From the NCBI GenBank assembly GCA_022822065.1, contig JAJECI010000008.1, forward strand, positions 117,254 to 181,253: a stretch of DNA of 64,000 bases. Reading direction: 5' to 3'. The notes beneath the pieces were generated by a model. That model was not told the origin of the DNA and did no database searches. It saw only the letters and a program-made list of their open reading frames with translations. A program made the translations under genes and the position numbers. This document shows positions 1 through 64,000 of the stretch, piece after piece. Origin of the DNA: Candidatus Dadabacteria bacterium (GTDB taxonomy: Bacteria; Desulfobacterota_D; UBA1144; Nemesobacterales; Nemesobacteraceae). Within the stretch, counting starts at the first letter, position 1. Every line of letters starts with the position of its first letter.

Positions 1-382
1 CGAGAGATTCAAACCATCGTGGCAAGGCTTCGAGAAAAGCATGCGCCTGCTCAAGCGGGGTTACTCCTGAACCTATCACAAAATATCGGCTAAACACCTT
101 CAGAAATATCTTGATGAGTTTGCGGGTCGCACAAACGTCCGCCAGTTGGATACGATGGAACAGATTAAAGAAGCGATCGGTGGCGTTGTGGGGAGAGGAT
201 TGACTTACAAAGAGTTGATTTCCGAGGTGTCGCTGGGCACCACGGCTCAGCAGGGCGACCGGATCCTTCTGGAACTCCGAGAGGTGGCCGATAAACGGCC
301 ACCCATCGGAAAGCTCTGGAACCCTCTCGCCCGGCTTACGGAAATCGCTACGCAACATAAACCAGAACCCCTCAGTAGATAA
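1..382 (+). pseudogene. IS1595-family (ISXO2-like) transposase, 3' fragment with an in-frame stop; 5' end lies outside the window
   Basis: The frame ending at TAA 380-382 reads ...SWQGFEKSMRLLKRGYS*TYHKISAKHLQKYLDEFAGRTNVRQLDTMEQIKEAIGGVVGRGLTYKELI. This matches the conserved C-terminus of IS1595/ISXO2 transposases (FWSLLKRGY.GTYHHVS.KHLQRYLDEF.FR.N...GKRLTYKEL). An in-frame TGA at 68-70 replaces the conserved Gly codon. No terminal inverted repeat is visible; the 3' end overlaps the convergent gene at 372. Confidence 0.55.
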
Positions 383-1472
383 ACGGGATCAGGATGTAGC
401 GTACCCGCTGGGTGTACAGTTCCCAAAGCCGACCGTACTTCGCGCGGCAACGGCGGTCGTCGCGTCTCGATCGATGCCACAACAGAACGACGAGCCACGC
501 GGGAAGCAGATACGGCACCCAGGACCCGAACCCGGTAGTAAACGTAAAGGCGAAGTAGATGAGGATCTCGCCTGTATAGTTGAGATGTCGTCCGATACCC
601 CAAAAGCCCGAAACCAGCAGACGACCTTCCAAGGATTCGGCCGGCTTGCCCCAGATCATCGCCTTGGAATCCAGCTTGAAGCGGTGCTTCTGCTCGTTTG
701 CGCCCCGGAATATCCAGCCTCCGAACAGGAACAGCAGAATGATTGCGGTGGCGCCGGCTGTGGAGAGGGAATCCGGTGAGTGAATGAGCCACCAGCCGGG
801 CAGGCAGTAGAAAAATGGCACTAACACGTAATCACCCCATATCAACAGCCATCCAAAGCGCTCGCTGATCATGTCCCAGGTATAAGTCATGCCGTATTCA
901 AACTGGAAGTAGTTGAAGAGATACAGGAAAGTGAGAAGCTGGTACACCGCCATCGCCAACGTCAGCTCACCGTACTTTTCGTATTGCACCACGGCGAACG
1001 ATGCGTTGATGAGGGCAAGCGCCACGAGCGAGGGACGGTAGCTAAACAGCTTAAGGTCCACTCCCAGCCAATTAGGGGTGTGATCCAGGCCTAAGAAGAA
1101 ACCACGCCCCATCCCCGGCACCGCGCCACGGGCGCGCCGTCCCGACAGATAGAGCAAGGCGGCCAAAACAAAGGCGAATCCGTTTGCCACGACAAACAAC
1201 GCGGCGAACCGGTCATGTATGGTAGACAGCGAGAACAGGCCGAAGACCTGGGCGAGGCAACAGAGCACCACCACACTCAGGAACAAGGTGAGACCGTTGA
1301 GTTTATAAACCTGCTGTTTACCTTCAATATCCGGCCCTGACCCGGTGCGTCCGGGCAGCACCATCGACCCGGCGAACAGGACCAAGACGAACACGAACAC
1401 CATTATCGCGGCTTCGAATATGGCCTCCCCGGCGAGCGCCGCCGATGAAAGATTGAAGTCAACCATGGGCAC
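372..1472 (-). CDS. ERG4/ERG24-family sterol reductase-like polytopic membrane protein (7-dehydrocholesterol / delta14-sterol reductase homologue)
   Basis: 366 aa and very hydrophobic. It carries the family signature GFWGIGRHLNYTGE (LL.SG.WG..RH.NY..E). The C-terminal block RDDRRCRAKYGRLWELYTQRVRYILIPFIY matches the invariant ERG4/ERG24 end (R.D.RC..KYG..W..Y...VPYRIIP.IY). Confidence 0.7.
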   Translation of the reverse strand: MPMVDFNLSSAALAGEAIFEAAIMVFVFVLVLFAGSMVLPGRTGSGPDIEGKQQVYKLNGLTLFLSVVVLCCLAQVFGLFSLSTIHDRFAALFVVANGFAFVLAALLYLSGRRARGAVPGMGRGFFLGLDHTPNWLGVDLKLFSYRPSLVALALINASFAVVQYEKYGELTLAMAVYQLLTFLYLFNYFQFEYGMTYTWDMISERFGWLLIWGDYVLVPFFYCLPGWWLIHSPDSLSTAGATAIILLFLFGGWIFRGANEQKHRFKLDSKAMIWGKPAESLEGRLLVSGFWGIGRHLNYTGEILIYFAFTFTTGFGSWVPYLLPAWLVVLLWHRSRRDDRRCRAKYGRLWELYTQRVRYILIPFIY

Positions 1473-1917
1473 CTCCTTCGGTTTGCGACAAGTGGTCCCG
1501 CCACTTCCGCATGATAACTTTTGGGAACTCCCGAACCACGGGGTTCAGTTCGACCAGTGGGGCATCCCATTGTTTCTCGCAACCCTGTTGCTTTTCCTCA
1601 ACCGCAACCCAATCCTGCCCCAGCAAAGGGCCGATGAGCATGCGGTTCGCGGTCTTAAAGACCGGGATCATCGCAAAGCAGGGAATGCGAACAGGTATCA
1701 AGGGAAGCTTGATAATCTCAAACAGGACAAAAAAAGGCCCGGGTTGTACGTTCATCAATGGGGAGGACAAACAGCCAGTGCTTGATCTCGTCGTCAATAT
1801 TTGACCACTGATTTGGATATTCAAAGCACAAACCCACGTTATAAGCATCAATCCTGACGCGGCGGTGATTGTCCTCGGTCGCTTGGTCAAGGGTCTTTCT
1901 CCCTTGCGATGGATCAT
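1459..1917 (-). CDS. hypothetical protein (start uncertain; internal Met would give 1459..1755)
   Basis: ORF-track ORF with no recognisable motifs. It overlaps 1718..2128 in a different frame, so one of the two, or a frameshifted single gene, is real. Confidence 0.3.
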   Translation of the reverse strand: MIHRKGERPLTKRPRTITAASGLMLITWVCALNIQISGQILTTRSSTGCLSSPLMNVQPGPFFVLFEIIKLPLIPVRIPCFAMIPVFKTANRMLIGPLLGQDWVAVEEKQQGCEKQWDAPLVELNPVVREFPKVIMRKWRDHLSQTEGGAHG

Positions 1918-2128
1918 ATGTTACCTCACCGCAAAGAAGAAATACACCGGATTGCGATGGATTGCAAGGGACAATGAGAAGAAGACTCATCAGGAACTTG
2001 ATATAAAAACGCCGGATCAGGTTTACTATGGTTTGGACAGGCTTGTGGAGAAGAAAAATGAAAATGGATTCCGGACTAAGCGCTAATTTTGGCTTCCCCA
2101 TAGTTGCATTTTGAAAGACGATGTACAC
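1718..2128 (-). CDS. hypothetical protein (possible 5' part of a frameshifted gene together with 1459..1917)
   Basis: 136-aa ORF divergent from recO. It overlaps the downstream ORF by about 200 nt in another frame. Confidence 0.3.
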   Translation of the reverse strand: MYIVFQNATMGKPKLALSPESIFIFLLHKPVQTIVNLIRRFYIKFLMSLLLIVPCNPSQSGVFLLCGEVTYDPSQGRKTLDQATEDNHRRVRIDAYNVGLCFEYPNQWSNIDDEIKHWLFVLPIDERTTRAFFCPV

Positions 2129-2807
2129 GCTTGAAGCACTGATTTTAAAAAAATCAAGTTACGGGGAAGCCGATCTCCTGGTAACCCTTTTCTCAAGGGA
2201 ACTCGGAAAATTCAGGGCGCTTGCCAAAAACGCGAAAAGAAGCCAAAAGCGCTTTGGAGGACGTCTCGATTTCTTTAACCGCCTGGCAATCGAAGTAACC
2301 CTGAACAAGGGAAGATTCAATCTCATCGGGGACGTTACACTTAAGGAAAGCTACAGGGAGATAGCGGAATCGGTTGACTCTTTCGTCGCGGCAACCCGAG
2401 TTCTCGAGCTCCTTGATTTCCTCGTCCCCGAGCAGGAACCCGCAGACAAGCTGTTCGACCTCGCGGCAGACACCCTGGGGTTTCTCTCGGAAAAACGGGA
2501 ACCGCACTCCGTTTTTCTCGTTTTCTTCCTCCGAGCGCTTACCCTTTGCGGCTACAGGCCCGATCTGCGCTTTGACAGGGAAAAAGACATCGCGGGGTTT
2601 GACGTTGAGAACGGAAGACTCAGCAATCCTGAGAAAACACAGGGAAAAAGAAACGTCTACCCCTTCCACATGGACATAATGAGACATCCGGAAATCATGG
2701 ACGCCAACCCCGAAAAGGTAAAAAACAACATACTGGTTCTCACGAGATACACCGAATACCGGACCGGAAGACGACTTGAGAAAACCGGATTTTCTGGAGA
2801 AACCTAA
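2121..2807 (+). CDS. recO: DNA repair protein RecO
   Basis: N-terminus MYTLEALILKKSSYGEADLLVTLFSRELGKFRALAKNA is typical of RecO (OB-fold N-domain). Size is 228 aa. Confidence 0.85.
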   Translation: MYTLEALILKKSSYGEADLLVTLFSRELGKFRALAKNAKRSQKRFGGRLDFFNRLAIEVTLNKGRFNLIGDVTLKESYREIAESVDSFVAATRVLELLDFLVPEQEPADKLFDLAADTLGFLSEKREPHSVFLVFFLRALTLCGYRPDLRFDREKDIAGFDVENGRLSNPEKTQGKRNVYPFHMDIMRHPEIMDANPEKVKNNILVLTRYTEYRTGRRLEKTGFSGET

Positions 2808-2843
2808 GCATGAAGCGGAGAGCCTCCGCCGGAAGCCTCCGGG

Positions 2844-4022
2844 TCAAGTCCTGTAATCTGAGTTAACCGAGACGTACTCGTGGCTTAGGTCGCTTGTTAG
2901 AATCGAGTAGGCCGCCTCCCCTTCCCCGAGGCTAAGTGTCACGGTAAAGGACGGTTTTTTGAACACGGAAGCGAACCTTGATTCCGGTTTAGACCTTATC
3001 CCTTTTGAAAACACCTCCATTCTGCCGAAATAAAGCCTTATCTTCTCCGGATCGAACTTCACACCGGCTCTTCCGGCGGCCGCCACTATCCTTCCCCAGT
3101 TCGCATCCTCCCCGTAAAACGCGGTCTTAACGAGTTGGGAAGTGGCTATCGTCCTCGCGATCTTCTCGGCGTCCTTTTTGGTCTTAGCTTCCGTAACGCT
3201 GATCCTGACGACCTTCGTAGCCCCTTCGCCGTCCGTTACTATCATCTCGGCGATTTCCCCGCACAGAGACGAAAGCGCATCCACGAACTTGCCGTAATCC
3301 CCGCTTTTCTCCTTGATTTCCCTGTTTCCCAGAACCCCGTTTGCGAGGATAAAAACGGAGTCGTTAGGGGAAGTGTCCCCGTCAACCGTTATGGCGTTAA
3401 AAGAACCACTTGCCGCTTCGGCAAGAGCTTTTGAAAGGGCTTTCCGCTGAATATTAAGATCGGTCATTATAAAACAGAGCATGGTCGCCATGTTAGGACA
3501 TATCATCCCCGCCCCCTTGCCGATAGCCGAGACGGTGGCGGTCTTCTCTCCCACAGCAAGTTGCCTTGACGCATACTTGGGAAAGGAGTCGGTCGTCATG
3601 ATGGCTTCGGCCGCCTCACGGGCGTTGTCTTCCCCAAGGCTCTTTACGAGCTTGGGAATGGCCTTCTTGATTTTCCCGACGCGAAGCCATTCCCCCGTAA
3701 CCCCGGTTGACGAGGGGATCACGAGCGATTCATCTATTCCGAGTCGCCTGGAGAGCGTGTTTGCAACTTCAAGCGAGTCTTCATAGCCCCTTTGGCCCGT
3801 AAAAGCGTTAGCATTTACGCTGTTTATTATTAGTGCCTGGCAGAGCCCACCTGCGATTCTCTCCTGCCCAACAAGCACAGGGGCGCCTTTTATCAGGTTT
3901 TTCGTGAATATGGCGGACGCGCGGGCCGGAACCGTTGAGAATATAAGCGCCAGATCCCTCTTTTCGTTTTTCTTAAGTCCGGCGGATACGCCGCTTAGCA
4001 GAAATCCAGATGTGTTTTTCAT
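2844..4022 (-). CDS. argJ: bifunctional glutamate N-acetyltransferase / amino-acid acetyltransferase ArgJ
   Basis: 392 aa. Contains the ArgJ autoproteolytic-site context PNMATMLCFIMTDL (ATML) and the overall ArgJ layout. Confidence 0.9.
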   Translation of the reverse strand: MKNTSGFLLSGVSAGLKKNEKRDLALIFSTVPARASAIFTKNLIKGAPVLVGQERIAGGLCQALIINSVNANAFTGQRGYEDSLEVANTLSRRLGIDESLVIPSSTGVTGEWLRVGKIKKAIPKLVKSLGEDNAREAAEAIMTTDSFPKYASRQLAVGEKTATVSAIGKGAGMICPNMATMLCFIMTDLNIQRKALSKALAEAASGSFNAITVDGDTSPNDSVFILANGVLGNREIKEKSGDYGKFVDALSSLCGEIAEMIVTDGEGATKVVRISVTEAKTKKDAEKIARTIATSQLVKTAFYGEDANWGRIVAAAGRAGVKFDPEKIRLYFGRMEVFSKGIRSKPESRFASVFKKPSFTVTLSLGEGEAAYSILTSDLSHEYVSVNSDYRT

Positions 4023-4305
4023 ATCGCAGGTGCCCGCAATTCAGATCTCTCCGAGGCAGATTTCAGTCTTGATATTCAGTATATCCAAATAATAGTACGC
4101 ATGTTATTTACTTAACGTGGTTCCAAGTATCAAATCAGACTGGCTTGGGAGTAATTGGAGACAGACCCGCGGACCGAACGGAATTGCGGAGCTGTTTATC
4201 GAAGTATGTATTTGATCTGATGACTGTTTTTTAATGCGGATTTCTGCAGGATACGCCCACAGCCTCGCTTGGTGCCTGAGGCTACGGCCATAGTTAAGAC
4301 TGGTT

Positions 4306-4968
4306 TTAGGAAGAAATGAGTGGCCTCAGTTGGTCACGATACGAAAACGGACGCACAGGAAGTTGGTCATGCTCTGGAGCTAGATGCATCCATTCCTCCT
4401 TGATCAGCAAGTCAAATACCTTCCTGTAAGACCTCTCTAACGGGGCGTAAGATTTAAGAACTTTAGTCATAATCATAGCCCCTTTAAACTGAGTAATCAG
4501 GAACTGGGAAACCATCTCGGTATTAATTCCCTCTCGAACCATCCCCAACTCCTTGCAGTCCTGCACGCATGTCGCAACACCGGCTTCGGTTTTTTCGAAA
4601 AACGCATCAATAATGGAGCGGAATTTCTCGTTTTTGGAACCTTGCTCCAATGACATCTTTGCGAGAAAACTGCCCGTCTGTAAAAAAACTTCACGCTTAG
4701 CGTAAATTCCCTCTACGTAGAACTTGACAAAGCGCTCAAGGGGATTGGTATCGCGGTCGAGGAGAATTTCTGATATGAGTTTTTCCTGATGCCTAAGGTG
4801 AATTTCGAGTATCTTCAGTGCCAACTCCTCTTTACTTTCGAAGTAGTAGTAGAAATTGCTCCTGGAAACCCCCGCCGTCTTTATGAGCATGTCGATAGAA
4901 GTTCCATTGTATCCAAAAGAACGAAAAAGCTCATAAGCAGTCTCAGTAATTCTATCCTTGTTGGTCAT
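4306..4968 (-). CDS. TetR/AcrR-family transcriptional regulator
   Basis: N-terminal HTH TAYELFRSFGYNGTSIDMLIKTAGVSRSNFYYYFESKEEL. The start is placed at ATG 4966-4968, which has an AAGGA Shine-Dalgarno about 10 nt upstream. The upstream ATG at 5007 falls inside a TTGACA-N17-TAATTA promoter-like element. Confidence 0.8.
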   Translation of the reverse strand: MTNKDRITETAYELFRSFGYNGTSIDMLIKTAGVSRSNFYYYFESKEELALKILEIHLRHQEKLISEILLDRDTNPLERFVKFYVEGIYAKREVFLQTGSFLAKMSLEQGSKNEKFRSIIDAFFEKTEAGVATCVQDCKELGMVREGINTEMVSQFLITQFKGAMIMTKVLKSYAPLERSYRKVFDLLIKEEWMHLAPEHDQLPVRPFSYRDQLRPLISS

Positions 4969-5152
4969 AGCAGAAAATCCTTTATAACTACTATTTTTAA
5001 TTACCACTCTAAAAAGAAGTTGTCAAGAAATTCTAGAAGTGATTACGGGGGGATACAGAACGATCGGTCCTTGCTTTGGCGATGCTGAAGCTTCTTCGAA
5101 AAAAGCGCCGGAAAAACCTTCCGGGGCCTCTTTTTTTGTGTTCTAATCCGGT

Positions 5153-6250
5153 TCACCCATGAGCCGAACCGGTAATCTCGCTCAGGCTCCCAATTCCGTT
5201 TTGATCCATGAACCTGAGGAGCCCACTGTTTATGGAGTTAGCAACCGAAAGCCCCTCACCCCGAAGGCCAGTGACTATCTGGAGGGCCTTGGCACCCGCG
5301 CGAAGCTTTTCAAGCGCCGAAGCGGTGTCGCACACCCCTCCGACTCCGATTATCTCGACCTGCCCGCCCGTAGTCCTGTAAATGTGAGAGATAATGGACG
5401 CGGAAAGCGACTTGTACTCAAAATCGTTTCCGCTTATTCCTCCCGGAAGACCTTCCCACCTCGTGCCGTATTTTCCTTTGACGAAGCTGCTGTCGGTAGT
5501 ATTGGTGGCTACCACTCCCGAAATCCCGCAATCGATTACCACCCCCACAACATCGTCTATCGCTTCGGTGGCAAGATCGGGAGAGATTTTTACGAACAGG
5601 GGTCGCTCGGAATCCCCGAGGGACTCCCTTACCGCCCGTATTATCTCTTCAAGCCGCCCCCTGTCCTGAAGCCTCCTTAACCCCGGGGTGTTAGGGGAGC
5701 TAACGTTTATGGCAAAGTAGGCCGCGTTGTCGCGAAACTTCCGGGCGACGGCCGCGTAGGCCCGCGGAGCGTCTTCGTGGCTTGTGTCAGAGTTTATTCC
5801 CAGGTTCACTCCAACCGGCATATCGAGGCGGCCGTACCGCGCAAGGTTCTGGAAAACAGCATCCATACCCGGGCTGTTAAGCCCAAGGGAGTTAAGACAC
5901 ACCTCCGGGGTCACCATGAACTGCCTCGGCTTCGGATTTCCCCCCTGTGGTCTCTCAACCACAGAACCCACTTCAACCCCGGCGAAACCCAGCGAGTAAA
6001 GCGCCCGGACCGCCCTCGCGGTCTTGTCCCACCCCGCACCGACGATAAGGGGATTCTCAAAAGGCACCCCGGCGACCGTAACGCCGAGCCTTTTGTCTCT
6101 GACCCTGGCTCCTCCGCTTGCGGCGAACTCAAGAAGTCTCAGCGTAAGACCCGAGAACTCGCAGAGGTGCATAAGTTCCTTTACGTTATGGTGCCACGTT
6201 TCGGAATCAAGACGGTCAAGAACCGGTCTTAGGAAAGTTTTATAGATCAT
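5153..6250 (-). CDS. pyrD: dihydroorotate dehydrogenase (quinone), class 2
   Basis: Motifs GFAGVEVGSVVERPQGGNPKPRQF, NVSSPNTPGLR and FVKISPD. Class-2 N-terminal extension present. Confidence 0.9.
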   Translation of the reverse strand: MIYKTFLRPVLDRLDSETWHHNVKELMHLCEFSGLTLRLLEFAASGGARVRDKRLGVTVAGVPFENPLIVGAGWDKTARAVRALYSLGFAGVEVGSVVERPQGGNPKPRQFMVTPEVCLNSLGLNSPGMDAVFQNLARYGRLDMPVGVNLGINSDTSHEDAPRAYAAVARKFRDNAAYFAINVSSPNTPGLRRLQDRGRLEEIIRAVRESLGDSERPLFVKISPDLATEAIDDVVGVVIDCGISGVVATNTTDSSFVKGKYGTRWEGLPGGISGNDFEYKSLSASIISHIYRTTGGQVEIIGVGGVCDTASALEKLRAGAKALQIVTGLRGEGLSVANSINSGLLRFMDQNGIGSLSEITGSAHG

Positions 6251-6308
6251 GCCCTTTGGAAAATTCTATCCGAACAAGGCGTCTGCAGGCAAAACCGAGC
6301 GTAGCAGG

Positions 6309-7409
6309 TCAAACATTGAACCTGAAAAATATGACGTCCCCGTCGCAAACCTCGTAATCCTTCCCCTCAAGCCTCATCTTCCCGGCTTCCCTCACCAGCT
6401 GCTCGGAACCTTCCCCCACGTAATCCTCGTAGGATATGGTCTCGGCCCTTATGAAGCCCCTTTCGAAATCGCTGTGGATAATCCCGGCCGCCTGGGGCGC
6501 CCTGGTTCCCTGCCTGACCGTCCAGGCCCTTACTTCTTTAGGCCCCGTGGTGAAATAGGTAAGAAGCCCGAGATTCGAGTACGCGCAGTTAACAAGCCTG
6601 TCAAGGCCGGAATCGCAAAGCCCGAGTTCCTCAAGAAAAGCCTCCTTCTCCTCGCCCCCGAGTTCAGCTATCTCGGCCTCTATCTTGGCCGAAACAATGA
6701 TAACATCATCCCCCAAGCTGCTTGCGTGCTCTCTCACCTTCTTAACCTCGGCATTCCCTTCAGCTCCCGAAACTTCGTCCTCCGATACGTTACAGACATA
6801 GATAACAGGCTTTGAACTGAGAAGAAAAAGCCCCCGCATGGTATCCGCGCATTCCTCTCCCCCGGGAAAATCACGCGCGCGCTTCCCCGTCTCGATAAAT
6901 TCCCTAAGCGGCCTTACCGTCTCAAGCTCCCTGATTACGTCCCTGTCCCCGCTCTTAGACTGGTTCGCGAGTCTTTCCTCTCTTTTCTCAACGGTTTCAA
7001 GGTCCTTCAGGATAAGCTCGTCCTCTATAGTGCGGATATCGCGGATGGCGTCAATCCCCTCCTCCACATGGACAACGTTTTCATCCTCAAAACACCTGAC
7101 CACGTGAAGTATCAAATCCACTTCCCTTATATGGGAGAGGAAGGCGTTTCCCCTGCCCTTTCCCTCGGAAGCTCCCTTCACAAGCCCCGCGATGTCAACG
7201 ATCTCTATGCTTGTGGGGACGGTCTTCTGAGGTTTTACGATATCCGAGATGGCGTAAAGTCTGGGGTCAGGAACTCCGACCACTCCTATGTTCGGGTCTA
7301 TGGTGCAGAAAGGGAAGTTGGAAGCGTCCGCGCCAGCGTTTGTAAGCGCGTTAAAAAGAGTCGACTTCCCGACGTTCGGGAGTCCCACTATTCCGCATCG
7401 AAGTCCCAT
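6309..7409 (-). CDS. ychF: ribosome-binding ATPase YchF
   Basis: N-terminus MGLRCGIVGLPNVGKSTLFNALT, DxxG motif, TGS C-terminal domain. Size is 366 aa. Confidence 0.95.
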   Translation of the reverse strand: MGLRCGIVGLPNVGKSTLFNALTNAGADASNFPFCTIDPNIGVVGVPDPRLYAISDIVKPQKTVPTSIEIVDIAGLVKGASEGKGRGNAFLSHIREVDLILHVVRCFEDENVVHVEEGIDAIRDIRTIEDELILKDLETVEKREERLANQSKSGDRDVIRELETVRPLREFIETGKRARDFPGGEECADTMRGLFLLSSKPVIYVCNVSEDEVSGAEGNAEVKKVREHASSLGDDVIIVSAKIEAEIAELGGEEKEAFLEELGLCDSGLDRLVNCAYSNLGLLTYFTTGPKEVRAWTVRQGTRAPQAAGIIHSDFERGFIRAETISYEDYVGEGSEQLVREAGKMRLEGKDYEVCDGDVIFFRFNV

Positions 7410-7441
7410 CTGTTCTTAGTTTTCCGCTGCCTGTTAGGAAA

Positions 7442-7520
7442 TGGGGTGGATGACCGGATTTGAACCGGCGACCTCTTGGGCCACAACCAAGTGCTCTAAC
7501 CGGACTGAGCTACACCCACC
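7442..7520 (-). tRNA. tRNA-His (anticodon GTG), with encoded G-1 and 3' CCA
   Basis: The reverse complement folds as a cloverleaf. Acceptor gtgggtg/catccac, D-arm gctc-agtccggtt-gagc, anticodon stem cttgg/ccaag around loop ttGTGgc, T-arm gccgg-ttcaaat-ccggt. There is an extra 5' G opposite discriminator C, which is characteristic of tRNA-His. Confidence 0.85.
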
Positions 7521-7746
7521 GTCGAAACCTTCATTGTCTATGGGGTAAAAACCGAATTTGCTAATATACCGGCAAGCTCATTAACAGACAAATTGCCGAG
7601 AGAAAGTCATCAAGAGATCAGCCGTTAACCTCGGCAAGAGGCTATCAACTGGAACTATGCCCATTGAAACTCCTTTATCATACTTCCAACCTGCGCTTAC
7701 TTGTCGTTCCGTGGAAAAATCTGACCGTACCTAGTATAGTATTAAG

Positions 7747-9507
7747 GTGGCTACCGATACTTCTGCTTCGCGATCAGGCGTTCGCTACGAACCTAACGAC
7801 AAGCCGCCGACGCTACTCGTAGCCGGGCTAGGCTTACAGCTAGCCATTCTCACCATAGCGGGGATCGCCATCACGCCGGTCATCGTGATCAAGGCCGCCG
7901 GCGAATCCGAGACTTACATGTTGTGGGCGGTATTCGCGTCAGTCGTGATTAGCGGGGTCAGCACTATACTGCAGGCCGTCAGAGTTGGTCGAATCGGCGC
8001 AGGATACGTTCTCCTGATGGGCACCTCCGGCGCATTCATCGCAATCTGCATCACCGCGATCGCGAAAGGCGGACCCGCCATGTTGGCGACGCTCGTCATT
8101 ATCTCGTCTTTGTTCCAATTTGCCCTGGCGAGACGCCTTTCCCTGTTTCGGCGGATACTCACCCCCACGGTCGCGGGCACGGTAATCATGCTGATTTCCG
8201 TCACCGTGATGCCGATAATTTTCGATCTCCTGGACAAGGTTAAGGACACCGCAGACCCTCAGGCCGCTCCCCTCAGCGCGCTTGTGACCGTGCTTGTCAT
8301 TACAGCCATCGCCATCAAGGGTACCGGCGTATTCCGACTTTGGGCTCCCGTAGCGGGCATCATCGCAGGGTGTATTGTTGGCGGCTTCTTCGGAATTTAT
8401 GACACGACGCGCATTTCCGAATCCGCCTGGATCGGGTTTCCGCAAGGAGGCTGGCCCGGCTTTGATCTGAGTTTCGGACCGACGTTCTGGACGCTCCTGC
8501 CCGGGTTCATCTTTGTCACCATGATTGGCGCGATCGAGACAATTGGCGACGCCGTGGCAATTCAGCGCATTTCGTGGCGACGGCCGCGAGCCGTAGACTT
8601 TCGCTCCGTTCAGGGAGCCGTGACTGCCGACGGGGTGGGTAACCTACTGTCCGGGCTCGCCGGCACAGTTCCAAACACGACGTACTCGTCCAGCGTATCG
8701 GTAACGGAACTTACCGGAGTGGGGGCTCGGGGAATCGGAATTGCCGCGGGCACCATATTTATCATCTTGGCATGCTTCCCCAAGGCGCTCAGCGCAATTC
8801 TCGCGATTCCGAATCCGGTGGCCGCGGGGTACCTGGCCATCCTGGTGGCTATACTGTTTGTGGTTGGAATGAAGGTTGTCGTCCAAGACGGAATCGACTA
8901 CCGCAAGGGCATGATTGCGGGAGTTTCATTCTGGGTGGGTGTCGGCTTTCAGCACGGCGCAATCTTCCCTGAGTATTTCGCGGAATTTGCCGGCGGCCTG
9001 CTGCAGAACGGCATGACGGCAGGCGGTCTCACCGCCCTGCTCCTTACGCTTTTTGTCGAAGTCACTGAACCTCGGCGCAGACGCATAAATCTTCCGTTTC
9101 ACATTACGACATTGCCGAAAATCCGGGAGTTTCTGCAATCGTTTGCTTCCCACAGCGGCTGGGGGGAGGCGATGGCCAACCGCCTTGACGCCGCCAGTGA
9201 AGAAACCCTGCTCACGCTGCTTGAGCGAAAAACGACGTCAGGCGAGGAAGAACCTTCACGGCGATTGCACATTATTGCGCACAAGGAAGGCGACGAGGCC
9301 GTGCTTGAATTCATAGCGTCAGCCACCGAAGAAAATCTCCAAGACCGGATCGCGCTGCTAGGCGAGCGAGCGTCGGAAGCCTCGACTGAACAAGAGGTGT
9401 CTCTGCGACTGTTGCGACACATCGCCTCGTCGGTACAACATCAGCAATATCACGACACGGATATCCTCACTATCCGCGTGAAGGCACCGGCTCCTACGTC
9501 CGATTGA
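7747..9507 (+). CDS. NCS2 (xanthine/uracil permease)-family transporter with a ~150-aa C-terminal cytoplasmic extension
   Basis: Polytopic protein. The GLGLQLAILTIAG block corresponds to the NCS2 GLQHvLvmyaG motif, here with Leu in place of His. The following VISGVSTILQA block is also NCS2-like. The hydrophilic tail (aa ~440-586) has no recognisable motif. Confidence 0.6.
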   Translation: MATDTSASRSGVRYEPNDKPPTLLVAGLGLQLAILTIAGIAITPVIVIKAAGESETYMLWAVFASVVISGVSTILQAVRVGRIGAGYVLLMGTSGAFIAICITAIAKGGPAMLATLVIISSLFQFALARRLSLFRRILTPTVAGTVIMLISVTVMPIIFDLLDKVKDTADPQAAPLSALVTVLVITAIAIKGTGVFRLWAPVAGIIAGCIVGGFFGIYDTTRISESAWIGFPQGGWPGFDLSFGPTFWTLLPGFIFVTMIGAIETIGDAVAIQRISWRRPRAVDFRSVQGAVTADGVGNLLSGLAGTVPNTTYSSSVSVTELTGVGARGIGIAAGTIFIILACFPKALSAILAIPNPVAAGYLAILVAILFVVGMKVVVQDGIDYRKGMIAGVSFWVGVGFQHGAIFPEYFAEFAGGLLQNGMTAGGLTALLLTLFVEVTEPRRRRINLPFHITTLPKIREFLQSFASHSGWGEAMANRLDAASEETLLTLLERKTTSGEEEPSRRLHIIAHKEGDEAVLEFIASATEENLQDRIALLGERASEASTEQEVSLRLLRHIASSVQHQQYHDTDILTIRVKAPAPTSD

Positions 9508-9778
9508 ACGGTTAAAGGAGGAGGCACGCACGGGCCCGCTACCCGCGGATTGATTGTCAGCCTCACTCACACGCCCATTTTCCCCTGCAAAGTCTCGAGC
9601 ACCGCCAGCTTAAAAGCTTCATCTCCGCTCGCCCGCAGGATCCCGCCCAAAGCTGAAAAACCGCCGATTTTCCCGACCCCTGACGGGTTCCAACCGGGAT
9701 ATTTGATTTAATCGAGAACTTGTTTATACTAGGCTGTTTTTATTTGACCACAACAGGCATCCGAGGAGCGAAGAACCA

Positions 9779-11662
9779 ATGGCTACCACACTGCACATAA
9801 GAGACAACATCGAGCAATCCTACGGGGACGTGTACACGCCGGAGGCGCTAGAGGCCCTTGAATTCATGACCCGCTTCAACGGCGAGCAGAAGGCCCTCAT
9901 GGAAAAAAGGACCCGGAGAAGAAAAAGGCGCTACGAATCCAAGGAAAGAATAACCTTTCTTGATCCCAACTCCCTCATCCCGCGCACCAATATCAAGGTC
10001 CAGGACGCGAGGGACGGAAAATTCGAGGGCCCCGAGATCCCCCATGACCTAAAAAGACAGTGGATACAGGGAACGGGCCCCGCGGCAAAACCTAATTCTC
10101 CGGTTGAAAACAGCATAAGAAACGTCGCCTACGCCCTTCTCTCGGGCGCTGACGGGTGGATGTTCGACGGCGAGGACGCGCTGGGGCAGATCTCGACCAT
10201 GTCCCTTGACAACCAGCGCAACCTCAAGCTCGCGATCGCAAGGGACGAGGTGTTCATGAAAACCGCGGAAGTCGTGGCAGGGCAGATGAACAGGTGGGGA
10301 CAGGAGTTTTTCGGACATGACATAATCGAGGACTGGGAAAAGCAGCTTGACTTCACCACCGTGATTTTCAGGGCGAGGGGACTTCACCTGGACGACCGCC
10401 ACATACGGGACGCAGACGGCGTCGCGCTTTCGGCTTCCGTGGTCGATATGACGCTTTTTGTCGTTAACAACTACAGGGAACTCGCCAAGAGAAACTCATC
10501 CATAGTCCTTTACCTGCCGAAGATACAGACCGCCGAGGAAGCCGCGCTCTGGAACGAGATGCTCACCGCCCTTGAGGGCCACATCGGACTTCCCGAAGGC
10601 ACGATAAAGGTATACGTGCTGATAGAGCAGCTTGAGGAAACGTTCCAGCTCATGGAGATAAGGGCGGTTTTGGGCAAGCACTTCGCCGGGTTTAACACCG
10701 GCAGGTGGGATTACATAAACAGCGTCTCTGACGCCGTGGCGTGGGATGCGGATTTCGTTAACCCGAACATAGAGTCGATCACCATGACGTACGGCTACAT
10801 GAGAAACTACGAGGACCGCGTGAGAAGGGCCGTGAACACCCCGGACGTAAACGGGAACTTCGCGCTCTGGCAGGGAGGCATGGAGCCTAACATACCCGTG
10901 GGGTCGAAGGAAGGCGTTGAGAGCAGCATGGAGAAGGCCTACGCCGGGGCCGTAAGGGAGCAGCAGGAAGGAGCAAGCGGCAAATGGGTCGCCCACTGGA
11001 AGATGGTCCACATAATAAGACCCGTATGGGAAAAAGTCGGCGAGGAGAACCAGCTCGGAAGAGAGTTTCCTCCGCTTACCTATACCCAGGAAGACGCGGA
11101 CGGCCTCACACTTCTGGAACCCGCCCCGAGAACCATAAGAGGGGCGCGTAACCTGCTTAGCGTCGGACTTCAGTACGGAAACGCGTTCGGCCAGGGATTC
11201 CAGGCCGCGGCGCTCAAGCCCGCCGATTTCTTCGGAAACGACGACATCCTCTACCTTATGGAGGACGCCGCTACCGGGGAGATAAGGCTCAGCATACTCT
11301 GGGAGTGGATCCACAAGGGAGCGGAACTAACCGAGGATGACCCCGAGACGGGGCTTAAGGCCGGGGACACGTTCACCGCCGAGGTCTTCGAGAGGCTTCT
11401 TGAGGAAGAATACGAAAAGCTCCAGGCGGCAAGCGACAGGGACGTCCATGACATCTCAAAGCCCACCACCCTTCCGATAGCGAAACAGATAGTGAGAGCC
11501 TACGTGCTTGACGACGTCAAGGTGCCGTGGTACATAGACCTGCTCAACATCAACCTTAACAACCACGACCACGACGTGGCCTCGCAGAGAATCGAACTCT
11601 ACATGACGGAGTTCGCGGGCAACGACAGGAGAATCACCGAGAACCTCGATTTCGTAATCTAG
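9779..11662 (+). CDS. aceB: malate synthase A
   Basis: Blocks [33 protein letters not shown] and [21 protein letters not shown] align with E. coli AceB motifs ([42 protein letters not shown]). Confidence 0.9.
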
Positions 11663-11706
11663 GTTCTCGAAGAAACAACCATTTTTATTTTCAGGAGAGC
11701 ATATCG

Positions 11707-13983
11707 ATGAGCCAGTTAGAAGCTGAGATAAGGAAGACGAAAAGGTATTTCTCAAGCGCGCGCTTTAAGGGAATAACCCGTCTTTACTCACCCCGCCAGG
11801 TGGTGGAGCAGAGAGGAACCATAAGAAGGGACTACTCGATCGCGAAAAACGCGGCGGATGCGTTCTACAAGAGACTCCGCGAGCTTTTCTCGGAGCGAAA
11901 GCAGATAACGTCCTTCGGCCCCTATTCGCCCGGCCAGGCGGTCATGATGAAAAGAAAGGGAATAGAGGGCATATATCTCGGCGGATGGGCCACTTCGGCA
12001 AAAGGATCGATCGGCGAGGACCAGGGAGCGGACTTGGCAAGCTATCCCCTCAGCCAGGTGCCGGACGAGGCGGCTCCCATAGTGAGAGCCCTTCTCGCCG
12101 CGGACAAGAACCAGAGATACAACCGCGCAAGGATGACCGAAAAGGAGAGGGAGCAGACTCCCGAGATTGACTACAGCCCATTCATAATCGCCGACGCGGA
12201 CACGGGACACGGCGGAGACGCCCACGTGAGAAATCTTATCAGAAGGTTCGTCGAGGCGGGAGTTACCGGCTATCACATAGAGGATCAGAAGCCCGGAACC
12301 AAGAAATGCGGTCACCAGGGCGGAAAGGTTCTCGTTCCTTCTGACGAGCAGATAAAGAGACTAAACGCCGCCCGGTTCCAGCTCGATATAATGGAAGTGC
12401 CCGGGATAATCGTTTCGAGAACCGACGCCGAAGCCGCCACCCTTCTTGACGGAAACGGGGACGAGCGCGACCAGCCGTTTGTCCTGGGAGCAACCAAACT
12501 CAACATCCCCAGTTACAAAAACGCCTACCTGACGATCCTGAGAAGGATCCACGAAAAAGGCGTAAAGGAGATAAACGGCCACAAGCTCTACAAGATAAGC
12601 AAAGAGACCTACGCGGAAACGGACAAGTGGCTTGAGGAAACCGGCATAGCGTCGTTTGTGGACGAGAACATAGAGGCAATGAAGGGGGACACCCAGGAAC
12701 TTGAAACCGCTCTTGATTCCATAGTCACCAAGTTCGTCGAGATATGGGAAGAGGAATCCGGTCTCACCACCTTCGGCGAAACGATAGAGACGCTCATGGA
12801 GTTTAACATGGAGCAGGGCGTTGAATTCGACATGACAGTCGAGCAGTGGAGGGAGTTTGCCAAGACCGCTTCCACGAAAGACGCCATGGAGAAGGCCGAT
12901 TCCCTAGGGATCGACTACATATGGGATCCCGAGATTTCAAGAACCCCCGAGGGATACTACCAGGTAAAAGGCGGAATCGAGTACTCCATCGCCAAGTCGC
13001 TTGCCGTGGCGCCCTTTGCCGACCTGCTCTGGATGGAAACCAAGACGGCGGACCTTGAGGACGCAAGGAAGTTCGCAGACGCCATCCACGAGGTTTTCCC
13101 GGACAAGATGCTTGCCTATAACCTCTCTCCCTCCTTTAACTGGGACACGACGGGAATGACAGACGAGGAAATGAAGAAATTCCCGGAAGAGATAGGGAAG
13201 CTCGGCTTCGTGTTCGATTTCATAACCTACGGAGGCCACCAGATCGACGGCATGGCCGCCGAAGAGTTCGCAACCGCGCTTATGGAAGACGGAATGCTCG
13301 CCCTGGCCCGCGTGCAGAGAAGGCTGAGGCTCATAGATTCGCCTTACAAGACCCCGCAGACCCATGTCGGGGGACCCCGCATGGACGGAGCGCTCGTCGC
13401 GAGTTCCGGAAGAACCGCGACCACGAAGGCTATGGGCAAGGGTTCGACGCAGTTCCAGCATCTGGTCCAGACGGAGGTTTCCATCAAGCTTCTTGAGGAG
13501 TGGTTTGAGTCCTGGGCGAGGCACTATAAAATCAAGGACACATTCACCGCCGAACTTAAGCCCCACACCGTGGGAACTTTCGTTCTTGAACTTAATATCC
13601 TAAACGGCAAGGGCGAGAAAGTGGCGGACGTCATATTCGAGATACTGCAGGACAGAAAAGGAGAGAAAATACTCACTGTAAGGGATGAGAATAATTTTGA
13701 TACATCCCTTCGCCGGAAACGCCTCGCGACTATACTTCACCTGTTCCTGATTCACCGTTACAGAACGGATTTCGTGCATTACGTAAGCCCCACGGAAGAC
13801 AACCTCATGCAGACCAAGGGAATGATGAAGCTCGGAATCTACGAATCGGTCAACACCGAAGTCGGCCATATAATAGTGACCAAGGTAAACGTCGATTACG
13901 TGAAGGAGCTGCTGAGCCCCGACCGCAGGGAACTCAAGAGGCTCATCGCGAAAAAAACAAAACCCCGTCGTAAAAAGAAATAA
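11707..13983 (+). CDS. aceA: isocitrate lyase, long (ICL2/eukaryote-like, 758 aa) form
   Basis: ICL signature KKCGHQGGK (K-[KR]-C-G-H), plus [11 protein letters not shown] and SRTDAEAA. The length indicates the long form with an inserted domain. It sits immediately downstream of aceB. Confidence 0.9.
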
Positions 13984-14001
13984 AAATTTCTTTTCTTGCA
14001 T

Positions 14002-14060
14002 GGCCAAGGCGAGAAGTGTCGCTTTTCGCCTTGGCCGCAGCTACTTTTATCTTGTTTTTT
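14002..14060 (+). terminator. intrinsic terminator after aceA (stem ggccaaggcgagaag / cttttcgccttggcc, then T-rich tract)
   Basis: Inverted repeat at 14002-14016 and 14022-14036, matching 14 of 15, with a 5-nt loop. It is followed by gcagctacttttatcttgttttttg. Confidence 0.5.
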
Positions 14061-14422
14061 GCGAGATATCTCTTTATCTCTTGCCGACAAAATCTCGCTT
14101 CCTGATCTGATAACCATGCTCCCATAGGAGTTATGGGCAACCATAACAACAAAGCAGGTGAATGGATGGTCTCTTACCGCTACGGTTTCATGAAGATGGA
14201 CGAGAACAGCCTGACGATTGAGATCGGATTACCATTCTACCAACATCTCGACAGTCTGCAGTTTAAAAGCGATTACAGTTTTACAATCGGCTGGCAGTTT
14301 TCAATCTGAGAAAAAAATCCGATTAAAAACTCTCGATTAACACAAAGGCCTAGTATTGCCATTGACATTCTTTCTCCTTCATAAATAAACCCCGAAAACT
14401 AGACGGAGTCTTAGTAGCGTAT

Positions 14423-15367
14423 TCACTCAGTATGTTGAGATTGTATTCTTGAGGTTAATCTATTTTTTCTCCGGCTTTTTGATGGCCACCGTAATATTCC
14501 ATCAAGCTCTTCAAGTAATAGCGGTTCCCCATAACCAACATCGTAAGGCTGAATTTCACCTGCAGGTTTCAAGCTTTCATCAAACCAGAGGATAGAAAGA
14601 CATTGATTCCATTCTTTTATAAAGATTGCTTCTTCACACAGCATGTCGTAATTTCCGACACCATTGTTGAACCAAATCTCAGTAGGAATCTCTTCATTGT
14701 ATTGCTCAGTCTCAGATCGGTTTTTGATCAGGTGAAAAGCTACGCTGTTTTGAGGAACCGGTACACCGATGTCAATCCATCCCTTAAGTTCGCGTAGAGA
14801 CTTTGAACTGGAAACATAGCGAATTTGACCTTCTTCAATAAGAACAAAGGAACAGAGCCCTTCACAGTTGGCGGCGAACCTGGAACCCGTAGAGTGTATA
14901 GAGGCTCTATAACGTTTTGACAGCTCCTTTATCGTATCGAGACATATATCAACATCCTCAATATCTTTCTTGAAAAAATCATATGGTAAGAGGCATTCCG
15001 CTGCAAAAATATCGCATAAAACCTCTTCCTCGGGACGCTGTCTGTAACTCATTAGATCGGTTGTTTTTATAGAACCATCTTGATGCTTTGAGGGTAGTTC
15101 CAGAATGATATGGCCAATTTCGTGTAGAATAGTAAACCGCTGTCTTTCCTCCGTATGTTTCCCGTTAACAGTGATAATGTTCCTTCCGTTTAAGAAAAAA
15201 GTTTGACCCGATTCTTCATCGTCAAGATCATGGCAAACTTCAATTTCAGCCCCAGCAACCGCAGAGTAAAGCTTAAGGTTAACAGGCACGGAATTTATTT
15301 CAGATTCCCTAATGAAATCGCGTGCCTTTAAAACGACTTCAAGTTCTTTCGCTTTGTGCTTACCCAT
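14423..15367 (-). CDS. CapP-like ImmA/IrrE-family Zn-metallopeptidase (CBASS regulator)
   Basis: HEIGH motif (FTILHEIGHIIL) in a DUF955/ImmA-like core, 314 aa. It overlaps the upstream HTH gene by 8 nt and is divergent from the CBASS operon. Confidence 0.75.
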   Translation of the reverse strand: MGKHKAKELEVVLKARDFIRESEINSVPVNLKLYSAVAGAEIEVCHDLDDEESGQTFFLNGRNIITVNGKHTEERQRFTILHEIGHIILELPSKHQDGSIKTTDLMSYRQRPEEEVLCDIFAAECLLPYDFFKKDIEDVDICLDTIKELSKRYRASIHSTGSRFAANCEGLCSFVLIEEGQIRYVSSSKSLRELKGWIDIGVPVPQNSVAFHLIKNRSETEQYNEEIPTEIWFNNGVGNYDMLCEEAIFIKEWNQCLSILWFDESLKPAGEIQPYDVGYGEPLLLEELDGILRWPSKSRRKNRLTSRIQSQHTE

Positions 15368-15737
15368 TCTTCATAAACTCTTCCAACCGTTCAGCCCACT
15401 TGCGCCATTCATCCTTAGTTTTAGGTCGTCTTCCCCTGAAGCTCATAGATGATAAAGACTCGAAAAGTTCTATTGGGCGTTCTTCGTCCTCAAGAAAAAC
15501 CTCAATAAGCTGGTCACTGACTGTTTGTCCGACAAGGAGGTGTAATAGGTGTGCCCTGCGCCTATCAAGCTTGAGGGTATTAATGAGGGAATCGACGGTT
15601 TGTTCAGACGGAGAGGTTCTTTCTTCCTTTTCCAAGCGATGAATATAAGTATAGTGGATCCCGCATAATTTCCCGAGTTCTCGAAGAGTTAAACCACGTC
15701 TCTTGCGAAACTTTCTCAAAGCGTAACCAAAAGACAT
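15360..15737 (-). CDS. CapH-like XRE-family HTH transcriptional repressor (CBASS regulator)
   Basis: N-terminal HTH LRKFRKRRGLTLRELGKLCGIHYTYIHRLEKEER (XRE/Cro-type), 125 aa. First gene of a two-gene operon with the ImmA peptidase. Confidence 0.75.
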   Translation of the reverse strand: MSFGYALRKFRKRRGLTLRELGKLCGIHYTYIHRLEKEERTSPSEQTVDSLINTLKLDRRRAHLLHLLVGQTVSDQLIEVFLEDEERPIELFESLSSMSFRGRRPKTKDEWRKWAERLEEFMKNG

Positions 15738-15759
15738 TCTATATTTCTTAAAAAAATTC

Positions 15760-15788
15760 TTGACAAAAAAAGAAAGATTGATTATTCT
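15760..15788 (+). promoter_or_regulatory. candidate sigma70 promoter for the CBASS operon (TTGACA-17 nt-TATTCT) in the capH/CBASS divergent intergenic region
   Basis: TTGACA at 15760-15765, 17-nt spacer, TATTCT at 15783-15788. Downstream are two CAACATT-containing repeats (acagacaacattcta and tctgtcaacattata) that could be CapH operator half-sites. Confidence 0.4.
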
Positions 15789-15973
15789 GTTGCCTGTACA
15801 GACAACATTCTATGCTAATTCACTAAAACAAAATAAAATTTAGCTCGATGAACATGTATAAAGCGTAGCTTGTTTCTGTCAACATTATAATAGAAACTGC
15901 AGATTTTCTCAAGCGTTTTTTACCGTTGGTCTTAAAAAATAGGGCTGAGAGAGAAAAAGAATTCGACGAAGTT

Positions 15974-16969
15974 ATGAGAAAGGATACTGAAATAGCGAAA
16001 AAACGAATCCTATGTATTGACGGAGGGGGAGTCCTCGGCACTTTTCCTGCAGCATTTCTCGCTGAACTGGAAAAACACCTTGATCACCCTATTGGAAAGT
16101 ATTTCGACCTAATTGCGGGAAGTTCCACAGGAGGAATTATTGCACTTGGTCTCAGCATGGGAATTTCCGCATCGCAACTGTTGAATTTCTACGAAAACAG
16201 AAGTTATGAGGTATTTGGTAAAAATAATAGACCGTTTCTGAGTTTTTTCCTCAGAAAAATCCGAGCAGTTAAATGGTGCTTTCTAAGAAAGTATAACTCT
16301 GAACCTCTCCGAACTGTTCTTTATGATGTGTTTGGGGAAAAACGTATAGGTGAAGCGAAAACCCGGTTACTTATTCCAGCTTGGAATCCGGTGGCTAATT
16401 CCGTCTACATCTATAAAACAGCACATCATCCCCGTCTAAAAACAGATTATAAATCAAGCGCGGTTGATGTAGCTATGGCGACATCAGCAGCTCCTTCCTA
16501 TTTCAAGCAACACGTTACACAGCATGGTGTTGTCCTCATTGACGGCGGCATATGGGCAAACAACCCCGTAGCGATTGCTGTTGTTGAGGCCATCTCCCTG
16601 CTGAACTGGCCAAGAGAGTCACTTCGCATCTTAAGCCTAGGGTGTCTGCAGGAGGCATACAATATACCAAAACACGCTGGCCTCGGAATGCTTAACTCAA
16701 AAATTATTAACTTATTCATGGACGGACAGTCTCAAGGGGCTATGGGTATCGCAAAGCTGTTAACGGGTCATGAACACGAACGTACCGCTATATACAGGGT
16801 GAATCAGACGGTTCCATATAATACCTACAAAATGGACGACACAAAGACCATACAAGACTTAAAAGGACTCGGCCATTCCGAGGGGCGAAGTTGGCAACCC
16901 AACCTTGAGGCTATATTTTTCGACAAACCGGCAGAAGTTTTCAAACCATATTATAAGTTGGAGGATTAA
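15974..16969 (+). CDS. patatin-like phospholipase (CBASS effector, CapV/CapE-like)
   Basis: Oxyanion-hole motif ILCIDGGGVLG, nucleophile motif GSSTGG (GxSxG) and catalytic DGG in IDGGIWANNP. Start is taken at ATG 15974. The ORF track starts at an in-frame TTG at 15926, which is less likely. Confidence 0.85.
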   Translation: MRKDTEIAKKRILCIDGGGVLGTFPAAFLAELEKHLDHPIGKYFDLIAGSSTGGIIALGLSMGISASQLLNFYENRSYEVFGKNNRPFLSFFLRKIRAVKWCFLRKYNSEPLRTVLYDVFGEKRIGEAKTRLLIPAWNPVANSVYIYKTAHHPRLKTDYKSSAVDVAMATSAAPSYFKQHVTQHGVVLIDGGIWANNPVAIAVVEAISLLNWPRESLRILSLGCLQEAYNIPKHAGLGMLNSKIINLFMDGQSQGAMGIAKLLTGHEHERTAIYRVNQTVPYNTYKMDDTKTIQDLKGLGHSEGRSWQPNLEAIFFDKPAEVFKPYYKLED

Positions 16970-16971
16970 GA

Positions 16972-18171
16972 ATGAGAATTGATGAAGCTAGATATTCTAA
17001 CTTTTTAGACGAAGTTGCAGGAAACCTAGATATTTCCCCGAGCAAGTACAGAGATGCTGTCGACCGCTACCAAGCTGTTGCGAAATGGCTCGAAGGCGGA
17101 GATTACCCCGGACCTTCTGATTCTGGGTTAGACATCTATCCACAAGGCTCATTTCGTTTAGGTACAGTCACGAGACCAATAAGGAACAGTATTGAAGCAG
17201 ATTATGACATTGATCTTGTGTGCGAAGTCCCCTTGCTAAAAGAGTGGGCCAAGCCTGAGTACGTAAAGCAGTTAGTCGGCGACAGACTAAAAGAACACGA
17301 CATGTATAGGAGAATGCTAGATGAAGAAGGTAGGCGATGCTGGACGCTAATATATTCTGAGCAAGACAATATTGGCTTCCACCTGGATGTTCTGCCGTCA
17401 GTCCCCTATTTGGGAGGCTACCTAAACACGGCGATTGCGATAACGGACAAAGATCTTTCCCTTTACAGGTGGTCAATAAGCGATCCTAAGGGTTACGCTC
17501 AATGGTTTGATGATAGAAACATGTCCGCATTTAACCTGGTATCTGCTGAACAGAAGAGACTTATTCAAAATCAAGCCCCGGAAATATACGCAAGAATCGA
17601 AGACGTACCTAATCAATTAGTTCGTACTCCCCTTCAACGTGCAATTCAAATTATGAAACGTCACCGTGACATTAAGTTCAATGACACAAGATCTATTGAG
17701 TATGCCCCGATTTCAATAATCATTACGACTCTCTCCGCATATTTCTATCGAAACGAACCAGATGTCTACTCCGCTCTGAAGAATATTGTAGGTAGTTTAA
17801 ATGCACATTCTGCCCTATTTGAAAATCGGGTTCTTGATCCTGCTCTCAAATCAATTACTCCCATAAAAAGGACCTCTGATGGCAAATGGCATATAGGCAA
17901 TCCTGTTAATCCAGAGGAAAACTTTGCAGACAGGTGGCATGAGAATAACCATGCCAGAGCAAAAGCATTCTTTCAGTGGTTGGACTCTCTACAAAAAGAC
18001 CTTATTAACATACTTAATGAAAACAATCGAGACCTAGCAAAAAGCACCCTTATCTCAGCCCTAGGCAGTGTCCCAGTATCGCAAAATCTGGAACTGATAA
18101 TCCCTCCTAAAGTAATCGAAAGCCCCCCGAAGATTCATATTTCTAGGCCAGCGCAACCGTGGAAAGACTAG
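16972..18171 (+). CDS. cGAS/DncV-like nucleotidyltransferase (CD-NTase, SMODS domain) of CBASS
   Basis: Pol-beta-type NTase motif QGSFRLGT...DYDIDLV (GS...[DE]h[DE]h), with a third acidic residue in GFHLDVLPS. GGAGG Shine-Dalgarno 7 nt upstream. It lies between a patatin effector and an E2-like gene and is translationally coupled to the next gene (TAG-a-ATG). Confidence 0.8.
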   Translation: MRIDEARYSNFLDEVAGNLDISPSKYRDAVDRYQAVAKWLEGGDYPGPSDSGLDIYPQGSFRLGTVTRPIRNSIEADYDIDLVCEVPLLKEWAKPEYVKQLVGDRLKEHDMYRRMLDEEGRRCWTLIYSEQDNIGFHLDVLPSVPYLGGYLNTAIAITDKDLSLYRWSISDPKGYAQWFDDRNMSAFNLVSAEQKRLIQNQAPEIYARIEDVPNQLVRTPLQRAIQIMKRHRDIKFNDTRSIEYAPISIIITTLSAYFYRNEPDVYSALKNIVGSLNAHSALFENRVLDPALKSITPIKRTSDGKWHIGNPVNPEENFADRWHENNHARAKAFFQWLDSLQKDLINILNENNRDLAKSTLISALGSVPVSQNLELIIPPKVIESPPKIHISRPAQPWKD

Positions 18172-18172
18172 A

Positions 18173-18901
18173 ATGAAAGGCAAAATCAGAAAAGAGATTT
18201 GCGAGTTGAAGCAAACTTACAAATGCCTCACAGACATATCTCATCGAAAACAGGAAACAATAATAAAAGGCCCCCTTTCATTTGAAGCGTCTTTTGACGA
18301 GTTCCCGGTGATTGTTGAGTGCTTTGATATTGAACTAGCTATTCCTGACTCTTACCCAGAAGTCCTTCCAATTGTACGAGAAACAGGTGGAAGAATCGAC
18401 CAAGATTATGAACACCTGAATCAGGATGGAACCCTTTGTCTTACTACACCGATTGAGAAACGCCTGCTTTTTCTAGAGCAAAAATCTTTACTCGGATTCG
18501 TAAATCTTCTTGTTATCCCATATTTATATGGTTACTCCTACTGGAAAAAGTATGGTCATCACCCTTTTGGTGAGCGTGCACACGGAGTTGAGGGAATTAT
18601 TCAGTACTATCAGGATGAGTTAGGTTTAAGCGGTAATGTACATATACTAGCAATGCTCGCTTTTCTTTTCCAGTTCGGTTATCGTGGCCATCTTCTCTGT
18701 CCCTGCGGAAGCGGATTTAAAGTTCGGGAATGTCACAGCGAAACTTTATTAAAGCTTCATAAATATCACTCTAATCACACCTTAAGAAATGATTTCTTAT
18801 ATCTACTTTCTCTTTGCTTAGAAAAAAAAGAAGAGTTCTCTGAAGAGCTTTCAAAACAGATAGATCGAATACTAAAAAAAGAAAAATTAAGAAAAAAGTA
18901 A
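18173..18901 (+). CDS. Cap2-like E2 (UBC-fold) protein without E1 or JAB partner, with a C-terminal SEC-C-type zinc-binding motif
   Basis: IELAIPDSYPEVLPIVRE resembles the E2 block (FP.DYPFKPPKV.F). HLNQDGTLCLTTP resembles the HPN-x(n)-G-ICL active-site Cys region. LLCPCGSGFKVRECH is a SEC-C-like CPCGSG.K...CH metal knuckle. Confidence 0.65.
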   Translation: MKGKIRKEICELKQTYKCLTDISHRKQETIIKGPLSFEASFDEFPVIVECFDIELAIPDSYPEVLPIVRETGGRIDQDYEHLNQDGTLCLTTPIEKRLLFLEQKSLLGFVNLLVIPYLYGYSYWKKYGHHPFGERAHGVEGIIQYYQDELGLSGNVHILAMLAFLFQFGYRGHLLCPCGSGFKVRECHSETLLKLHKYHSNHTLRNDFLYLLSLCLEKKEEFSEELSKQIDRILKKEKLRKK

Positions 18902-19469
18902 AGACTAAGCTTTCACTGATGCGGAGGAAGTTTTTGGATTTTCCTCAAAAAATCCCACGGCAAGTAATTCATGACAAATCAGGAAAAAATTTAATCAGAG
19001 AATACAACGAATTTCAGCACTTTATCTTTCGAAGTAATAAGGACTTCGATAGATGCAGGTACGGGTGTAAAAGCAAAACATTCTAACGATCGTAGGTCTT
19101 TGACAGTTGCTTTTCAACATGGCAATTCTGAAGCCGAGAAAACTCTAAAAGCTTGTGGAGCAAAATTTTAAAAAGTAACCAAGAGAAAAGAACTTTTCCG
19201 AAGAAACCAAGTCTCACAGAACCGATTCCCACAACGATGGATCAAGTAGTTAAGTCGTTCCTCGCCAATAATCCCAAGCCTAAGAAACCTCCCGAGAAAA
19301 GTAAAAAGAAGCAAACACCCTCACACAGAGCATTATAACTTGGCTATCATTATATATAATCCCCTATATTTTTTGTAGTAATCGATACCGAAAACTGTAT
19401 TCTAATCTGTTCAGAAAAGGAGCAGTGTCTCAACACGCCTCCTGAAAATACGGAACCGAGAGTAATTCG

Positions 19470-20843
19470 ATGGCGGTTAATCTCAAAAAAACGGTAAAGA
19501 AGATAGACAGGGCTCTTAAGAAGGAGAACTGGGATGCAGTTAGAAGCATAACCCAGTCCATGCACCCCTCCGAAATAGCGTCCCTGATACAGGCTTCCCC
19601 GCAGGAAAAAAAACACCTGATACTCGAGGCTCTCGACGCGGAGGTAGCCTCCGAGGTTTATTTCCAGCTTAACACCGAAGAGCGCGTAAGCATACTGAAA
19701 CTCATGCGGGAGACCTCCCTCACCGCAATGGCCGAAGAGATGGAATCGGACGATGCCGCCGACTTCCTGGGAGAGCTGCCGGAAGATGTGGCGAAGAAGG
19801 TTCTCGAAGCCATGGATCCGGAAGAACGGGAGGAGGTAACGCCGCTTCTAGAGTATCCGCCCGATTCCGCGGGCGGAATCATGCAGACCGAGGTTCTGAA
19901 AGGTTCGCATGACGCTACTTCCAGGGAAACCGTCGAACTCATAAGACAAATCGAAGAGGAAGACGAAGACGACGTAGAGGACCTGCACATGGTCTACGTG
20001 GTGAACGAAACGGGAAGGCTCGTCGGAAGGGTGTTTCCGCTTAAGCTCTCAACGGCGGCGCCCGATTCTCCCCTCTGGACCATAATGGATCCGGTCGAGA
20101 TCATGGTCACTCCGGAAATGGATCAGGAAGAAGTGGCCAAGATCTTCAGAAAATACGATGAAGTCTCGCTTCCCGTGGTAGACGATTCCGGAGTTCTGCT
20201 CGGCAGGATAACGGCCGACGACATACTAGACGTCATATCCGAAGAAGCCGGGGAAGACATATACAAGCTCGGGGGAATAAGCGGTGAAGGACTCCACCCC
20301 ATACACACGTCCATATACGATAACGTGAGGCTGAGAGCTCCCTGGATAATGCTCGCTCTCATGGGAGAGCTCCTGGTGGCGTTTATAATAATGCAGAAGT
20401 TTCAGACCACGCTTGAGAATTTCATCATACTCGCGGCCCTGCTTCCCCTGGTCATGGCCACCGGCGGAAATGTCGGAGTTCAGACGAACACCATCACCGT
20501 CAGGGTACTGGCCACCGGCGATTTCGTAAAAAGCCAGATAAAAGGCCTTCTCCTGGCGGAACTCAAGGTGGGACTGGCCCTCGGGATCATAAGCGGCCTT
20601 CTGGGCTCCCTGATCGGACTTCTGCTGAATACCGCGGACACCGATTTCGTAAGGCTGTTTCTGGTAATATTCGCGGGGATTGTCGGGGCCACGCTTACAA
20701 CTTCGTTTCTTGGTGTTGCGGGCCCGCTGGTTCTTAACAGGCTAAAGATGGACCCGGCGGTATCTTCGGGACCGTTTCTCGTTACTTTTAACGATATCTT
20801 CGGTACTGCTTTCTATCTCTTTTTAGGCGCGGCACTGCTCTAG
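19470..20843 (+). CDS. mgtE: magnesium transporter MgtE
   Basis: N-terminal MgtE-N domain, tandem CBS domains, and C-terminal 5-TM domain with the GGNVGVQTNT motif. Size is 457 aa. Confidence 0.9.
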   Translation: MAVNLKKTVKKIDRALKKENWDAVRSITQSMHPSEIASLIQASPQEKKHLILEALDAEVASEVYFQLNTEERVSILKLMRETSLTAMAEEMESDDAADFLGELPEDVAKKVLEAMDPEEREEVTPLLEYPPDSAGGIMQTEVLKGSHDATSRETVELIRQIEEEDEDDVEDLHMVYVVNETGRLVGRVFPLKLSTAAPDSPLWTIMDPVEIMVTPEMDQEEVAKIFRKYDEVSLPVVDDSGVLLGRITADDILDVISEEAGEDIYKLGGISGEGLHPIHTSIYDNVRLRAPWIMLALMGELLVAFIIMQKFQTTLENFIILAALLPLVMATGGNVGVQTNTITVRVLATGDFVKSQIKGLLLAELKVGLALGIISGLLGSLIGLLLNTADTDFVRLFLVIFAGIVGATLTTSFLGVAGPLVLNRLKMDPAVSSGPFLVTFNDIFGTAFYLFLGAALL

Positions 20844-20873
20844 GAAAGGGGATTTCTGCACCGCGCGGAAATG

Positions 20874-20948
<75 letters not shown>

Positions 20949-20983
20949 CAAAAAAACCAAACACGCATCAAATCACGAAGAAA

Positions 20984-21059
20984 TGGTCGGGGTGAGAGGG
21001 CTCGAACCTCCGACCTCAGCATCCCAAATGCTGCGCGCTCCCAGCTGCGCCACACCCCG
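20984..21059 (-). tRNA. tRNA-Pro (anticodon TGG), CCA encoded
   Basis: Reverse-complement cloverleaf. Acceptor cggggtg/caccccg, anticodon stem cagca/tgctg with loop ttTGGga, T-arm ggagg-ttcgagc-cctct. 3' end is ACCA. Confidence 0.85.
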
Positions 21060-21125
21060 ATTTAAAAACGAGTAATTATAACGACAGGACCCGAAGAAAA
21101 CAAAACCGCAATTCTGATAAAAAAC

Positions 21126-22022
21126 TCAGGAAGCCGGAAGCCTGTACTTCTTCCAGTATCTTATAAGGCCGCCAGCGTTCATGTGGTAAGGGGCCATAAG
21201 ATCATACTTTTTATAGACCTCTTCGTTTACGCCCTCACGCTCGAATATCTCGCTGAAGTAGGCACCGAACTCCTCGGTTATCTCTTCGTCGCTCTTTCCG
21301 GCCGATACTCTCTCGCCGATCCACTCAGACCACTCTTCGAGTTCTTCGGCAGCGGAGTCAAGCATGGGACCCACATCCGTGTACCCGCCGAAATGGGTTA
21401 GATAAATTATGTCGGGGGATATCTCCCTCATCTTGTCAATGGAAGCGTTCCACTTCTCAAGGTGTATCTCGGGAGGAGGAGTCGCGGGAATCATGGGACC
21501 GCCCGCCATCACACACCCCGCCGTATCCCCGGTAAAAAGCGCATTCTCGATCAGGTAGCAGTGATGATGCCCGGCATGTCCGGCGGTCTCTACGACCCTT
21601 ATCTCAACGCCTCCTATGTTGATTCTCTGGCCGTCCTCAATGGCAACCACGCGGTCTTTATCTATTCCCCCGACCTCGCCCCAGAGGCGTTTCATGCTGT
21701 CCTCCCCGTATATCCTCGTCGCGGATTTCATAAGTTTTTCCGGCTCTATGAGGTGCGGAGCTCCCACCGGGTGAACGTATATCGTCGAACCCGTCTCGGC
21801 GAGACGCCAGGCGCCTCCGGAATGATCGAGGTGGATATGGGTTACGAACACATGTTTTACGTCAGAGAGGGCGTATCCCAGATCTGAAAGCCCGCTTTTG
21901 AGATTCTCGAACACGGTCTCGGGACCCGTCTCTATAAGTATCGGCCCCTCGCCGGTTTCGATAACGTAAGAGGCTATCGTTTCAGTCATAAAGAAATTAA
22001 GGTCAATGATCTTCAAGTCCAT
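21126..22022 (-). CDS. MBL-fold metallo-hydrolase
   Basis: Metallo-beta-lactamase motif VTHIHLDHSGG (HxHxDH), with downstream His and Asp ligands. Size is 298 aa. Confidence 0.8.
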   Translation of the reverse strand: MDLKIIDLNFFMTETIASYVIETGEGPILIETGPETVFENLKSGLSDLGYALSDVKHVFVTHIHLDHSGGAWRLAETGSTIYVHPVGAPHLIEPEKLMKSATRIYGEDSMKRLWGEVGGIDKDRVVAIEDGQRINIGGVEIRVVETAGHAGHHHCYLIENALFTGDTAGCVMAGGPMIPATPPPEIHLEKWNASIDKMREISPDIIYLTHFGGYTDVGPMLDSAAEELEEWSEWIGERVSAGKSDEEITEEFGAYFSEIFEREGVNEEVYKKYDLMAPYHMNAGGLIRYWKKYRLPAS

Positions 22023-22052
22023 TTGGTTTTGTCCTCCTGAATTGTTCCTTGT

Positions 22053-22532
22053 TTAGAATCCGAAACGTAAACCCGCGTGAAAAGTAGTATTGTCGACTGA
22101 TAGTGAGTCTATTAAGTCGCTGCTCCTGGCGATCCCCAGTTTCAGCCTTGCGCTCTCTCCCAGGTTAACAAAACCCGCCAGGGCCAACGCGGTATTGCCT
22201 ACGCAAGGGTCTCCGTCCTTCACCGGGTAAGAGGTCCCGTTTGTATAGTGACTGATGCCCATACCTAGTTTCACTCCCGCCACCTTGAAGCCCGCTCCCC
22301 CCGTAAACACGCTGATATTGTCAAGCTCCGAGTACTTTTCATCAAACGGGGTATGCGACGCCGTTACGTCAAACGTAACCTTCTGGTGAACGAGTTCCGG
22401 CACCGCGTGAATCGCGAGATTGTTGTTTTCAACAGTGCTGCAATCGTTCGCGGCCGCCAGCGTCGGCATAATAGCTATTAAGCCCGCTATCAGGACCAGA
22501 TTGATTTTATACATTTCACTACCTCCTTTCAA
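22053..22532 (-). CDS. small outer-membrane beta-barrel protein (OmpW/OmpX-like), signal peptide present
   Basis: N-terminal signal peptide (LVLIAGLIAIMPTLAAA), alternating amphipathic beta-strand pattern, and C-terminal ...GLRFGF ending in Phe, which is the OMP signature. Confidence 0.5.
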   Translation of the reverse strand: MKGGSEMYKINLVLIAGLIAIMPTLAAANDCSTVENNNLAIHAVPELVHQKVTFDVTASHTPFDEKYSELDNISVFTGGAGFKVAGVKLGMGISHYTNGTSYPVKDGDPCVGNTALALAGFVNLGESARLKLGIARSSDLIDSLSVDNTTFHAGLRFGF

Positions 22533-22614
22533 CTAGGACCAAACCTTTTGCGCCTCACGGCTAACTAAATCACGATAATTCTTCCTTTTCAGATGTTTTT
22601 GGCAATTATACCGA

Positions 22615-23706
22615 TCACGCGCCCGCTTTTACCCGGCCTGAGTCAACGAGAAACGAGTGGAATTCTCCCCGACGGGGTATCTCGTTCTTATCGGTCGAGG
22701 TGACGAATACCTGCCCGGTGAATTCCGAGAGAGTTTTGAAAAGAAAGCTCCTGCGTTTTATGTCGAGTTCGCTCGTTATGTCGTCGAGAAGAAGTATGGG
22801 GTTAGTCCCCGTGTGTTCCTTAAAAAGCCTTATCTCGGAGGCCTTAAGCGCCAGAACCAGGTTTTTCGACTGTCCCTGCGAGGCAAAGCGCGAAGCGTCC
22901 TGTCCGTTAAGCAGAAAACCGACCCTGTCCCTGTGGGGACCCACCGTCGTGTGGCCCCTTTTTCTGTCGGAAGGAAAGTTCTTGGAAAGCGCCTCCCTTA
23001 TCGCCTCCGCGAGATCCGCTCCTCGCTCAAAAGAAAACCCGTAGCTCACGCGCGCCGACGTGTCCGATTCTCCGTGCTCCCCGTAAACCTCGGCGAGCTT
23101 GCGGTTAAAGCTTTTTATCATCTCGATGCGCCTGTCCACGATGTCGGCCCCGATTCTGGCTATCTGCTCGTCCCAGAGTTCCACGGAAAGCAAAGACACC
23201 TTTTCCTTTAATCCCAGCATGTGGTTTCTCTGGCTAACGGCCCTCTGGTAGTCGCGAAGCTGCTTTATGTGGGCCGGGTGGATGGCGCTTACGACGGAAT
23301 CAAGGTAATTCCTCCTCGCCTGAAGACCTCCCTTCACTATCTCTATGTCCGAGGGAAGAAACAAAACGACCTTGAACCGGCCGAAGTGCTGGCTTATGCT
23401 CCGCACGGTCTTTGAGTTAAGCCGCGTGTGGCGGCCCTCTTTTTTTACGGTTATGTGCACTTCGTTAAGACCGTTTGCGGAAAGAATCTCCCCTTTAACA
23501 AGAGAGGCTTCGCAGCCGAAGCGCACGAGCTCGGAATTTTTCGCGCCCGAAAAAGGCCGCATCCCGCAGACAAGATAGACGGCCTCGAGAAGGTTGGTCT
23601 TCCCCTGGGCGTTTCGTCCGTGGATAACGTTCAGTCCCGTATAGAACGGAAGGGAGAGGCTCTCGTAATTTCTGTAGTTCCTAAGGCTCAGATGTTTAAG
23701 CTGCAC
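22615..23706 (-). CDS. recF: DNA replication and repair protein RecF
   Basis: N-terminus MQLKHLSLRNYRNYESLSL..GLNVIHGRNAQGKTNLLEAV (Walker A), SMC-like ABC ATPase with Walker B LLLDDITSELD. Size is 363 aa. Confidence 0.9.
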   Translation of the reverse strand: MQLKHLSLRNYRNYESLSLPFYTGLNVIHGRNAQGKTNLLEAVYLVCGMRPFSGAKNSELVRFGCEASLVKGEILSANGLNEVHITVKKEGRHTRLNSKTVRSISQHFGRFKVVLFLPSDIEIVKGGLQARRNYLDSVVSAIHPAHIKQLRDYQRAVSQRNHMLGLKEKVSLLSVELWDEQIARIGADIVDRRIEMIKSFNRKLAEVYGEHGESDTSARVSYGFSFERGADLAEAIREALSKNFPSDRKRGHTTVGPHRDRVGFLLNGQDASRFASQGQSKNLVLALKASEIRLFKEHTGTNPILLLDDITSELDIKRRSFLFKTLSEFTGQVFVTSTDKNEIPRRGEFHSFLVDSGRVKAGA

Positions 23707-23818
23707 TTGACTTGCCGACCGTTTTTCCGCGGGAGAAAACCGCTTTCCCCCTTCCCGCGGGGGCTTTCTTGACCATAAAATTTTAAGCGTTAATATCTTT
23801 TTTGAAAGGTACGGACTA

Positions 23819-25918
23819 ATGATATCGCTTAAAATATCGGAAATCCACTCGAGGGACTCGGGAAAGGGTTACGCCAGGATAAGCCCCATGGACATGCAGG
23901 AACTGGGCCTTACGTCCTGGGACCTGGTACAGATAGACGGAAGAAGGAAAACCGTCGTGAGAGCCCTGCCGCTTGACGCCGAAGAACAGGAAACGGAGTC
24001 CGTAATAGAAATAGACATGGTAACCAGAGAGAACGCGGGGGTTGAGCTTGACGACATAGTAATAGTGACGAAAGCCGACCTTGAGAAGGCGAGCAGGATA
24101 ACCCTGTGCCCGAGGAACAAGGCGTTTCTCTACGACCCGGCCAAAAGCAAACGCCTCTGCAACAGACTCGAAGGGCTTGCGGTAACGGTCGGAGACAGGG
24201 TGTCTGTGAGAGTGTCGGCCGCCAAGACCGAAGATTTCGACGTGCTTACCACGATGCCCGAGCACTCGGTTGTCATAAGCCAGAAAACCCGCATGGACGT
24301 GATACAGAGACCGAGAACCAAGGTGGACGCGGAAAGGGTTTCGTATACGGACATAGGGGGACTTTCAAGCCAGATAAAAAGAATAAAGGAGATTCTCGAA
24401 CTTCCGATACGCTTCCCCTCGCTTTTTGAAAAACTCGGGGTTCAGCCGCCCAGGGGAATCCTTCTTACGGGCCCCACGGGAAGCGGAAAAACCCTGCTTG
24501 CGAAAGCCATAGCGTTTGAGACGGATTCAAATTTCCAGGTAATAAACGGTCCCGAGGTAATTCACAGGTTCTACGGAGAGAGCGAAGCCAATCTGCGCCA
24601 GATATTCGAGAATGCGACCAAGAACCAGCCGTCAATAATATTCCTCGACGAGCTCGACGCGATAGCTCCCCGCCGGGACAAGGTCACGGGAGACGTTGAA
24701 AAAAGGGTGGTGGCCCAGCTTCTATCGCTCATGGACGGACTCACGCACAGAGGAAACGTTACTGTTATCGGAGCGACCAACCTTCCGGACATGATCGACC
24801 CGGCGCTTCGCCGCCCGGGCAGGTTTGACAGGGAAATCCACCTTCCGGTTCCCGATACCAAGGCCCGCCTGGAGATATTCCAGGTTCACTCAAGAAGCAT
24901 GCCGCTTTCAAACGACGTGGATCTTCAGAGGCTCTCCGAGCTCTCAATCGGCTACGTGGGAGCAGACATAGAAAATCTCTGCAGGGAGGCGGCCATAAAT
25001 TCTCTTACCGACATTCTGCCGGACATGGAACAGGACTTCGTCTCCAATGTCGCGGGGAGCTTTCTTGTCGAAGTCGGAATGGAAGACTTCCTTGAGGCGC
25101 TTCGAAATATCCATCCCTCCGCAATAAGGGAGATAGTGGCCGAGATACCGAAAACCTCTTGGGATGACGTCGGAGGTCTTGAGAACGTAAAAGACGACCT
25201 TATTGAATCCGTCATATGGCCCATGAAGCACAGAAACTTCTACGAGGCCCTGGACGTAGAATCGCCCAAGGGAATACTGCTTCACGGCCCTCCGGGAACG
25301 GGGAAGACCCTTCTCGCGAAAGCTCTTGCCAACAGAACCGAAGTCAACTTCATCTCCATAAAGGGGGCGGAGCTTCTCTCCAAGTATGTCGGCGAGTCGG
25401 AGCGCGCCGTAAGGGAAGTTTTCAAAAAGGCGAAGCAGGTTTCTCCCTGCATAGTGTTTTTCGACGAGCTTGACGCCCTTTGCCCGAGACGCTCCGAATC
25501 CAACTCGACCCGCGTTAGTGAAAGGGTGGTAAGCCAGCTGCTTGCCGAGATTGACGGGGTTGAGGAACTCCCGGATGTCCTGGTGCTTGCCGCGACAAAC
25601 AGGATTGACATGATAGAACCGGCGCTTCTGAGACCGGGAAGATTCGATCTGGTGGTCGAGATTCCGACTCCGTCAAAACAGGAAATTCTCGAGATCCTGA
25701 AGATCCACACCCGGAAAAAGCCTCTCGGAACGGACGTGAAACTCACCACGCTCGCGGAACAGCTTGAGGGCAGGACCGGAGCGGACGTAAAGCTCGTATG
25801 CAACAGGGCTTCTCTTCACGCGATAAAGGAACATCTGGGGAAAAACAAGAAAATCATCAAGATCTGCAGAAGACATTTTGACCTGGCGCTTTCGGAACTG
25901 CAGAAAAGAAACGCCTAA
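23819..25918 (+). CDS. CDC48/VCP-like double-AAA+ ATPase
   Basis: N-terminal CDC48-N-like domain followed by two AAA modules. D1: [13 protein letters not shown]...IIFLDELD. D2: [13 protein letters not shown]...IVFFDELD. Both have the second region of homology. Size is 699 aa. Confidence 0.85.
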
Positions 25919-25947
25919 CGAAAGCCACAACTGGGACAGGAGTCGCC

Positions 25948-26814
25948 TTGGAAAGTTCTTCTTTCTTTTTTCACAGCATCGTTCCCGAAATATGGTTTTT
26001 CATTCTGGGAGCAGCACTTGGAAGCTTTGCAAACGTCTGCATAAGGAGAATTCCAGCCGGTGTATCCATAATCTCGCCCCGTTCCCGCTGCACAAGCTGC
26101 GAAACCCCCATAAGGGCTCTTCACAACATTCCGATTCTGAGCTGGCTATTGCTCGGAGGCAGGTGTGCCTACTGCGAAGAGCGGATATCAGCTGAGTACC
26201 CGCTCACAGAACTTCTCTGCGCGGTGCTGGCGGTTTTTCTCTACAGGGAATTCGGAGTGTCCCTTGAACTGCTTTTCTACCTGGCGCTATGCACTGGGCT
26301 CGTGGCCATAACACTGATAGACATAAGACACCTCATTATTCCCGACATGATAACCCTTCCCGGAATAGCGGCCGGGGTCGCACTAAACGCGATCAGAACC
26401 GACTGGGCAGCCACGGCCGAGGCAGTTTTCTCCTCCGGCCTCGCGGACTTTCTGCCCGCAACGGCCAGTATCGCCATTTTTAATTCGATAGGAGGGGCGC
26501 TGCTCGGAGGAGGGGCTTTTTTACTGATCGCCATGGCATACAGGAATTTGAGAAAAAGAGAAGGAATGGGAATGGGCGACGTAAAGCTCGTGGCGATGCT
26601 GGGAGCTTTTTTCGGAATGTGGGGGGTGCTGGTCGTAATATTTCTGAGTTCCATCCTGGGAACTCTGATCGGACTCTCGGTTATAATACTGCGCAGGAAA
26701 GATCCGGGACATGCGATAGCCTACGGTCCCTTTCTTTCGCTTGCGGCCATTCTGTACCTGCTCGGAGACGATCTTTTCCTCCTTGCCGGAATAAATATCG
26801 GGTCGCCTGGATAG
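25948..26814 (+). CDS. type IV prepilin peptidase (A24 family, PilD/TadV-like)
   Basis: Zinc-binding CTSCETP...CAYCEE tetra-Cys, multi-TM core, and the active-site Asp motif in GMGMGDVKL. Confidence 0.8.
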   Translation: MESSSFFFHSIVPEIWFFILGAALGSFANVCIRRIPAGVSIISPRSRCTSCETPIRALHNIPILSWLLLGGRCAYCEERISAEYPLTELLCAVLAVFLYREFGVSLELLFYLALCTGLVAITLIDIRHLIIPDMITLPGIAAGVALNAIRTDWAATAEAVFSSGLADFLPATASIAIFNSIGGALLGGGAFLLIAMAYRNLRKREGMGMGDVKLVAMLGAFFGMWGVLVVIFLSSILGTLIGLSVIILRRKDPGHAIAYGPFLSLAAILYLLGDDLFLLAGINIGSPG

Positions 26815-26818
26815 GGAC

Positions 26819-27634
26819 ATGAAAAGAATAATAAAAAATCTCTTTCTTCTGGTCGTCATAGTTATCGCAGCCAAGTTTCTGCTCACGGTCTTCGGAAAGG
26901 ACCTCTCGACCGCACACTCTGAGAAAGTGATTCTCGGGGACTGGACGCAGCAGGAGATAGAAACCCTCATGGAACAGGCCGCTTCAAAAGACGGTCCCGC
27001 CGCGAAAATAGAATTTCTCTCGGAAAGCTTTCTTGAGACTCCCTACGCGGGAAACACCCTTGGGGGAGCAAGCGGCGAGACGGAGCAGCTCACAGTGGAC
27101 CTCTCGGGGGTTGACTGCTTTACCTATATCGACTACGTCGAGTCGCTCAGGCTTTCTGGAAGCTTCGGGGAATTCAAGGAAAAGCTTGCGAAAACAAGAT
27201 ATAAAGACGGCGCCGTGCGGTGGGAAAACAGGAGACATTTTTTCTCCGACTGGGTAAGCGGAGACGATAAGAACGCCCGTGATGTGACCCGGGAAGTCGG
27301 GGGCGACGCCACGGCAACGGTGACCAAGGAGCTTAACAAAAAAGCAGACGGCTCTTCGTGGCTTCCGGGACTTGCGACGGTAAAAAGGGACGTAAGCCAT
27401 GTTCCCTCTGAGAAATTAAGCCCTACTGTCCTCCAGGAGATAAAAACGGGGGATTACATCGGGATCTACTCCGATAGAGATGGCCTTGACGTCTCTCACA
27501 CGGGAATCGCCGTCAGAAAGGACGGCGTGGTTTACCTGCGTCACGCCTCCACGGTACACGCAAAAGTACTGGACGAGGAGCTTGCCGCCTACATGAAAAA
27601 CAAGCCCGGGCTTCTTGTATACAGGGTAAAATAA
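26819..27634 (+). CDS. membrane-anchored DUF1460-like protein (putative amidase or transglutaminase-like hydrolase)
   Basis: N-terminal TM anchor, conserved Cys in GVDCFTYIDYVE, His near the C-terminus. Assignment is by recollection of the DUF1460 pattern only. Confidence 0.35.
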   Translation: MKRIIKNLFLLVVIVIAAKFLLTVFGKDLSTAHSEKVILGDWTQQEIETLMEQAASKDGPAAKIEFLSESFLETPYAGNTLGGASGETEQLTVDLSGVDCFTYIDYVESLRLSGSFGEFKEKLAKTRYKDGAVRWENRRHFFSDWVSGDDKNARDVTREVGGDATATVTKELNKKADGSSWLPGLATVKRDVSHVPSEKLSPTVLQEIKTGDYIGIYSDRDGLDVSHTGIAVRKDGVVYLRHASTVHAKVLDEELAAYMKNKPGLLVYRVK

Positions 27635-27700
27635 TCAATTATGTGTTAGAATCAGAACTGTTCCCGGGCGGGGCACGATCGCAACCAAGGAGGCGGGTTA

Positions 27701-28123
27701 ATGTCTTTAAATACAAACGTAAAGGAACTAACGCAATGTCTTAAGGAAGTGAAGAAGGCGCAGGACTCTCTTGATAATCTTCTTGACTTCGTAGACCTCA
27801 TGAAAAACATAAAGGAATCTTTTCCGGGAGATGTGGCGACCCCGGCGGAGAAAGTCAAGGAAATCTCAAGCACCGCGGCGCCCTACATAAAAGAGATAAA
27901 AGCCATTTTTGACGGGGAGCTCAACAAGCTTCCGATAAACGACGAAGAGGTTTACGACGCCGCTAAGAAACTGGTGCTCTACCACGGAGACCACATGCAG
28001 GTTCTAATCTGGGCCGAACAGCAGAAGGCAAACCACGAACCGGACTCCTACTGGTGGAGATACTGGGAAGGTATAACGGGAAACGTAAAAAAAGACATAG
28101 CGGAGCATCAAAAACAGCTCTAG
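27701..28123 (+). CDS. hypothetical protein
   Basis: 140-aa ORF with good coding character. No recognisable motif. Confidence 0.4.
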   Translation: MSLNTNVKELTQCLKEVKKAQDSLDNLLDFVDLMKNIKESFPGDVATPAEKVKEISSTAAPYIKEIKAIFDGELNKLPINDEEVYDAAKKLVLYHGDHMQVLIWAEQQKANHEPDSYWWRYWEGITGNVKKDIAEHQKQL

Positions 28124-28214
28124 GGCTTCGCCCCGGAGGGGGTCGTCCGAAAAACCGCCCGACCATCCGCAAGACCGAAGCTCCGCCAGATGATTCGCAT
28201 CCACCCAAACCAAA

Positions 28215-29252
28215 ATGCAGTTCATAGACGAGGCGAAAATAACCGTTATATCAGGTAACGGCGGCGCCGGATGCGTCAGTTTCAGAAGGGAGAAGTTCGT
28301 CCCCAAGGGAGGCCCCAACGGCGGCGACGGCGGCAAGGGGGGAGACGTGGTGGTGGTCACGGACGCGAACATGTCCTCGCTTCTTGACTACAGGTACAAA
28401 AAAGAATACAGAGCCAAAAACGGCCAGCCCGGAAGGGGCAAGGACCAGCATGGGAAATCAGGTTCCGACCTAATCATCCCCGTTCCCGCGGGAACAGTGA
28501 TAACTTCCTTTGAAGACGGGGAGACGCTTGCCGACCTGACCGAGGATGGCGAGCGCTTTACCGTAGCCAATGGAGGAGGCGGAGGCAGGGGAAACTCAAG
28601 GTTCGTCTCTCCGACTAACAGGGCTCCAAGAGAAGCGGAGAGCGGACGGCCGGGCGTGCGCAGGGAAATAAAGCTCGAACTTAAAGTGCTTGCCGATGTC
28701 GGCATCCTCGGGTTTCCAAACGCAGGAAAATCAACCCTCATATCGAAAATCTCGGCCGCGAGACCCAAAATCTCGGGCTATCCTTTCACCACTCTCGTTC
28801 CCAATCTCGGGGTAGTGAGCTACGGAGACCACCAGTCTTTCGTAATCGCGGATATCCCCGGGATCATCGAGGGAGCCCACAAGGGACTTGGGCTGGGCAT
28901 TCAGTTTCTAAAGCACGTGGAGAGAACCCGCCTTCTGGTTCACATGCTTGATCTTGACCCGATTTCGGGAAGGGACCCCGTAGAAGATTTTGACAAGATC
29001 AACTCGGAGCTGAAGGAGTACTCGGCGAAGCTCGCAGAAAAGCCTCAGCTGGTCGTTCTCAACAAAATCGACATCGCCGAAGCCAGAGAGAGAGGCGAAG
29101 AGACGGCCAAGCGTCTTAAGGAAAGGGACATCGAGACCTTCAGCATATCCGCGGTCACGGGAGAGGGTTCCCAGCAGCTGGTCTACTTAATCGGAGAGAG
29201 GCTCAGCCTGCTTACTGAAGATTCTCGTAATCAATCTCCTTGCGCGGAATAG
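28215..29252 (+). CDS. obg: GTPase Obg
   Basis: N-terminus MQFIDEAKITVISGNGGAGCVSFRREKFVPKGGPNGGDGGKGGDV (Obg fold). G-domain motifs GFPNAGKST and DIPG. Confidence 0.95.
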   Translation: MQFIDEAKITVISGNGGAGCVSFRREKFVPKGGPNGGDGGKGGDVVVVTDANMSSLLDYRYKKEYRAKNGQPGRGKDQHGKSGSDLIIPVPAGTVITSFEDGETLADLTEDGERFTVANGGGGGRGNSRFVSPTNRAPREAESGRPGVRREIKLELKVLADVGILGFPNAGKSTLISKISAARPKISGYPFTTLVPNLGVVSYGDHQSFVIADIPGIIEGAHKGLGLGIQFLKHVERTRLLVHMLDLDPISGRDPVEDFDKINSELKEYSAKLAEKPQLVVLNKIDIAEARERGEETAKRLKERDIETFSISAVTGEGSQQLVYLIGERLSLLTEDSRNQSPCAE

Positions 29253-29634
29253 GCATAAGGGAAGCGTGGTGAAGCGCCATTTTCCACTCTCCTTCCGCAA
29301 GCTCGAATATGTTGGTCGCCTGGGCCAGCACCACGACCCTGCGATCGTCTATTGAGTAAGTCGCTCTCTCGACGCAGTTAAGCCAAGCCGAGTTTTCCTT
29401 CACATCAACAAAGAAATTTGAAATATCAACCCGGTCAAATCCACCCGTCTCGAAAATGGTCTTCCAGCTCTCCCTTATCGCTTCCCATCCGAGGATTATC
29501 GGCCAGCCTGCGTGAACGCATTTGGCCCTGCCGTCGGTAAGCCAGACCTGCTCTATGAGGTTAACATCGTAGCGATTGCGGGCATCGTAGAATTTCCTGT
29601 TCGCCTTTATTACTTTGTCTTCTTCATGACTCAT
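29212..29634 (-). CDS. NTF2-like / SnoaL-like (DUF4440-type) small protein
   Basis: ~140 aa with the ketosteroid-isomerase-like pattern (W..W...F...D). Start is taken at MSHEED. It overlaps the obg 3' end by ~40 nt in convergent orientation. Confidence 0.45.
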   Translation of the reverse strand: MSHEEDKVIKANRKFYDARNRYDVNLIEQVWLTDGRAKCVHAGWPIILGWEAIRESWKTIFETGGFDRVDISNFFVDVKENSAWLNCVERATYSIDDRRVVVLAQATNIFELAEGEWKMALHHASLMPIPRKEIDYENLQ

Positions 29635-29646
29635 GAAAAACAAACC

Positions 29647-30783
29647 TCAGCTTCGCGGGGAACCAATGGCGTGATGAATTTCTTCCAGCACTTCCCCGTC
29701 GGTTTCGGTTTCAAGCAGCCGCTCAAGCTCACCCCGGCAATCCTCTGCCCCCAGTCTCCAGAGCGCCCAGACCGCGTGAGCTCTTACGATCGGCTCATCA
29801 TCCCCGAGAAGGCTCCTTGCGTATTTTATATACTCCTTATTTCCCGAATTTCCAACAGCCACGAGCACATTTCTCATGAAACCCCTGCGCTTGGCCCTCT
29901 TGACCGGACTCTTTCTGAAAACTTCCCGGAAACCGTCCCCGTCAAGCCCGAGAAGCCATTTGAAATCGGGGCTGAGCAGTTTTTCGCGCGGCCTGAAGTC
30001 CTCCTTGAGAGTAAAAAGGGCGTCGCGGTTCCACGGACACACGTCCTGACACACGTCGCACCCGAAAACATTGTTTTCCACCCCCTCCCTCAGTTCAAGC
30101 GGCATTTTCCCCTTAAGCTCTATCGTGAGGTAGGAGATGCACTTCCTGGCGTCAAGCACGTAGGGCTCCACTATGGCATCGGTGGGGCATGCGTCTATGC
30201 ACCTGGTGCAGGTACCGCAGCGGTCCTCAGCTACCGAGTCGTAGTCAAGTTCCATATCGGTTATCACCTCTCCGAGAAAAAGCCAGGAGCCGACCCGCTG
30301 GTTTATAAGACAGGTGTTTTTGCCCACCCACCCTATTCCAGAGCGGCCCGCGTGCACTTTCTCAAGAACCGGCCCCGTATCCACGTAAGCCCTGACACCG
30401 GCTTTCTCGGGAAAAAGACCCGTTATGTAGTCGGCCAGCCCGCCGAGCATCTCTCCCATCACGTCGTGGTAATCGTCTCCCCACGCGTACCTCGATATCC
30501 AGCCGCCACCCGAAGCTTCCGTCGAGCGTGGATTCTCCGTATTGTAGTTAACGGCGCAGGAAACGACCGACCTGGCGCCTGGGAGAACCCTCTCCACTTC
30601 CTTTCTCTTAAGAAGCCCTCTCTCAAGATAGTTCATCTCCCCCGCGTAACCCCGCCCGAGCCAGCGCTCAAAAAGATCCGCTTCCGCGTAATGGCTCTCG
30701 GCTGGGCTTATCCCCACAAGGTCAAAGCCCATGGCAAGCGCGTGATTCTTTATAAGCATCGAGAGTCGCGTAGTTTCTTTCAT
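29647..30783 (-). CDS. queG: epoxyqueuosine reductase QueG
   Basis: Two 4Fe-4S motifs (CGTCTRCIDACP, CDVCQDVCP), a cobalamin-binding N-domain and C-terminal HEAT-like repeats. Size is 378 aa. Confidence 0.85.
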   Translation of the reverse strand: MKETTRLSMLIKNHALAMGFDLVGISPAESHYAEADLFERWLGRGYAGEMNYLERGLLKRKEVERVLPGARSVVSCAVNYNTENPRSTEASGGGWISRYAWGDDYHDVMGEMLGGLADYITGLFPEKAGVRAYVDTGPVLEKVHAGRSGIGWVGKNTCLINQRVGSWLFLGEVITDMELDYDSVAEDRCGTCTRCIDACPTDAIVEPYVLDARKCISYLTIELKGKMPLELREGVENNVFGCDVCQDVCPWNRDALFTLKEDFRPREKLLSPDFKWLLGLDGDGFREVFRKSPVKRAKRRGFMRNVLVAVGNSGNKEYIKYARSLLGDDEPIVRAHAVWALWRLGAEDCRGELERLLETETDGEVLEEIHHAIGSPRS

Positions 30784-30789
30784 AAAAAT

Positions 30790-31293
30790 CTACCCCCGGC
30801 CTCCCCTTTTCGAGTTAACGATCAGGTTTCCAAGCTCCGTGAAAACCGCTTCTCCATCAAAGTTCGATACGTAGCTCGAAACCATTTTGAGGTCAAGCGG
30901 AGCGGAGCTTGGCGCTACGGAGAAAACCCCGGAGAGAAAAAAATCAATGTCAGAGAGCTCAGAGCCCAGCAGCACGCAGTCCTTTTTCCCCGCCCTGTCG
31001 AGAACGCAAGCGCGGTCATCGGTTATGCGGTGACCGTTTTCTTCGATCAGGTCCCCGAACCCGTTTGTTGAGGCGAATTCTCCGCTACCGGAACCGTAAA
31101 AGACGATCTCCGCTCCAAGCGAACGAAATTCCCGAAGAAGCTCGGGCGGAGACAAGTTCTCGGGAATCCCGAGGTCGCCGGTTGAGGCGCAGTCAAACAC
31201 CGCGACGTTCACCAGGAGGCAAGTGGACTCGCGGAACATCTTTTCCATGTCCGTCCTTATCCTTGTCAGAACATCCGTGCGGCGTTTTCGCAA
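30790..31293 (-). CDS. hypothetical protein, co-directional with and immediately upstream of queG
   Basis: 167-aa ORF 6 nt upstream of queG. No Walker or other recognisable motif. Confidence 0.4.
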   Translation of the reverse strand: MRKRRTDVLTRIRTDMEKMFRESTCLLVNVAVFDCASTGDLGIPENLSPPELLREFRSLGAEIVFYGSGSGEFASTNGFGDLIEENGHRITDDRACVLDRAGKKDCVLLGSELSDIDFFLSGVFSVAPSSAPLDLKMVSSYVSNFDGEAVFTELGNLIVNSKRGGRG

Positions 31294-31338
31294 TTTACCC
31301 TAACTCCCGGAACTGCCTTAAGTATAATTGTCACGATA

Positions 31339-32055
31339 ATGATACCGATTAGAAGCACAATAAAAACCGAAATCGTCCCCTATGTGAATTACGCGCTTCT
31401 CGCCGCAAACTTGGCGGTTTTCGCGTATACCCTTTCTCTGACGGGGGGGACGCTTGAGATGTTCTACCAGACACACGGTATTGTGCCCAGCAAGATAACC
31501 GCCCTTGAAGCCTACGGATTCCTTGGCAGAACGGCAAAATATTTCAGTTCCATGTTCATCCATGAAAACTGGCTTCACCTGGCCGGGAACCTGGTTTTTC
31601 TCTACATATTCGGAAACGCTATCGAGGACCTGCTGGGGCACGCCAGATACCTGCTTTTCTACCTCGTGTGCGGACTGGTAGCCGTATTCATCCATGTGGC
31701 CTTAAACTCCCACTCCGCAATTCCGGTAATAGGAGCAAGCGGGGCGGTCTCCGGAGTCCTGGGCGCGTATATGCTCTTTTTCCCAAGATCAAGGATCCTT
31801 ACGCTCCTCATAGTTCTGGTGTTTGTCTACTTCGTGCGCATAAGGGCTTATCTTTTCATAATTTTCTGGTTTAGCGTTCAGTTTCTGACCGGAATCGGCT
31901 ATATTGGTGACGCGGGAACCGAGGGCCTGTGGGCGCACATGTCGGGATTCGCCTGCGGAGCCATAGCCGGAGGGGGATTTCTTTACACGCGGGGATGGCG
32001 AAGTAAAAAATACAAATCCGGTTACGGACCGGGGTGGTACGGACAAAATGACTAG
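31339..32055 (+). CDS. rhomboid-family intramembrane serine protease
   Basis: Six-TM core with the catalytic Ser motif GASGAVSG and the catalytic His in AHMSGF. Size is 238 aa. Confidence 0.8.
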   Translation: MIPIRSTIKTEIVPYVNYALLAANLAVFAYTLSLTGGTLEMFYQTHGIVPSKITALEAYGFLGRTAKYFSSMFIHENWLHLAGNLVFLYIFGNAIEDLLGHARYLLFYLVCGLVAVFIHVALNSHSAIPVIGASGAVSGVLGAYMLFFPRSRILTLLIVLVFVYFVRIRAYLFIIFWFSVQFLTGIGYIGDAGTEGLWAHMSGFACGAIAGGGFLYTRGWRSKKYKSGYGPGWYGQND

Positions 32056-33295
32056 CAGGAAAATGGATAATCTGGGAATAATAGCGTCCGGAGGGCCCGC
32101 CCCCGGGATAAACGGCGTGATAAGCTCGGCCACCATCGAGGCCACAAACAGGGGGAAGAAAGTAATCGGAATTCTCGACGGGTTTAAGTGGATCTCCATG
32201 GGAGACACCTCGAAAGTCCTGGATCTTGATATCCATAACACTTCAAGGATTCATACAACCGGCGGCTCTATTATCGGAATATCAAGACAAAGTCCCCTCG
32301 CGACTGAGCAAACCTTTAAAAACACGGTTTCCTCGATTGAGAAACTCGGCATAGGAAACCTGATAACCATAGGCGGCGACGGAACAATGTTTCTCGCAAA
32401 AACGCTTTACGAGCACTTCGGGGGAAGATTAAAAATAGCGCACCTGCCCAAAACAATAGACAACAATATCGCCCTTCCCGACTACATATCCACCTTCGGA
32501 TTCGAGACCGCAAGGGATGTCGGGGCAAAGATAATGAATAACATAATGGAAGAGGCTAGAACTACGGGCAGATGGTTTCTGGTCATAACCATGGGCAGGA
32601 GAACGGGTCACCTGGCTCTTGGAATCGGGCAGTCTGCGGGAGCCACGATAACGATAATCCCCGAGGATTTCGAAGAGGAAAAAGTGCCGCTTGAGAAGGT
32701 CGTAGCCATTCTCGAGGGTTCCATAATAAAAAGAATGAGCATGGGGAGGGAATACGGAGTGGCCATACTCGCCGAAGGGATGCTTGACAAGATAGACCCC
32801 GTTGACTTGGGGCTCATGGACAAAGACGGCATGGGAAGAATAAGATACGTTGACGTTAACTTCGGTCAGCTTCTGAAAAAGGCTCTTGGCGAAAAACTGT
32901 CCGAAAAAGGAGTCGAAGCGGAGCTGGTGCACAAGAGGCTTGGCTATGAATTGCGCTCGGCCAATCCGATTCCGTTTGACGTCGATTATACGCGAAAGCT
33001 CGGCTACTGTGCCGTAAAGTACCTGCTCGGCGGAGAGGCAGTCGGGGCTCTTGTATACGTAAGAACGGGGAAGATACAGGCGATCCCGTTTCAGGAACTA
33101 ATAGATAAAAAGACAAACAGCATTAAAGTGAGATATATGGACAGGAACACCGAAGCCTACGAGGTTTCGCAGAAGTACATGATCAAGCTAAGACCCGAGG
33201 ACGTCGAAACGCCCGCGACCCTTAAAAAACTCTCAGAGCAGACCAGTCTCAGCGGCAGCGAATTCAAGGAGTACTTCGCTAAAATCTTCCGCTGA
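32048..33295 (+). CDS. pfk: 6-phosphofructokinase (ATP- or PPi-dependent)
   Basis: IASGGPAPGINGVI, IGGDGT and MGRRTG phosphofructokinase motifs. Size is 415 aa. Confidence 0.85.
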   Translation: MTSRKMDNLGIIASGGPAPGINGVISSATIEATNRGKKVIGILDGFKWISMGDTSKVLDLDIHNTSRIHTTGGSIIGISRQSPLATEQTFKNTVSSIEKLGIGNLITIGGDGTMFLAKTLYEHFGGRLKIAHLPKTIDNNIALPDYISTFGFETARDVGAKIMNNIMEEARTTGRWFLVITMGRRTGHLALGIGQSAGATITIIPEDFEEEKVPLEKVVAILEGSIIKRMSMGREYGVAILAEGMLDKIDPVDLGLMDKDGMGRIRYVDVNFGQLLKKALGEKLSEKGVEAELVHKRLGYELRSANPIPFDVDYTRKLGYCAVKYLLGGEAVGALVYVRTGKIQAIPFQELIDKKTNSIKVRYMDRNTEAYEVSQKYMIKLRPEDVETPATLKKLSEQTSLSGSEFKEYFAKIFR

Positions 33296-33379
33296 CGCCG
33301 CACGCTACGTTCGTTTCCAACGCGAGCAGCTTCTCCACGAAACCGACGGGACGCAAGTCGGAATAAAGGCCAACTAACA

Positions 33380-35074
33380 TCAGTCCTTTATGTGATGTTT
33401 TTCGTGAACCGGTTTTATCAGAAGATTGCTTATCAAAGCGATTATTAATAACGCCGCCATCACATACATCGTCGAGTTGTACAGGGAAGCCGTCGGGTCT
33501 ACCGTCCCCTCGGGCGCGATATCCATGAGCTTCGCGAGCGTTACGGTCTTATTCTGCACGAGTATCTCGAGATCGTTAATTCCGGCTCCGAAAGTCTTAG
33601 TGAATTCATGCGGCGATACCTTTTCGGCGAGGTGGCGGATTTCGGCCATAAGCGAACGGTCTCTAAGCGAGGTGACCGCCAAGGGACCGAGCACGCCGGC
33701 GACGCTCCAAGCGGTCAGCAAACGTCCATAGATGCCGCCTACGTAACGGGTACCAAACAGGTCGGCAAGATATGCCGGGACGGTGGCGAAGACGCCCCCG
33801 TAGAAAGTAAAGATTATCATCGTCGCCGCATAGAACATTAACAGCCAGAGGATCGAAGGATTAAGATTCACTTGGTGGGCGGCCACAGGAATGGACAAAT
33901 ACAGCAAAAGACCGACCGCGCAAAATATCGAACACGTATTGCGTCGCCCCAGCTTATCGGAGGCGCTCGCCCACATAATGCGCCCCAGCATGTTGAACAT
34001 GCCGATCATAAAGACGTAAGTGGCGGCAAAGGTGACGTCAACAATACCCGGGAGCGTGTTGCTGAATATCTCGGTCATCATTGTCTTGGCGACAGAGATA
34101 ATCCCGATGCCGGCCGTAACGTTAAGGCACAGCACGACCCACACCTGGTAGAACTGAGGCGTTCTCAGCGCCTGATCCATATGCACATCTTTCTGACTGA
34201 TCATCCGCCTGCCAGAATCCTCGCCGGCCGGCGGCTCCCATCCTCGCGGTTTATACTCCGGAACCGGGACACGATACAGAAACGCCGAGACCATTATCAC
34301 AAGGAAATAAACCACTCCGAAGAGAAGAAAGGTCTGGGCGACCCCCGCGGAACCGGTGCCAACCACGTACACCCCGGCCGCTTCGGTTCCGGGCGCCAGC
34401 ACATGTGCCGCCTCGGCAGCCCCCGCGACAACAACCTCTTTTAGCTGACCGCCGACTTCAACAAAGCGTCGGCCCGAACGAGTGATCATATCGACGGCAT
34501 CAACCGTCCCCAGGTATTGAGGCGCCTTGTAGAAGTACTGGAGGAGAAATTCCTTGAGCGGCACCGCGATCATCGCCCCACCGCCGAAGCCCATGATCGC
34601 CATTCCGGCAGCCAGGCCGCGTCGGTCCGGAAACCAGCGAATTAAGTTGCTGACCGGAGATACATAACCAAAACCCAGACCGATACCGCCGATTACGCCG
34701 TAACCCAGATAAATCAGCCACAGCTGATGCAGAGTAACACCGAGGCTGCTGAGCATGTAGCCCCCACCCCAGAAACACGCTGCCATCACGCCGACCATGC
34801 GTGGTCCCACCTTCTCAACCCATTTGCCGGCAAACGCCGCCGTAAGCCCGGTGAACGCGATAGCGACGCTGAATATCCACACCACCTGGCGCAGAGTCCA
34901 GTCGTCCGCCGCGCTAGTGGCGACGCCAAGCACCTCAATTAACGCGGGATTATATATGCTCCAGGCGTAAACGGAACCAATGCACAGGTGAACCGCAACA
35001 GACGGAGGTACAACCAGCCAGCGGTTGAATTCCGGACCTCTAACGATACGTTCCTTTGATAAAAGACTCGCCAT
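33380..35074 (-). CDS. MFS transporter, oxalate:formate antiporter (OFA)-like family
   Basis: 12-TM MFS topology with a long central loop. Start is moved to MASLLSKER (35074) so the gene does not overlap tRNA-Thr. Confidence 0.7.
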   Translation of the reverse strand: MASLLSKERIVRGPEFNRWLVVPPSVAVHLCIGSVYAWSIYNPALIEVLGVATSAADDWTLRQVVWIFSVAIAFTGLTAAFAGKWVEKVGPRMVGVMAACFWGGGYMLSSLGVTLHQLWLIYLGYGVIGGIGLGFGYVSPVSNLIRWFPDRRGLAAGMAIMGFGGGAMIAVPLKEFLLQYFYKAPQYLGTVDAVDMITRSGRRFVEVGGQLKEVVVAGAAEAAHVLAPGTEAAGVYVVGTGSAGVAQTFLLFGVVYFLVIMVSAFLYRVPVPEYKPRGWEPPAGEDSGRRMISQKDVHMDQALRTPQFYQVWVVLCLNVTAGIGIISVAKTMMTEIFSNTLPGIVDVTFAATYVFMIGMFNMLGRIMWASASDKLGRRNTCSIFCAVGLLLYLSIPVAAHQVNLNPSILWLLMFYAATMIIFTFYGGVFATVPAYLADLFGTRYVGGIYGRLLTAWSVAGVLGPLAVTSLRDRSLMAEIRHLAEKVSPHEFTKTFGAGINDLEILVQNKTVTLAKLMDIAPEGTVDPTASLYNSTMYVMAALLIIALISNLLIKPVHEKHHIKD

Positions 35075-35122
35075 TGGCTGTATCACGCGGTTAGTCGCCG
35101 AGGGGGAACTGAAGTTACATAC

Positions 35123-35194
35123 AGCCGACGAGGGGATTCGAACCCCTGACCTGCTCATTACGAGTGAGCTGCTCTACCACTGAGCTACATCGGC
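35123..35194 (-). tRNA. tRNA-Thr (anticodon CGT)
   Basis: Reverse-complement cloverleaf. Acceptor gccgatg/cgtcggc, D-arm gctc-agtggt-agagc, anticodon stem gctca/tgagc with loop ctCGTaa, T-arm agggg-ttcgaat-cccct. Confidence 0.85.
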
Positions 35195-35370
35195 AGTAAT
35201 CATCCGGTTAATTATGACACAGGAAAAAATTTTGTGAATATGCGTTGTTAATAGCTACAACCGTTAGTGCAGATTTCCTTGCAATCTGACCTTGTTTGCG
35301 GTTGAATTTAGGAATAACCGATCATACGTTACGATATCAGTAGAGTAAAAACACAGGAGATAATATCAGG

Positions 35371-36822
35371 ATGAAATTCAGGATACACGAAATGTTATTG
35401 AGTCTGTTTTTTATACTGGCGTTTTGTTTTTCGTTCAGCACTGAAGCGTCGGCCCATGAGTACACCGATTCCGACGGAAACGTTTATACACACAGTGAAG
35501 ACATCAACATAAGCGCGGCGGACGTCGACCCTACAAATGAAGCTCAAATGAAGAAGTTCGTCCGTCATCTGGCCAAGCATACGGACCTCATTAATAGCCA
35601 GGACAAGCTCAACGAAACGAAACTGGAGAAATCAAGGGAGATCGTAATATTCGGAAGACGAGCCAGGGAAAGAGCCGGAGAAGGAGAAACCCCTAACGTC
35701 CTCAATCACGGTGATGTCTATAGAATCCTGACCTTAAACTTAATAGATGCTGTAGGGAATCACGGGCTGTATCCAGATCTCTACGGCCGCAAATATGATT
35801 CTTCCCAAGATCCGCTGAAAACTTTACTCGGCGATGACGTCCCCGAATTCTCGGACACCGTTGTTCCGCTGTGCAAAAGGTATGGCGAAGAGAACAGGGT
35901 GGCCTGCGCGGTCAGACAAGAGATCCCCGCGGGGCCGGTAACGACCATGGCGGGCTTTCATCACGCGGAAGACGATCCCGTTGTGCTAGCTCCCGACTGT
36001 TCTGATTTCATTCCTCCGGTTACGGCCGAAGAGGTCGAGAACGAAACAGATCTCGATAAGAAGAGAGAACTTCTTAGACAGTACGTAAAAGGCGTTATTA
36101 AGATCACCAATAAGATATTTGTAGATGCGGCGAAGATGTTTTTTGCAGATACGGGGGCGGAAGCACCCCTGACAGAACTACAACTAATAAGAAGACTACA
36201 AGCAGAAGCTGGTGCAAGGTTCTTCCCAAAAGCGCCTTGTTTTAGGTCACCTGATTTACGTCACGGTTCCATATACTCTTTCATTATGGACCCGATACGT
36301 GGAGTTTCATTTATGAACCCGAACGATCATAACCTAAACGGTCTAAGCGTTTCGCTAAATGACCCGGACCCGGTTCCGTATGACGATCAAGGGAATATTG
36401 AACCAAATGTCCTGGTCGCTTTTCAGAGGGTACTGACAAACACTCCACCACCAGATCCCCCCAACCCGAATAGCATAAAACATGGAGACTCAGGCTTCGT
36501 CACATATCACTGGGCCCATCCCACAAAAACAGAGCTTAACATCCCTGACTATCTCGACCGCGACGTGGTTCCCGGCAGAGCGATCAAGGAAAGCTATATC
36601 GAGGTAGCGGACCTATTCGATGGCGCTGATCCTCCGCCGCTTCCGTTGCCTGTCCCCTTCGTGTTTGGTTCCGGATTCTACCCGCCAGAAATGATGGCGG
36701 AAGAAGGCGATGACGGGTGTTCCATCGCCGCAACCGGCAATACGTCTCAAAGCGCTTTGCTTAATCTTTTCCTGATAGCATCCGTTTTATTCTCAGCCGT
36801 TATCCTGAAAAAGCGCGTTTAG
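35371..36822 (+). CDS. secreted acidic protein, family member 1, with a C-terminal Cys-containing sorting-like tail
   Basis: Signal peptide MKFRIHEMLLSLFFILAFCFSFSTEASA|HE with an AGGAG Shine-Dalgarno. C-terminus GDDGCSIAATGNTSQSALLNLFLIASVLFSAVILKKRV, which is motif, then TM helix, then basic residues. Closely paralogous to 37012..38409. Confidence 0.6.
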   Translation: MKFRIHEMLLSLFFILAFCFSFSTEASAHEYTDSDGNVYTHSEDINISAADVDPTNEAQMKKFVRHLAKHTDLINSQDKLNETKLEKSREIVIFGRRARERAGEGETPNVLNHGDVYRILTLNLIDAVGNHGLYPDLYGRKYDSSQDPLKTLLGDDVPEFSDTVVPLCKRYGEENRVACAVRQEIPAGPVTTMAGFHHAEDDPVVLAPDCSDFIPPVTAEEVENETDLDKKRELLRQYVKGVIKITNKIFVDAAKMFFADTGAEAPLTELQLIRRLQAEAGARFFPKAPCFRSPDLRHGSIYSFIMDPIRGVSFMNPNDHNLNGLSVSLNDPDPVPYDDQGNIEPNVLVAFQRVLTNTPPPDPPNPNSIKHGDSGFVTYHWAHPTKTELNIPDYLDRDVVPGRAIKESYIEVADLFDGADPPPLPLPVPFVFGSGFYPPEMMAEEGDDGCSIAATGNTSQSALLNLFLIASVLFSAVILKKRV

Positions 36823-37188
36823 GCGGAGGAAAATATTTTTTCGCGACTAATCCAGAGAGGAAAGGTTTGAGTAATTCTATTCACCCGAGCCGTATGGAGC
36901 TTTCACAGCCTGCGATGTTCGGTTGACGTCGGTAATCCTGTCAACCTAGAAAAATAATGTAGCAAGTAACTAGTTATAGGGGTAATTACCAAATATTGGA
37001 GGTAATATCAGGTGAAGTTCAGAGCACATGGAATGTTGTTGAGTTTGTTTTTTATGCTGGCGTTTTGTTTTTAGTTAAGCACTGAATCGTCGGCCCAAGA
37101 GTACACCGATTCCGACGGAAATATTTATACACACAGTGAAGACATCAACATAAGCGCGGCGGACGTCGATCCTGCGGATGAAGCTCAA

Positions 37189-38409
37189 ATGAAAAAATTC
37201 GTCCGTCATCTGGCCAAGCATATAGACCTCATTATTAACCAGGACAAGCTCGACGAAGCGAAACTGGAGAGATCAAGGGAGGTCATAATATTTGAAGGAC
37301 AAGCCAGAGAAAGAGCCGGAGAAGGGGAAGACCCTAATGTGCTCAATCACGGAGATGTTTACACTACAACCACTCTTAACCTTAACAGGGGGGTTATAAC
37401 GAATCACGGGCTGTATCCAGATCTCTACGGCCGCAAATATGATTCTTCCCAAGATCCGCTGAAAACTTTGCTCGGCGATAACGTCCCCGAATTCTCGGAC
37501 AACGTTGATCCGCAGTGCGTAACGTATGACAACGGAAACAGGGTGGCCTGCTCAGTCAGACAACTGATCCCCGCGGGGCCGATAACAACCATGGCGGGTT
37601 TTCATCACGCGGAAGACGATCCTGTTGTGCAAACCCCCGACTGTTCTGATTTCACTTCTCCGGTTACGGCCGAAGAGGTCGAGAACGAGACAGATCTCGA
37701 TATGAAAAGAGAACTTCTTAAACAATTCGTAAAAGGCATTGCCGAGATCACTAGAAAGGTATTTTTAGCTACGGCGTTGGAAGTGGCATCCAGCGTACCC
37801 CCAGAGGATGTAATACCAGCATCCGTTGCAAGGGTATACGAAGAAGTGCCTTGCTTTAGGTCACCTGGGTTACGTTCTGACTCCATATATTCTTTCGTCA
37901 TGGATCCGATACGTGGAGTTGGGTTCCTGAACGCGAACGATTTTACCCTTAACGGTCTAAGCGTTTCGTTAAATGACCCGGACCCGATCCCGTATGATGA
38001 TCAAGGAAATATTGAACCAAATGTCCTGGTTGCTTTTCAGAGGGCACTGACAAATACTCCGCCACCAGATCCCCCCAACCTGGATAGCATAAAAAATGGG
38101 GACTCCGGCTTCGTCAGATATCATTGGGACGACCCAAGAACTGAAGAGGATAACGTCGAGGGCTTTTTGGCAAAGGGCGTGGTTCCCGGCAGGTCGGTCA
38201 AGGAAAGCTACATTGAGGTAGTGAATTTGGTCGAGGGTCTTCCGTCCCCGCCTGTCCTCTTCGTGTTTGGTTCCGGATTCTATCCGGAAGAAGGCGATGA
38301 CGGGTGTTCCATCGCCGCGACCGGCAATGCGTCTCAAAGCGCTTTGCTTAATCTGTTTCTGATAGCATCCGTTTTATTCTCGGCCGTTTTCCTGAGAAAG
38401 CGCGTTTAG
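37189..38409 (+). CDS. secreted acidic protein, family member 2 (tandem paralogue); the upstream signal-peptide region 37012-37188 is in frame but interrupted by TAG at 37072-37074, so this is a probable pseudogene or phase-off allele
   Basis: Roughly 75-80% identical to the 35371 gene over its length. Same C-terminal tail (GDDGCSIAATGNASQSALLNLFLIASVLFSAVFLRKRV). GTG start at 37012 with a GGAGG Shine-Dalgarno. Codon 21 is TAG where the paralogue has TCG. Confidence 0.5.
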   Translation: MKKFVRHLAKHIDLIINQDKLDEAKLERSREVIIFEGQARERAGEGEDPNVLNHGDVYTTTTLNLNRGVITNHGLYPDLYGRKYDSSQDPLKTLLGDNVPEFSDNVDPQCVTYDNGNRVACSVRQLIPAGPITTMAGFHHAEDDPVVQTPDCSDFTSPVTAEEVENETDLDMKRELLKQFVKGIAEITRKVFLATALEVASSVPPEDVIPASVARVYEEVPCFRSPGLRSDSIYSFVMDPIRGVGFLNANDFTLNGLSVSLNDPDPIPYDDQGNIEPNVLVAFQRALTNTPPPDPPNLDSIKNGDSGFVRYHWDDPRTEEDNVEGFLAKGVVPGRSVKESYIEVVNLVEGLPSPPVLFVFGSGFYPEEGDDGCSIAATGNASQSALLNLFLIASVLFSAVFLRKRV

Positions 38410-38443
38410 GCTAAGGCAAATATTTTTCCGCGACTGATCCAGC

Positions 38444-38474
38444 GAGGGCAGCTTTTAATAAACAAGCCGCCCTC
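38444..38474. terminator. possible bidirectional hairpin between convergent genes (gagggcagc...gccgccctc)
   Basis: 9-bp imperfect inverted repeat with a 13-nt loop. The T-tract is weak, so confidence is low. Confidence 0.25.
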
Positions 38475-38583
38475 GTATCTTTCCCCGTGTTTTAACTCCC
38501 CACCTCATTAAGGGAACCCGCGGGGGTTGCGGCTATATAATCCCCTAGAACATACTCCCCTCTCGTTTCTGTTCTTTCACCGC

Positions 38584-39981
38584 TCAAGGGACCATATCCA
38601 CATGAATTTTTCTGGCTGCAAGCTCCGCTGAACGCACGCAATCGGGAATACCAACGCCAAAATAAGCCGCTCCGCAAAGCGCAAGCCCCGAGTGGCGAGA
38701 AAGCCTGTGCATAACCCCCGAGATCTCCTCTTTGTGCCCCAGCGCAAAGCGCGGCATGGACATCTTATATCTCCTTATGTAAATCTCCGCCGGGTGGTTA
38801 TCGAATCCGAAAATTCTGGCAAGTTCTTCCCTTAAGACAGTTTTTATTTTCTCCTCATCCCAAAGCACCGCATCGGGGTTAAGCTCTCCTCCGAGAAAGC
38901 ATCTTATCACCACTTTTCCGCCCCCGGATTTTTCGGGAAACTTGCTGCTGTAAAGCGAACACGCAACGAGGTTCATTCCCTCCCTGGAAGGAATTATGAT
39001 CCCCAGGCCGTCCGGAAGACCGCGGAAATCATTCTTGTCGAAAACAAGAGTCGCAACGACGGAAGAGACATATCGCACGCCCGAGAGTCTGGTTCCAATC
39101 TGCGGATCCACATCGGAAAGCAGCCGGCCGGCCGCATCGGCCCCGACGGACAGAATGACAGCGTCAAATTTCTCTTCCCCGCGGTCGGAATTGACAAGCC
39201 ATCCGTTTTCCGATTTTTTAAGGGAAAGGACCGGGGTCTTGTAATCCTGCCTCGCAAATTCGGCATTTTCGCAAAGTCTTTCGACGATAACGGACATGCC
39301 TTCGGCCGGGGTGAGAAAAAGGCCGTATCTGGCACCGCTTTCCCCCCGGGACGTCGGAGGATTGCGAAGAAGGTCCCGAAGAACGCTTCCGCTTCGCTTC
39401 TCCATATCTAGGAACTGGGGCATTGTGGCCGAAAGACTCAGCTTTTCGGGGTCGGCCATGTAAATTCCGCCCAGAAGAGGCTGCGCGGCCTTATCGAAGA
39501 TCTCCCTTCCGAACCTCCTTTCCACAAACGAACGGACGCTTTCGTCCACTCCCCCACCGCGCGGAATCAGAGGCTCAAGAAGCACCCTGAGCTTGGCCCC
39601 GGCGCTGAACAGCCCGCTGCGCAGAAACGGCAGAAGCTTCGAGGGAGCCATCAGAAAAAAACCCTCGGGAAGAGCCCGGAGTTTTCCCGCCTGATAAACG
39701 AAAGTGGTTTTCCCCTTGCCGTATCCCACACCAAGGAGCGAATCCTCAAGTCCAAGCTCTCTTGCAAGATCAAGGGCCCAGGGCTTTGACGTTATAAAGG
39801 AGTCGGGCCCTAGTTCAAGAACCATGTCTTCTTTTTTTACGGTATCAAGAACCCCGCCCGGATGCGCTGAGGACTCGAAAAGAACAAGCTCGAGGGGAAC
39901 ATTTCCCTCGCGACAGAGCTTTCTCAGATAGTGGGCCGAGGAAAGACCCGAGATTCCAGCGCCGACAATCGCGACTTTCAT
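38584..39981 (-). CDS. hemY: protoporphyrinogen/coproporphyrinogen oxidase, FAD-dependent HemY type
   Basis: N-terminal dinucleotide fold MKVAIVGAGISGLSSAHYL. Size is 465 aa. Adjacent to hemH and hemD/E. Confidence 0.8.
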   Translation of the reverse strand: MKVAIVGAGISGLSSAHYLRKLCREGNVPLELVLFESSAHPGGVLDTVKKEDMVLELGPDSFITSKPWALDLARELGLEDSLLGVGYGKGKTTFVYQAGKLRALPEGFFLMAPSKLLPFLRSGLFSAGAKLRVLLEPLIPRGGGVDESVRSFVERRFGREIFDKAAQPLLGGIYMADPEKLSLSATMPQFLDMEKRSGSVLRDLLRNPPTSRGESGARYGLFLTPAEGMSVIVERLCENAEFARQDYKTPVLSLKKSENGWLVNSDRGEEKFDAVILSVGADAAGRLLSDVDPQIGTRLSGVRYVSSVVATLVFDKNDFRGLPDGLGIIIPSREGMNLVACSLYSSKFPEKSGGGKVVIRCFLGGELNPDAVLWDEEKIKTVLREELARIFGFDNHPAEIYIRRYKMSMPRFALGHKEEISGVMHRLSRHSGLALCGAAYFGVGIPDCVRSAELAARKIHVDMVP

Positions 39982-39996
39982 AACGAATTATCTTAC

Positions 39997-40938
39997 TTAC
40001 TGCCGGGAGTTTTCTGAATCGATGAGCCTCAGCACCCCGTCGCCCAGAGCCTTTATGTAGCGGTCATCGTCGTTCACGGTCTCGGCCCTGTAGAGGTTCA
40101 CCCCGCACTCGCGCGCAGCCTCGGTTGCCTCAACCCCTATATCGAAAAGCACCTCGATATGATCGCAGACAAATCCTATCGGCTGAATCACGATATCCGT
40201 GAAGCCCCGATCGGCAAGATTCCCTATCACGTCGCATACGTCCGGTTCAAGCCATTTTTCATTCGGAGAGCCGCTCCTGCTCTGATAGGCGGTCATCCAT
40301 TTTTTGTGCCCGACTCTGTCCGCCACCAGCATTGAGGAAGTTTCAAACTGCAGGGCATAGGGAGATGAATCCGACATCCTCTCGGGAATGCTGTGAGCCG
40401 TAAACACAAGCATGGTGGTATCGAGCCTGCTTTCGGGAATGTCTTGCATTCGCTCCGTCACCTTGGCCGCCGAGCCCTCTATGAAAAGAGGATGGTTAAA
40501 AAGCGGAGGAACATATTCCACGTGAAGCTCCATCCTGAGATCTTCGCAGGCCTCGCTTACATCCCTCATGTACCTCTCCCAGCTCGCATCGGAACGGTAA
40601 ACGGCCATTATGAGGCCCACCAGGTTCTTCACGCCATTCTCCCGCATCCGCTCAAGGGAATCCTTGATGAACGGATGCCAGTTTCTCATCCCGACGTAGA
40701 CCGGAAGATCGTACCCCCATACTGAAAGAAGCTTCTCAAGTTTTTGGGCCTGCTTGTAGGTGAATTCGTTGAGTGGAGACTTCCCGTCGAAGATCTCGTA
40801 GTGATGGGCGACTTCCCGCAGCCTGTCTTCGGGTATCGGTCTCCCACTGGCCACATTTCTTAGAAAGGGCATTATGTCCTCTTTTTTCTCGGGAGCCCCG
40901 TATCCGATCATCATTACGGCGTCAAAATTATTTCGCAT
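39997..40938 (-). CDS. hemH: ferrochelatase
   Basis: Ferrochelatase motifs FTAHSIP and YQSRSGSP, plus the conserved His/Glu region. Size is 313 aa. Confidence 0.9.
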   Translation of the reverse strand: MRNNFDAVMMIGYGAPEKKEDIMPFLRNVASGRPIPEDRLREVAHHYEIFDGKSPLNEFTYKQAQKLEKLLSVWGYDLPVYVGMRNWHPFIKDSLERMRENGVKNLVGLIMAVYRSDASWERYMRDVSEACEDLRMELHVEYVPPLFNHPLFIEGSAAKVTERMQDIPESRLDTTMLVFTAHSIPERMSDSSPYALQFETSSMLVADRVGHKKWMTAYQSRSGSPNEKWLEPDVCDVIGNLADRGFTDIVIQPIGFVCDHIEVLFDIGVEATEAARECGVNLYRAETVNDDDRYIKALGDGVLRLIDSENSRQ

Positions 40939-40949
40939 GGAGCTTTTTT

Positions 40950-42911
40950 CTAGGCCTCCCCTCGCGCGGAATACTCGTGAACCTCGTCAATCAGCCTCAG
41001 AACATTGTCAACCGGCGTCTGCGGCAGTACTCCGTGACCCAGGTTGAATATGTGCCCAGGCCTTCCTCCCACTCTGTCAAGTATCTTCCTCGCCTCTCCC
41101 ACGACGTGAGAGGAGGTTGAGAGCATTGAAACCGGATCAAGATTCCCCTGGACCGCAAGAGAACTCCCGGCCCTCTGCCAGCCGTCAAGAATGTCGACCC
41201 TCCAGTCAAGACCGATAACTCCAGCTCCGGTCTTTCCCATGAGTTCGAGCAGGGAACCGGTTCCGGTTCCGAACAGTATTACCGGAACTTCCGGAGGAAG
41301 GGCCGAGATAAGTTTCTTCACGTGCGGGAAGACGAATCTTTCGTAATCCGCCGGGGAAAGACAACCCACCCAGCTGTCGAAAATCTGCACGGCGTCGGCC
41401 CCCGCGCCCACCTGGGCGCAGAGATAATCCGAGATGCTCTCGGTAAGAATCTCCATGAGCCTCTCCCACAGGGAAGGATCACCGTACATCAGTTTTTTCG
41501 TGTTTACGTAGTTTTTCGAACCGCTCCCCTCAACCGCGTAGGAAGCCACGGTAAAAGGTGCGCCGCTAAAACCAATAAGCGAAACTTCGGGGGCAAGCGC
41601 CTTTCTCGTGATACGAAGAGCCTCGTAGACGAAATCCATGCTCTCGGGATCAAAGTCCCTCAGGGCCTCTATGCGCTTTCGGGTCCTAAGAGGCTTGGCT
41701 ATCACGGGACCGTCGACGCTTGAATACTCAAGGGAAAGCCCCAGGGGCTCCAGTATGAGCAGTATGTCCGAGAAAATGATGGCCGCGTCCACGCCGAAGC
41801 GGTCAACCACCATCAGCGTGATTTCCGAGGCCATATCAGGGGTCTTGCAAAACTCCTTGAAAGAAACGCGGGAGCGGGCCTCCCTGTATTCCCGAAGAAA
41901 TCTGCCCGCCTGCCGCATGAGCCAGACGGGAGTATAATCGGCTTTCTCAAGGCGACACGCCTTCATAAACGCCCCTTCGGAAGTGACTTCCCTCCTTTGG
42001 TCCTGCGCGCCGTCCCCTGACCAGACCATCTGCGTGCGGTTCCAGTTCCGGGTATCCACACCGTTTTTAAATGCCGTTCTTTTCTTGGCGAGGAGCGTCG
42101 CCGACCTTCTGGCCACCTCTCTCACCAGGTTTCCCATTTTCGGGCTGTCGGGCTCATAGTCAACGGATATGCCGTTTTCCCTGAGCGTCTCCGTGGTGGT
42201 CGGCCCGATCGAGCATACAAGCGCCTTTTTCACTCCCTCGATGAATTCGGCGACACGCTCCTCTTTGCCCGCCACCTCAAAAAGGTTTGATACCTGCCGG
42301 GAACTTGTGAACAGGAGGCAGTCCTCCTCCCCCTCGGATACGGATATTACGGCGTCGCGCAGGGGACCCAGATCCTCCGGAAGCGCCCACCTGTAGATGG
42401 GAATTCTTCTCACGTCGGCCCCTCTTTTCTCAAGAGAAGCGAGAAACTCCTCGTTTGAAACCCCGTATTCCTGAACGTACACGACTAGGTTCTCAAGCGA
42501 CATGTCCCTCTGGTCAAAAGTGGAAAGTATGTCCCTCCACGTGTTCGGTTCGGAAACGGTTATATCCGGTTTCATCCCGAGTTTGCGAAGGACCGCCACG
42601 GGTTTAGGACCTCTGGCAAGAATCGTCGTTCCGCGCAGGGCTTCGACATATTCCTTTTCTCCCGATTCCGCAATTACGATGTCGGAGAGTATTCGCGTTC
42701 CTACCCCGGTCATGAGAACAAGAAGGTCGATTTTGCCCGAGAAGAGATCATCGGCAAACCCGGCAACGTAAGGACTTTTAAGATCGGGGACTTCCCTCAT
42801 CGAGGGCGCGACCCTGGGCACGCCGCCGTGATAGGAGATGAGTTTTTTCATCTCCTCGCAACGGCGACTTTCAAAAGACGTTACCTTAAGCCCGTTAAAA
42901 CCCTGTTTCAT
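40950..42911 (-). CDS. hemE: fused uroporphyrinogen-III synthase (HemD-like N-domain) and uroporphyrinogen decarboxylase (HemE C-domain)
   Basis: The C-terminal ~340 aa carry the UroD signature PVWLMRQAGR and the rest of HemE. The N-terminal ~300 aa have the HemD (HEM4) two-lobed pattern. Total 653 aa. Confidence 0.8.
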   Translation of the reverse strand: MKQGFNGLKVTSFESRRCEEMKKLISYHGGVPRVAPSMREVPDLKSPYVAGFADDLFSGKIDLLVLMTGVGTRILSDIVIAESGEKEYVEALRGTTILARGPKPVAVLRKLGMKPDITVSEPNTWRDILSTFDQRDMSLENLVVYVQEYGVSNEEFLASLEKRGADVRRIPIYRWALPEDLGPLRDAVISVSEGEEDCLLFTSSRQVSNLFEVAGKEERVAEFIEGVKKALVCSIGPTTTETLRENGISVDYEPDSPKMGNLVREVARRSATLLAKKRTAFKNGVDTRNWNRTQMVWSGDGAQDQRREVTSEGAFMKACRLEKADYTPVWLMRQAGRFLREYREARSRVSFKEFCKTPDMASEITLMVVDRFGVDAAIIFSDILLILEPLGLSLEYSSVDGPVIAKPLRTRKRIEALRDFDPESMDFVYEALRITRKALAPEVSLIGFSGAPFTVASYAVEGSGSKNYVNTKKLMYGDPSLWERLMEILTESISDYLCAQVGAGADAVQIFDSWVGCLSPADYERFVFPHVKKLISALPPEVPVILFGTGTGSLLELMGKTGAGVIGLDWRVDILDGWQRAGSSLAVQGNLDPVSMLSTSSHVVGEARKILDRVGGRPGHIFNLGHGVLPQTPVDNVLRLIDEVHEYSARGEA

Positions 42912-42939
42912 GACTTAACTACCAGGCGCCGTTTCGACA

Positions 42940-44205
42940 CTAAAGAAATTCCGCGATGCTCTCGGCTTTAAGCAGATCCTCGAGAGTCTCCCTGGCCCTT
43001 ATCTCGCAGTACCTCTCACCGCTCACAAGAACCTCGGCAGCCCGGGGTCTTGTGTTGTAATTAGACGACATCACGAAACCGTACGCCCCCGCGCTGAAAA
43101 CCGCAAGCAGTTCGCCCGCGGAAACTTCGGGAAAACTCCTGTCTCTTGCCAGAAAATCGCCCGATTCGCATATCGGGCCGACTATGTCCACCACCTCGCG
43201 GGACTCGGAACCTCCCGCGCGCACCGGCTCTATTCGGTGAAAGGAGTCGTAAAACGCGGGTCTCACGAGGTCGTTCATCGCGGCGTCGACTATTACGAAT
43301 TTCTTCGATGTTCCCTCCTTGACGTAAAGCACCCTGGTGGACATTATTCCCGCGTTGCCCACCAGCGATCTCCCGGGCTCAAGGACCAGCCCGTAGCTGG
43401 TATCGCGAAGGTGTTCCTCGAAAACCCGCGCGTACTCGGACTTCGCCGGGGGCCTCTCCCCGCTCTCGTAGCTTATCGCGAGGCCCCCTCCTATATCTAT
43501 GTAGGAAATCTCAATCCCGTCGCTCCCGAGCCTGTCGGCCAGATGGACGAGCTTCGATATGGACTCGGAGAAGGAGGAAAGATCGAATATCTGGGAACCT
43601 ATATGGGCGTCAATTCCCCTTATCTCAATTCCCTCCATCCGCGAGGCGTTTCTGTACACATCCGCCGCTTTTTCGATCCCGATTCCGAACTTGCTTTTCT
43701 CAAAACCCGTCGATATGTACGGATGGGTGTCGGGATCGACATCAGGATTGACCCTTATCGCGACCGGGGCCTTCTCTCCGAGCGAGACGGCCACATCGTT
43801 TATCTTCTGAAGCTCCGCTTCGGATTCCACGTTGAAAAAAAGTATCCGGGAGCGGATGGCGGCCTCTATCTCCTCTTCTGTCTTTCCGACTCCCGAGAAC
43901 ACCACTTTCGAGGTGTCTCCCCCGGCGGCAACAACCCTCCGCAGCTCCCCCGAGGAGACTATGTCGAAACCGGAATCCATGGAGGAGAAAACCTTGAGCA
44001 CGGATATATTGGAGTTCGCCTTTACGGAATAGCAGATCAGGGGATCGATTTCAGAAAACGCCTCCTTGTACTCAAGGAAGCTTGAGCGGATGGAATTGTG
44101 GCTGTAGATATAGACCGGAGTTCCAAAGTCCTCGCATATTTTCCTCACGGGAACTCCCTCAACGTAAAGTTCGCCGTCAGTATATTCAAAATCGGAAGTC
44201 ATCAT
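42940..44205 (-). CDS. lysA: diaminopimelate decarboxylase
   Basis: PLP-fold motifs YSVKANS, LEPGRSLV and GPICESGD. Size is 421 aa. Confidence 0.9.
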   Translation of the reverse strand: MMTSDFEYTDGELYVEGVPVRKICEDFGTPVYIYSHNSIRSSFLEYKEAFSEIDPLICYSVKANSNISVLKVFSSMDSGFDIVSSGELRRVVAAGGDTSKVVFSGVGKTEEEIEAAIRSRILFFNVESEAELQKINDVAVSLGEKAPVAIRVNPDVDPDTHPYISTGFEKSKFGIGIEKAADVYRNASRMEGIEIRGIDAHIGSQIFDLSSFSESISKLVHLADRLGSDGIEISYIDIGGGLAISYESGERPPAKSEYARVFEEHLRDTSYGLVLEPGRSLVGNAGIMSTRVLYVKEGTSKKFVIVDAAMNDLVRPAFYDSFHRIEPVRAGGSESREVVDIVGPICESGDFLARDRSFPEVSAGELLAVFSAGAYGFVMSSNYNTRPRAAEVLVSGERYCEIRARETLEDLLKAESIAEFL

Positions 44206-44515
44206 GTAAATCCCCGCAGCTTGAAGCTAGAAAATCTACCCGAAAAAAACAGCGGAAAACAATCACGGAATCCAAAGCCAGGGAAAGCTCCGCAAGCCCG
44301 GGGCGCCGGCTATGCAATTAGCTTATTACTAACAACTCCGATCTCTCCTCTTGACAGAAACGACCGGTCCTACTATACTTTGCCGCTTATGTGAACAACC
44401 GGTCCTTGCAAACCGGCCCGCTCGAATTTGATTTTGAAACTTCCGCCGAGCAAGGAAAGGAAAGCAGAAAAAAGCAGTTTCAGGAGGAATTTTCATGAAG
44501 TCAGTTAACTCTACT

Positions 44516-44526
44516 CCCCCCCCCCC
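44516..44526 (+). repeat. homopolymeric poly-C tract (C11) seven codons after an ATG with a strong AGGAGG Shine-Dalgarno
   Basis: ATG at 44495-44497 preceded by caggagga. Then atg aag tca gtt aac tct act, followed by 11 consecutive C. Confidence 0.9.
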
Positions 44527-44609
44527 ATGTAAACCGGCGGCCTAGCTTCGCTGTCACCGGGAGTTTTCCTCTCCCTCTTCTTTTTCTCGCCCTTCTACTA
44601 GTCTCGCTG

Positions 44610-46124
44610 GTGTTGCTCGTCGCTCCACGGGCACAGGCGCAGAGAACCATCTGGTCCGCCACGCTGACCGTACAGGATTTTGGTCATAACTTTGGGCTAG
44701 GTTGCTCTGATAGAAGATCGGGCAAGGAATGCAGCAATAACCTCACGGATAATGATTTCACACATGGAGGCACGGATTATCTGGTTAAAGTGGTCTCTAC
44801 TAGAACAGTGGGGGTGAGCCAGCAGCAGGATTTAAGCTTTCAGCTCGACAAAGCAATTCCTCTGGGACTGACGTTGCATGTGGGCAGCAGTTCCTTTACC
44901 GTCGCCAGTGCAACTCTTAGCGATCCCGATGCCCTGGGCGTCAACAAGCTCGCAGTATGGACCAACACCGGCCTGTCTTCTTGGAGCGAGAACCAAAAGG
45001 TTTCGCTAAGGCTGGTGGATCCGTCCGCCGCGCCCCCGCCTCCACCTCCTCCGCCTCCGCCCGTCATTGAGTCCCCAGAAGGGGTTAGCCACAGCGGGAA
45101 CCCTAATGACGGTTTCTCCCTTACTCCCCTTGGAGAAGGAGGAAGCATTGTCTACAGAAAAAGAACTATAGATATTCCCGTCACCCGGGATGAATGTACA
45201 TCTCCCGGAAATCCCGCGCTGATCATATCCCGCAGCACACTTGACCGCGTGAGGGAAATTACCTTTGAACTCTCGGAAACTTCTCCCCAGGACTCTCCCC
45301 CCGGGTTTCGCATGGAGGGCTGCGTTGCGGAAATAGATCCGGGAATAAGACTCGGACAAAGAGAGACAGTGGCTGTATGTCTTCCTCCTGCTGATGTTAA
45401 AGGAGAAGCCTATGTTCACCGTTACGACGAAGAATGGAAGATTCTTCCCTCACGATCAGAAACCGTTAACGGAGAGGAGCTTGTCTGCGGGGATACAGAC
45501 TCGTTCTCCCTGTTCGGAGCTTTCCTGCCAGTGATTGAGTCAGCTGAAGGGGTTACCCACAGTGAAGACAAAGAGTATGGTTTCTCCCTTACTCCCCTTG
45601 GAGAGGGAGGAAGCATTGTTTACGGGGAGAAGACTATAGATCTTTCTGTTACAGGGGATGTGGGTTCTTCGGGAGATCCCGCAGTGATAGTCTCCCGCGA
45701 TGTTCTTGACCGCGTAGAGGAGATAACCTTCGAGCTCTCGGAAGTCTCTCCCCATGATCCTCCTCCGGGGTTTTATCTAGAGGGTTTCTCTGCGGAAGTG
45801 GATCTGGGAGTCACGCTTGAGCCAGGAGAGACAGTGAGTGTGTGTCTTCCGTCTTCCGGGGGAGATATTTACCGTTACAGTGAAGAACTAGGGGAGTGGG
45901 AAGTTCTTGAGTCATCGCGGTCGGAGACTGTTAACGGAGAGGAAGTTGTCTGCGGGGAGGTGGACGCAGTTTCCCTGACCGGAGTGTTTGTCGAGGACAC
46001 GGGAGGATGCGTCATTGCCGCAGTGAGCGGGGAAGGAGTCCCGTGGCGGGGAGCGGTGTTTAACCTTCTCCTCATCATGTCCGTGCTGCTGCTTATTCCG
46101 GGGATGAGAAAGCCTGGGGTATGA
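44610..46124 (+). CDS. proline-rich, internally duplicated cell-surface protein with a C-terminal Cys-containing sorting-like tail; the 5' end is disrupted (the true start is probably ATG 44495, which is in frame but separated by TAG 44543-44545)
   Basis: The ORF begins at the h-region of a signal peptide (..LLLVSLVLLVAPRAQA|QRTIW). Internal features are a PPPPPPPPPP linker and two ~155-aa tandem repeat units. C-terminus GGCVIAAVSGEGVPWRGAVFNLLLIMSVLLLIPGMRKPGV. Confidence 0.55.
   Translation: MLLVAPRAQAQRTIWSATLTVQDFGHNFGLGCSDRRSGKECSNNLTDNDFTHGGTDYLVKVVSTRTVGVSQQQDLSFQLDKAIPLGLTLHVGSSSFTVASATLSDPDALGVNKLAVWTNTGLSSWSENQKVSLRLVDPSAAPPPPPPPPPPVIESPEGVSHSGNPNDGFSLTPLGEGGSIVYRKRTIDIPVTRDECTSPGNPALIISRSTLDRVREITFELSETSPQDSPPGFRMEGCVAEIDPGIRLGQRETVAVCLPPADVKGEAYVHRYDEEWKILPSRSETVNGEELVCGDTDSFSLFGAFLPVIESAEGVTHSEDKEYGFSLTPLGEGGSIVYGEKTIDLSVTGDVGSSGDPAVIVSRDVLDRVEEITFELSEVSPHDPPPGFYLEGFSAEVDLGVTLEPGETVSVCLPSSGGDIYRYSEELGEWEVLESSRSETVNGEEVVCGEVDAVSLTGVFVEDTGGCVIAAVSGEGVPWRGAVFNLLLIMSVLLLIPGMRKPGV
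45063..45995 (+). repeat. two tandem ~465-bp intragenic repeat units (~55-60% aa identity) inside the surface-protein gene
   Basis: Unit 1 begins VIESPEGVSHSGNPNDGFSLTPLGEGGSIVY (45063). Unit 2 begins VIESAEGVTHSEDKEYGFSLTPLGEGGSIVY (45531). Both end ...SETVNGEE.VCG..D..SL.G.F. Confidence 0.6.
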
Positions 46125-46347
46125 CAGGAAGGCAGGGTCTGGATGAAGCAGAGATTTCAAGTCAGTTGAGGTTGATTTAAGAAAATTCCGGAAACCAATT
46201 AATTCAAAAGCCGGTCATTTTAATTCGTTTCCAGTCTGCATTCCGCAAATTTTGCTTGGACAAAACCCGGATTTGTTTTATAATGGTTTCGTTGTATCGA
46301 AAACCAGACTTCGGAGCAAAAACCTCTCTATTCAAGGATAAATCCCC

Positions 46348-46968
46348 ATGGACGCAATTATTGATCTGTTTACCAAGGGCGGAATATATATTTTCCCGCT
46401 GATTTTATGTTCCATATTCGGACTTGCGATTTTTCTTCAGAAGCTCAGCCTCCTTCAGAGGAAAAAGCTTCTCCCCGAAGATTTCCTTTCAAGCCTGTAC
46501 GAGACCGTCGAGACAAAGGGGCTTGAAGAGGCAAAATCCCTTTCCGCATCAAACGATTCCGCGGTAGCAAAAATGGCTCTCGCGGCCGCGCAGAATTCGG
46601 GCAAATCGAAGGAAGAGATGCATGAGGCCATTGAAACGGTCGGAAAGGTCGAGGCGCAGGGTCTTGAGAAATATATCGAGACTCTGCTTACCATAAGCAG
46701 CATAAGCACCCTTATCGGGCTTCTCGGAACGATATCCGGCATGATAAAGGTGTTCGCCGTAATATCGGAGAAGGACATAGTGGATCCGCCTTCCCTCGCT
46801 GGAGGAATCTCGGAAGCACTTTACACGACGGCCCTCGGGCTCACGATAGCGATCCCGGCGCTCATAGCCTACAAGTACACCGACGGGAAGTTCAGGGAGA
46901 TAATCTCCGAGCTTGAGGATGAAGGCAAGAAAATACTTGAAGCTTTTTCCGCAAAGGCATCCCTATGA
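46348..46968 (+). CDS. exbB: MotA/TolQ/ExbB-family proton-channel protein
   Basis: Three-TM MotA/TolQ/ExbB topology with the conserved C-terminal TM pair (GLLGTISGMIKVF, TTALGLTIAIPALIAY). Size is 206 aa. Confidence 0.7.
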   Translation: MDAIIDLFTKGGIYIFPLILCSIFGLAIFLQKLSLLQRKKLLPEDFLSSLYETVETKGLEEAKSLSASNDSAVAKMALAAAQNSGKSKEEMHEAIETVGKVEAQGLEKYIETLLTISSISTLIGLLGTISGMIKVFAVISEKDIVDPPSLAGGISEALYTTALGLTIAIPALIAYKYTDGKFREIISELEDEGKKILEAFSAKASL

Positions 46969-47363
46969 GATTCACGCAGAAAAAAGGTTCGGGCAGGGGC
47001 GGCATAGATCTCGCCCCCATAGTGGACGTGGTCTTTAACCTCCTTATTTTCTTTGCTCTTACGCTCAATTTCGCCATATCAAGCGGTATAAAAGTCAACC
47101 TACCGAAAGCGACCGGCGAAATCGTTGAGATAAAAGACGTAAACATACACATTGACAAAAACGGAAAAGTTTACTTCAACGACGTGCCTATGCGCTCCGC
47201 CAACTCCTTGAAACGGGAGTTTCAGAAGATACCCAACAAAGACACCCTGGTAATAATAAGAGCGGATTCCGAAGCCATGCACGGCCCGGTGGTAAGCACC
47301 ATGGATCTCGCGAAAACCCAGGGGTTCTCGAAAATAGCAATCGGAGTTGAACCGAAGCGATAG
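46965..47363 (+). CDS. exbD: ExbD/TolR-family biopolymer transport protein
   Basis: Single N-terminal TM (IDLAPIVDVVFNLLIFF, with the conserved Asp) plus a periplasmic domain. Overlaps exbB by 4 nt. Size is 132 aa. Confidence 0.7.
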   Translation: MRFTQKKGSGRGGIDLAPIVDVVFNLLIFFALTLNFAISSGIKVNLPKATGEIVEIKDVNIHIDKNGKVYFNDVPMRSANSLKREFQKIPNKDTLVIIRADSEAMHGPVVSTMDLAKTQGFSKIAIGVEPKR

Positions 47364-47409
47364 AACCTAGCAATCGCTTCCCCGGCTGCCCCGACGGTAA
47401 CAAACAAAA

Positions 47410-48360
47410 TTGAATTCAACGAAAAGCGCCTTAACTTCGCTTACAGACCTTATAACAAGGTTCTTCATCCTCTGGATAATTCTCTTCTCGGCCGTCGCGT
47501 ACTTTTTCCCCTCCGTTTTTGAGGATCTCGGGTTCCTCATAGTACCCATGCTCGCGGTGATAATGTTCGCGATGGGGATAACGCTGAGAATAGATGACTT
47601 CAGAAGGGTTTTCTTAAGACCGCTTGAGATTCTGGTGGGCGTCTGCGCTCAATACGTCGTGATGCCCCTTCTGGGTTTCCTGCTCGCCCTTGCGTTCGGA
47701 ATAAACCCGCTGATCGCGGTCGGAATCGTTCTCGTGGGTTCCTGTCCCGGGGGAACGGCGTCAAACGTGATTACCTATCTGGCAAGGGGCGATCTCGCGC
47801 TTTCCGTAACGCTCACTTCGGTTTCAACCCTCCTTTGCCCGTTCCTGCTGCCCGCACTTATGTACATCTACGCGGGAAGGTGGATAGATGTTCCAGTTGC
47901 GGATCTTTTTATCTCCGCGCTTCAGATAGTACTGCTGCCGGTGCTTTTCGGAGTGGTCTTGAGGAAACTGCTCGGGAGAAAATCAGAGACCGTACTGCCC
48001 TTCCTGCCCTCCGTATCGTCTCTCGTGATAGCGTTTGTCGTAGGAATAGTCGTGGCTCTTAACGCGGAATCCATAAGAACCATCGGCGCCGTGGTCTTCC
48101 TTGTAGTAGTCATTCATAACGCCCTGGGACTTACCTGCGGTTATCTTATAGCGAAGGCGCTTGGCTTCCGGGAAAGCAGCGCCAGGGCGATATCCGTGGA
48201 AGTGGGAATGCAGAACTCGGGGCTTGCGGCGGCTCTCTCCCAGTTGCATTTCGGTTATCTCTCCGCCCTTCCCGCCGCGCTTTTCAGCATCTGGCATAAT
48301 ATCTCGGGCGGAGTAATAGCCTCGTTATGGAGAAACAGCAACGTTCATGAACAAACCTGA
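47410..48360 (+). CDS. bile acid:sodium symporter (BASS/SBF)-family transporter
   Basis: 10-TM protein with the BASS-like GVCAQYVVMPLLGF and GSCPGGTASNV motifs. Confidence 0.7.
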   Translation: MNSTKSALTSLTDLITRFFILWIILFSAVAYFFPSVFEDLGFLIVPMLAVIMFAMGITLRIDDFRRVFLRPLEILVGVCAQYVVMPLLGFLLALAFGINPLIAVGIVLVGSCPGGTASNVITYLARGDLALSVTLTSVSTLLCPFLLPALMYIYAGRWIDVPVADLFISALQIVLLPVLFGVVLRKLLGRKSETVLPFLPSVSSLVIAFVVGIVVALNAESIRTIGAVVFLVVVIHNALGLTCGYLIAKALGFRESSARAISVEVGMQNSGLAAALSQLHFGYLSALPAALFSIWHNISGGVIASLWRNSNVHEQT

Positions 48361-49258
48361 GAAAAAAGACAGGCTCCCAATAAAGGGCTATCTCTTTCTG
48401 ATAGCCACCGCTTTTTTCACGGCACTCTCCTACGCCATAGGAAAGGCGCTTGAGCGAAGCGATCTTCACCCCGAGACCACTACGTTTTTCTGGTTCTTCG
48501 GGGCTTTTATAGTCGCCCTGATCCTGTTCCCCTTTCTTCGCGCGCAGAGAAAAGAACTTAAAAGAATCCGCGAGTACCGCGACATTTTCATCTGGAGTTC
48601 CGTTATAACCTCGGCCGGAGCCGCCTTGTGGATGGTTGCGCTCTGGACGATCGGGCCGGCTCTTACCTCGTTCCTGATGAAAGCCCAGACGCTTTTCGCG
48701 CTTCTGCTCGGCATAATTTTCCTGGGGGAAAGACTTAACAAGGGAGAAAGCATAGGAATAGCGATGACGGTGGCGGGCGGATCGGTAGTCGCCTACCAGA
48801 GAGAAGACTACCTCATCTTCGGAACAGCAATGGCTCTCGGGGCCGCGTTTCTGTATTCCTTTCTCTCTTTCATGGTAAAGAAGATAGCGCAGGACCTAAA
48901 CATGCTCACAGTCGCGACTCTCAGAACCCTAGGGGTCTCCATAGTCCTTTTCATCTACCTAATACTCACCGGGACCTTCGAGCCCCCCACTCTAGAACAG
49001 GCGCTTGTGATGGCGGGCGGAGGGGCGTGCGGAGCGTACATAGCCAAGGGGAGCCAGTTTCACGCCATAAAGCTTCTTGATATCTCGAGAACAACGGCCG
49101 TCATGCCGATGGAATCGATTTTCGTGCTGATTCTCGCGCATGTTTTCTTTGATGACCTGCCCTCGGTTACCAAACTTCTGGGGGGAGCATCGATAATCAT
49201 CGGAGTCGTCTTCCTTGTGCTCTTCCGGGGACAGAAAAACGACATTCTCGGCAAGTGA
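48347..49258 (+). CDS. EamA/DMT-family transporter
   Basis: Two EamA-like 5-TM halves. Overlaps the preceding gene by 14 nt. Size is 303 aa. Confidence 0.65.
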   Translation: MNKPEKKDRLPIKGYLFLIATAFFTALSYAIGKALERSDLHPETTTFFWFFGAFIVALILFPFLRAQRKELKRIREYRDIFIWSSVITSAGAALWMVALWTIGPALTSFLMKAQTLFALLLGIIFLGERLNKGESIGIAMTVAGGSVVAYQREDYLIFGTAMALGAAFLYSFLSFMVKKIAQDLNMLTVATLRTLGVSIVLFIYLILTGTFEPPTLEQALVMAGGGACGAYIAKGSQFHAIKLLDISRTTAVMPMESIFVLILAHVFFDDLPSVTKLLGGASIIIGVVFLVLFRGQKNDILGK

Positions 49259-49261
49259 GTC

Positions 49262-50374
49262 CTAGAGGGAACCGGAGAAATCCGTCCTGAGTTCCCTTCT
49301 CATTCTGTGTCTCTGCTCGGCAAGCTCTACCAGCGTCTCGAGCATTTCCCCGACGGGAATTCCGCTTGCCTCCCAAAGTTTCGGGTACATGCTTACGGGG
49401 GTAAATCCGGGGATGGTGTTTATCTCGCTTACAAACACCTGGTCCGTATCGGCGTCGACCAGGAAATCCACCCTTGCCATACCGGTGCAGCAAAGGGCAG
49501 TATAGGAAGCAAGGGCGAGAGCCCTGATTTCCTCCTGAACCTCCTGGTCAAGGTCGCAGGGAATGCAAAGTTCCGTGGATTGGTCGTGGTACTTCTTTTC
49601 ATAATCGTAAAAGCTTCCCTGCACAACGAGTTCCCCGGGAACCGACGCCTTCGGGTCCTGATTTCCCATTACGCTTACCTCGACTTCTCTCAGGTTTAAA
49701 ACGGCTTGCTCGACTATCAGCCTTTCAGAAAAATCAAAAGAGGCCTCCACGGCTTCGGCAACCGCTACGGGAGAGTCCACCCTTGAAACTCCCACGCTTG
49801 AACCCAAGTTTGAGGATTTCACGAAACAGGGAAAACCTATTTCGTCTTCTATGCGCCGGAGAATCGCTTCCTGATTGTTTTCCCATCCGGTCTTCGCGAA
49901 GCCAAAAAAGGGAACTACCGCAATACCGCTATCCCTGAGAATGGCTTTTGAGACTATCTTGTCAATGCAAAGCGAAGACCCGAGCAAATCGGCTCCCACA
50001 CAGGGAACGCCCATAAGGTCAATCAGGCCCTGCACCGATCCATCCTCTCCGAAAGTTCCGTGGAGAACAGGAAAAACAAAATCCACGGAAAAAACCCTGG
50101 TTGCCTCCCCTTCGACTATTTCAGCAAGACGACCGGGAGGAGAACCCTGGAGCATGGGCAGGATCTCGGAGTCGGGAATCAGGGCGGGAGGCTCCCCCTC
50201 CGGCCAGTTCTCAACAACTGCCCTCTGCCAGCGGCCTTCTTTCGAAATAAAGATCGGCAGCACGGCGAATTTTGAAGGATCAAGGTTGGCGATGACGAAT
50301 TTCGAGGAGACAAGCGATATCTCATGCTCAACCGAAACACCACCGAAAAGAACCGCAATTGTTTTTCTGCTCAA
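49262..50374 (-). CDS. ddl: D-alanine--D-alanine ligase
   Basis: N-terminus MSRKTIAVLFGGVSVEHEISLVSS, ATP-grasp domain, C-terminal EINTIPGFT. Size is 370 aa. Confidence 0.9.
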   Translation of the reverse strand: MSRKTIAVLFGGVSVEHEISLVSSKFVIANLDPSKFAVLPIFISKEGRWQRAVVENWPEGEPPALIPDSEILPMLQGSPPGRLAEIVEGEATRVFSVDFVFPVLHGTFGEDGSVQGLIDLMGVPCVGADLLGSSLCIDKIVSKAILRDSGIAVVPFFGFAKTGWENNQEAILRRIEDEIGFPCFVKSSNLGSSVGVSRVDSPVAVAEAVEASFDFSERLIVEQAVLNLREVEVSVMGNQDPKASVPGELVVQGSFYDYEKKYHDQSTELCIPCDLDQEVQEEIRALALASYTALCCTGMARVDFLVDADTDQVFVSEINTIPGFTPVSMYPKLWEASGIPVGEMLETLVELAEQRHRMRRELRTDFSGSL

Positions 50375-50626
50375 CTTATGACCCCCGACGTTTTTGAGAA
50401 AAAATTTTCATGAAAGACCGCGGGAAAACAACAGCCCGGAAAGCCTTGTTTTTAAGAGAGTTCCCACAACATGCTTTGACTATTAGAACTATGTAGTTAC
50501 AGTTATTGTACAAATAACTGATAGAAAAATAAACCGGAAGACTCTCCTCGGGGCATTACCGCACCCTGTTTGACCTAAGAACTACGCAAGCTGGAATGGA
50601 TGAGTCTCCCGGAGTAAAAAAATGAC

Positions 50627-52249
50627 ATGAATTTAATCCTGATACTGTGGGTTCTCTTCGCCGTTTTTATCCCGTGGAACTTCTCTGCCGCCTTAAGCCA
50701 GGACCTGCTGAAACCCCCGACGTCTCTACAGGAACAACGGATCGAATCCGTCGAGTTGGCCCAGCAGACCGAAGAGGTCCCGGCAGTCAAACATCCAGAC
50801 GCTTCGCAGAGCCCTGCCGAAGGGGCTCAGGAAATCGAGAAAACGGATACCGATACCGCGACCCGACCTTCTTCTGATTCTGACACACAAACCCAGCAGG
50901 CTCGGCAGACGGAAACTGAGACTGACAAGATCTTGGCAATACACCGCCCGGATACTCCGCAGAACTATGAAGACAAAAAATTCAAAATAAAGAGAAACTC
51001 AAGGGTTGAGCACTACATCCGGCGGTTCTCGGGAAAAGGAAAGAGAAATTTCGCGGAGATCCTGAGACGCTCCGGGAAATTCCTCCCGGAAATCGAGGAA
51101 ATACTTCGCTCCGAGGGGGTCCCCCCCGAGATCGCTTATCTGCCCCTGATAGAAAGCGGGTTTAACCCCCGGGCCGTTTCGAGAAAAAACGCCGTCGGGC
51201 TCTGGCAATTCATAAGACCGACCGGCCTGAAGTACGGACTCAAAATAAACTACTGGGTAGACGAAAGAATGGACGTCGAGAAATCAACTTTGGCGGCGGC
51301 CAGTTATCTGAAGAAGATGCACAAGGAATTCGGTTCATGGGAACTCGCCCTCGCCGGTTACAACTGCGGAGAGAAAAGAGTGTCTAGGGCTATCAGGAGA
51401 ACGGGTTCGACTGATTTCTGGACACTGTCGAGAAAACTCCCGAGGGAGACAAGAAACTATCTGCCGAAATTCAACGCCGCCCTGATAATAGCCAAAAACC
51501 CCGGGAAATACGGCTTCAGGGTCGCGGAAGCGGAAAAAGATTATGAAACCGTAAGCGTTCCGCCCAGAAAAAGCCTTGCGGAAATCGCCAACCTGCTTGA
51601 CATGGGGTACAAGGAAATCTCCAAGTACAACCCCTCGCTTGTGGGACTCTCCACCCCTCCGGGAGGAGACTATGAACTTAAGGTCCCCAAGGGCTACGCG
51701 GAGAGACTCGTTTCGGTCCAAGACCAGGTAGTCGCCCTCAAAGACATTGAAATTCCTTTCAGCTCAAGGCCCGTAAGATACACTGTAAGACGGGACGACA
51801 GCCTCTGGAAGATATCCAGAAAATTCGGAACGTCAGTCGAGAAACTCAAGTACGCGAACAATCTCTCCAGCTCGATCATACGTCCCGGACAGAGGCTGAA
51901 AATACCCTCGAGGGGAAATCTCGTATACGTAAAGCACAGGATCCGCCCCGGGGAAAACATTTATGTTCTGGCAAAAAGGTACGGAACTACAATCGACGCA
52001 ATAAAGAGGGCTAACAACCTTAAGGGCTCGCTCATAATAGCGGGAAAGACCCTTTCAATTCCCCAGAGGCTCTCCTCCACTTATGTGCCGCGGAGCGTTC
52101 CGAAGAAGTTGCATCACAAGATAATACCCGGCGACACGCTGAGCGAGCTGGCTCTTCGCTACAGGGTATCGGTTCCCCAGATCAAGAGGTGGAACAACAT
52201 GTCCTCAACCACCTTGATAGCCGGAAGAAGCCTCGTCATCTACAAATAG
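50627..52249 (+). CDS. mltD: membrane-bound lytic murein transglycosylase D-like protein (SLT domain plus three LysM repeats)
   Basis: Signal peptide, then the SLT catalytic motif LIESGFNPRAVSRKNAVGLWQF, then three LysM repeats (YTVRRDDSLWKIS.., HRIRPGENIYVLA.., HKIIPGDTLSELA..). Confidence 0.8.
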   Translation: MNLILILWVLFAVFIPWNFSAALSQDLLKPPTSLQEQRIESVELAQQTEEVPAVKHPDASQSPAEGAQEIEKTDTDTATRPSSDSDTQTQQARQTETETDKILAIHRPDTPQNYEDKKFKIKRNSRVEHYIRRFSGKGKRNFAEILRRSGKFLPEIEEILRSEGVPPEIAYLPLIESGFNPRAVSRKNAVGLWQFIRPTGLKYGLKINYWVDERMDVEKSTLAAASYLKKMHKEFGSWELALAGYNCGEKRVSRAIRRTGSTDFWTLSRKLPRETRNYLPKFNAALIIAKNPGKYGFRVAEAEKDYETVSVPPRKSLAEIANLLDMGYKEISKYNPSLVGLSTPPGGDYELKVPKGYAERLVSVQDQVVALKDIEIPFSSRPVRYTVRRDDSLWKISRKFGTSVEKLKYANNLSSSIIRPGQRLKIPSRGNLVYVKHRIRPGENIYVLAKRYGTTIDAIKRANNLKGSLIIAGKTLSIPQRLSSTYVPRSVPKKLHHKIIPGDTLSELALRYRVSVPQIKRWNNMSSTTLIAGRSLVIYK

Positions 52250-52255
52250 CCCCGG

Positions 52256-52900
52256 ATGTTGACAGCACGGTCAATAAGGGAGAGCCTTCCGCAAAAAGCC
52301 CCCGAGATACACCGCAAGCTCAAGGAATTCGAAAGCATCATCCAAAACGCTTCCGAAGAAGTGATCTTCGAAGAACTGGTTTTCTGCATATTCACGGCCG
52401 GAACGAGCGCCAGGATGGGGCTGAGCGCGCTTCAAGCCGTAAAGAGCATACTCCCAAGCGCAAGCGAGGATGAGCTCAGGCAGACGCTTCGGGGAGTATA
52501 CAGATTCCCAAACGTGCGCTCGAAGCACGTGATCCACACAAGAAATTATCTTGACCGCGAGTACGGACTCCGGCTGAGACCGCTTCTTCTGTCGTTTGAA
52601 GATCCGGCCAAGAGAAGAGATTTCTTCGCGCTTAACAAGGATATAAAGGGGCTCGGCTTCAAGGAAGCAAGCCATTTCCTGAGAAACGTCGGCTTCCGCG
52701 GCTACGCGATACTTGACAAGCACATACTCCAGTGTCTTTTCGAACTCGGCATAACAAAATCCACGCGGGCACCGCGCTCAAGGTCAGAATACATTGAGAT
52801 TGAAAACAGGTTCAGGGGATTCACGGAAAAAAACGGATTTGATTTCGATGAAATGGACCTGTTGCTCTGGAGCGAGAAAACGGGCGAAATACTGAAATAA
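52256..52900 (+). CDS. Ogg2-type 8-oxoguanine DNA glycosylase/AP lyase (HhH-GPD), copy 1
   Basis: ~210 aa. HhH-GPD motif DIKGLGFKEASHFLRNVGFRGYAILDKH, with the catalytic Lys and Asp spacing of archaeal-type Ogg. Confidence 0.6.
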   Translation: MLTARSIRESLPQKAPEIHRKLKEFESIIQNASEEVIFEELVFCIFTAGTSARMGLSALQAVKSILPSASEDELRQTLRGVYRFPNVRSKHVIHTRNYLDREYGLRLRPLLLSFEDPAKRRDFFALNKDIKGLGFKEASHFLRNVGFRGYAILDKHILQCLFELGITKSTRAPRSRSEYIEIENRFRGFTEKNGFDFDEMDLLLWSEKTGEILK

Positions 52901-52926
52901 CGCCTCGAAAAAACAGAGCTCTCCGT

Positions 52927-53577
52927 ATGACCGAGAAACAAAAACAAGAACTCCTGGGACTCTACGAGCTTAGAAAAGAAGAAATACAGAACCGCCTTCT
53001 GGAATTCAGACAGGCCTTCCAGGAGGCCGATGACCGCCAGATATTCCGTGAACTCTCATTCTGCATACTGAGTTCCGGGGTCGGTCCCAAAGTAGCCGGC
53101 CAATGCATGAGGGCCATAGGAGAAAAACTTGTGGACGGAGAAGAAGACGAACTGCTGGTACGCATCGGGGCGATTCACAAATACGCCGAGAACGCTTCCC
53201 GCTATATCGTTTTTACCAGGGAATATCTTAAGAAAGAACACGGATTTCTTCTCAGATCGCTTGTCAGTTCATTTGAAAACGGGGTGGAAAGGAGAGATTT
53301 TTTCGCGAAAAACCCCGGGATAAAAGGACTCGGATACATGCAGGCAAGCCATTTTCTGAGGAACCTGGGGTTCTCCGGCTACGCGATTCTTGACCGAAAC
53401 AACCTTGCGTCCCTTTCCGAACTGGGGATCATAGGCGAGACGAAATACCCCCTGACGAGAAAAAGATACCTTGAAACGGAAAGCCTTATGACGGAAGCCG
53501 CACACGAACTGGAAATCAGTCTTGACGAATTTGACCTGCTTCTTTGGTCAAGAAAAAGAAAATACGTTCCGAGATAG
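52927..53577 (+). CDS. Ogg2-type 8-oxoguanine DNA glycosylase/AP lyase, copy 2 (tandem paralogue)
   Basis: ~45% identical to copy 1. Same motif GIKGLGYMQASHFLRNLGFSGYAILDRN. Confidence 0.6.
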   Translation: MTEKQKQELLGLYELRKEEIQNRLLEFRQAFQEADDRQIFRELSFCILSSGVGPKVAGQCMRAIGEKLVDGEEDELLVRIGAIHKYAENASRYIVFTREYLKKEHGFLLRSLVSSFENGVERRDFFAKNPGIKGLGYMQASHFLRNLGFSGYAILDRNNLASLSELGIIGETKYPLTRKRYLETESLMTEAAHELEISLDEFDLLLWSRKRKYVPR

Positions 53578-53579
53578 GA

Positions 53580-54245
53580 TCACCCGGGGTCATGCTTTAT
53601 GAAAACCTCGGCCCAAAGCGGCGCGAATCCGTCCGCGGTGTCATGAAAAGCCCCCCTGTACCTGTTAAGACCCATTATGCCGTCGGTGTAGTCCTTGTAG
53701 GCCGTCTGGCTCCTGTGCGCCTCGATCGCCCGGCGCTTGCGGTCGGCAAAAGACGTTATATCCTCGATCCGGTCATATGAGGGAAACGGCGTCCATACCT
53801 CATATGACCAGCATTCGCACTCAAAAGGGCTTTCCCCAAGCGTCGCGTTAAGACAATCAAGCGTCAGGCGGGAAACCGTCCTGTGGGTTCTGTGCTTGTC
53901 GATTTCGGGATGCGGCAGGTATATCTCACCCGGGCGGAGATCCGTTATTATTTCCGTCATTCTGGAACTGAATCCACGCTTGTTCGAATCGGATTCCATG
54001 TCGGAGAACCCCAGAAGGGAAATCTCCACCCCGAGTATCTCCGAGGATGCCCTGACCTCCCGCTCCCTTGTCCGCACAAGTTCCTCCTGCGAGATACCAA
54101 GGGGATTCGCGCTTCTCCTTCCATCAGTAACGACAACGGAAACCACGTCGACACCTCTTTCCACAAGCAGGCAGGCCGTTCCTCCCATGCCTATTTCAAG
54201 ATCATCGGGGTGCGGAGAAACTATAAGGGCTTTTGCGTCAGGCAT
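53580..54245 (-). CDS. PIG-L/LmbE-family N-acetylglucosaminyl deacetylase
   Basis: N-terminal LIVSPHPDDLEIGMGGT (the PHPDDE zinc motif), plus downstream His and Asp ligands. Size is 221 aa. Confidence 0.75.
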   Translation of the reverse strand: MPDAKALIVSPHPDDLEIGMGGTACLLVERGVDVVSVVVTDGRRSANPLGISQEELVRTREREVRASSEILGVEISLLGFSDMESDSNKRGFSSRMTEIITDLRPGEIYLPHPEIDKHRTHRTVSRLTLDCLNATLGESPFECECWSYEVWTPFPSYDRIEDITSFADRKRRAIEAHRSQTAYKDYTDGIMGLNRYRGAFHDTADGFAPLWAEVFIKHDPG

Positions 54246-54426
54246 ATGAATTCTCTGTGATAAAAGTACTGTTAGAAGTTAGATTCACTGTTAATAATTA
54301 TACAATGAAGCGGGAATTTCTGCGTCCGTGCTTAGCAAACAAGCAGACCGGGGGTTGCCTGTGGGCAAAGCGCATATATAATTTTCGCTCGGCTATGTTA
54401 TCAAATTTCCTCCGAAGGAACGATCA

Positions 54427-55857
54427 ATGGAATACGAAGCGGTAATCGGTCTTGAAGTACACGCGCAGCTTGCCACTGAATCTAAAATATTCTCTTCTTC
54501 CTCAACAAAATTCGGAAGTCCTCCCAACTCCCAGGTGAACCCGGTCTGTCTGGGGATGCCGGGGGTGCTGCCGGTTTTCAATGAAAGGGTTCTTGAGTAC
54601 GCCATAAAAGCCGGACTGGCAACCAACTGCGAAATCGCCGGGAAATCCAGATTCGCGAGGAAAAACTACTTCTACCCGGACCTTCCAAAGGGCTACCAGA
54701 TTTCCCAGTACGATGAACCGCTCTGCCTCAGGGGGCATCTCGAGATAGATTCGGGGGACGGCAAAAAGAAAATCAGGATAACCCGAATACACCTGGAAGA
54801 AGACGCGGGGAAGCTCGTGCACGAGTACTCCGATTTCGAAAGCCACGTTGATCTCAACAGGGCAGGAGTGCCGCTTGTGGAAATAGTGAGTGAGCCCGAC
54901 ATCTCAACCGCCGAAGAGGCCGTTGAATACGTAAAGAAACTTAGGACAATCCTAAAATATATCGAGGTTTGTGACGGGAACATGGAGGAAGGAAGCCTGC
55001 GCTGCGACGCGAACGTTTCCGTGCGGCCGGTAGGGCAGAGCGAACTCGGAACGAAAACCGAGATCAAGAATCTTAATTCCTTCCGCTTCATACAAAGGGC
55101 CATAGAATACGAGACAAAAAGGCAGGAAGCGGTTCTGCGGGGCGGGGGCAAGGTTGTTCAGGAAACAAGGCTCTTTGACTCCCAAAAGGGGGTCACGTTT
55201 GCGATGAGATCAAAGGAAGAGGCTCATGACTACAGGTATTTCCCGGACCCGGACCTTCTGCCGGTCGTGGTGGAGGAGGATTGTCTGGAGAAAATCCGCC
55301 TGTCCCTCCCGGAACTTCCCGAAGAAAAGCTCAGCAGGTTCGCAGATGAATTCAACATACCGAAAAACGATGCCGAGACGCTTTCATCCTCAAGACCGCT
55401 TGCCGAATACTTTGAAGAGTGCGCAAAACACGCAAAAGACAGTAAGGCGGCGAGCAACTGGATATTAAACGAGATGCTGAGAGAAGTTGAGGACGAAGAC
55501 AGCATAGCCGAATTTCCGGTTAAGCCCGAAGACCTCGCGGAACTGCTTAACCTTATCGGGGAAGGAAAAATAAACCGCAAGACCGCCAAGGAAATATTCT
55601 CCGAGATGATAAGCGGGGGTAAACGCGCCGGAGAAATAGTAACCGAGAAGGGACTTACCCAGATCACGGATGAAGACGAAATTTCTTCGATTATAGAAAA
55701 AATAATTGAAGAAAATCAGAAGGAAGTTGAAAGGTACAGAAACGGAGATACTAAGCTTCTAGGATTTTTCGTCGGTCAGGTGATGAAAGCGACAAAGGGG
55801 AAAGCTGACCCCGCGGTCGTAAACCAAATGCTTAGAAAATCCCTTGAAGAAAGGTAA
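54427..55857 (+). CDS. gatB: Asp-tRNA(Asn)/Glu-tRNA(Gln) amidotransferase subunit B
   Basis: N-terminus MEYEAVIGLEVHAQL, GatB/YqeY C-terminal domain. Size is 476 aa. Confidence 0.95.
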   Translation: MEYEAVIGLEVHAQLATESKIFSSSSTKFGSPPNSQVNPVCLGMPGVLPVFNERVLEYAIKAGLATNCEIAGKSRFARKNYFYPDLPKGYQISQYDEPLCLRGHLEIDSGDGKKKIRITRIHLEEDAGKLVHEYSDFESHVDLNRAGVPLVEIVSEPDISTAEEAVEYVKKLRTILKYIEVCDGNMEEGSLRCDANVSVRPVGQSELGTKTEIKNLNSFRFIQRAIEYETKRQEAVLRGGGKVVQETRLFDSQKGVTFAMRSKEEAHDYRYFPDPDLLPVVVEEDCLEKIRLSLPELPEEKLSRFADEFNIPKNDAETLSSSRPLAEYFEECAKHAKDSKAASNWILNEMLREVEDEDSIAEFPVKPEDLAELLNLIGEGKINRKTAKEIFSEMISGGKRAGEIVTEKGLTQITDEDEISSIIEKIIEENQKEVERYRNGDTKLLGFFVGQVMKATKGKADPAVVNQMLRKSLEER

Positions 55858-55917
55858 CGGAATCCCAAGGACAAATTACTAGCAGAAAAGAATTAACTAT
55901 CATCTTCCCTCGCTGGG

Positions 55918-57573
55918 CTACGTTCCATCGGAACTGCGCTCATGGAGAAGGTGTTTGGACAACTCCTTCGCCTCGTCAAGACTGCCCACGAAATGCCCGG
56001 CGGGGACACGGTGGAAGACCTCGAGAGACTGCAGAGTCCTGGCCACGTCACCGGACAGGCCCAACACGACGCAGGCGGTGTCGTCGTCGATGGCAGATTG
56101 GACGAGTTCCTCGATCGCCAGCGCGGCACTATCGTCCACGCTGGTGGTCTCGGAAAAGTCAAGGATGATGATGTGGTGATCCTCTATGTCCGCAGCAATC
56201 GCTCGGGTCAGTTCATTTGCGGAAGCGATCGAGAAATTTCCCCTCAGCATGATGAGTCCGACCGGCAGGTTATAGGCGTCTATGTCTTCCAGAACCGGAG
56301 GAGGACCGATGTCCAAGATTGGTACGGAAAGCACGCTTTGCAGTTCGTTCTGAGCCAAGTCTCTCGAGCGCACCACGCCCGCCACTATCAACCCGATCGC
56401 AACGGCGGTGACCAAATCGACAAACACGGTCACAGCAAAGGTGAGGAGCATTATAAGAACGTATTCAAGGCGGATCGCCCGCAGATGGATGACAAAGCGC
56501 CAGTCAATAATATCCCAGCCGACTTTAATGAGAATGCCGGCCAGAACGGCGAGCGGAATCGGTTCGGCAATCCAGCCGAAGCCGAGCAGGAGGCCAAGCA
56601 GGAGGATCGCGGCCAGGGTGCCCGCAAGCGGGCTGCGTCCGCCGGCCCGGATGTTGGTAACAGTGCCCACAGTGGCGCCTGCACCCGGCAACGCCCCCAG
56701 AACACCGGCCGCCAGATTGCCGAGGCCTTGCCCAACGAGCTCCCGGTTGGGGTCGTGGCGTGTGCGGGTTTGCGAATCCGCTATCAACGAGGTCAGCAGA
56801 CTGTCAATGGAACCGAGAAGCGCGAGGATCAGCGCCGGCTCCACGAAGCCCCCGATCGAGCCCCACCCCAGCTGCGGCATCTGTAACGCGGGCAGTCCCG
56901 CGGGAATCGCACCGATGGTTCGTGCCTCGGCAAGCCCGAAGAGCGCAATGCAGGTGCCTACCACCAGGGCAGCCAGCGGAGGAGGCAGGAAGCGTCGTAT
57001 CCGGCGGGGCCAGAAGACGCAAATAGCCAAGGCGGTCAAGCCAACAACAAGATCGTGCGAATTGGGACTAGTGATGGCACTTGGCCAAGCCGCAATCTGG
57101 ACAAGCGGTCCTCCCGGAACAGGGTCGGCGCCGAGGATGGTCAGGACCTGCAGGATTATGATGATCGCGCCGATCCCAGTCATGAAGCCGGAGACCACGG
57201 AATAGGGAGTGTAACTCACAAAAGTGCCGATCCGGAGAAATCCCAGGGATATCTGCAGCAGGCCGGCCAGCATGACGATGGTGAAGGCGGTCGCCAGATC
57301 GTGGGCATACAGGGTGACAACCGCAGCCATGGCGATAGTCATCGGGCCGGTGGGACCGGAGACCTGCGAAGGCGTGCCACCGAACATGGCGGCAAAAAAT
57401 CCCACCGCGACTGCACCATAGATTCCGGCAACTGGCCCGAGCCCCGAGGCAACACCAAAGGCTAACGCCATCGGCAGCATTACGACCGCGGCAGTAACAC
57501 CGCCAAATACGTCACCTAGGAAAGTGGACCTAATCGACGCAAAAGGGGAATTTCCCTCTTTCTTCCTGGACAA
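55918..57573 (-). CDS. SulP-family anion transporter with C-terminal STAS domain
   Basis: SulP core (GLGPVAGIYGAV..., SQVSGPTGPM) plus a C-terminal STAS fold. Size is 551 aa. Confidence 0.85.
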   Translation of the reverse strand: MSRKKEGNSPFASIRSTFLGDVFGGVTAAVVMLPMALAFGVASGLGPVAGIYGAVAVGFFAAMFGGTPSQVSGPTGPMTIAMAAVVTLYAHDLATAFTIVMLAGLLQISLGFLRIGTFVSYTPYSVVSGFMTGIGAIIIILQVLTILGADPVPGGPLVQIAAWPSAITSPNSHDLVVGLTALAICVFWPRRIRRFLPPPLAALVVGTCIALFGLAEARTIGAIPAGLPALQMPQLGWGSIGGFVEPALILALLGSIDSLLTSLIADSQTRTRHDPNRELVGQGLGNLAAGVLGALPGAGATVGTVTNIRAGGRSPLAGTLAAILLLGLLLGFGWIAEPIPLAVLAGILIKVGWDIIDWRFVIHLRAIRLEYVLIMLLTFAVTVFVDLVTAVAIGLIVAGVVRSRDLAQNELQSVLSVPILDIGPPPVLEDIDAYNLPVGLIMLRGNFSIASANELTRAIAADIEDHHIIILDFSETTSVDDSAALAIEELVQSAIDDDTACVVLGLSGDVARTLQSLEVFHRVPAGHFVGSLDEAKELSKHLLHERSSDGT

Positions 57574-57762
57574 TTTTAAGTTGCCTCCTCTTTCGGCAAC
57601 TTCCCACCCGGACCGTAATAAACTTCATCCGGCATACGCCCTCCAACCCCCCGATGGCATTGAATCTTGCTGTAAGATTCTACCTCTCCCATAGAACTCT
57701 TTGCCTCTCTAACCGAACCATAAGCGTTCAAATACACATCCTCGTTTTTTAAACCGCAAGCG

Positions 57763-59025
57763 CTAAGAATGTCCCATCTTTATATGCTCTTCGAACTCGT
57801 CCCGGAATTTTCTCACTATCGATTCAATAGGCATGGCGCAGCCGTCTGCGAGAGCGCATATGGTCGTTCCCCTCATCTGCGAGCACGCGTCAAGTATTAT
57901 ATCGAGGTGCTCAATGGACCCTTTACCTTCGTCAATCTCTCTCAGTATCTTTTCAAGCCACCACGTCCCTTCCCTGCACTGAACGCACTGCCCGCACGAC
58001 TCATCCCTGTAGAAATGGGCAAGGTTCTGAGCTACCTTGATCATGCTCACCGTTTCATCCATCACCGTCACTCCCGCCGTTCCGAGCATGGAGCCCGCGG
58101 CCGCCACGGTATCGAAATCCATGGCAATGTCCAGTTCATCCGCGGAAAAGACCGCGGAAGAAGAACCGCCGGGAGAAACCGCCTTTATTTTCCTTCCTCC
58201 GGGAGTTCCTCCGCCGTACTCCTCGATCAGCTCAAGGAGGTTTATTCCGAGGGGAAGTTCGTAAAGCCCGGGTTTATTAACGTGTCCGCTCAGCCCGAAA
58301 ATCTTGGTTCCGGTGTTTCTGGGAGTCCCTATCGAGGCAAACCAGTCCGCTCCGTTGTTTATTATATGCGGAACGCACGCGAGCGTCTCCACGTTATTGA
58401 CTATGGTGGGACAACCGAAAAGGCCTATCTGAGCCGGAAAAGGAGGCTTGGGCCTCGGCTCCCCCTTTTTTCCCTCTATCGACTCAAGAAGACCGGTCTC
58501 CTCCCCGCATATGTAGGCGCCTGCGCCTATGTAGAGCTTCATATCGAGATCAAAACCGCTTAGGAGTATGTTTTTGCCGAGATAACCGTGCTCATAAGCT
58601 TCCTCTATGGCCTGCTGTATCCTTTTGGCTCCGTACGGCATCTCCCCCCTTATGTATATGTAAGCCTTATGAGAGCGGATAGCGTAGCAGGCGATTATTA
58701 TGCCCTCGATCATCTGGTGGGGATCTTTCTCCAGAATCTCCCTGTCCTTGAAGCTTCCGGGTTCGCTTTCATCGGCGTTGCAGCAGAGATAAACCGGTTT
58801 CTTGGAATCGGGGGGAATGAAGCTCCATTTTATCCCCGCCGGAAAGCCAGCCCCTCCCCTTCCCCGCAGACCCGATTTCTTGACCGCGTCGGTTATCTCC
58901 CCCGGGGCCATGCCGAGCGCCTTTCTGAGCGCCGAGTATCCCCCCGAGGACAGATACGACCCGACGGTGTAGGAATTGGTCCTGTCGACGTAATTTCTTA
59001 TGATTCTCTGCTCGGGCATCTTCAA
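57763..59025 (-). CDS. nuoF: NADH-quinone oxidoreductase subunit F-like flavoprotein (NuoF/HoxF family), not adjacent to nuoE/nuoG
   Basis: NADH/FMN motifs GRGGAGFP and GAGAYICGEETGLLES, and the 4Fe-4S motif CGQCVQCREG. Size is 420 aa. Confidence 0.8.
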   Translation of the reverse strand: MKMPEQRIIRNYVDRTNSYTVGSYLSSGGYSALRKALGMAPGEITDAVKKSGLRGRGGAGFPAGIKWSFIPPDSKKPVYLCCNADESEPGSFKDREILEKDPHQMIEGIIIACYAIRSHKAYIYIRGEMPYGAKRIQQAIEEAYEHGYLGKNILLSGFDLDMKLYIGAGAYICGEETGLLESIEGKKGEPRPKPPFPAQIGLFGCPTIVNNVETLACVPHIINNGADWFASIGTPRNTGTKIFGLSGHVNKPGLYELPLGINLLELIEEYGGGTPGGRKIKAVSPGGSSSAVFSADELDIAMDFDTVAAAGSMLGTAGVTVMDETVSMIKVAQNLAHFYRDESCGQCVQCREGTWWLEKILREIDEGKGSIEHLDIILDACSQMRGTTICALADGCAMPIESIVRKFRDEFEEHIKMGHS

Positions 59026-59147
59026 GTGCGGTTAAAGCAGCTTCCTTAACGGAAAAAAGGATAAGTACGGATAAATATTAAATGCGATTGCCGGAATTTT
59101 TCAAGGAAAAACGGAAAAAAGCCCCACGTTCACTGCACCTGGCAAGC

Positions 59148-60344
59148 TTACTCCTCAAGCAGAATGTCCGCCACATACTTGGCAAACGACATCGAGGAGG
59201 TAAAAGCGGGAGATATGGCGTTTAGCACGTGAACGGTGTCTTTTTCCTTGCAGACGACGTAGTCCATAACGAGTTTTTTCTCCTTCCAGTCCACAAGCTG
59301 CGAGCGGATGCCGGTTTTCGCAGAAGAAACCAGATGACGGGGCAGGAGGCTGGGAATCAGCTTCCTGGCTTCTGAGTAGAAGTGGGACCCCAGGTATTTT
59401 TTCACCTCGGAGAGCGCGTTTGCCCTGAACCCGCTGTCACTTACGAACATCGACGCGTTTCTGTAGAGAAACCGGAAGGACTCAAGTCCCAGATCCTCAA
59501 GAAATCCGTAGCTCTCCCTTCCCAGGACCGGCACGGCGGTAGGACCGATAAAGACACGCCCCGAAGTGCTCCTCGTAAAGTGCACCCCCAGAAAAGGCAT
59601 TCTCGGGTCGGGAACCGGATAGACATTGCCGCGGACAAGGTAAGTGCTTTTCTTCGTAAGTTCGCTGTAGGAACCCATAAAGGGAATCGACCTGTACCTA
59701 AGACCTACTCCGAAGTGGTGCGCTATGACGTCCGCATGGAGCCCCGCAGCGTTTACGAGTTTTCCGTAACTTATGGTTCCCTTGCTTGTAAGAGCGACGC
59801 GGCTCTCTTTTTCCCCGACAAAAGTCGTATCAAAAAGGACGCGGACTTTTCCGGTTCCCTCAATTTTTGAGTAAAGAGCCTCCAAAACGCCCAGAGGGTC
59901 AAACACCGATGTCGCGGGAGAATATATCGCCCTCTCAAACGTAGCGGCATGCGGTTCTATCTCCGCAAGCTCTTTTTCATCGATAAGATACGACTCCACG
60001 CCGTTTCTTTGTGCCCTCTGCTGAAGTGCGCGGAGTCCTTCAAGCTTCTCTTCGGAGTCCGCCACGATGGCCTTGCCGCATTCGGATATCGCGACTCCGT
60101 TCTCCCTGCAGAAATCTCTCATCAGCCGGTTTCCCTCAATGCAGTACCGCGCCTTAAGAGAATCGGGCGTATAATAAATCCCGGCGTGGAGAACGCCGCT
60201 GTTTCGACCGCTTGAGTGCGCCCCCAGGCCTTTTTCCTTCTCCAAGACAATGATGTTCTTGCAGCCGCGCAGAAGAAGCTCATTTACGATGGCAAGGCCT
60301 ATGATTCCTCCGCCGACAACAAGAAAATCGCAATTTTTATCCAT
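59148..60344 (-). CDS. FAD-dependent oxidoreductase of the L-2-hydroxyglutarate oxidase/dehydrogenase (LhgO) family
   Basis: N-terminal FAD fold DFLVVGGGIIGLAIVNEL, DAO-family layout. Size is 398 aa. Confidence 0.6.
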   Translation of the reverse strand: MDKNCDFLVVGGGIIGLAIVNELLLRGCKNIIVLEKEKGLGAHSSGRNSGVLHAGIYYTPDSLKARYCIEGNRLMRDFCRENGVAISECGKAIVADSEEKLEGLRALQQRAQRNGVESYLIDEKELAEIEPHAATFERAIYSPATSVFDPLGVLEALYSKIEGTGKVRVLFDTTFVGEKESRVALTSKGTISYGKLVNAAGLHADVIAHHFGVGLRYRSIPFMGSYSELTKKSTYLVRGNVYPVPDPRMPFLGVHFTRSTSGRVFIGPTAVPVLGRESYGFLEDLGLESFRFLYRNASMFVSDSGFRANALSEVKKYLGSHFYSEARKLIPSLLPRHLVSSAKTGIRSQLVDWKEKKLVMDYVVCKEKDTVHVLNAISPAFTSSMSFAKYVADILLEE

Positions 60345-60423
60345 TAATCCGACCCTTCCCGTCCGTTTTCTGGCAGACTGAGCATAAATCAGGTATAGTA
60401 TGCGTTTAATATAACTTAATAAA

Positions 60424-60921
60424 ATGAGCAGAAAATTTAAAGCAGGACAAAACGCCGTGTATCCGGTGCACGGTGTGGTTGAGGTTCAGGGGGTTGAGGA
60501 AAAGGAGATCCTGGGGTCGAGAAAATCCTTTTACATACTCAACGTTCTTGAAAGCAACGTAAAACTCATGGTCCCCACGGATAACATAGACTCTGTGGGC
60601 TTAAGGCCCGTGGTGCCCAGAAGAGAAGTAAAGAAAATCCTTGACATACTAAGGGAAGAAAACGGCGAAATACCCAAACTGGGAGTTCAGAGCTGGAACA
60701 AAAGGTACAAGGAATACGCCGACAAGGTTAAAAGCGGCGACATATACGAAATAGCAAGGGTGCTAAGGGACATACACCACCTGAAAAAAGTAAAAAACCT
60801 CTCTTTCGGCGAGAAAAGAATAATGGAAAACGCCCTATCTCACGTAGTTAAGGAACTTTCCATAGCGCTTAGGAAAAAAGAGGGAGAAGTCAGCGACCAG
60901 ATAGAGGAAATCTTCTCCTAA
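60424..60921 (+). CDS. carD: CarD/CdnL-family RNA-polymerase-binding transcription factor
   Basis: N-terminal Tudor-like RNAP-interaction domain (KAGQNAVYPVHGVVEVQGVEEKEILGSRKSFYIL) and a C-terminal helical domain. Size is 165 aa. Confidence 0.8.
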   Translation: MSRKFKAGQNAVYPVHGVVEVQGVEEKEILGSRKSFYILNVLESNVKLMVPTDNIDSVGLRPVVPRREVKKILDILREENGEIPKLGVQSWNKRYKEYADKVKSGDIYEIARVLRDIHHLKKVKNLSFGEKRIMENALSHVVKELSIALRKKEGEVSDQIEEIFS

Positions 60922-60927
60922 AGCCGA

Positions 60928-62346
60928 TCACTCAAGAATATCCTTTCCGTCAACGCCCCGGGGAACTTCAAGTCCGAGATAACGGACGATGCTCGAGAAG
61001 ATATCCGCGGTTCGTACGCAGTCATATCGAGCCGGACGGCTTATAAGAACGGGAACCACCATGTGGTCTTTGTGCAGAGAACCATGGGAACCGTGATGTT
61101 CAGGGTTCTCGTGCGTGGCCCGAAGGTCGTAGCCCGGTTTTGAACTCACCACCACGTCGCCGGTCCGAGGCGATTCGAAAAGCTGGAGAATCTGGAGAGG
61201 GGCATCCGGATAGTCAGAATCGACCGTGAGTTGAAGCGACTCCGAGGGGTTCATCTTCTTTGAGGAAAAGCCGTAGCCGAGAGGGTCCCCTGAAACATTG
61301 CTGTAGCAGATCAGTCCTTCTTCATCCACGCTCACGAGAGCCTCTCCCCTGGGATTGGTTATTTTCACCTCCCCTCCCGCCCCGCCGGTTCTGGCGCAGA
61401 CGACATCCACTTCCGGCCGCCCGGAGAGTTCGTCAACTATATCCGCTATTTCTTCACAACGCGTATGTCTTTTCCATCCATCGGAATTTTTAAAATAGTA
61501 ATGCGCCATGGAGTTTCCAGAGACCATGACGGATGAATCGGCGTCTAGGAAATGCCTGAACACGTTGGTGTAGTAAAGCGGCTTGAAACCCCGCCTGCGA
61601 AGAAAGCCCAGGGAATCGAAATGAGAATGCGTGGACGTAAGGCCGTGGTCGCTTCCAACGACGAAAAGCGTATCGTCAAGCTCGCCTCGCTCGGCGATCT
61701 TTTCCGCGACCATTCCTACGTACCGGTCAAGCCTTCTGTAGGATTCTATAACCTTGCGGTGAAACGGATGGTAGCGGTGGGAGTAGGCATCCGCCGCGGT
61801 GAAAACGCAGAAAACGAACCGCGGAGAACTCCTAAGAGAGTCAACCAGAATTCTTCCCGCGGCCTCTTCAACACTGTCGCTTCTGTCCGTGAAGTGGCTT
61901 TTTACGACCAGATAATACTTAAGGTACTTGGTCTTGTTGTTCCCCGAGGGGTTTATGTCCCTGGTTATCTCGTTTAGGATGCTTACGCTCCCCGGAACCA
62001 GGCCGAAAAGCGTCGGGGAGCTGCACTCTATGTCCCGGTTGATAAGAGACGCCTGGGGACCCGCGTAGCTTCTGAATCTTCGAAGGGAAAACGGGGTCTC
62101 ATCGTAATACCTTCTGTCAAACCACCTTATGCCGGGAAGGTTGCATCTGCCTGGAAATCTGCCGAGAAGGTACGGAGTATAAGCCGGGCCCGTTGTCGAG
62201 GGAAAAACCGTGATTCCCCTAAGAAATTTTCCCGGCTCCACGACGTACTTCTGTATGTTCTCAAGATCTCCTCTTTTGAAAAGTTCGGCAAAGACATCCA
62301 GCCTCGTGCCATCGGCAAGAAAAAAAATGCATTTCCTTTCATCCAT
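60928..62346 (-). CDS. alkaline-phosphatase-superfamily phosphodiesterase / nucleotide pyrophosphatase-like protein
   Basis: Type I phosphodiesterase core. Metal-ligand motifs FFLADGTRLD, VGSDHG and HHGSHGS. Its ATG overlaps the stop of the upstream glnE-like gene (ATGA). Confidence 0.6.
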   Translation of the reverse strand: MDERKCIFFLADGTRLDVFAELFKRGDLENIQKYVVEPGKFLRGITVFPSTTGPAYTPYLLGRFPGRCNLPGIRWFDRRYYDETPFSLRRFRSYAGPQASLINRDIECSSPTLFGLVPGSVSILNEITRDINPSGNNKTKYLKYYLVVKSHFTDRSDSVEEAAGRILVDSLRSSPRFVFCVFTAADAYSHRYHPFHRKVIESYRRLDRYVGMVAEKIAERGELDDTLFVVGSDHGLTSTHSHFDSLGFLRRRGFKPLYYTNVFRHFLDADSSVMVSGNSMAHYYFKNSDGWKRHTRCEEIADIVDELSGRPEVDVVCARTGGAGGEVKITNPRGEALVSVDEEGLICYSNVSGDPLGYGFSSKKMNPSESLQLTVDSDYPDAPLQILQLFESPRTGDVVVSSKPGYDLRATHENPEHHGSHGSLHKDHMVVPVLISRPARYDCVRTADIFSSIVRYLGLEVPRGVDGKDILE

Positions 62347-64000
62347 CAGGCGCTTTCCAGAAAATATTTGTTATAAATTCCCCTGATATCCCCGGTTACG
62401 CGCGCGTATTCGGACCTGAGAAAATCTCCCTCTCCGCCGGAACCGCCGAATTCAGGCGCCATCCGGTCAAAATCGCCCTGCGTGATTTCGTTTTTGCTCC
62501 TGTCATTGAAAAGACTCAGCAGATTTCCCATCTTTCTTAAAAACAGATAGCCTTCGCCAAGCGTCAGGGCCTCGTCTCCTTTAATTAACCCGGCCCCGTA
62601 AAGCGTCCCTACAGCCTCCATGGTGTTTGCCGTTCTTAGTTCGGGGTTTGCGGGACCATGGGCAAGCTGAAGCATCTGGATGAGGAACTCAATGTCCACC
62701 AGTCCTCCCCTGCCCATTTTCAGGTTAAACCTGAATTCCGTCTCGTTTGCGAGCTCCTTTTCAATTCTCCCGCGAAGCCTGTGAATTTCCTTATGAAAAT
62801 CCGGAACGGTCTCCTTCGCGTAAACGAAGTTCTCTATGACTTTCATTACCTTCTCGCCGAGCGCACGGTTTCCCGCAACGGCGCGGGCTTTTATAAGAGC
62901 CTGCTTCTCCCAGATCTGAGCACTTGAATTATGATATTCTTCAAAGGCCTCAAGCGAGCTAACGAGGGTGCCCGATTTCCCCGACGGGCGAAGTTCCACG
63001 TCCACCTTGTAACAGAAGCTCTCGGAGGTGTAAACCGAGAGATTCGATATGAACCTCTGGGCGTACTTGGAGAAAAGCTCGTGGTCATCCCCCTCGTAAA
63101 TGAAAATTATGTCAAGATCGGAAGCGTAGCTCATTTCCCCTCCTCCGAGTTTGCCGAGCCCCAGAACGACCATTTTATCAAGAAGCTTCCTCTGTCTGGC
63201 GGAACACTTAATAGAATTCCTGGCAAGTTCGAGGCTTGAGTCCATTACCACGTCCGCCACCATCGACAGATATTTTCCCACGTAGATCGGTTCCAAGTCC
63301 TCGGAAAGCTCCTTGAAGCAAAGTTTAAGGGACTCGATGTGCTTGAAGCTTCGAAGAGTGTTGAGTTTGTCCTCTAAGAACTCCTCTTCCGAGAGGGCTT
63401 CCTCGAGAGCCCGCGCCATGGCATCTTTCGAATCGTAAAACTGCGTCACGTCCTTTAGGATGATGGAGTCAAGATACTCGGGATGCCTGATAAGAAAATT
63501 AGACAGCATGCCGCCTCTTGAAAAGAGCCTGGAGAGCAGAGGAATGATTTTCGGGTTTTCAGTCAGAAGAAAGTAGACCGACATCCTGGAACCCAGACCG
63601 GAGATAAACCTTTCAAGATTTAAAAGCGCAGAGTCCTGCTCGCTAAGCTTGATTATGTTTGAGAGAAAAGCCGGTATCACTTTTCTCGAAAGTACCCTTC
63701 CCCTTTCCGTGAGTCCGGCCCTCTGGGGATTCATGAGGCTCGATATTATTTCGATCGCGTCGTCCGGCGCCGAGAACCCGAGATTTCCGAGGGTCGAAAT
63801 CGCTTCCTCGCGGTTTACGTTTCCCTCGGCCATAAAATCCGCCACCTCCCAGAATTCCCTGCCTTTTTCCTCAAGCTCCACCTCGGGATCGGAGAACAGG
63901 TTCCCGCAGTTCTTCACGACAAGCGAGGTTATCTCTTCGTAAGCGGCCTTGAAGTCCGCCGTCATTTCAAACCCCATCCTCCTTGAGAGTCTGGCGAGCG
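62346..64000 (-). CDS. glnE: glutamine synthetase adenylyltransferase GlnE-like nucleotidyltransferase, 5'-partial (the ORF stays open to the window edge)
   Basis: GlnE motifs GLGKLGGGEMSYASDLDIIFIY, KVDVELRPSGKSG, ALIKARAV, KMGRGGLVDIEFLIQ and EGYLFLRKMGNLLS. No stop codon lies between the first Met (63977) and the window end. Confidence 0.75.
   Translation of the reverse strand, partial: LARLSRRMGFEMTADFKAAYEEITSLVVKNCGNLFSDPEVELEEKGREFWEVADFMAEGNVNREEAISTLGNLGFSAPDDAIEIISSLMNPQRAGLTERGRVLSRKVIPAFLSNIIKLSEQDSALLNLERFISGLGSRMSVYFLLTENPKIIPLLSRLFSRGGMLSNFLIRHPEYLDSIILKDVTQFYDSKDAMARALEEALSEEEFLEDKLNTLRSFKHIESLKLCFKELSEDLEPIYVGKYLSMVADVVMDSSLELARNSIKCSARQRKLLDKMVVLGLGKLGGGEMSYASDLDIIFIYEGDDHELFSKYAQRFISNLSVYTSESFCYKVDVELRPSGKSGTLVSSLEAFEEYHNSSAQIWEKQALIKARAVAGNRALGEKVMKVIENFVYAKETVPDFHKEIHRLRGRIEKELANETEFRFNLKMGRGGLVDIEFLIQMLQLAHGPANPELRTANTMEAVGTLYGAGLIKGDEALTLGEGYLFLRKMGNLLSLFNDRSKNEITQGDFDRMAPEFGGSGGEGDFLRSEYARVTGDIRGIYNKYFLESA

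Follow-up and report, generated by a model that had tools for sequence, protein, structure and literature searches.

The operons most similar to the locus described here come from sponge symbionts. In Ircinia sponge microbiomes, 115 out of 537 MAGs carried the "cluster of steroid genes" (CSG), an ERG24-CYP51-LSS core flanked by DFR/sdmB and hypothetical/sdmA genes (Kelly et al. 2022, Microbiome 10:164, PMC9531527); Dadabacteria are absent from the ten phyla listed with CSGs in that report. They do appear among the bacteria with sterol pathway genes in the survey of Hoshino and Gaucher (PMC8237579). Sponge-symbiont clusters combining sdmAB and SMT form a second example of this operon type from the same habitat, in which the methyltransferases rather than the reductase were tested (Brown et al. 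2023, Nat Commun 14:1859, PMC10070321). At the protein level, the bacterial ERG4/ERG24 family includes MaSR1 of Methylotuvimicrobium (Methylomicrobium) alcaliphilum (4QUV), a polytopic alpha-helical protein with 10 TM segments and an NADPH pocket in its C-terminal half. Residue roles in MaSR1, LBR, and the yeast enzyme have been described in two studies: the NADPH-binding Asn and Arg are N359 and R395 in MaSR1 and N547 and R583 in LBR (PMC4951196), and the proposed catalytic Tyr and Asp are Y241 and D363 in MaSR1 and Y257 and D374 in yeast (PMC12489058). The enzyme 8,14-Bsr of Methylococcus capsulatus (Lee et al. 2026, PMC13277303) would share its substrate with these reductases, 4,4-dimethylcholesta-8,14,24-trienol, the CYP51 product, but it yields an 8(14)-ene and belongs to the NTF2 family, unrelated in fold to the canonical ERG24-type protein considered below. 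As 8,14-Bsr has an NTF2 fold, the idea that MaSR1-like proteins are the makers of 8(14)-sterols can be discarded.

We analyzed a 64-kb stretch of Candidatus Dadabacteria DNA, hereafter the window, one end of which carries a homolog of these reductases. Our main reading, to which we give a probability of roughly 0.7, is that the product of this ORF is an intact NADPH-dependent sterol delta14-reductase, probably still active, and the only intact survivor of an eroded operon. The features concerned are the following:

1..249, plus strand: 3' remnant of an IS1595-family transposase gene, extending past the window start (Pfam and NCBIfam matches)
240..358, minus strand: stub of CYP51, the sterol 14-alpha-demethylase gene (tblastn, alignment to the CYP51 of loci L004 and L083)
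372..1472, minus strand: predicted sterol delta14-reductase gene, intact (PF01222, 4QUV match, AF2 model)
1459..1971, minus strand: pseudogene remnant of sdmA, a Rieske-type sterol C-4 methyl monooxygenase gene (NF052579, tblastn, homology to L083)
1972..2113, no strand: 142 bp of filler sequence separating recO from the sdmA remnant (comparison with L083; present in the window and in locus L003 only)
2121..2807, plus strand: recO, a chromosomal gene that bounds the relic island on its upstream side (RecO_N/RecO_C Pfam domains in the syntenic gene of L001)

Counted from the GTG at 1472, the product of the reductase ORF has 366 aa. The ATG at 1466 is nevertheless the likely true start, giving 364 aa, because the equivalent ATG is the only start present in the L005 ortholog and because relatives are annotated at 364 aa in databases; a Shine-Dalgarno sequence (GAAGGAGG) lies 5 nt before it. 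An exact look-up of the 366-aa form accordingly retrieved no database entry. A consensus scan of the minus strand over 1..2900 for promoters and terminators returned nothing above shuffled expectation, and no sigma70-like promoter upstream of the reductase, but such a scan is uninformative for this phylum and has no bearing on expression.

The original prediction of an ERG4/ERG24-type homolog is borne out by profile, sequence, and fold matches. The protein matches Pfam ERG4_ERG24 (PF01222) with an E-value of 2.4e-67 and 228.1 bits (the cut-off is 27), and its residues 24-366 align to profile positions 72-432. The HMM assignment, which had been named as a check, clearly favors this family over DUF1295 (PF06966), which reaches 25 bits, some 200 below ERG4_ERG24, over residues 208-335 only and is thus ruled out as the best family; the name "DUF1295 domain-containing protein" that NCBI gives to relatives is, judged by these scores, an under-annotation. 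NCBIfam holds no model for the reductase or for CYP51, and a search of PDB sequences was used instead. There, the best solved relative is bacterial MaSR1 (4QUV; E = 5e-64, 220 bits), followed by a eukaryote-type delta14 reductase at 115 bits, so that both matches are delta14 reductases. Both predicted motifs are present: residues 295-302 (RHLNYTGE) form the RH.NY..E box, and the C-terminal block reads RCRAKYGRLWELYTQRVRYILIPFIY, although within the latter the spacing is Y.....Y instead of Y...Y, and ILIP stands in place of IIP.

The AF2 model of the protein (pLDDT 78.9, pTM 0.81) matches the MaSR1 fold: a Foldseek comparison with 4QUV gave a TM-score of 0.77 over 342 columns (E = 2e-16), and no other fold was retrieved for the model at E < 0.001. 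The two proteins share 38% identity over 331 residues, and the window protein differs from MaSR1 in being ~60 residues shorter at its N-terminus, with no equivalent of TM1 in the alignment. The first 50-70 residues of MaSR1 (TM1), which are also part of the Pfam model, are without counterpart across the whole clade to which the window protein belongs, and all clade members are of equal length, which rules out an N-terminal truncation of the window ORF. The counterparts of MaSR1 Y241, N359, and R395 are Y184, N298, and R334, all invariant in the clade; N298 and R334, aligned to the NADPH-binding Asn and Arg, are unchanged in 33 clade members. More generally, all of the ~115 invariant clade positions are retained in the window protein. 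A departure in the catalytic site concerns MaSR1 D363, replaced by E302: every clade member has Glu at this position, where MaSR1 and the eukaryotic enzymes have Asp, and the carboxylate is thus retained. Were the reaction established for the family to apply to the window protein, NADPH would be seated in a cytoplasm-facing pocket of the C-terminal half, the conserved Tyr would protonate C-15, and the hydride would be transferred to C-14 of a delta8,14-sterol, the product of CYP51.

The clade itself consists of ~366-aa bacterial proteins, nearly all from sponge-symbiont MAGs of many phyla. With about a thousand members in databases, and with the operon as frequent in Ircinia MAGs as quoted above (PMC9531527), it does not fit the earlier description of a rare and unusual bacterial enzyme. 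Its usual home is an operon of the order sdmB-sdmA-C14R-CYP51-SQMO/OSC (plus SMT), which spreads horizontally among the symbionts of marine sponges: all five operon genes occur in 69 of the 80 related loci, CYP51 lies directly downstream of the reductase ortholog in 77, and SMT adjoins the cluster in most. The operon partners were identified by their scores (SdmA, 403 bits; SdmB, 293 bits; osq_cycl, 736 bits) and, for the CYP51 of L004, by its best PDB match, the CYP51 6MCW (E = 1e-99). In L030, SQMO and OSC are separate, unfused genes. The window reductase is 61-72% identical over its full length to proteins inside complete clusters, and like CSG ERG24 (PMC9531527) it is ~366 aa long and carries the invariant RHLNYTGE and WGDYVLVP; it is orthologous to the CSG ERG24 genes. 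The link to sterol metabolism that had been proposed for the gene is upheld by the presence of CYP51 beside its orthologs in those 77 loci.

The family PF01222 spans several activities, and the window protein might instead reduce another double bond (delta7 as DHCR7, delta24(28) as ERG4, or delta24) of host sterols, in the manner proposed for Coxiella and Chlamydiae sterol reductases. Action on host sterols has been discussed for chlamydial and sponge-associated homologs (PMC10070321), and the Asp-to-Glu change and the absent TM1 of the clade could accompany an altered specificity. However, the PDB matches point to delta14 reductases only, the enzyme encoded immediately downstream of most orthologs makes the delta14 substrate, and the KEGG ortholog under which Kelly et al. 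placed the clade is TM7SF2/ERG24 (PMC9531527); together, these points make this alternative very improbable. The closest characterized relatives and the coupling to CYP51 agree in placing the protein in the delta14 subfamily (ERG24/TM7SF2/LBR/MaSR1) rather than with DHCR7 or ERG4.

An origin by recent horizontal transfer from a eukaryote such as the sponge host had also been raised, and might be suspected for a gene of a typically eukaryotic family in an organism that inhabits an animal. Every close relative is bacterial, however: the 120 closest proteins listed and all 80 loci are from bacterial MAGs, bacterial MaSR1 scores about twice as high as the eukaryote-type match, and in a neighbor-joining tree rooted on MaSR1 (no bootstrap) the window gene is nested among sponge-symbiont bacterial sequences, with Bryobacterales and Longimicrobiales copies as neighbors. 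Moreover, the gene sits beside the bacterial-only sdmA with typical operon overlaps, and the G+C content of 0.546 over positions 1-2000 resembles the window average. We consider a eukaryotic source extremely improbable. The reductase family and its operon having been described already, the window gene adds one more member, a modest finding in itself.

What sets the window apart from CSGs is the state of the neighboring genes. The two small upstream ORFs, left unassigned by the original prediction, are parts of a single sdmA remnant, and its guess of a functional link holds insofar as they are the remains of a sterol C-4 demethylase gene. They match SdmA (NF052579) at positions 223-263 and 262-344 of 351, with 56 and 38 bits against an equivalog cut-off of 600, and correspond to tblastn segments 1924..1730 and 1734..1465, a frameshift near 1730-1734 splitting the gene into two reading frames. 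Only residues ~213 to 365 of 366 are left, the N-terminal Rieske domain being gone, and low scores, two frames, and the loss of this domain identify the sequence as a pseudogene. Between its original stop codon and the start of C14R there is still an overlap of 14 nt, as in the intact operons and in CSGs, with which the window also shares the sponge-microbiome habitat. The L004 sdmA carries the identical frameshift, and homology of the window to L083 (a sister locus from the sample "KELL22") spans 1971..240. Beyond this point, the place of the filler is taken in L083 by ~1.2 kb in which an intact gene of the FA_hydroxylase family is accompanied by an sdmB remnant. A plus-strand ORF at 1865..2086, resembling the C-terminus of an integrase or transposase (..HQELDIKTPDQVYYG..), had suggested that the filler might be an IS remnant, a candidate that we rejected for lack of any Pfam match even at E <= 10.

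Downstream of the reductase, CYP51 is reduced to its start codon (358..356) and ~40 codons, which match CYP51 residues 24-55. The deletion, whose junction lies in 240-249, removed 1.25 kb (~418 codons) at a GC(C/T)GTGG microhomology; in L004 and L083, both from sister Dadabacteria strains, CYP51 is intact. The IS1595 remnant reported next to the reductase is real and lies downstream as stated, but it does not strictly abut the gene, as the CYP51 stub intervenes. The plus strand from 2 to ~232 translates as ...YHKISAKHLQKYLDEFAGRTNVRQLDTMEQ... with an in-frame TGA at 68-70. It aligns with the final 39 positions of Pfam DDE_Tnp_IS1595 (E = 3.9e-7), followed by a C-terminal tail, and with positions 176-215 of 215 in NCBIfam transpos_IS1595. 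With the C-terminal end of the DDE domain only and an interrupting TGA, it is recognizable as a remnant and not as a complete transposase ORF. The corresponding remnant of L003 measures ~420 bp and stops just before ubiA, and those of L083 and L004 are 76 bp only, equivalent to window positions 174-249.

The remaining pathway genes are missing. No match to OSC, SQMO, SMT, or sdmB was found in the whole 64 kb, a difference from CSGs as regards LSS/SQMO and from the clusters of Brown et al. (PMC10070321) as regards SMT, and a tblastn search (word size 2, E <= 5) of the window and of L003, L004, and L005 detected no pieces of these four genes. The hits of that search were weak methyltransferase matches far away and nothing else. 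With CYP51 cut down to 40 codons and neither LSS nor SQMO matched, the window lacks the contiguous ERG24-CYP51-LSS core, and the locus as a whole reads as the remnant of a CSG, not as an intact member. As sdmA is a pseudogene, CYP51 a stub, and the cyclase absent, there is no working local pathway, and the reductase is an orphan at this locus. A 1,643,464-bp chromosome carrying a 99%-identical reductase gave hints at the level of the genome: none of the best 120 matches identified on it a CYP51 with at least ~68% identity to the Dadabacteria type, and none of the best 120 a cyclase with at least ~67% identity to the operon type. Given that Dadabacteria figure in the survey of Hoshino and Gaucher (PMC8237579), the genome may still carry a cyclase or CYP51 of more divergent sequence at another place, in which case the gene would be no orphan at genome level.

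These comparisons suggest a stepwise erosion of the recO-ubiA island in a genome-reduced Candidatus Dadabacteria related to the owner of the 1.64 Mb chromosome. In the first step, sdmB and sdmA would have been truncated and the cyclase would already have been absent from the locus, a state common to L004 and L083. CYP51, the FA_hydroxylase gene, and the sdmB scrap would then have been deleted in the lineage of the window and L003, beside the IS1595 remnant, and the reductase would be the only gene of the island operon to have survived intact.

The reductase may, on the other hand, be a functionless relic that lost its substrate and has simply not yet acquired disabling mutations since the CYP51 deletion. 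Its operon neighbors on both sides are a pseudogene and a stub, IS elements have left their scars in a small genome, and the block 1..2460 is ~99% identical between the window and L003, implying that little time has passed. Yet the ORF has its full length, none of the clade's invariant residues has been lost, and dN/dS is 0.16-0.25 among the four Dadabacteria copies, low as in CSGs (0.13; PMC9531527), with which horizontal spread is also shared. Between the window and L003, both without CYP51, we counted 8 synonymous and 4 nonsynonymous substitutions where ~3:9 would be expected under neutrality (binomial P = 0.0024), a comparison of 12 substitutions within the recently exchanged block. The adjoining sdmA, a true pseudogene with its frameshift, has a higher pseudo-omega of 0.54. 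On the stem branch of the CYP51-less lineage, 8 synonymous and 9 nonsynonymous changes give an omega of ~0.37 versus 0.14-0.17 on sister branches, a difference that is not significant but is compatible with some relaxation after the loss of the pathway. Finally, two gammaproteobacterial symbionts (L053 and L074) likewise carry the reductase as a lone intact copy. Weighing these points, we regard a dead gene as unlikely. The substitution counts indicate that purifying selection on the reductase persists, and with a dN/dS of ~0.2 the enzyme is probably still used.

For a reductase still in use, the substrate would have to come from elsewhere, because CYP51, the local supplier of delta14-unsaturated sterols, is gone; another locus, neighboring symbionts, or the host would be candidate sources. 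The locus adds that Dadabacteria symbionts, outside the phyla reported to hold this widely exchanged sterol operon, once held part of it, and that such an operon can decay gene by gene while the reductase is still selected, a hint that single sterol-tailoring enzymes may be useful alone inside a sterol-rich host. It also carries a warning, in that counts of ERG24 and CYP51 matches in MAGs overestimate the capacity for sterol production. Sterol synthesis by sponge symbionts bears on the reading of sterane "sponge biomarkers" and on which holobiont member makes which lipid. A more specific proposal, which we put forward tentatively and hold to be rather doubtful, is that this genome-reduced symbiont, having lost the cyclase, then the C-4 demethylase, and finally CYP51, keeps a lone delta14-reductase under selection to finish delta8,14-sterols supplied by neighboring full-operon symbionts or by the host. 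If true, members of the sponge holobiont would be making sterols by a division of labor, or "Black Queen" cross-feeding, and the lone copies of L053 and L074 would be further cases.

The open reading frame at window positions 372..1472 (minus strand) is present as originally predicted and encodes 366 residues, which match the Pfam model ERG4_ERG24 over residues 24-366 (E = 2.4e-67; 228 bits for a cut-off of 27), whereas the alternative family DUF1295 reaches only 25 bits. Among proteins of solved structure, the Methylomicrobium alcaliphilum delta14-sterol reductase MaSR1 is the closest in sequence (4QUV; E = 5e-64), with a eukaryote-type delta14 reductase second (E = 4e-32). An AlphaFold model computed with 33 clade members as input (pLDDT 78.9, pTM 0.81) superimposes on 4QUV with a TM-score of 0.77, and structure comparison retrieved no other solved fold. 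By sequence, we assign the protein to ERG4/ERG24; its context and closest relatives indicate the delta14-reductase type. It is unrelated to 8,14-Bsr, the NTF2-type protein by which methanotrophs produce 8(14)-sterols (PMC13277303). The true start is probably the ATG at 1466, preceded by GAAGGAGG, because the orthologue at L005, another Dadabacteria locus, has that ATG only and databases carry the 364-aa form.

In MaSR1, NADPH binding has been ascribed to N359 and R395 (PMC4951196), and Y241 and D363 have been proposed as catalytic residues (PMC12489058). In a pairwise alignment with 4QUV, the window protein has N298, R334, Y184 and E302, respectively, at these four positions. All are invariant in an alignment of 33 clade members, so that glutamate stands in place of aspartate clade-wide (motif RHLNYTGE). 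The N-terminus of the clade is 50-70 residues shorter than in MaSR1 or the Pfam model; because this length is constant throughout the clade, truncation of the reductase was rejected.

About a thousand relatives are found in databases, mostly 366 aa long and 61-72% identical, those with a name being labelled 'DUF1295 domain-containing protein'. A scan of species-representative genomes gave 347 matching stretches, the best 80 of which were examined as loci (numbered with the prefix L). Nearly all of these 80 come from marine-sponge symbiont MAGs, and they span Nitrospirales, Alpha- and Gammaproteobacteria, Binatia, Acidobacteriota, Gemmatimonadota, Rhodothermales, Opitutales, Porisulfidus and Dadabacteria. 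All five genes of an sdmB-sdmA-C14R-CYP51-SQMO/OSC operon (C14R being the reductase) occur in 69/80 loci; CYP51 directly follows the reductase in 77/80, mostly with SMT close by. Profile scores identify the partners as SdmA (403 bits), SdmB (293 bits) and 2,3-oxidosqualene cyclase (736 bits), and the top PDB match of the CYP51 partner is 6MCW (1e-99). This operon is the 'cluster of steroid genes' reported from 115/537 Ircinia MAGs in ten phyla, for which horizontal transfer was inferred and an ERG24 omega of 0.13 given (Kelly et al. 2022, PMC9531527); Brown et al. 2023 (PMC10070321) also deal with these clusters, together with their sdmAB and SMT genes. The ERG24 of the published cluster is orthologous to the window reductase, but the window locus lies outside the cluster's definition because it lacks CYP51 and LSS.

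Several variations were observed among these loci. SQMO and OSC are fused in most of them into one protein of ~1130-1145 aa (e.g. L002 10516..13950), and an in-frame stop separates the two in the Bryobacterales and Longimicrobiales loci (L030 12479..15871, L021 12529..15990), which are those nearest to the Dadabacteria reductase. In L032 the fusion is apparently reduced to its first 92 residues, and this locus may be another eroded cluster. Two gammaproteobacterial sponge symbionts have further 'orphan' copies, intact 367-aa clade reductases (L053 10001..11104, L074 3813..4916), neither of which has another sterol gene within 10 kb. Many sponge-symbiont loci (L002, at 177..1076 and 3992..4645, plus about 25 others) share a pair of genes, for a short P450 (~299 aa) and a GPP34-domain protein, at a distance of a few kb from the operon, and L002 additionally carries an MMPL/sterol-sensing-domain transporter; all three may be accessory sterol-handling genes.

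In a neighbor-joining tree without bootstrap, the reductases of Dadabacteria fall together in a single group inside the sponge-symbiont sequences; their neighbours are copies from Bryobacterales and Longimicrobiales, and MaSR1 is distant (38% identity). The window reductase is not a eukaryotic import, contrary to one origin raised in the original prediction, whose observations were correct and whose interpretation mostly stood.

The reductase lies in the remnant of a sterol operon between recO (2121..2807, plus strand) and ubiA, with the following pieces:

Opening at ATG 358..356: first ~40 codons of CYP51, downstream of the reductase
1734..1465: sdmA residues 274-365, in a different frame from the next piece (tblastn, intact SdmA-like query)
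1924..1730: sdmA residues 213-274 (same search)
1972..2113: 142-bp segment found only in the window and L003

The two upstream ORFs, previously left unassigned, both match NCBIfam NF052579 (4beta-methylsterol monooxygenase SdmA), covering only positions 223-263 and 262-344 of 351. They are one sdmA pseudogene, 5'-truncated and frameshifted; the 14-nt overlap of its stop with the reductase start is that of intact operons. Past the CYP51 stub, the sequence becomes that of an IS1595 transposase C-terminus in reverse complement, interrupted by an in-frame TGA at 68-70. This remnant, noted from the start, is real (Pfam DDE_Tnp_IS1595, last 39 profile positions, E = 3.9e-7; NCBIfam transpos_IS1595, positions 176-215 of 215). 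Oxidosqualene cyclase, squalene epoxidase, sterol methyltransferase and SdmB gave no match within the 64-kb window, and a Pfam search found no triterpenoid gene among its other 39 large ORFs.

The nearest loci bear the label Thermodesulfobacteriota or Candidatus Dadabacteria, two names that denote one class in NCBI taxonomy; their identities are 99% (L003, on the 1.64 Mb chromosome OZ241855.1), 93% (L004/L083) and 89% (L005/L086). L083 preserves a fuller ancestral island at the same chromosomal site, in the order recO, FA_hydroxylase-family gene, sdmB scrap, sdmA remnant with a frameshift identical to that of the window, C14R, intact CYP51, 76 bp IS1595 tail and ubiA-ubiX-ubiD. Relative to L083, the window and L003 have lost ~1.2 kb upstream (FA_hydroxylase gene and sdmB scrap), replaced by the 142-bp segment, whose plus-strand reading (..HQELDIKTPDQVYYG..) resembles an integrase core end and has no Pfam match. 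They have also lost most of CYP51 through a 1.25 kb deletion at a short microhomology, GC(C/T)GTGG, that ends at the CYP51 stop, adjoining the IS remnant. In L005/L086, the C14R-CYP51 pair has a different chromosomal context, and no cyclase lies within 10 kb of any of these Dadabacteria loci. The reductase family, the operon and the sponge habitat were already known; what is new is that the operon decayed stepwise in Dadabacteria and that a lone reductase was retained.

The FA_hydroxylase-family gene of L083 (7366..8106, plus strand; 3' end also at L004 2..118) is intact and encodes 246 aa with His boxes and the C-terminus ...NYGGITPIWDWIFGT. None of the other 80 loci has it, and its top NCBIfam match is weak (OlsE, 25 bits); the product could be a sterol enzyme resembling ERG25/ERG3 or something unrelated.

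Window positions 1..2460 (the relic island and the 5' end of recO) are ~99% identical to L003, against 75-95% for the flanking chromosome (2460..12000 compared), and dS between the two is 0.03 for the reductase and 0.17-0.90 for six neighbouring genes. From these divergences, the block looks like a recent recombinational exchange between diverged Dadabacteria strains.

The reductase gene is intact and constrained. Its dN/dS among four Dadabacteria copies is 0.16-0.25 (pairwise Nei-Gojobori), close to the value for recO (0.25) and somewhat higher than those of nearby core genes (0.03-0.17), and the adjacent sdmA remnant has a pseudo-omega of 0.54. Between the copies of the window and L003, two loci that lack CYP51, there are 8 synonymous and 4 non-synonymous differences, for a neutral expectation of roughly 3 and 9 (binomial P = 0.0024). 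A parsimony reconstruction assigns 8 synonymous and 9 non-synonymous substitutions to the stem of the CYP51-less lineage (omega about 0.37), and the L004 and L005 branches have omegas of 0.14-0.17; the higher stem value is a non-significant hint of relaxation. Judging from these substitution patterns, a reductase still in use appears more likely than an inert relic.

Among the matches listed, the chromosome with the 99% reductase copy has neither a Dadabacteria-type CYP51 (at least 68% identity) nor an operon-type cyclase (at least 67% identity). Sterol-pathway genes have been reported in some Dadabacteria (Hoshino & Gaucher, PMC8237579), and a divergent substrate supplier may be encoded elsewhere in the genome; if the genome has none, the substrate would need to be supplied by neighbouring symbionts or the host.

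The window contains further features:

4306..5007, minus strand: TetR-family regulator gene, between argJ and the DHODH gene
14423..15367 (minus), 15926..16969, 16972..18171 and 18173..18901 (plus): CBASS genes
40950..42911, minus strand: HemD-HemE fusion protein, 653 aa
47410..48360, plus strand: sodium/bile-acid symporter family (SBF) transporter
52256..52900 and 52927..53577, plus strand: two tandem Ogg-HhH 8-oxoguanine glycosylase paralogues

No evidence ties the glycosylase pair, the HemD-HemE fusion or the SBF transporter to the reductase finding. The TetR stretch does not align with L003, and at this position L083 carries both a TetR gene and a DDE_Tnp_1 transposase, so that this intergenic spot is variable. 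The CBASS anti-phage system lies in a low-GC island (14000-20000; 0.40-0.43 versus about 0.53) and comprises a CapP-like regulator (PADLOC capP, 4e-49), a patatin phospholipase effector (1e-100), a CD-NTase cyclase (6e-113) and an E2 protein (7e-75).

What the first reader, a model, noticed from the sequence alone, without database searches (positions are those of the whole stretch)
14423..18901. Compact CBASS anti-phage operon (patatin - CD-NTase - E2) with divergent CapH/CapP regulators
Three co-directional, translationally coupled genes encode:
- a patatin-like phospholipase with the GGG, GxSxG and DGG motifs (15974-16969);
- a Pol-beta-superfamily cGAS/DncV-like nucleotidyltransferase with GS...DYDIDLV and a third Asp (16972-18171);
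- a ~240-aa UBC-fold E2-like protein (18173-18901).

This is the layout of type II 'short' CBASS: an E2 only, with no E1 domain and no JAB/Cap3 partner. An XRE-HTH plus ImmA-type HEIGH metallopeptidase pair (15737-14423) is transcribed divergently. That pair is the CapH/CapP architecture reported to couple CBASS expression to DNA damage. The system as a class is known. This particular combination, in this host and on a small AT-rich island, deserves experimental attention as an abortive-infection module.
Basis: partly seen in the sequence, partly recalled or inferred. Interest (0 to 1): 0.85.

Follow-up and report, generated by a model that had tools for sequence, protein, structure and literature searches.

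The report
E2-only CBASS anti-phage defence cassette
This is a real, intact five-gene CBASS anti-phage suicide system, inserted as a 5-kb cassette into an uncultured bacterium's chromosome; the type is already catalogued and common, but its E2 regulator and cyclase tail differ from the only E2-only system studied in the lab.

Summary
All five ORFs exist at the stated coordinates. They match models for CapP, CapH, the CBASS phospholipase, a clade G CD-NTase and a CBASS E2. Catalytic residues are intact, and the E2 model has a UBC fold.

Six close relatives have the flanking genes adjacent. The island is therefore a ~5.0-kb insertion (about 14351-19365; 41% GC against ~53%), with no integrase or repeats. 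Sister MAGs carry the same cassette in other defence islands. About a third of 50 reference-genome loci from many phyla have the same five-gene layout. Characterised Sm-type E2-only systems on plasmids also carry ImmA/HTH pairs. The combination is therefore ordinary.

New details:
- a conserved CapH operator (TGTTGYC-N5-7-GRCAACA, 15788-15807);
- a conserved predicted CapP cleavage site in CapH (MSF|RG).

The system belongs to a large, uncharacterised E2-only branch:
- the 242-aa E2 carries an invariant SecA-type zinc knuckle;
- the cyclase ends in invariant Pro-Trp followed by Arg/Lys, not the aromatic-Gly tail conjugated in Serratia CdnG.

Verdict: new member of a known kind, moderate interest.

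The parts
14351..19365 (.). Inserted defence island (~5.0 kb, GC 0.41). It replaces about 75 bp of the native ICL-MgtE spacer.
   Evidence: In relatives L057-L062, ICL and MgtE are adjacent with a 490-520 bp spacer. blastn and pairwise alignment place the junctions at about 14350 and 19366. There is no target-site duplication, integrase or adjacent tRNA. GC.
14423..15367 (-). capP: M78/IrrE-type Zn metallopeptidase (314 aa). HEIGH is at residues 82-86 (15110-15124).
   Evidence: Pfam Peptidase_M78 5e-15; PADLOC capP 4e-49; PDB 7t5t CapP 4e-12 over residues 73-266. HExxH is conserved in 19 cassettes.
15360..15737 (-). capH: XRE-family HTH repressor (125 aa) with a DdrO-like C-terminal domain.
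   Evidence: HTH_31 1e-11 and HTH_3 2e-10; PADLOC capH 5e-11; PDB CapH N-terminal domain 7t5u 7e-6; full-length match to Deinococcus DdrO 6jq1/6rnx.
15423..15446 (-). CapH motif M-S-F-R-G-R-R-P (residues 98-105). Predicted CapP cleavage site: F100|R101.
   Evidence: MSFRG(K/R)RP is nearly invariant in 18 CapH orthologs. It aligns with the 'IELRGKRP' segment of DdrO. E. coli CapH is cleaved between F82 and R83 (Lau et al.). The site itself is inferred.
15788..15807 (.). Candidate CapH operator: the palindrome TGTTGCCTGTACAGACAACA.
   Evidence: It is the only match in the window, with 0 expected in 100 shuffles. The motif TGTTGYC-N5-7-GRCAACA lies 35-50 bp from the capH start in about 20 of 21 cassettes that have capH/capP. 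It is invariant in the sister cassettes.
15760..15788 (+). Promoter-like site for the capV-cdn-E2 operon (TTGACA-17-TATTCT). Its -10 hexamer abuts the operator.
   Evidence: Consensus scan, 10 of 12 matches. The hexamers are conserved in L004 and L006. This is a consensus match only; the total count of such sites is not above the shuffled expectation.
15884..15912 (-). Promoter-like site for capH-capP (TTGAGA-17-TATAAT). Its transcript would read through the operator.
   Evidence: Consensus scan, 11 of 12 matches. The -10 is invariant and the -35 is TTGAAA in the sister cassettes. Consensus match only.
15974..16969 (+). capV: patatin-like phospholipase effector (331 aa from the ATG). Nucleophile Ser51 lies in GSSTG (16118-16132); the catalytic Asp lies in IDGGIW (16538-16555).
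   Evidence: Pfam Patatin 7e-29; PADLOC phospholipase effector 1e-100; NCBIfam CBASS cGAMP-activated phospholipase, 246 bits against a 200-bit cut-off.
16972..18171 (+). Clade G CD-NTase (399 aa). Key residues: Q58-G59-S60, D79, D81, D139, and the CdnG lid residues S170 and Y175.
   Evidence: PADLOC cyclase 6e-113. PDB: VcCdnG 9woo 5e-39 (profile 1e-63), SmCdnG 8hsb 4e-31, BdCdnG 7ljn. The catalytic residues are invariant in 63 homologs.
18157..18168 (+). CD-NTase C-terminal tail P396-W397-K398-D399. It takes the place of the aromatic-Gly-x tail of Sm-type CdnG.
   Evidence: PW lies within the last 6 residues in 120 of 120 homologs. The residue after W is R in 109, K in 5, G in 5 and Q in 1. 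P396 and W397 are invariant. Sm-type tails are ..FYGD and ..FFGR.
18173..18901 (+). E2-like protein (242 aa). UBC core at about residues 1-130, with invariant H81 and C89 (18413-18439). A ~105-residue helical C-terminal extension follows.
18698..18736 (+). SecA-type (SEC-C) zinc knuckle C176-P-C178-GSGFKVRE-C187-H188 inside the E2 extension.
   Evidence: Ligands are invariant or nearly so in 70 and 120 homologs. Pfam SEC-C is hit by 24 of 70 members. Weak PDB matches to SecA C-terminal peptides. The knuckle is absent from 163-aa Sm-type E2s.
18902..19365 (.). Island tail of unknown content, with two small ORFs (18919-19086 and 19153-19338).
   Evidence: No Pfam match. No similarity to any other cassette by blastn or tblastx. 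No Rfam family.

Best explanation
The region is a complete, probably functional, E2-only ('type II short') CBASS abortive-infection system. It was acquired as a ~5-kb cassette.

**Proposed operation**
1. In unstressed cells, CapH (an XRE HTH with a DdrO-like C-terminal domain) binds the palindrome at 15788-15807. The palindrome abuts the -10 element of the capV-cdn-E2 promoter. Binding keeps the operon low and autoregulates capH-capP.
2. Single-stranded DNA from damage or phage replication activates the CapP metallopeptidase. CapP cuts CapH, predicted at F100|R101, and de-represses the operon.
3. The clade G CD-NTase, once activated during infection, makes a cyclic dinucleotide. By homology to VcCdnG and other CdnG enzymes this is most likely 3'2'-cGAMP.
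4. The patatin phospholipase CapV binds the signal and degrades membrane phospholipid. The cell dies before phage are released.
5. The E2 (catalytic C89 and H81) binds the cyclase C-terminal tail and primes or regulates the cyclase covalently, by analogy with SmE2-SmCdnG.

**Shown here:** gene identities, folds, catalytic residues, operator conservation, the insertion, and the mobility of the cassette.

**Inferred:** the nucleotide product, CapH cleavage and its site, the promoter assignments, and the chemistry of the E2 step. The E2 step cannot be identical to the Serratia system, because the conjugated glycine is replaced by Arg/Lys and the E2 carries an extra zinc-knuckle domain.
For: - **HMM matches for all five proteins:**
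- **Solved-structure relatives:** CapP 7t5t, the CapH N-terminal domain 7t5u, DdrO, VcCdnG and SmCdnG.
- **UBC fold of the E2:**
- **Invariant residues:** catalytic residues in the CD-NTase and the E2. The CdnG-specific lid residues S170 and Y175 are conserved (residue roles from PMC12948482).
- **Cassette conservation:** the five genes stay together in three different genomic contexts.
- **Reference genomes:** the cdn-E2 pair is in 50 of 50 loci. capV is present in most. A close capP+capH pair is in 16 of 50.
- **Operator:** the palindrome is unique in the window and conserved in position across phyla.
- **Cleavage motif:** MSF|RG is conserved. It matches the F|R cleavage site of E. coli CapH.
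- **Empty sites** in relatives.
- **Transcription:** there are no + strand terminator-like sites inside the operon. The genes are 1-2 nt apart.
- **Mechanistic literature:** Lau et al. 10.1101/2022.04.27.489752; Yan et al. 10.1101/2022.05.25.493364; PMC12948482; PMC12804361.
Against: - There are no functional data for this locus or for any member of its E2 subfamily.
- The CD-NTase lacks the conserved C-terminal Gly that is the conjugation site in SmCdnG. In SmCdnG, G406R abolishes both linkage and defence.
- The AF2 model of the cyclase is only moderate (pLDDT 75). It does not show the C-terminal three-stranded sheet reported to bind E2.
- Promoter calls are consensus matches, and the region as a whole has no excess of them.
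- E. coli CapH binds upstream of the -35 element, which is a different geometry.
- The product 3'2'-cGAMP and its recognition by a CapV-type lipase are inferred only.
- The host is an uncultured MAG, so expression is unknown.
Confidence: 0.88

Rival explanations
1. The system is the same kind of CBASS, but the E2 step is mechanistically different from SmE2. The zinc-knuckle E2 either conjugates a non-glycine C-terminus (after trimming behind P-W-R/K) or binds the Pro-Trp tail non-covalently as a clamp or sensor. The SEC-C domain would provide the substrate or partner recognition. This refines the best explanation and does not replace it.
For: - PW is invariant, and the residue after W is R/K in 114 of 120 homologs.
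- The tail is about 20 residues shorter than in SmCdnG.
- The knuckle ligands are invariant.
- The tail-plus-knuckle pairing persists in Ligilactobacillus and Vibrio plasmids at ~30% identity.
- Sm-type systems have an aromatic-Gly tail and a 163-aa E2 with no knuckle.
- G406R inactivates SmCdnG.
- Weak co-variation: Asn at E2 position 83 never occurs with a Gly tail (0 of 5 against 28 of 39).
Against: - The catalytic Cys and His of the E2 are invariant, which favours covalent chemistry as in SmE2.
- The residue after W is not fixed (G, L, Q, M, A and S also occur), so it may not be the reactive residue.
- The co-variation (p = 0.004) does not survive correction for 242 columns or for shared ancestry.
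- There is no structural model of the complex.
Confidence: 0.45
2. capH and capP are not CBASS regulators. They are an independent ImmR/ImmA-type module, a remnant of a mobile element or a toxin-antitoxin-like pair, that merely sits next to the operon.
For: HTH plus M78 peptidase pairs are widespread in prophages and ICEs. CapP also gives weak hits to RmrA and spr1629-type models.
Against: - The pair travels with capV-cdn-E2 into three unrelated genomic contexts.
- It is found in the same divergent arrangement in 16 of 50 loci from many phyla.
- A position-conserved palindrome lies in the shared intergenic region.
- The best matches are the capP and capH models and the CapP structure.
- There are no integrase or phage genes in the island.
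Confidence: 0.04
3. The cassette is a decaying, non-functional relic.
For: It sits in a small-genome uncultured lineage. The island has a 463-bp tail of unrecognisable sequence. Some reference loci show frameshifted copies, for example L009, L017 and L052.
Against: - All five ORFs are full length.
- Every catalytic and ligand residue is intact.
- The proteins are 74-86% identical to those of sister cassettes with the same lengths.
- Gene spacing is preserved.
Confidence: 0.05

Closest known systems
E2-only (type II short) CBASS of Serratia marcescens: SmCdnG-SmE2 with a 2TM-SAVED effector (Yan et al. 10.1101/2022.05.25.493364; Xiao et al. PMC12948482)
   Same: - Clade G CD-NTase with the same QGS / DxD / D catalytic residues and the same S/Y lid residues.
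- No E1 and no JAB partner.
   Different: - The E2 is 242 aa, not ~160 aa. It has a ~105-residue helical extension carrying a SecA-type zinc knuckle.
- The cyclase tail is ~20 residues shorter. It ends P-W-K-D, not aromatic-Gly-x.
- The effector is a patatin lipase placed upstream, not 2TM-SAVED downstream.
Vibrio cholerae VcCdnG-Cap5 (PDB 9WOO; PMC12804361)
   Same: - Closest solved cyclase (profile E = 1e-63).
- It shares the ...KPW tail.
- In Vibrio gigantis, a cyclase with the same tail as VcCdnG (...KPWFKQ) is followed by a knuckle-type E2.
   Different: - The effector is Cap5 or a SAVED-domain protein, not a patatin lipase.
- The published work did not address an E2 partner.
- Only ~40% identity.
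CapH/CapP regulators of E. coli MS115-1 type III CBASS (Lau et al. 10.1101/2022.04.27.489752) and Deinococcus DdrO/IrrE
   Same: - A divergent HTH + M78 peptidase pair sharing the promoter region with the CBASS operon.
- HExxH active site.
- A Phe|Arg motif in the repressor's C-terminal domain.
- A palindromic operator.
   Different: - This CapH is closer over its full length to DdrO than to E. coli CapH.
- The operator abuts the -10 element, whereas the E. coli site lies upstream of -35.
- The associated CBASS is type II short.
Vibrio cholerae DncV-CapV-Cap2-Cap3 (canonical type II CBASS)
   Same: - A patatin CapV effector encoded immediately upstream of the cyclase.
- A ubiquitin-like regulatory enzyme downstream.
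   Different: - The cyclase is clade G, not clade A.
- The regulator is an E2 alone: no E1 domain and no Cap3/JAB.

Membership tests
CBASS (any type) | CD-NTase with the GS motif and the [DE]xD...D catalytic triad | tested here: met
   Q58-G59-S60, D79, D81 and D139 align to SmCdnG QGS66-68, D84, D86 and D138, and to VcCdnG D135. They are invariant in 63 homologs. PADLOC cyclase 6e-113.
CBASS (any type) | A cyclic-nucleotide-activated effector gene in the same operon | tested here: met
   The patatin gene ends 2 nt before the cyclase start. NCBIfam CBASS_lipase equivalog scores 246 bits against a 200-bit cut-off. The GxSxG and DGG catalytic dyad is intact. Ligand binding was not tested.
Type II short (E2-only) CBASS, defined by gene content (Millman classification, as cited in PMC12948482) | An E2-like gene is present; there is no E1 domain and no JAB/Cap3 gene | tested here: met
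   The E2 has a UBC fold. At 242 aa it has no E1 region; PADLOC E1-E2 models match only through their E2 part. The island has no further ORF with a domain. A JAB gene elsewhere in the genome cannot be excluded.
E2-CBASS as mechanistically characterised (SmCdnG-SmE2) | E2 catalytic Cys with a nearby catalytic His | tested here: met
   H81 and C89 are invariant in 70 and 120 homologs. The LCL..P motif is shared with Sm-type E2s.
E2-CBASS as mechanistically characterised (SmCdnG-SmE2) | A conserved Gly at the cyclase C-terminus (SmCdnG G406), the residue joined to the E2 Cys/Lys | tested here: not met
   The tail is ...RPAQPWKD, and the last Gly is G365. 114 of 120 homologs have R/K after the invariant PW and only 5 have G. 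Sm-type tails recovered here are FYGD and FFGR.
E2-CBASS as mechanistically characterised (SmCdnG-SmE2) | A C-terminal helix plus three-stranded sheet E2-binding motif on the cyclase | tested here: inconclusive
   The AF2 monomer model shows helices 353-375 and then coil (pLDDT ~61). The sequence has strand-like segments (LELII, KIHIS) that align to SmCdnG ...SLHLD. No model of the complex was possible.
CD-NTase clade G | Closest relatives are CdnG enzymes, and the CdnG-specific lid residues (SmCdnG S167 and Y172) are present | tested here: met
   The top three PDB hits are VcCdnG, SmCdnG and BdCdnG. S170 is invariant and Y175 is >=90% conserved. No formal phylogeny was built.
CapH/CapP regulatory module | An HTH repressor and an M78 (HExxH) peptidase, adjacent to each other and divergent from the immune operon | tested here: met
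   HEIGH at 82-86. The same arrangement is present in 16 of 50 loci.
CapH/CapP regulatory module | CapH binds the shared promoter region; ssDNA-activated CapP cleaves CapH | not testable with these tools
   The evidence is indirect only: a position-conserved palindrome and the conserved MSF|RG motif.

The most novel reading that the evidence does not exclude
The locus represents a large, experimentally untouched branch of E2-only CBASS. At least 778 E2 clusters were found, in environmental phyla and on Firmicutes, Bacteroidota and Vibrio plasmids. In this branch a zinc-knuckle (SEC-C) E2 is paired with a cyclase whose tail ends in invariant Pro-Trp followed by Arg/Lys.

The most novel reading is that this E2 trims and conjugates, or otherwise captures, a non-glycine C-terminus. 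That would be chemistry not seen in ubiquitin-like systems. The zinc-knuckle domain would supply the recognition that the C-terminal loop supplies in SmE2.
Probability: 0.3. Interest if true: 0.65.

Novelty: new member of a known kind. Interest (0 to 1): 0.38.

Why it matters
As an instance, it adds a well-delimited CBASS cassette with clean empty-site controls to an uncultured, probably Dadabacteria-related, lineage. It also supplies a ready-made regulatory map: operator, promoters and a predicted CapH cleavage site.

The wider value lies in the subfamily. The only E2-only CBASS dissected so far depends on a C-terminal glycine on the cyclase and uses a ~160-aa E2. This locus, the solved VcCdnG and hundreds of relatives instead pair a Pro-Trp-Arg/Lys tail with a zinc-knuckle E2. 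That makes a concrete question testable: how is the cyclase primed without an E1 and without a glycine? The question bears on how ubiquitin-like conjugation chemistry diversified in bacteria.

Tried and rejected
- **Mobile-element signatures.** I looked for direct or inverted repeats, an integrase and a tRNA target at the island edges. None were found; the nearest tRNAs, at 20873-21059, are beyond MgtE.
- **M-box riboswitch.** I considered one upstream of mgtE that the insertion might have disrupted. Rfam finds only four tRNAs in the window.
- **MBL gene as anti-signalling factor.** I considered whether the MBL gene at 21126-22022 is an island-linked cyclic-nucleotide hydrolase. A precomputed list tags it 'Anti-Pycsar_Apyc1'. 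A fresh Pfam scan gives only generic Lactamase_B and PADLOC gives nothing. The gene is present in all empty-site relatives. It is a core gene, not part of the system.
- **Small ORF 14133-14309.** It is conserved in the empty-site spacers, so it is native sequence and not island cargo.
- **Island tail 18902-19364.** No relatives in other cassettes and no domains.
- **'Missing' SEC-C in sister cassettes.** This was a regex artefact caused by CPCKSG and CPCRSG variants.
- **Clade G activation loop (Hobbs & Kranzusch).** The model predicts a confident helix at 172-201, not a disordered loop. The N-lobe of the model is poor, so I draw no conclusion.
- **E2/tail co-variation scan.** One suggestive column, E2 N83, is not robust to multiple testing or to phylogeny.
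- **Phage records.** They contain no homolog of this E2.
- **Literature searches.** SEC-C with CBASS or SMODS found nothing relevant.

Full report
**1. Observation**

The five ORFs are present as described:
- capP, 14423-15367 (-), 314 aa.
- capH, 15360-15737 (-), 125 aa, overlapping capP by 8 nt.
- A patatin gene, 15974-16969 (+). An upstream TTG at 15926 is an alternative start. The family models begin to match at about residue 6-9 of the ATG form.
- A CD-NTase, 16972-18171 (+), 399 aa.
- An E2-like gene, 18173-18901 (+), 242 aa.

The three + strand genes are separated by 2 and 1 nt. The region has 41% GC, against 53.5% and 52.4% on either side.

**2. Identity of the parts**

| Protein | Evidence |
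|---|---|
| CapP | PADLOC 4e-49; Pfam Peptidase_M78; aligns to the solved CapP 7t5t (4e-12) and more weakly to IrrE |
| CapH | PADLOC 5e-11; Pfam HTH_31/HTH_3 |
| Patatin effector | PADLOC 1e-100; Pfam Patatin; NCBIfam 'CBASS cGAMP-activated phospholipase' equivalog, 246 bits against a 200-bit cut-off |
| CD-NTase | PADLOC 6e-113; Pfam SMODS/DncV-like NTFase |
| E2 | PADLOC 7e-75; sub-threshold Pfam Prok-E2_B |

- The closest solved cyclases are all clade G: VcCdnG (9WOO), SmCdnG (8HSB) and BdCdnG (7LJN).
- In those alignments Q58-G59-S60, D79, D81 and D139 correspond to the SmCdnG QGS motif, D84/D86 and the third Asp. S170 and Y175 correspond to the CdnG-specific GTP-contacting residues S167 and Y172 (residue roles from PMC12948482).
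- All of these residues are invariant or nearly so in 63 homologs.

**3. The E2 fold**

- An AlphaFold2 model built on 70 homologs is confident (pLDDT 91.3, pTM 0.83).
- Foldseek gave only marginal E2/UEV hits.

**4. It is an insertion, and the cassette is mobile**

- Exact-protein look-ups place the window in a metagenome-assembled genome.
- The ≥90%-identity cluster of the patatin protein, and an 81%-identical cyclase, are named Candidatus Dadabacteria in NCBI. The host assignment is therefore an inference.
- Six contigs from close relatives (MgtE at least 90% identical) have isocitrate lyase and MgtE adjacent, with a 490-520 bp spacer. The window has 5,486 bp there.
- Alignment puts the junctions at about 14350 and 19366. 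About 75 bp of native spacer was replaced.
- There is no target duplication, integrase or adjacent tRNA.
- Sister cassettes (cyclase 76-81% identical) keep the same five genes in the same order but sit elsewhere:
  - beside an AlwI-type restriction-modification system (L003, L004);
  - between a type I R-M system, a second CBASS and a UvrD helicase (L006).

**5. How common is the layout?**

A scan of one genome per GTDB species with the E2 profile found 50 loci. The phyla include Latescibacterota, Binatia, Nitrospinota, Nitrospirota, Gamma- and Alphaproteobacteria, Spirochaetia and Verrucomicrobiota. Using the window proteins as queries:
- a cyclase lies immediately upstream of the E2 in 50 of 50 loci;
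- a capV homolog lies upstream of the cyclase in most loci (I counted about 37);
- a close, divergent capP+capH pair is present in 16 of 50, and about 11 more have a distant M78 peptidase.

Sm-type E2-only systems on Pseudoalteromonas and Sinorhizobium plasmids also carry ImmA/IrrE + HTH pairs. Lau et al. reported CapH/CapP with type I, II and III CBASS. The combination is therefore not unusual.

**6. Regulatory anatomy**

- The 236-bp divergent intergenic region contains the palindrome TGTTGCCTGTACAGACAACA at 15788-15807. It is the only match to TGTTGYC-N5-7-GRCAACA in 64 kb, with zero expected.
- The same motif lies 35-50 bp from the capH start in about 20 of 21 cassettes that have capH/capP, across phyla. 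It is almost absent elsewhere in the 66 loci fetched.
- The two best promoter-like sites of the 5.7-kb region both fall in this spacer:
  - TTGACA-17-TATTCT on the + strand, whose -10 hexamer abuts the palindrome;
  - TTGAGA-17-TATAAT on the - strand.
- Both promoter-like sites lie in blocks conserved in the sister cassettes. They remain consensus matches only.
- CapH aligns over its full length with Deinococcus DdrO, the IrrE substrate.
- The motif MSF-RG(K/R)RP is nearly invariant in 18 orthologs. E. coli CapH is cut by CapP between Phe82 and Arg83. I therefore predict cleavage at F100|R101.

**7. Where it departs from the characterised E2-only system**

In Serratia, SmE2 (~160 aa) acts as a Cys/His protease-ligase. 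It removes the last residue of SmCdnG and joins Gly406 to its own Cys101 or Lys159. The glycine is described as highly conserved, and G406R abolishes linkage and defence.

| Feature | Sm-type | This family |
|---|---|---|
| Cyclase tail | ...FYGD, ...FFGR | ...RPAQPWKD in the window; PW in 120 of 120 homologs |
| Residue after the aromatic | Gly | Arg 109, Lys 5, Gly 5, Gln 1 |
| E2 length | 163 aa | 242 aa |
| Zinc knuckle | absent | present |

- Pro396 and Trp397 are invariant.
- The tail is about 20 residues shorter than in SmCdnG.
- The E2 has invariant His81 and Cys89. It also has a ~105-residue extension with an invariant C-x-C...C-H knuckle of the SecA SEC-C type.
- The two features travel together even at ~30% identity:
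  - Ligilactobacillus plasmid: cyclase ...TKPWRN with E2 CICKSG...CH;
  - Vibrio gigantis plasmid: cyclase ...KPWFKQ with E2 CPCGCG...C.
- The solved VcCdnG has the same tail. Its paper does not discuss an E2.
- Several PADLOC E2 models of 216-241 positions match through the knuckle region. This form is therefore catalogued, but I found no paper that describes it.
- An exploratory scan found that Asn at E2 position 83 (His+2) never accompanies a Gly tail. The test is under-powered and confounded by ancestry.

**8. Mechanism**

The best-supported model is the standard CBASS pathway under CapH/CapP control, as set out in the best explanation. The following steps rest on homology only:
- the nucleotide product (3'2'-cGAMP, from the VcCdnG, AsCdnG and EcCdnG precedents);
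- recognition of that product by CapV;
- CapH cleavage;
- the E2 chemistry.

The cyclase model (pLDDT 75) was too weak to judge either the E2-binding sheet or the protease-sensing activation loop described for clade G enzymes.

**9. Verdict**

- The finding is real and correctly interpreted. It is another member of a catalogued and widespread system, not an unusual combination.
- Its residual interest is that it belongs to the uncharacterised zinc-knuckle-E2 / Pro-Trp-tail branch of E2-only CBASS.
- It comes with unusually clean comparative controls: empty sites, relocated sister cassettes and a conserved operator.

Noticed in passing
window 14133-14309 (and L057 about 8680-8800): A small ORF (58 aa, [23 protein letters not shown]...) in the native ICL-MgtE spacer is conserved at DNA level (70-80%) in the empty-site relatives. 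Gene callers annotated it as a 47-aa gene. It has no Pfam or Rfam match. It could be a small protein or a leader element for mgtE that the insertion has displaced 5 kb away from mgtE.
   Followed up: partly
window 21126-22022 (-): An MBL-fold hydrolase carries a precomputed 'Anti-Pycsar_Apyc1' Pfam tag in the public index. A fresh scan gives only generic Lactamase_B. The gene is conserved in relatives that lack the island, so it is a core gene. Whether a host Apyc1-like enzyme could hydrolyse CBASS signals was not examined.
   Followed up: partly
window 35123-38409: Next to tRNA-Thr (35123-35194) lies a lower-GC stretch (0.47-0.48). It holds two large ORFs (35371-36822, 483 aa; 37189-38409, 406 aa) with no Pfam or PADLOC match. 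It may be another acquired segment.
   Followed up: partly
window 15891-15908: A second inverted repeat, AGAAACTGCAGATTTTCT, lies in the capH-capV spacer and overlaps the - strand promoter-like site. An equivalent repeat occurs at the same offset in the sister cassette L003/L004 (GAAACAGGGACCTTTTTC), but not in distant cassettes.
   Followed up: partly
L006 4766-7402: In a sister MAG the same five-gene cassette sits directly beside a second CBASS (CD-NTase with an AGS-C domain plus a 2TM-SAVED effector), a type I R-M system and a UvrD-family helicase. This is a dense defence island.
   Followed up: no
L001 8396-9003; L003 8398-8991: Public gene calls for several of these contigs omit capH entirely, and the exact CapH protein is absent from the 15-billion-protein collection. 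Automated surveys may therefore under-count CapH/CapP association in such genomes.
   Followed up: yes
window 11707-13983: The flanking isocitrate lyase is a long (758-aa) form. It is paired with malate synthase (9779-11662), a glyoxylate-shunt pair conserved in all the relatives.
   Followed up: no
L009, L017, L021, L024, L046, L052: Several reference-genome copies of the cassette have capV, cdn or E2 split over two or more ORFs. These are apparent frameshifts, or assembly errors in long-read MAGs. They may indicate decay of the system in some lineages.
   Followed up: no

Follow-up and report, generated by a model that had tools for sequence, protein, structure and literature searches.

The window, as we call the whole 64-kb stretch of DNA analysed here, holds a low-GC island in which capP/capH regulators are followed by a patatin effector, a CD-NTase and, as the final gene, an E2. 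On the minus strand lie a regulator of the island, a capP-like ImmA/IrrE (M78) metallopeptidase (14423..15367; PADLOC capP, E 4e-49; Pfam Peptidase_M78, E 5e-15), and a capH-like HTH repressor (15360..15737; PADLOC capH, E 5e-11; Pfam HTH_31 and HTH_3), a divergent gene pair that is also present in about 20 related loci. A repeat search of the divergent promoter region found the 20-bp palindrome TGTTGCCTGTACAGACAACA (15788..15807), which adjoins a promoter-like site at 15760-15788 and is a candidate CapH operator. The plus strand then encodes a patatin-like, CapV-like phospholipase effector (15926..16969), which reaches 246 bits (cut-off 200) with the NCBIfam model "CBASS cGAMP-activated phospholipase" and E 1e-100 with the PADLOC phospholipase effector; a CdnG-like CD-NTase of 399 aa (16972..18171), which matches the PADLOC cyclase at E 6e-113 and exceeds the thresholds of both Pfam SMODS and DncV-like NTFase; and the E2-like CBASS regulator of 242 aa (18173..18901), identified from its ORF, PADLOC, the family alignment and an AF2 model. 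The best solved relatives of the CD-NTase are 9woo_A (E 5e-39) and SmCdnG, 8hsb_A (E 4e-31).

Housekeeping genes flank the island (isocitrate lyase, MgtE, an MBL-fold protein, RecF and a Cdc48-like ATPase), and a check of the flanking genes with Pfam and PADLOC found neither an E1 nor a JAB/Cap3 gene at the locus; the first-pass annotation, which had described an E2 with no E1 and no isopeptidase partner, was right in this. The five-gene cassette is found again in other genomes. With a CD-NTase gene, a gene for a cyclic-nucleotide-activated effector and an E2 lacking an E1 domain, this is an E2-only ("type II short") CBASS anti-phage operon, and 18173..18901 encodes its E2 regulator.

The 242-aa ORF of the E2 is confirmed on the plus strand, with an end coordinate that counts the stop codon. 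It matches the PADLOC E2 entry PDLC00871 and its relatives over its full length (E 7e-75), making it a full-length member of families already entered in PADLOC and RefSeq; with Pfam Prok-E2_B it falls below the gathering threshold (19.3 bits versus 25.4), and no E1 domain appears in the Pfam or PADLOC results for the protein. In the AF2 model (pLDDT 89.3) residues 1-168 (18173..18676) form a UBC-like core of N-terminal helix, four-strand meander, active-site loop and helices. Two E2-like blocks lie within it: PDSYPEVLPIVRE at aa 58-70 (18344-18382) and HLNQDGTLCL at aa 81-90 (18413-18442). The latter contains the active-site block H81-L-N-Q-D-G-T-L-C89 (18413..18439), in which an HPN-like motif, H81-L-N83, precedes the presumed catalytic cysteine, C89. 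Both H81 and C89 are invariant in all 151 sequences of an alignment of 50%-identity representatives, and likewise in another alignment. The same representatives share a conserved loop between two helices, H130-P-F-G-E-R-A-H137-G (18560..18586), in which H137 is histidine in 150/150 sequences and P131, E134 and G138 are kept in 146/151, 126/151 and 134/150; a catalytic or lid role for this loop seems plausible. In a direct-coupling analysis of 438 family sequences (Meff ~280), the top pairs were mostly aromatic columns and the beta-sheet was not recovered, so the couplings were set aside as a guide to where the knuckle described below sits relative to C89.

Immediately beyond the core, within the block LLCPCGSGFKVRECH at aa 174-188 (18692-18736), is the predicted metal site, a SecA/SEC-C-type knuckle CPCGSGFKVRECH at aa 176-188 (18698..18736) with C176, C178, C187 and H188 as putative ligands and a serine at S180. 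Its CXCX8CH spacing matches that of the SecA metal-binding domain exactly, and the two share the hexapeptide CPCGSG. The best sequence matches in the PDB are the C-terminal zinc peptides of SecA, at E 0.15-0.25 when the protein alone is the query and E 0.0025-0.007 when a family profile is used. All three sequence blocks quoted in the first-pass annotation are thus present in the ORF, and its comparison with SEC-C is borne out by the spacing and the SecA matches, but the Pfam SEC-C model (PF02810) scores only 9.6 bits against a gathering threshold of 20.4, with relatives of the protein at 7-18.7 bits. The same annotation had the protein ending with a zinc-binding tail; the motif is there, but 54 residues, predicted to be helical, come after it. 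These make up a C-terminal extension (aa 189-242; 18737..18898) of three predicted helices, at residues 189-198, 201-221 and 224-241 by DSSP on the AF2 model. The model is confident in both parts, with pLDDT ~90-92 in the knuckle region and ~85-93 in the extension except for its last residues. The extension has no convincing counterpart in the PDB. The BFVD library of viral structures gave nothing significant, and tblastn against phage genomes gave no match.

A motif this short, scoring so far under the Pfam threshold, could in principle resemble SEC-C by chance or convergence and bind no metal. We regard this as highly improbable. The pattern C.C.{8}C[CH] arose in only 77 of 200,000 shuffles of the E2 protein and is unique in the six frames of the window, and the whole CPCGSG hexapeptide is shared with SecA. 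The knuckle is kept in 119 of 120 close homologues, and in its strict form in 138 of 150 cluster representatives at 29-52% identity, the remainder being five sequences with a one-residue insertion in the knuckle and otherwise fragments or frameshifts. In the representative alignment C176 and C178 are each conserved in 147/149 sequences, C187 in 147/148, H188 in 146/149 and S180 in 136/149, and the ligands are nearly as conserved as H81 and C89. Because one of the two seed patterns of our genome-contig scan held the CPC motif, the loci it yielded (L003-L053) are biased to motif-bearing E2s; we therefore base the claim of conservation on the HMMER search for representatives, which is free of this bias. 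With both a UBC-like fold and a Cys/His motif conserved across orthologues, the two grounds named in the first-pass annotation for discarding its proposal, absence of the fold and lack of conservation, fall away.

A further argument against chance resemblance comes from a Vibrio/Shewanella-type subfamily in which the histidine at +12 (counted from the first cysteine) is lost, being present in 1 of 115 sequences, while the serine at +4 has become an invariant cysteine (115/115). The same pattern of four cysteine ligands occurs in Aliarcobacter and Cytobacillus plasmid E2s. This exchange preserves four ligands and so argues for a true four-ligand metal site; the cysteine at +4 also fits the published inward orientation of Ser-889 in SecA (bioRxiv 10.1101/613315). 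Binding of Zn or Fe by the knuckle is thus supported indirectly, through a compensatory ligand swap read from alignments.

The first-pass annotation did not recall this fusion being characterised, and our literature searches agree, finding no paper on the function or structure of the knuckle, with the existing PADLOC and RefSeq entries being catalogue names only. The architecture itself, however, is not a curiosity. At E<=1e-3, 1939 clusters at 50% identity match the E2 family; seven PADLOC E2 models of 216-241 positions have matches that extend across the knuckle region; and RefSeq already calls some members, including several plasmid homologues, "SEC-C metal-binding domain-containing protein". 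A UBC core with a SecA-type knuckle is therefore the norm of a very large, catalogued E2 subfamily, not an odd fusion. Judging from the sequences, its members would share a UBC core with H81 and C89, a four-ligand knuckle with S180 facing the metal, and three more helices. The effectors of operons that carry this E2 type are unrelated to one another: patatin, SAVED-HNH, 2TM, S-4TM and a Pycsar TM effector.

The question of what an E2 without an E1 conjugates, raised at first pass, has largely been answered for the E2-only CBASS of S. marcescens, in which the substrate is the CD-NTase C-terminus. In that system, SmE2/SmCdnG (PDB 8HSB; Yan et al., bioRxiv 10.1101/2022.05.25.493364 = Nat Microbiol 2024;9:1566; Xiao et al., mLife 2026, PMC12948482), the E2 needs neither E1 nor ATP to cut and ligate this C-terminus, in a reaction that requires C101 and H87, removes the residues after G406 and forms a thioester and an isopeptide (bioRxiv 10.1101/2022.05.25.493364; PMC12948482). 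The window system resembles that of SmE2/SmCdnG in being an E2-only CBASS without E1 or JAB, in its CdnG-type CD-NTase, in its HxN...C active site, and in the position of the E2 gene directly downstream of a CD-NTase with a conserved C-terminal tail. The two E2s are nevertheless only fold-level relatives, with 12% identity over 120 aligned residues, and SmE2 was not found by sequence in the family profile search. SmE2 has 159-162 aa, lacks the knuckle and ends in a flexible loop with K151, H152 and K159, and only two conserved cysteines and no metal are reported for it, whereas the window E2 has 242 aa, a four-ligand knuckle and three extra helices. The systems also differ in the effector, a patatin here and a 2TM-SAVED protein in S. 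marcescens, and in accessory genes, as the Exo gene is absent here and capH and capP are present. Cap2, the E1-E2 fusion of type II CBASS with its Cap3 JAB, carries an E1 adenylation domain and no metal knuckle of the window-E2 type, and the window E2 has neither E1 nor Cap3. As there is no E1 adenylation domain in the window system, its mechanism must be independent of ATP and E1.

The CD-NTase ends in the tail PAQPWKD (aa 393-399; 18148..18168, plus strand), the presumed site of recognition and processing by the E2. A tail of the form [A/P][K/R/Q]PW, one further residue and one or two more is kept in 53 partner proteins of the loci and in 118 further CD-NTases; it is likewise the C-terminus of two proteins encoded directly upstream of such an E2, the Pycsar cyclase PycC of Chryseobacterium and an MBL-fold hydrolase of Runella, and is found in the linker of natural CD-NTase-E2 fusions. 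By analogy with SmCdnG and SmE2, the E2 would process this tail. The partners do not, however, share the conserved C-terminal glycine of SmCdnG (G406): their consensus end is [K/R]PW-(R/K/G)-x, or in short KPW-(R/K)-x, as against ...Y-G-E in SmCdnG. The residue after the Trp is R/K in 37 of 55 locus partners and 100 of 118 further CD-NTases, with Gly in only 8 and 9, respectively. Since the ligated glycine of SmCdnG is a lysine here and mostly an arginine in relatives, the chemistry or the position of cleavage may differ. The last 63 residues of the CD-NTase have no sequence match in the PDB, which precludes a residue-by-residue alignment to SmCdnG. When E2s whose partners have R/K after the Trp are compared with the rest, some acidic E2 columns and position 91 differ, in a comparison confounded by phylogeny. 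For one natural CD-NTase-E2 fusion (P0161), an AF2 model built from a shallow alignment was confident in the E2 half, with low confidence in the CD-NTase half (mean pLDDT 58.7 overall) and the linker/tail undocked at pLDDT 27-31 over residues 341-404; at such confidence the undocked tail does not count against docking.

Ubiquitin-like ligation calls for a Gly that the partner tail does not have, so one could suppose that the E2 does not conjugate at all, and is instead a tail-binding protein or a protease that caps, trims or sequesters the cyclase. The loss of linkage in SmCdnG G406R (bioRxiv 10.1101/2022.05.25.493364) lends this view some weight, as does the prevalence of R/K after the Trp. 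We doubt it all the same: ligation could take place through a different residue, the family shows no variation at the catalytic Cys and His, the acyl-enzyme chemistry of SmE2 starts with proteolysis in any case, and the natural CD-NTase-E2 fusions mimic a covalent complex.

The interpretation we consider probable is that the protein is a CBASS E2 built of a UBC core, a metal knuckle and additional helices, which processes the CD-NTase tail without an E1, and in which the knuckle most likely has a structural role. On this model CapH and CapP would control transcription of the operon. The E2 would dock on the C-terminal region of the CD-NTase, with the ...PAQPW-K-D tail threaded into its active site, where C89, aided by H81 and probably H137, would attack the tail without E1 or ATP, freeing the last residue or residues and forming a thioester. 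The thioester could then be converted to isopeptide links, yielding CD-NTase-E2 conjugates or CD-NTase chains as for SmE2/SmCdnG. Priming of the CD-NTase would lead to synthesis of a cyclic dinucleotide, activation of the phospholipase and abortion of the infection. The knuckle would act as a Zn or Fe staple that holds the extra C-terminal subdomain just past the UBC core. Its placement near the active site is suggested by sequence order and secondary structure; judged by the length of SmE2, the knuckle would lie roughly where that protein has its flexible loop covering the active site.

A structural metal staple is the most likely function of the knuckle. It could, however, also be a regulatory switch, in which loss, exchange or oxidation of the metal on infection or stress locks or unlocks the C-terminal subdomain and so gates tail processing and CD-NTase activation. 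Several features of related proteins are in keeping with this: SecA-like domains prefer iron and need the conserved Ser, which is widely kept here as S180, and the SecA metal-binding domain joins in an autoinhibition that is relieved by partner binding (bioRxiv 10.1101/613315); YchJ, which has SecA-like domains, dimerises in response to ROS through cysteines in its C-terminal region (PMC13377102); and SmE2 is regulated by pH via its C-terminal loop (bioRxiv 10.1101/2022.05.25.493364). The near-equality in conservation of knuckle ligands and catalytic residues would also be expected of a switch, but a structural role accounts for it equally well. Moreover, the exchange of C3H for C4 between subfamilies is easier to reconcile with a site that need only be tight and tetrahedral than with a tuned sensor, and the aromatic residue at +8 in SecA, YecA and YchJ is L, I or V in the E2 family (V184 in the window E2; L 63, I 32, V 16 and F 9 among the 138 strict knuckles). 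We therefore think a switch not very likely.

The resemblance to the SecA domain raises a different possibility, that the knuckle is a docking module which, as in SecA, binds acidic phospholipid or membrane, ribosome, protein or nucleic acid; for the last of these, raised at first pass, our analysis yielded no support. The E2 knuckle shares with the SecA domain and with SEC-C PF02810, which occurs also in YecA and YchJ, the CXCX8CH spacing, the CPCGSG hexapeptide, the Ser at +4 and basic residues between the ligand pairs, but differs in its Pfam score, which is under threshold, and in having no link to Sec translocation. These basic residues are kept, as K/R at +6, +7 and +9 in the main family and as R at +7 in 112 of 115 members of the C4 subfamily; SecB and ribosomes are binding partners of the SecA domain, and losing metal binding disrupts the membrane binding of SecA (bioRxiv 10.1101/613315). 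The effector of the window operon is, in addition, a membrane-acting phospholipase. Yet the SecA domain hangs on a flexible linker at the very end of its protein, whereas the E2 knuckle is internal and predicted, with high confidence, to be packed between helices, and Tyr-893, the SecA aromatic at +8, is replaced by L/I/V. The unrelated effectors served by one E2 type also have no obvious common external partner. Docking is thus an unlikely role for the knuckle, and we give similarly little credence to its corollary, that the knuckle positions the CD-NTase-E2 complex or aids in sensing infection.

The E1-independent processing that we favour also allows a broader, and decidedly speculative, extension. 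The SEC-C-type E2s could be a general E1-independent transpeptidase for C-terminal tails of the form [K/R]PW-x, with Arg/Lys in place of Gly at the ligation position and the knuckle as an iron or redox switch. Recognising a degron-like tail, this module may have been taken up several times over as a control for different defence enzymes (CD-NTases, Pycsar cyclases, MBL-fold hydrolases), and the knuckle may couple the activation of defence enzymes to changes in the cell induced by infection. We rate this combination as a long shot.

Mechanistic work on E2-only CBASS is all based on one short E2, SmE2. The knuckle E2 subfamily is much larger and phylogenetically broad, and differs from SmE2 in three ways: its additional predicted metal site, the tail of its substrate, and its use beyond CBASS, where it pairs with a Pycsar cyclase and with MBL-fold hydrolases. 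Should the knuckle prove necessary, the E1-independent ubiquitin-like chemistry of bacteria would gain a cofactor, and possibly a control point; should Arg/Lys truly be the ligated residue, the range of what an E2 fold transfers would widen.

The E2-like protein of the window is encoded by the third and last gene (18173..18901, plus strand) of an operon that opens with a patatin phospholipase effector gene (15926..16969, plus strand; NCBIfam 'CBASS cGAMP-activated phospholipase', with 246 bits where the cut-off is 200) and continues with a CD-NTase (16972..18171, plus strand; PADLOC cyclase, E 6e-113, with Pfam SMODS and DncV-like above threshold), whose stop codon is separated from the E2 start codon by one base. 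Neither an E1 nor a JAB gene is present in the gene neighbourhood of the E2, in agreement with the first-pass annotation, which had listed no E1 and no isopeptidase. This E2-only CBASS is adjoined by divergent regulators (14423-15737), identified by PADLOC as a capH-like HTH protein (15360..15737) and a capP-like M78 peptidase (14423..15367). A 20-bp palindrome, TGTTGCCTGTACAGACAACA, at 15788-15807 in the promoter region common to these genes and the operon is a possible CapH operator.

The five-gene defence cassette forms a low-GC island (about 14000-19400; GC 0.35-0.45, versus 0.52-0.57 in the flanks) flanked by isocitrate lyase and mgtE; this composition and insertion suggest that it was acquired horizontally. 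The isocitrate lyase (11707-13983) is itself of unusual length, with 758 amino acids, a Pfam ICL match in two stretches and a C-terminal extension. On the 3' side of the E2, there is an AT-rich stretch (18919-19400; GC about 0.35-0.41) that may be a remnant edge of the island; its only ORFs are small (55 and 61 amino acids), and the shorter has no Pfam match.

The three sequence blocks reported at first pass are all present in the 242-residue E2: PDSYPEVLPIVRE (residues 58-70), HLNQDGTLCL (81-90) and LLCPCGSGFKVRECH (174-188). The E2-like fold proposed with them is supported. Positions 5-237 of the 241 in the PADLOC CBASS E2 model PDLC00871 match residues 3-237 (E 7e-75), and six more PADLOC models, E2 or E1-E2 by name and of 216-232 positions, match through the motif region; the only E2 match in Pfam, to Prok-E2_B, is below threshold. 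The AF2 model, built on an alignment of 34 homologues, is confident (pLDDT 89.3, pTM 0.82), and Foldseek with this model also backs the E2 identity. Across the window E2 and 150 representatives of 50%-identity clusters, no variation occurs at P66, at H137 or at H81 and C89 of the HxN...C block.

The Cys/His motif (C176, C178, C187 and H188, hereafter the knuckle) had been described as the end of the protein, but 54 residues follow it. In the AF2 model, the UBC elements extend to about residue 168 and are succeeded by the knuckle (169-188), a loop that includes two bridge residues and a short helix, and then by three helices (189-198, 201-221 and 224-241). SmE2, the E2 of the characterised E2-only CBASS of Serratia marcescens, has 159-162 residues, so it ends about where the UBC core of the window E2 ends; judging from these lengths, the knuckle, which follows the core, would lie roughly where SmE2 stops. 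SmE2 has two conserved cysteines only (10.1101/2022.05.25.493364), and the E2 of a lactococcal type II CBASS is 155 residues long (PMC11381338). The knuckle most likely acts as a metal staple for an extra C-terminal subdomain; that it instead offers a docking surface seems to us quite improbable.

The assignment of the motif to the SEC-C type holds for its pattern, since both its spacing and the CPCGSG hexapeptide are those of SecA C-terminal zinc peptides, but not at the threshold of the Pfam SEC-C model, which gives 9.6 bits for the window E2 and 7-18.7 bits for its relatives against a gathering score of 20.4. SecA zinc peptides are the top PDB sequence matches both of the window E2 alone (E 0.15-0.25) and of the E2 family profile (E 0.0025-0.007), where the YchJ C-terminal peptide is also among the matches. 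A six-frame search of the 64-kb window finds the pattern C.C.{8}C[CH] once only, and 77 of 200,000 shuffles of the E2 contain it. As for conservation across orthologues, the knuckle is kept in 119/120 close homologues, and HMMER, run without an index against 1.84 billion representatives, gave 1939 clusters at E<=1e-3, of whose best 150 representatives (29-52% identity) 138 carry strict CXCX8CH. Of the other 12, five carry one extra residue ahead of the His, and the remainder are fragments or frameshifts. Column counts in the representative alignment (C176 and C178, 147/149 each; C187, 147/148; H188, 146/149; S180, 136/149) put the conservation of the knuckle ligands close behind that of the catalytic residues. 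Whereas an aromatic residue at +8 is a conserved feature of SecA, YecA and YchJ, the 138 motif-bearing E2s mostly have L/I/V there.

A Vibrio/Shewanella-type subfamily, matching PADLOC model PDLC00859, carries the motif C-P-C-G-C-G-x-R-L-G-x-C-(D/N)-Y in 115/120 homologues. In these 115, the +12 His is lost (H in one) while the +4 Ser has become an invariant Cys, a compensatory swap that preserves four ligands. The C,C,C,C arrangement also occurs in Aliarcobacter and Cytobacillus plasmid E2s, and a Vibrio gigantis plasmid locus (L059, 3750-5642) carries an E2 of this type. In SecA, the side chain of the +4 Ser faces the metal and tunes metal preference (bioRxiv 10.1101/613315), and the gained Cys occupies this same position. 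We regard the ligand swap as the strongest argument available that metal binding is the selected property of the knuckle. SecA-like domains bind zinc in vitro and prefer iron (bioRxiv 10.1101/613315); a redox or iron switch is, in our judgement, an unlikely role for the knuckle.

The E2 gene lies directly 3' of a CD-NTase in 51 genome loci that span many phyla and were drawn from a scan biased towards motif-bearing E2s. The C-terminus of the E2 partners, both these CD-NTases and the partners on plasmids, is [A/P]-[K/R/Q]-P-W-x-x(1-2); that of the window CD-NTase is PAQPWKD (18148-18168, plus strand). The Trp is followed by R in 32, G in 8, K in 5 and other residues in 8 of 53 locus partners, and by R in 93, G in 9, M in 5, K in 7 and others in 4 of 118 further CD-NTases, with at least two residues after it in every tail of both sets. 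This preference for Arg or Lys differs from the conserved Gly reported for E2-CBASS. SmE2 alone removes the residue after G406 of its CD-NTase, SmCdnG; it forms a thioester via C101, with H87 required, and then isopeptide bonds to its own K159 or to other cGAS molecules, which are needed for defence (10.1101/2022.05.25.493364; PMC12948482). If the tail aromatic aligns with SmCdnG Y405, Lys/Arg would take the place of the ligated G406, and G406R abolishes linkage in SmCdnG (10.1101/2022.05.25.493364). In that case, either the pocket or the scissile bond would differ in knuckle-type systems. The missing ligatable Gly favours a protease-only or capping activity, which we nevertheless hold to be quite unlikely; E1-independent, Cys89-dependent processing or ligation of the cyclase tail, as in SmE2, is the most likely mechanism.

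The same tail is also found in three other settings. On a Chryseobacterium plasmid (NZ_MN657149.1; L057, 3419-5540), a knuckle-type E2 lies directly downstream of a Pycsar system (PycTM effector and PycC) whose cyclase (PADLOC E 2e-116) has the C-terminus NRPWLKRS; divergent from these genes are those for an ImmA/IrrE peptidase and a sigma factor. On a Runella plasmid (NC_015694.1; L054, 3902-5639), an MBL-fold metallo-hydrolase ending in NAKPWQRG precedes such an E2 (CLCGSEKKYKLCH). Natural fusions, both CD-NTase-E2 (P0161, P0201) and MBL-fold-KPW-E2 (P0260), carry the tail within their linker. P0161, of 651 residues, comes from an ENA contig (L060, 2284-6956) where a single protein of 412 residues likewise combines the HTH and M78 regulators and the operon order is otherwise that of the window. 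On this evidence, the E2 and the tail act together as a portable module, and the MBL-fold partner and fusion indicate that the E2 is not confined to nucleotide cyclases.

The S. marcescens papers do not mention zinc, SEC-C or SecA (10.1101/2022.05.25.493364; PMC12948482), and a full-text literature search found no paper describing a SEC-C feature in a CBASS, SMODS, CD-NTase, Prok-E2 or ubiquitin-conjugating context. The fusion was in this sense uncharacterised, in line with the first-pass impression, but it is already named in RefSeq, where several plasmid-borne members are called 'SEC-C (metal-binding) domain-containing protein'; one MAG protein also bears this name. Apart from the placement of the motif at the end of the protein, the original observation is real, and its interpretation partly right. 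A sequence search found no solved structure of the knuckle-bearing subfamily; PDB 9WOO appears to be the CD-NTase partner of the C4-type E2 of the Vibrio gigantis plasmid, because the N-terminal sequence of that CD-NTase matches 9woo_A residues in alignment. As far as we could find, the conserved putative metal site and non-Gly tail of the knuckle-type family have not been described earlier. The window locus is an ordinary member of this catalogued family, and the family is an uncharacterised variant of E2-CBASS.
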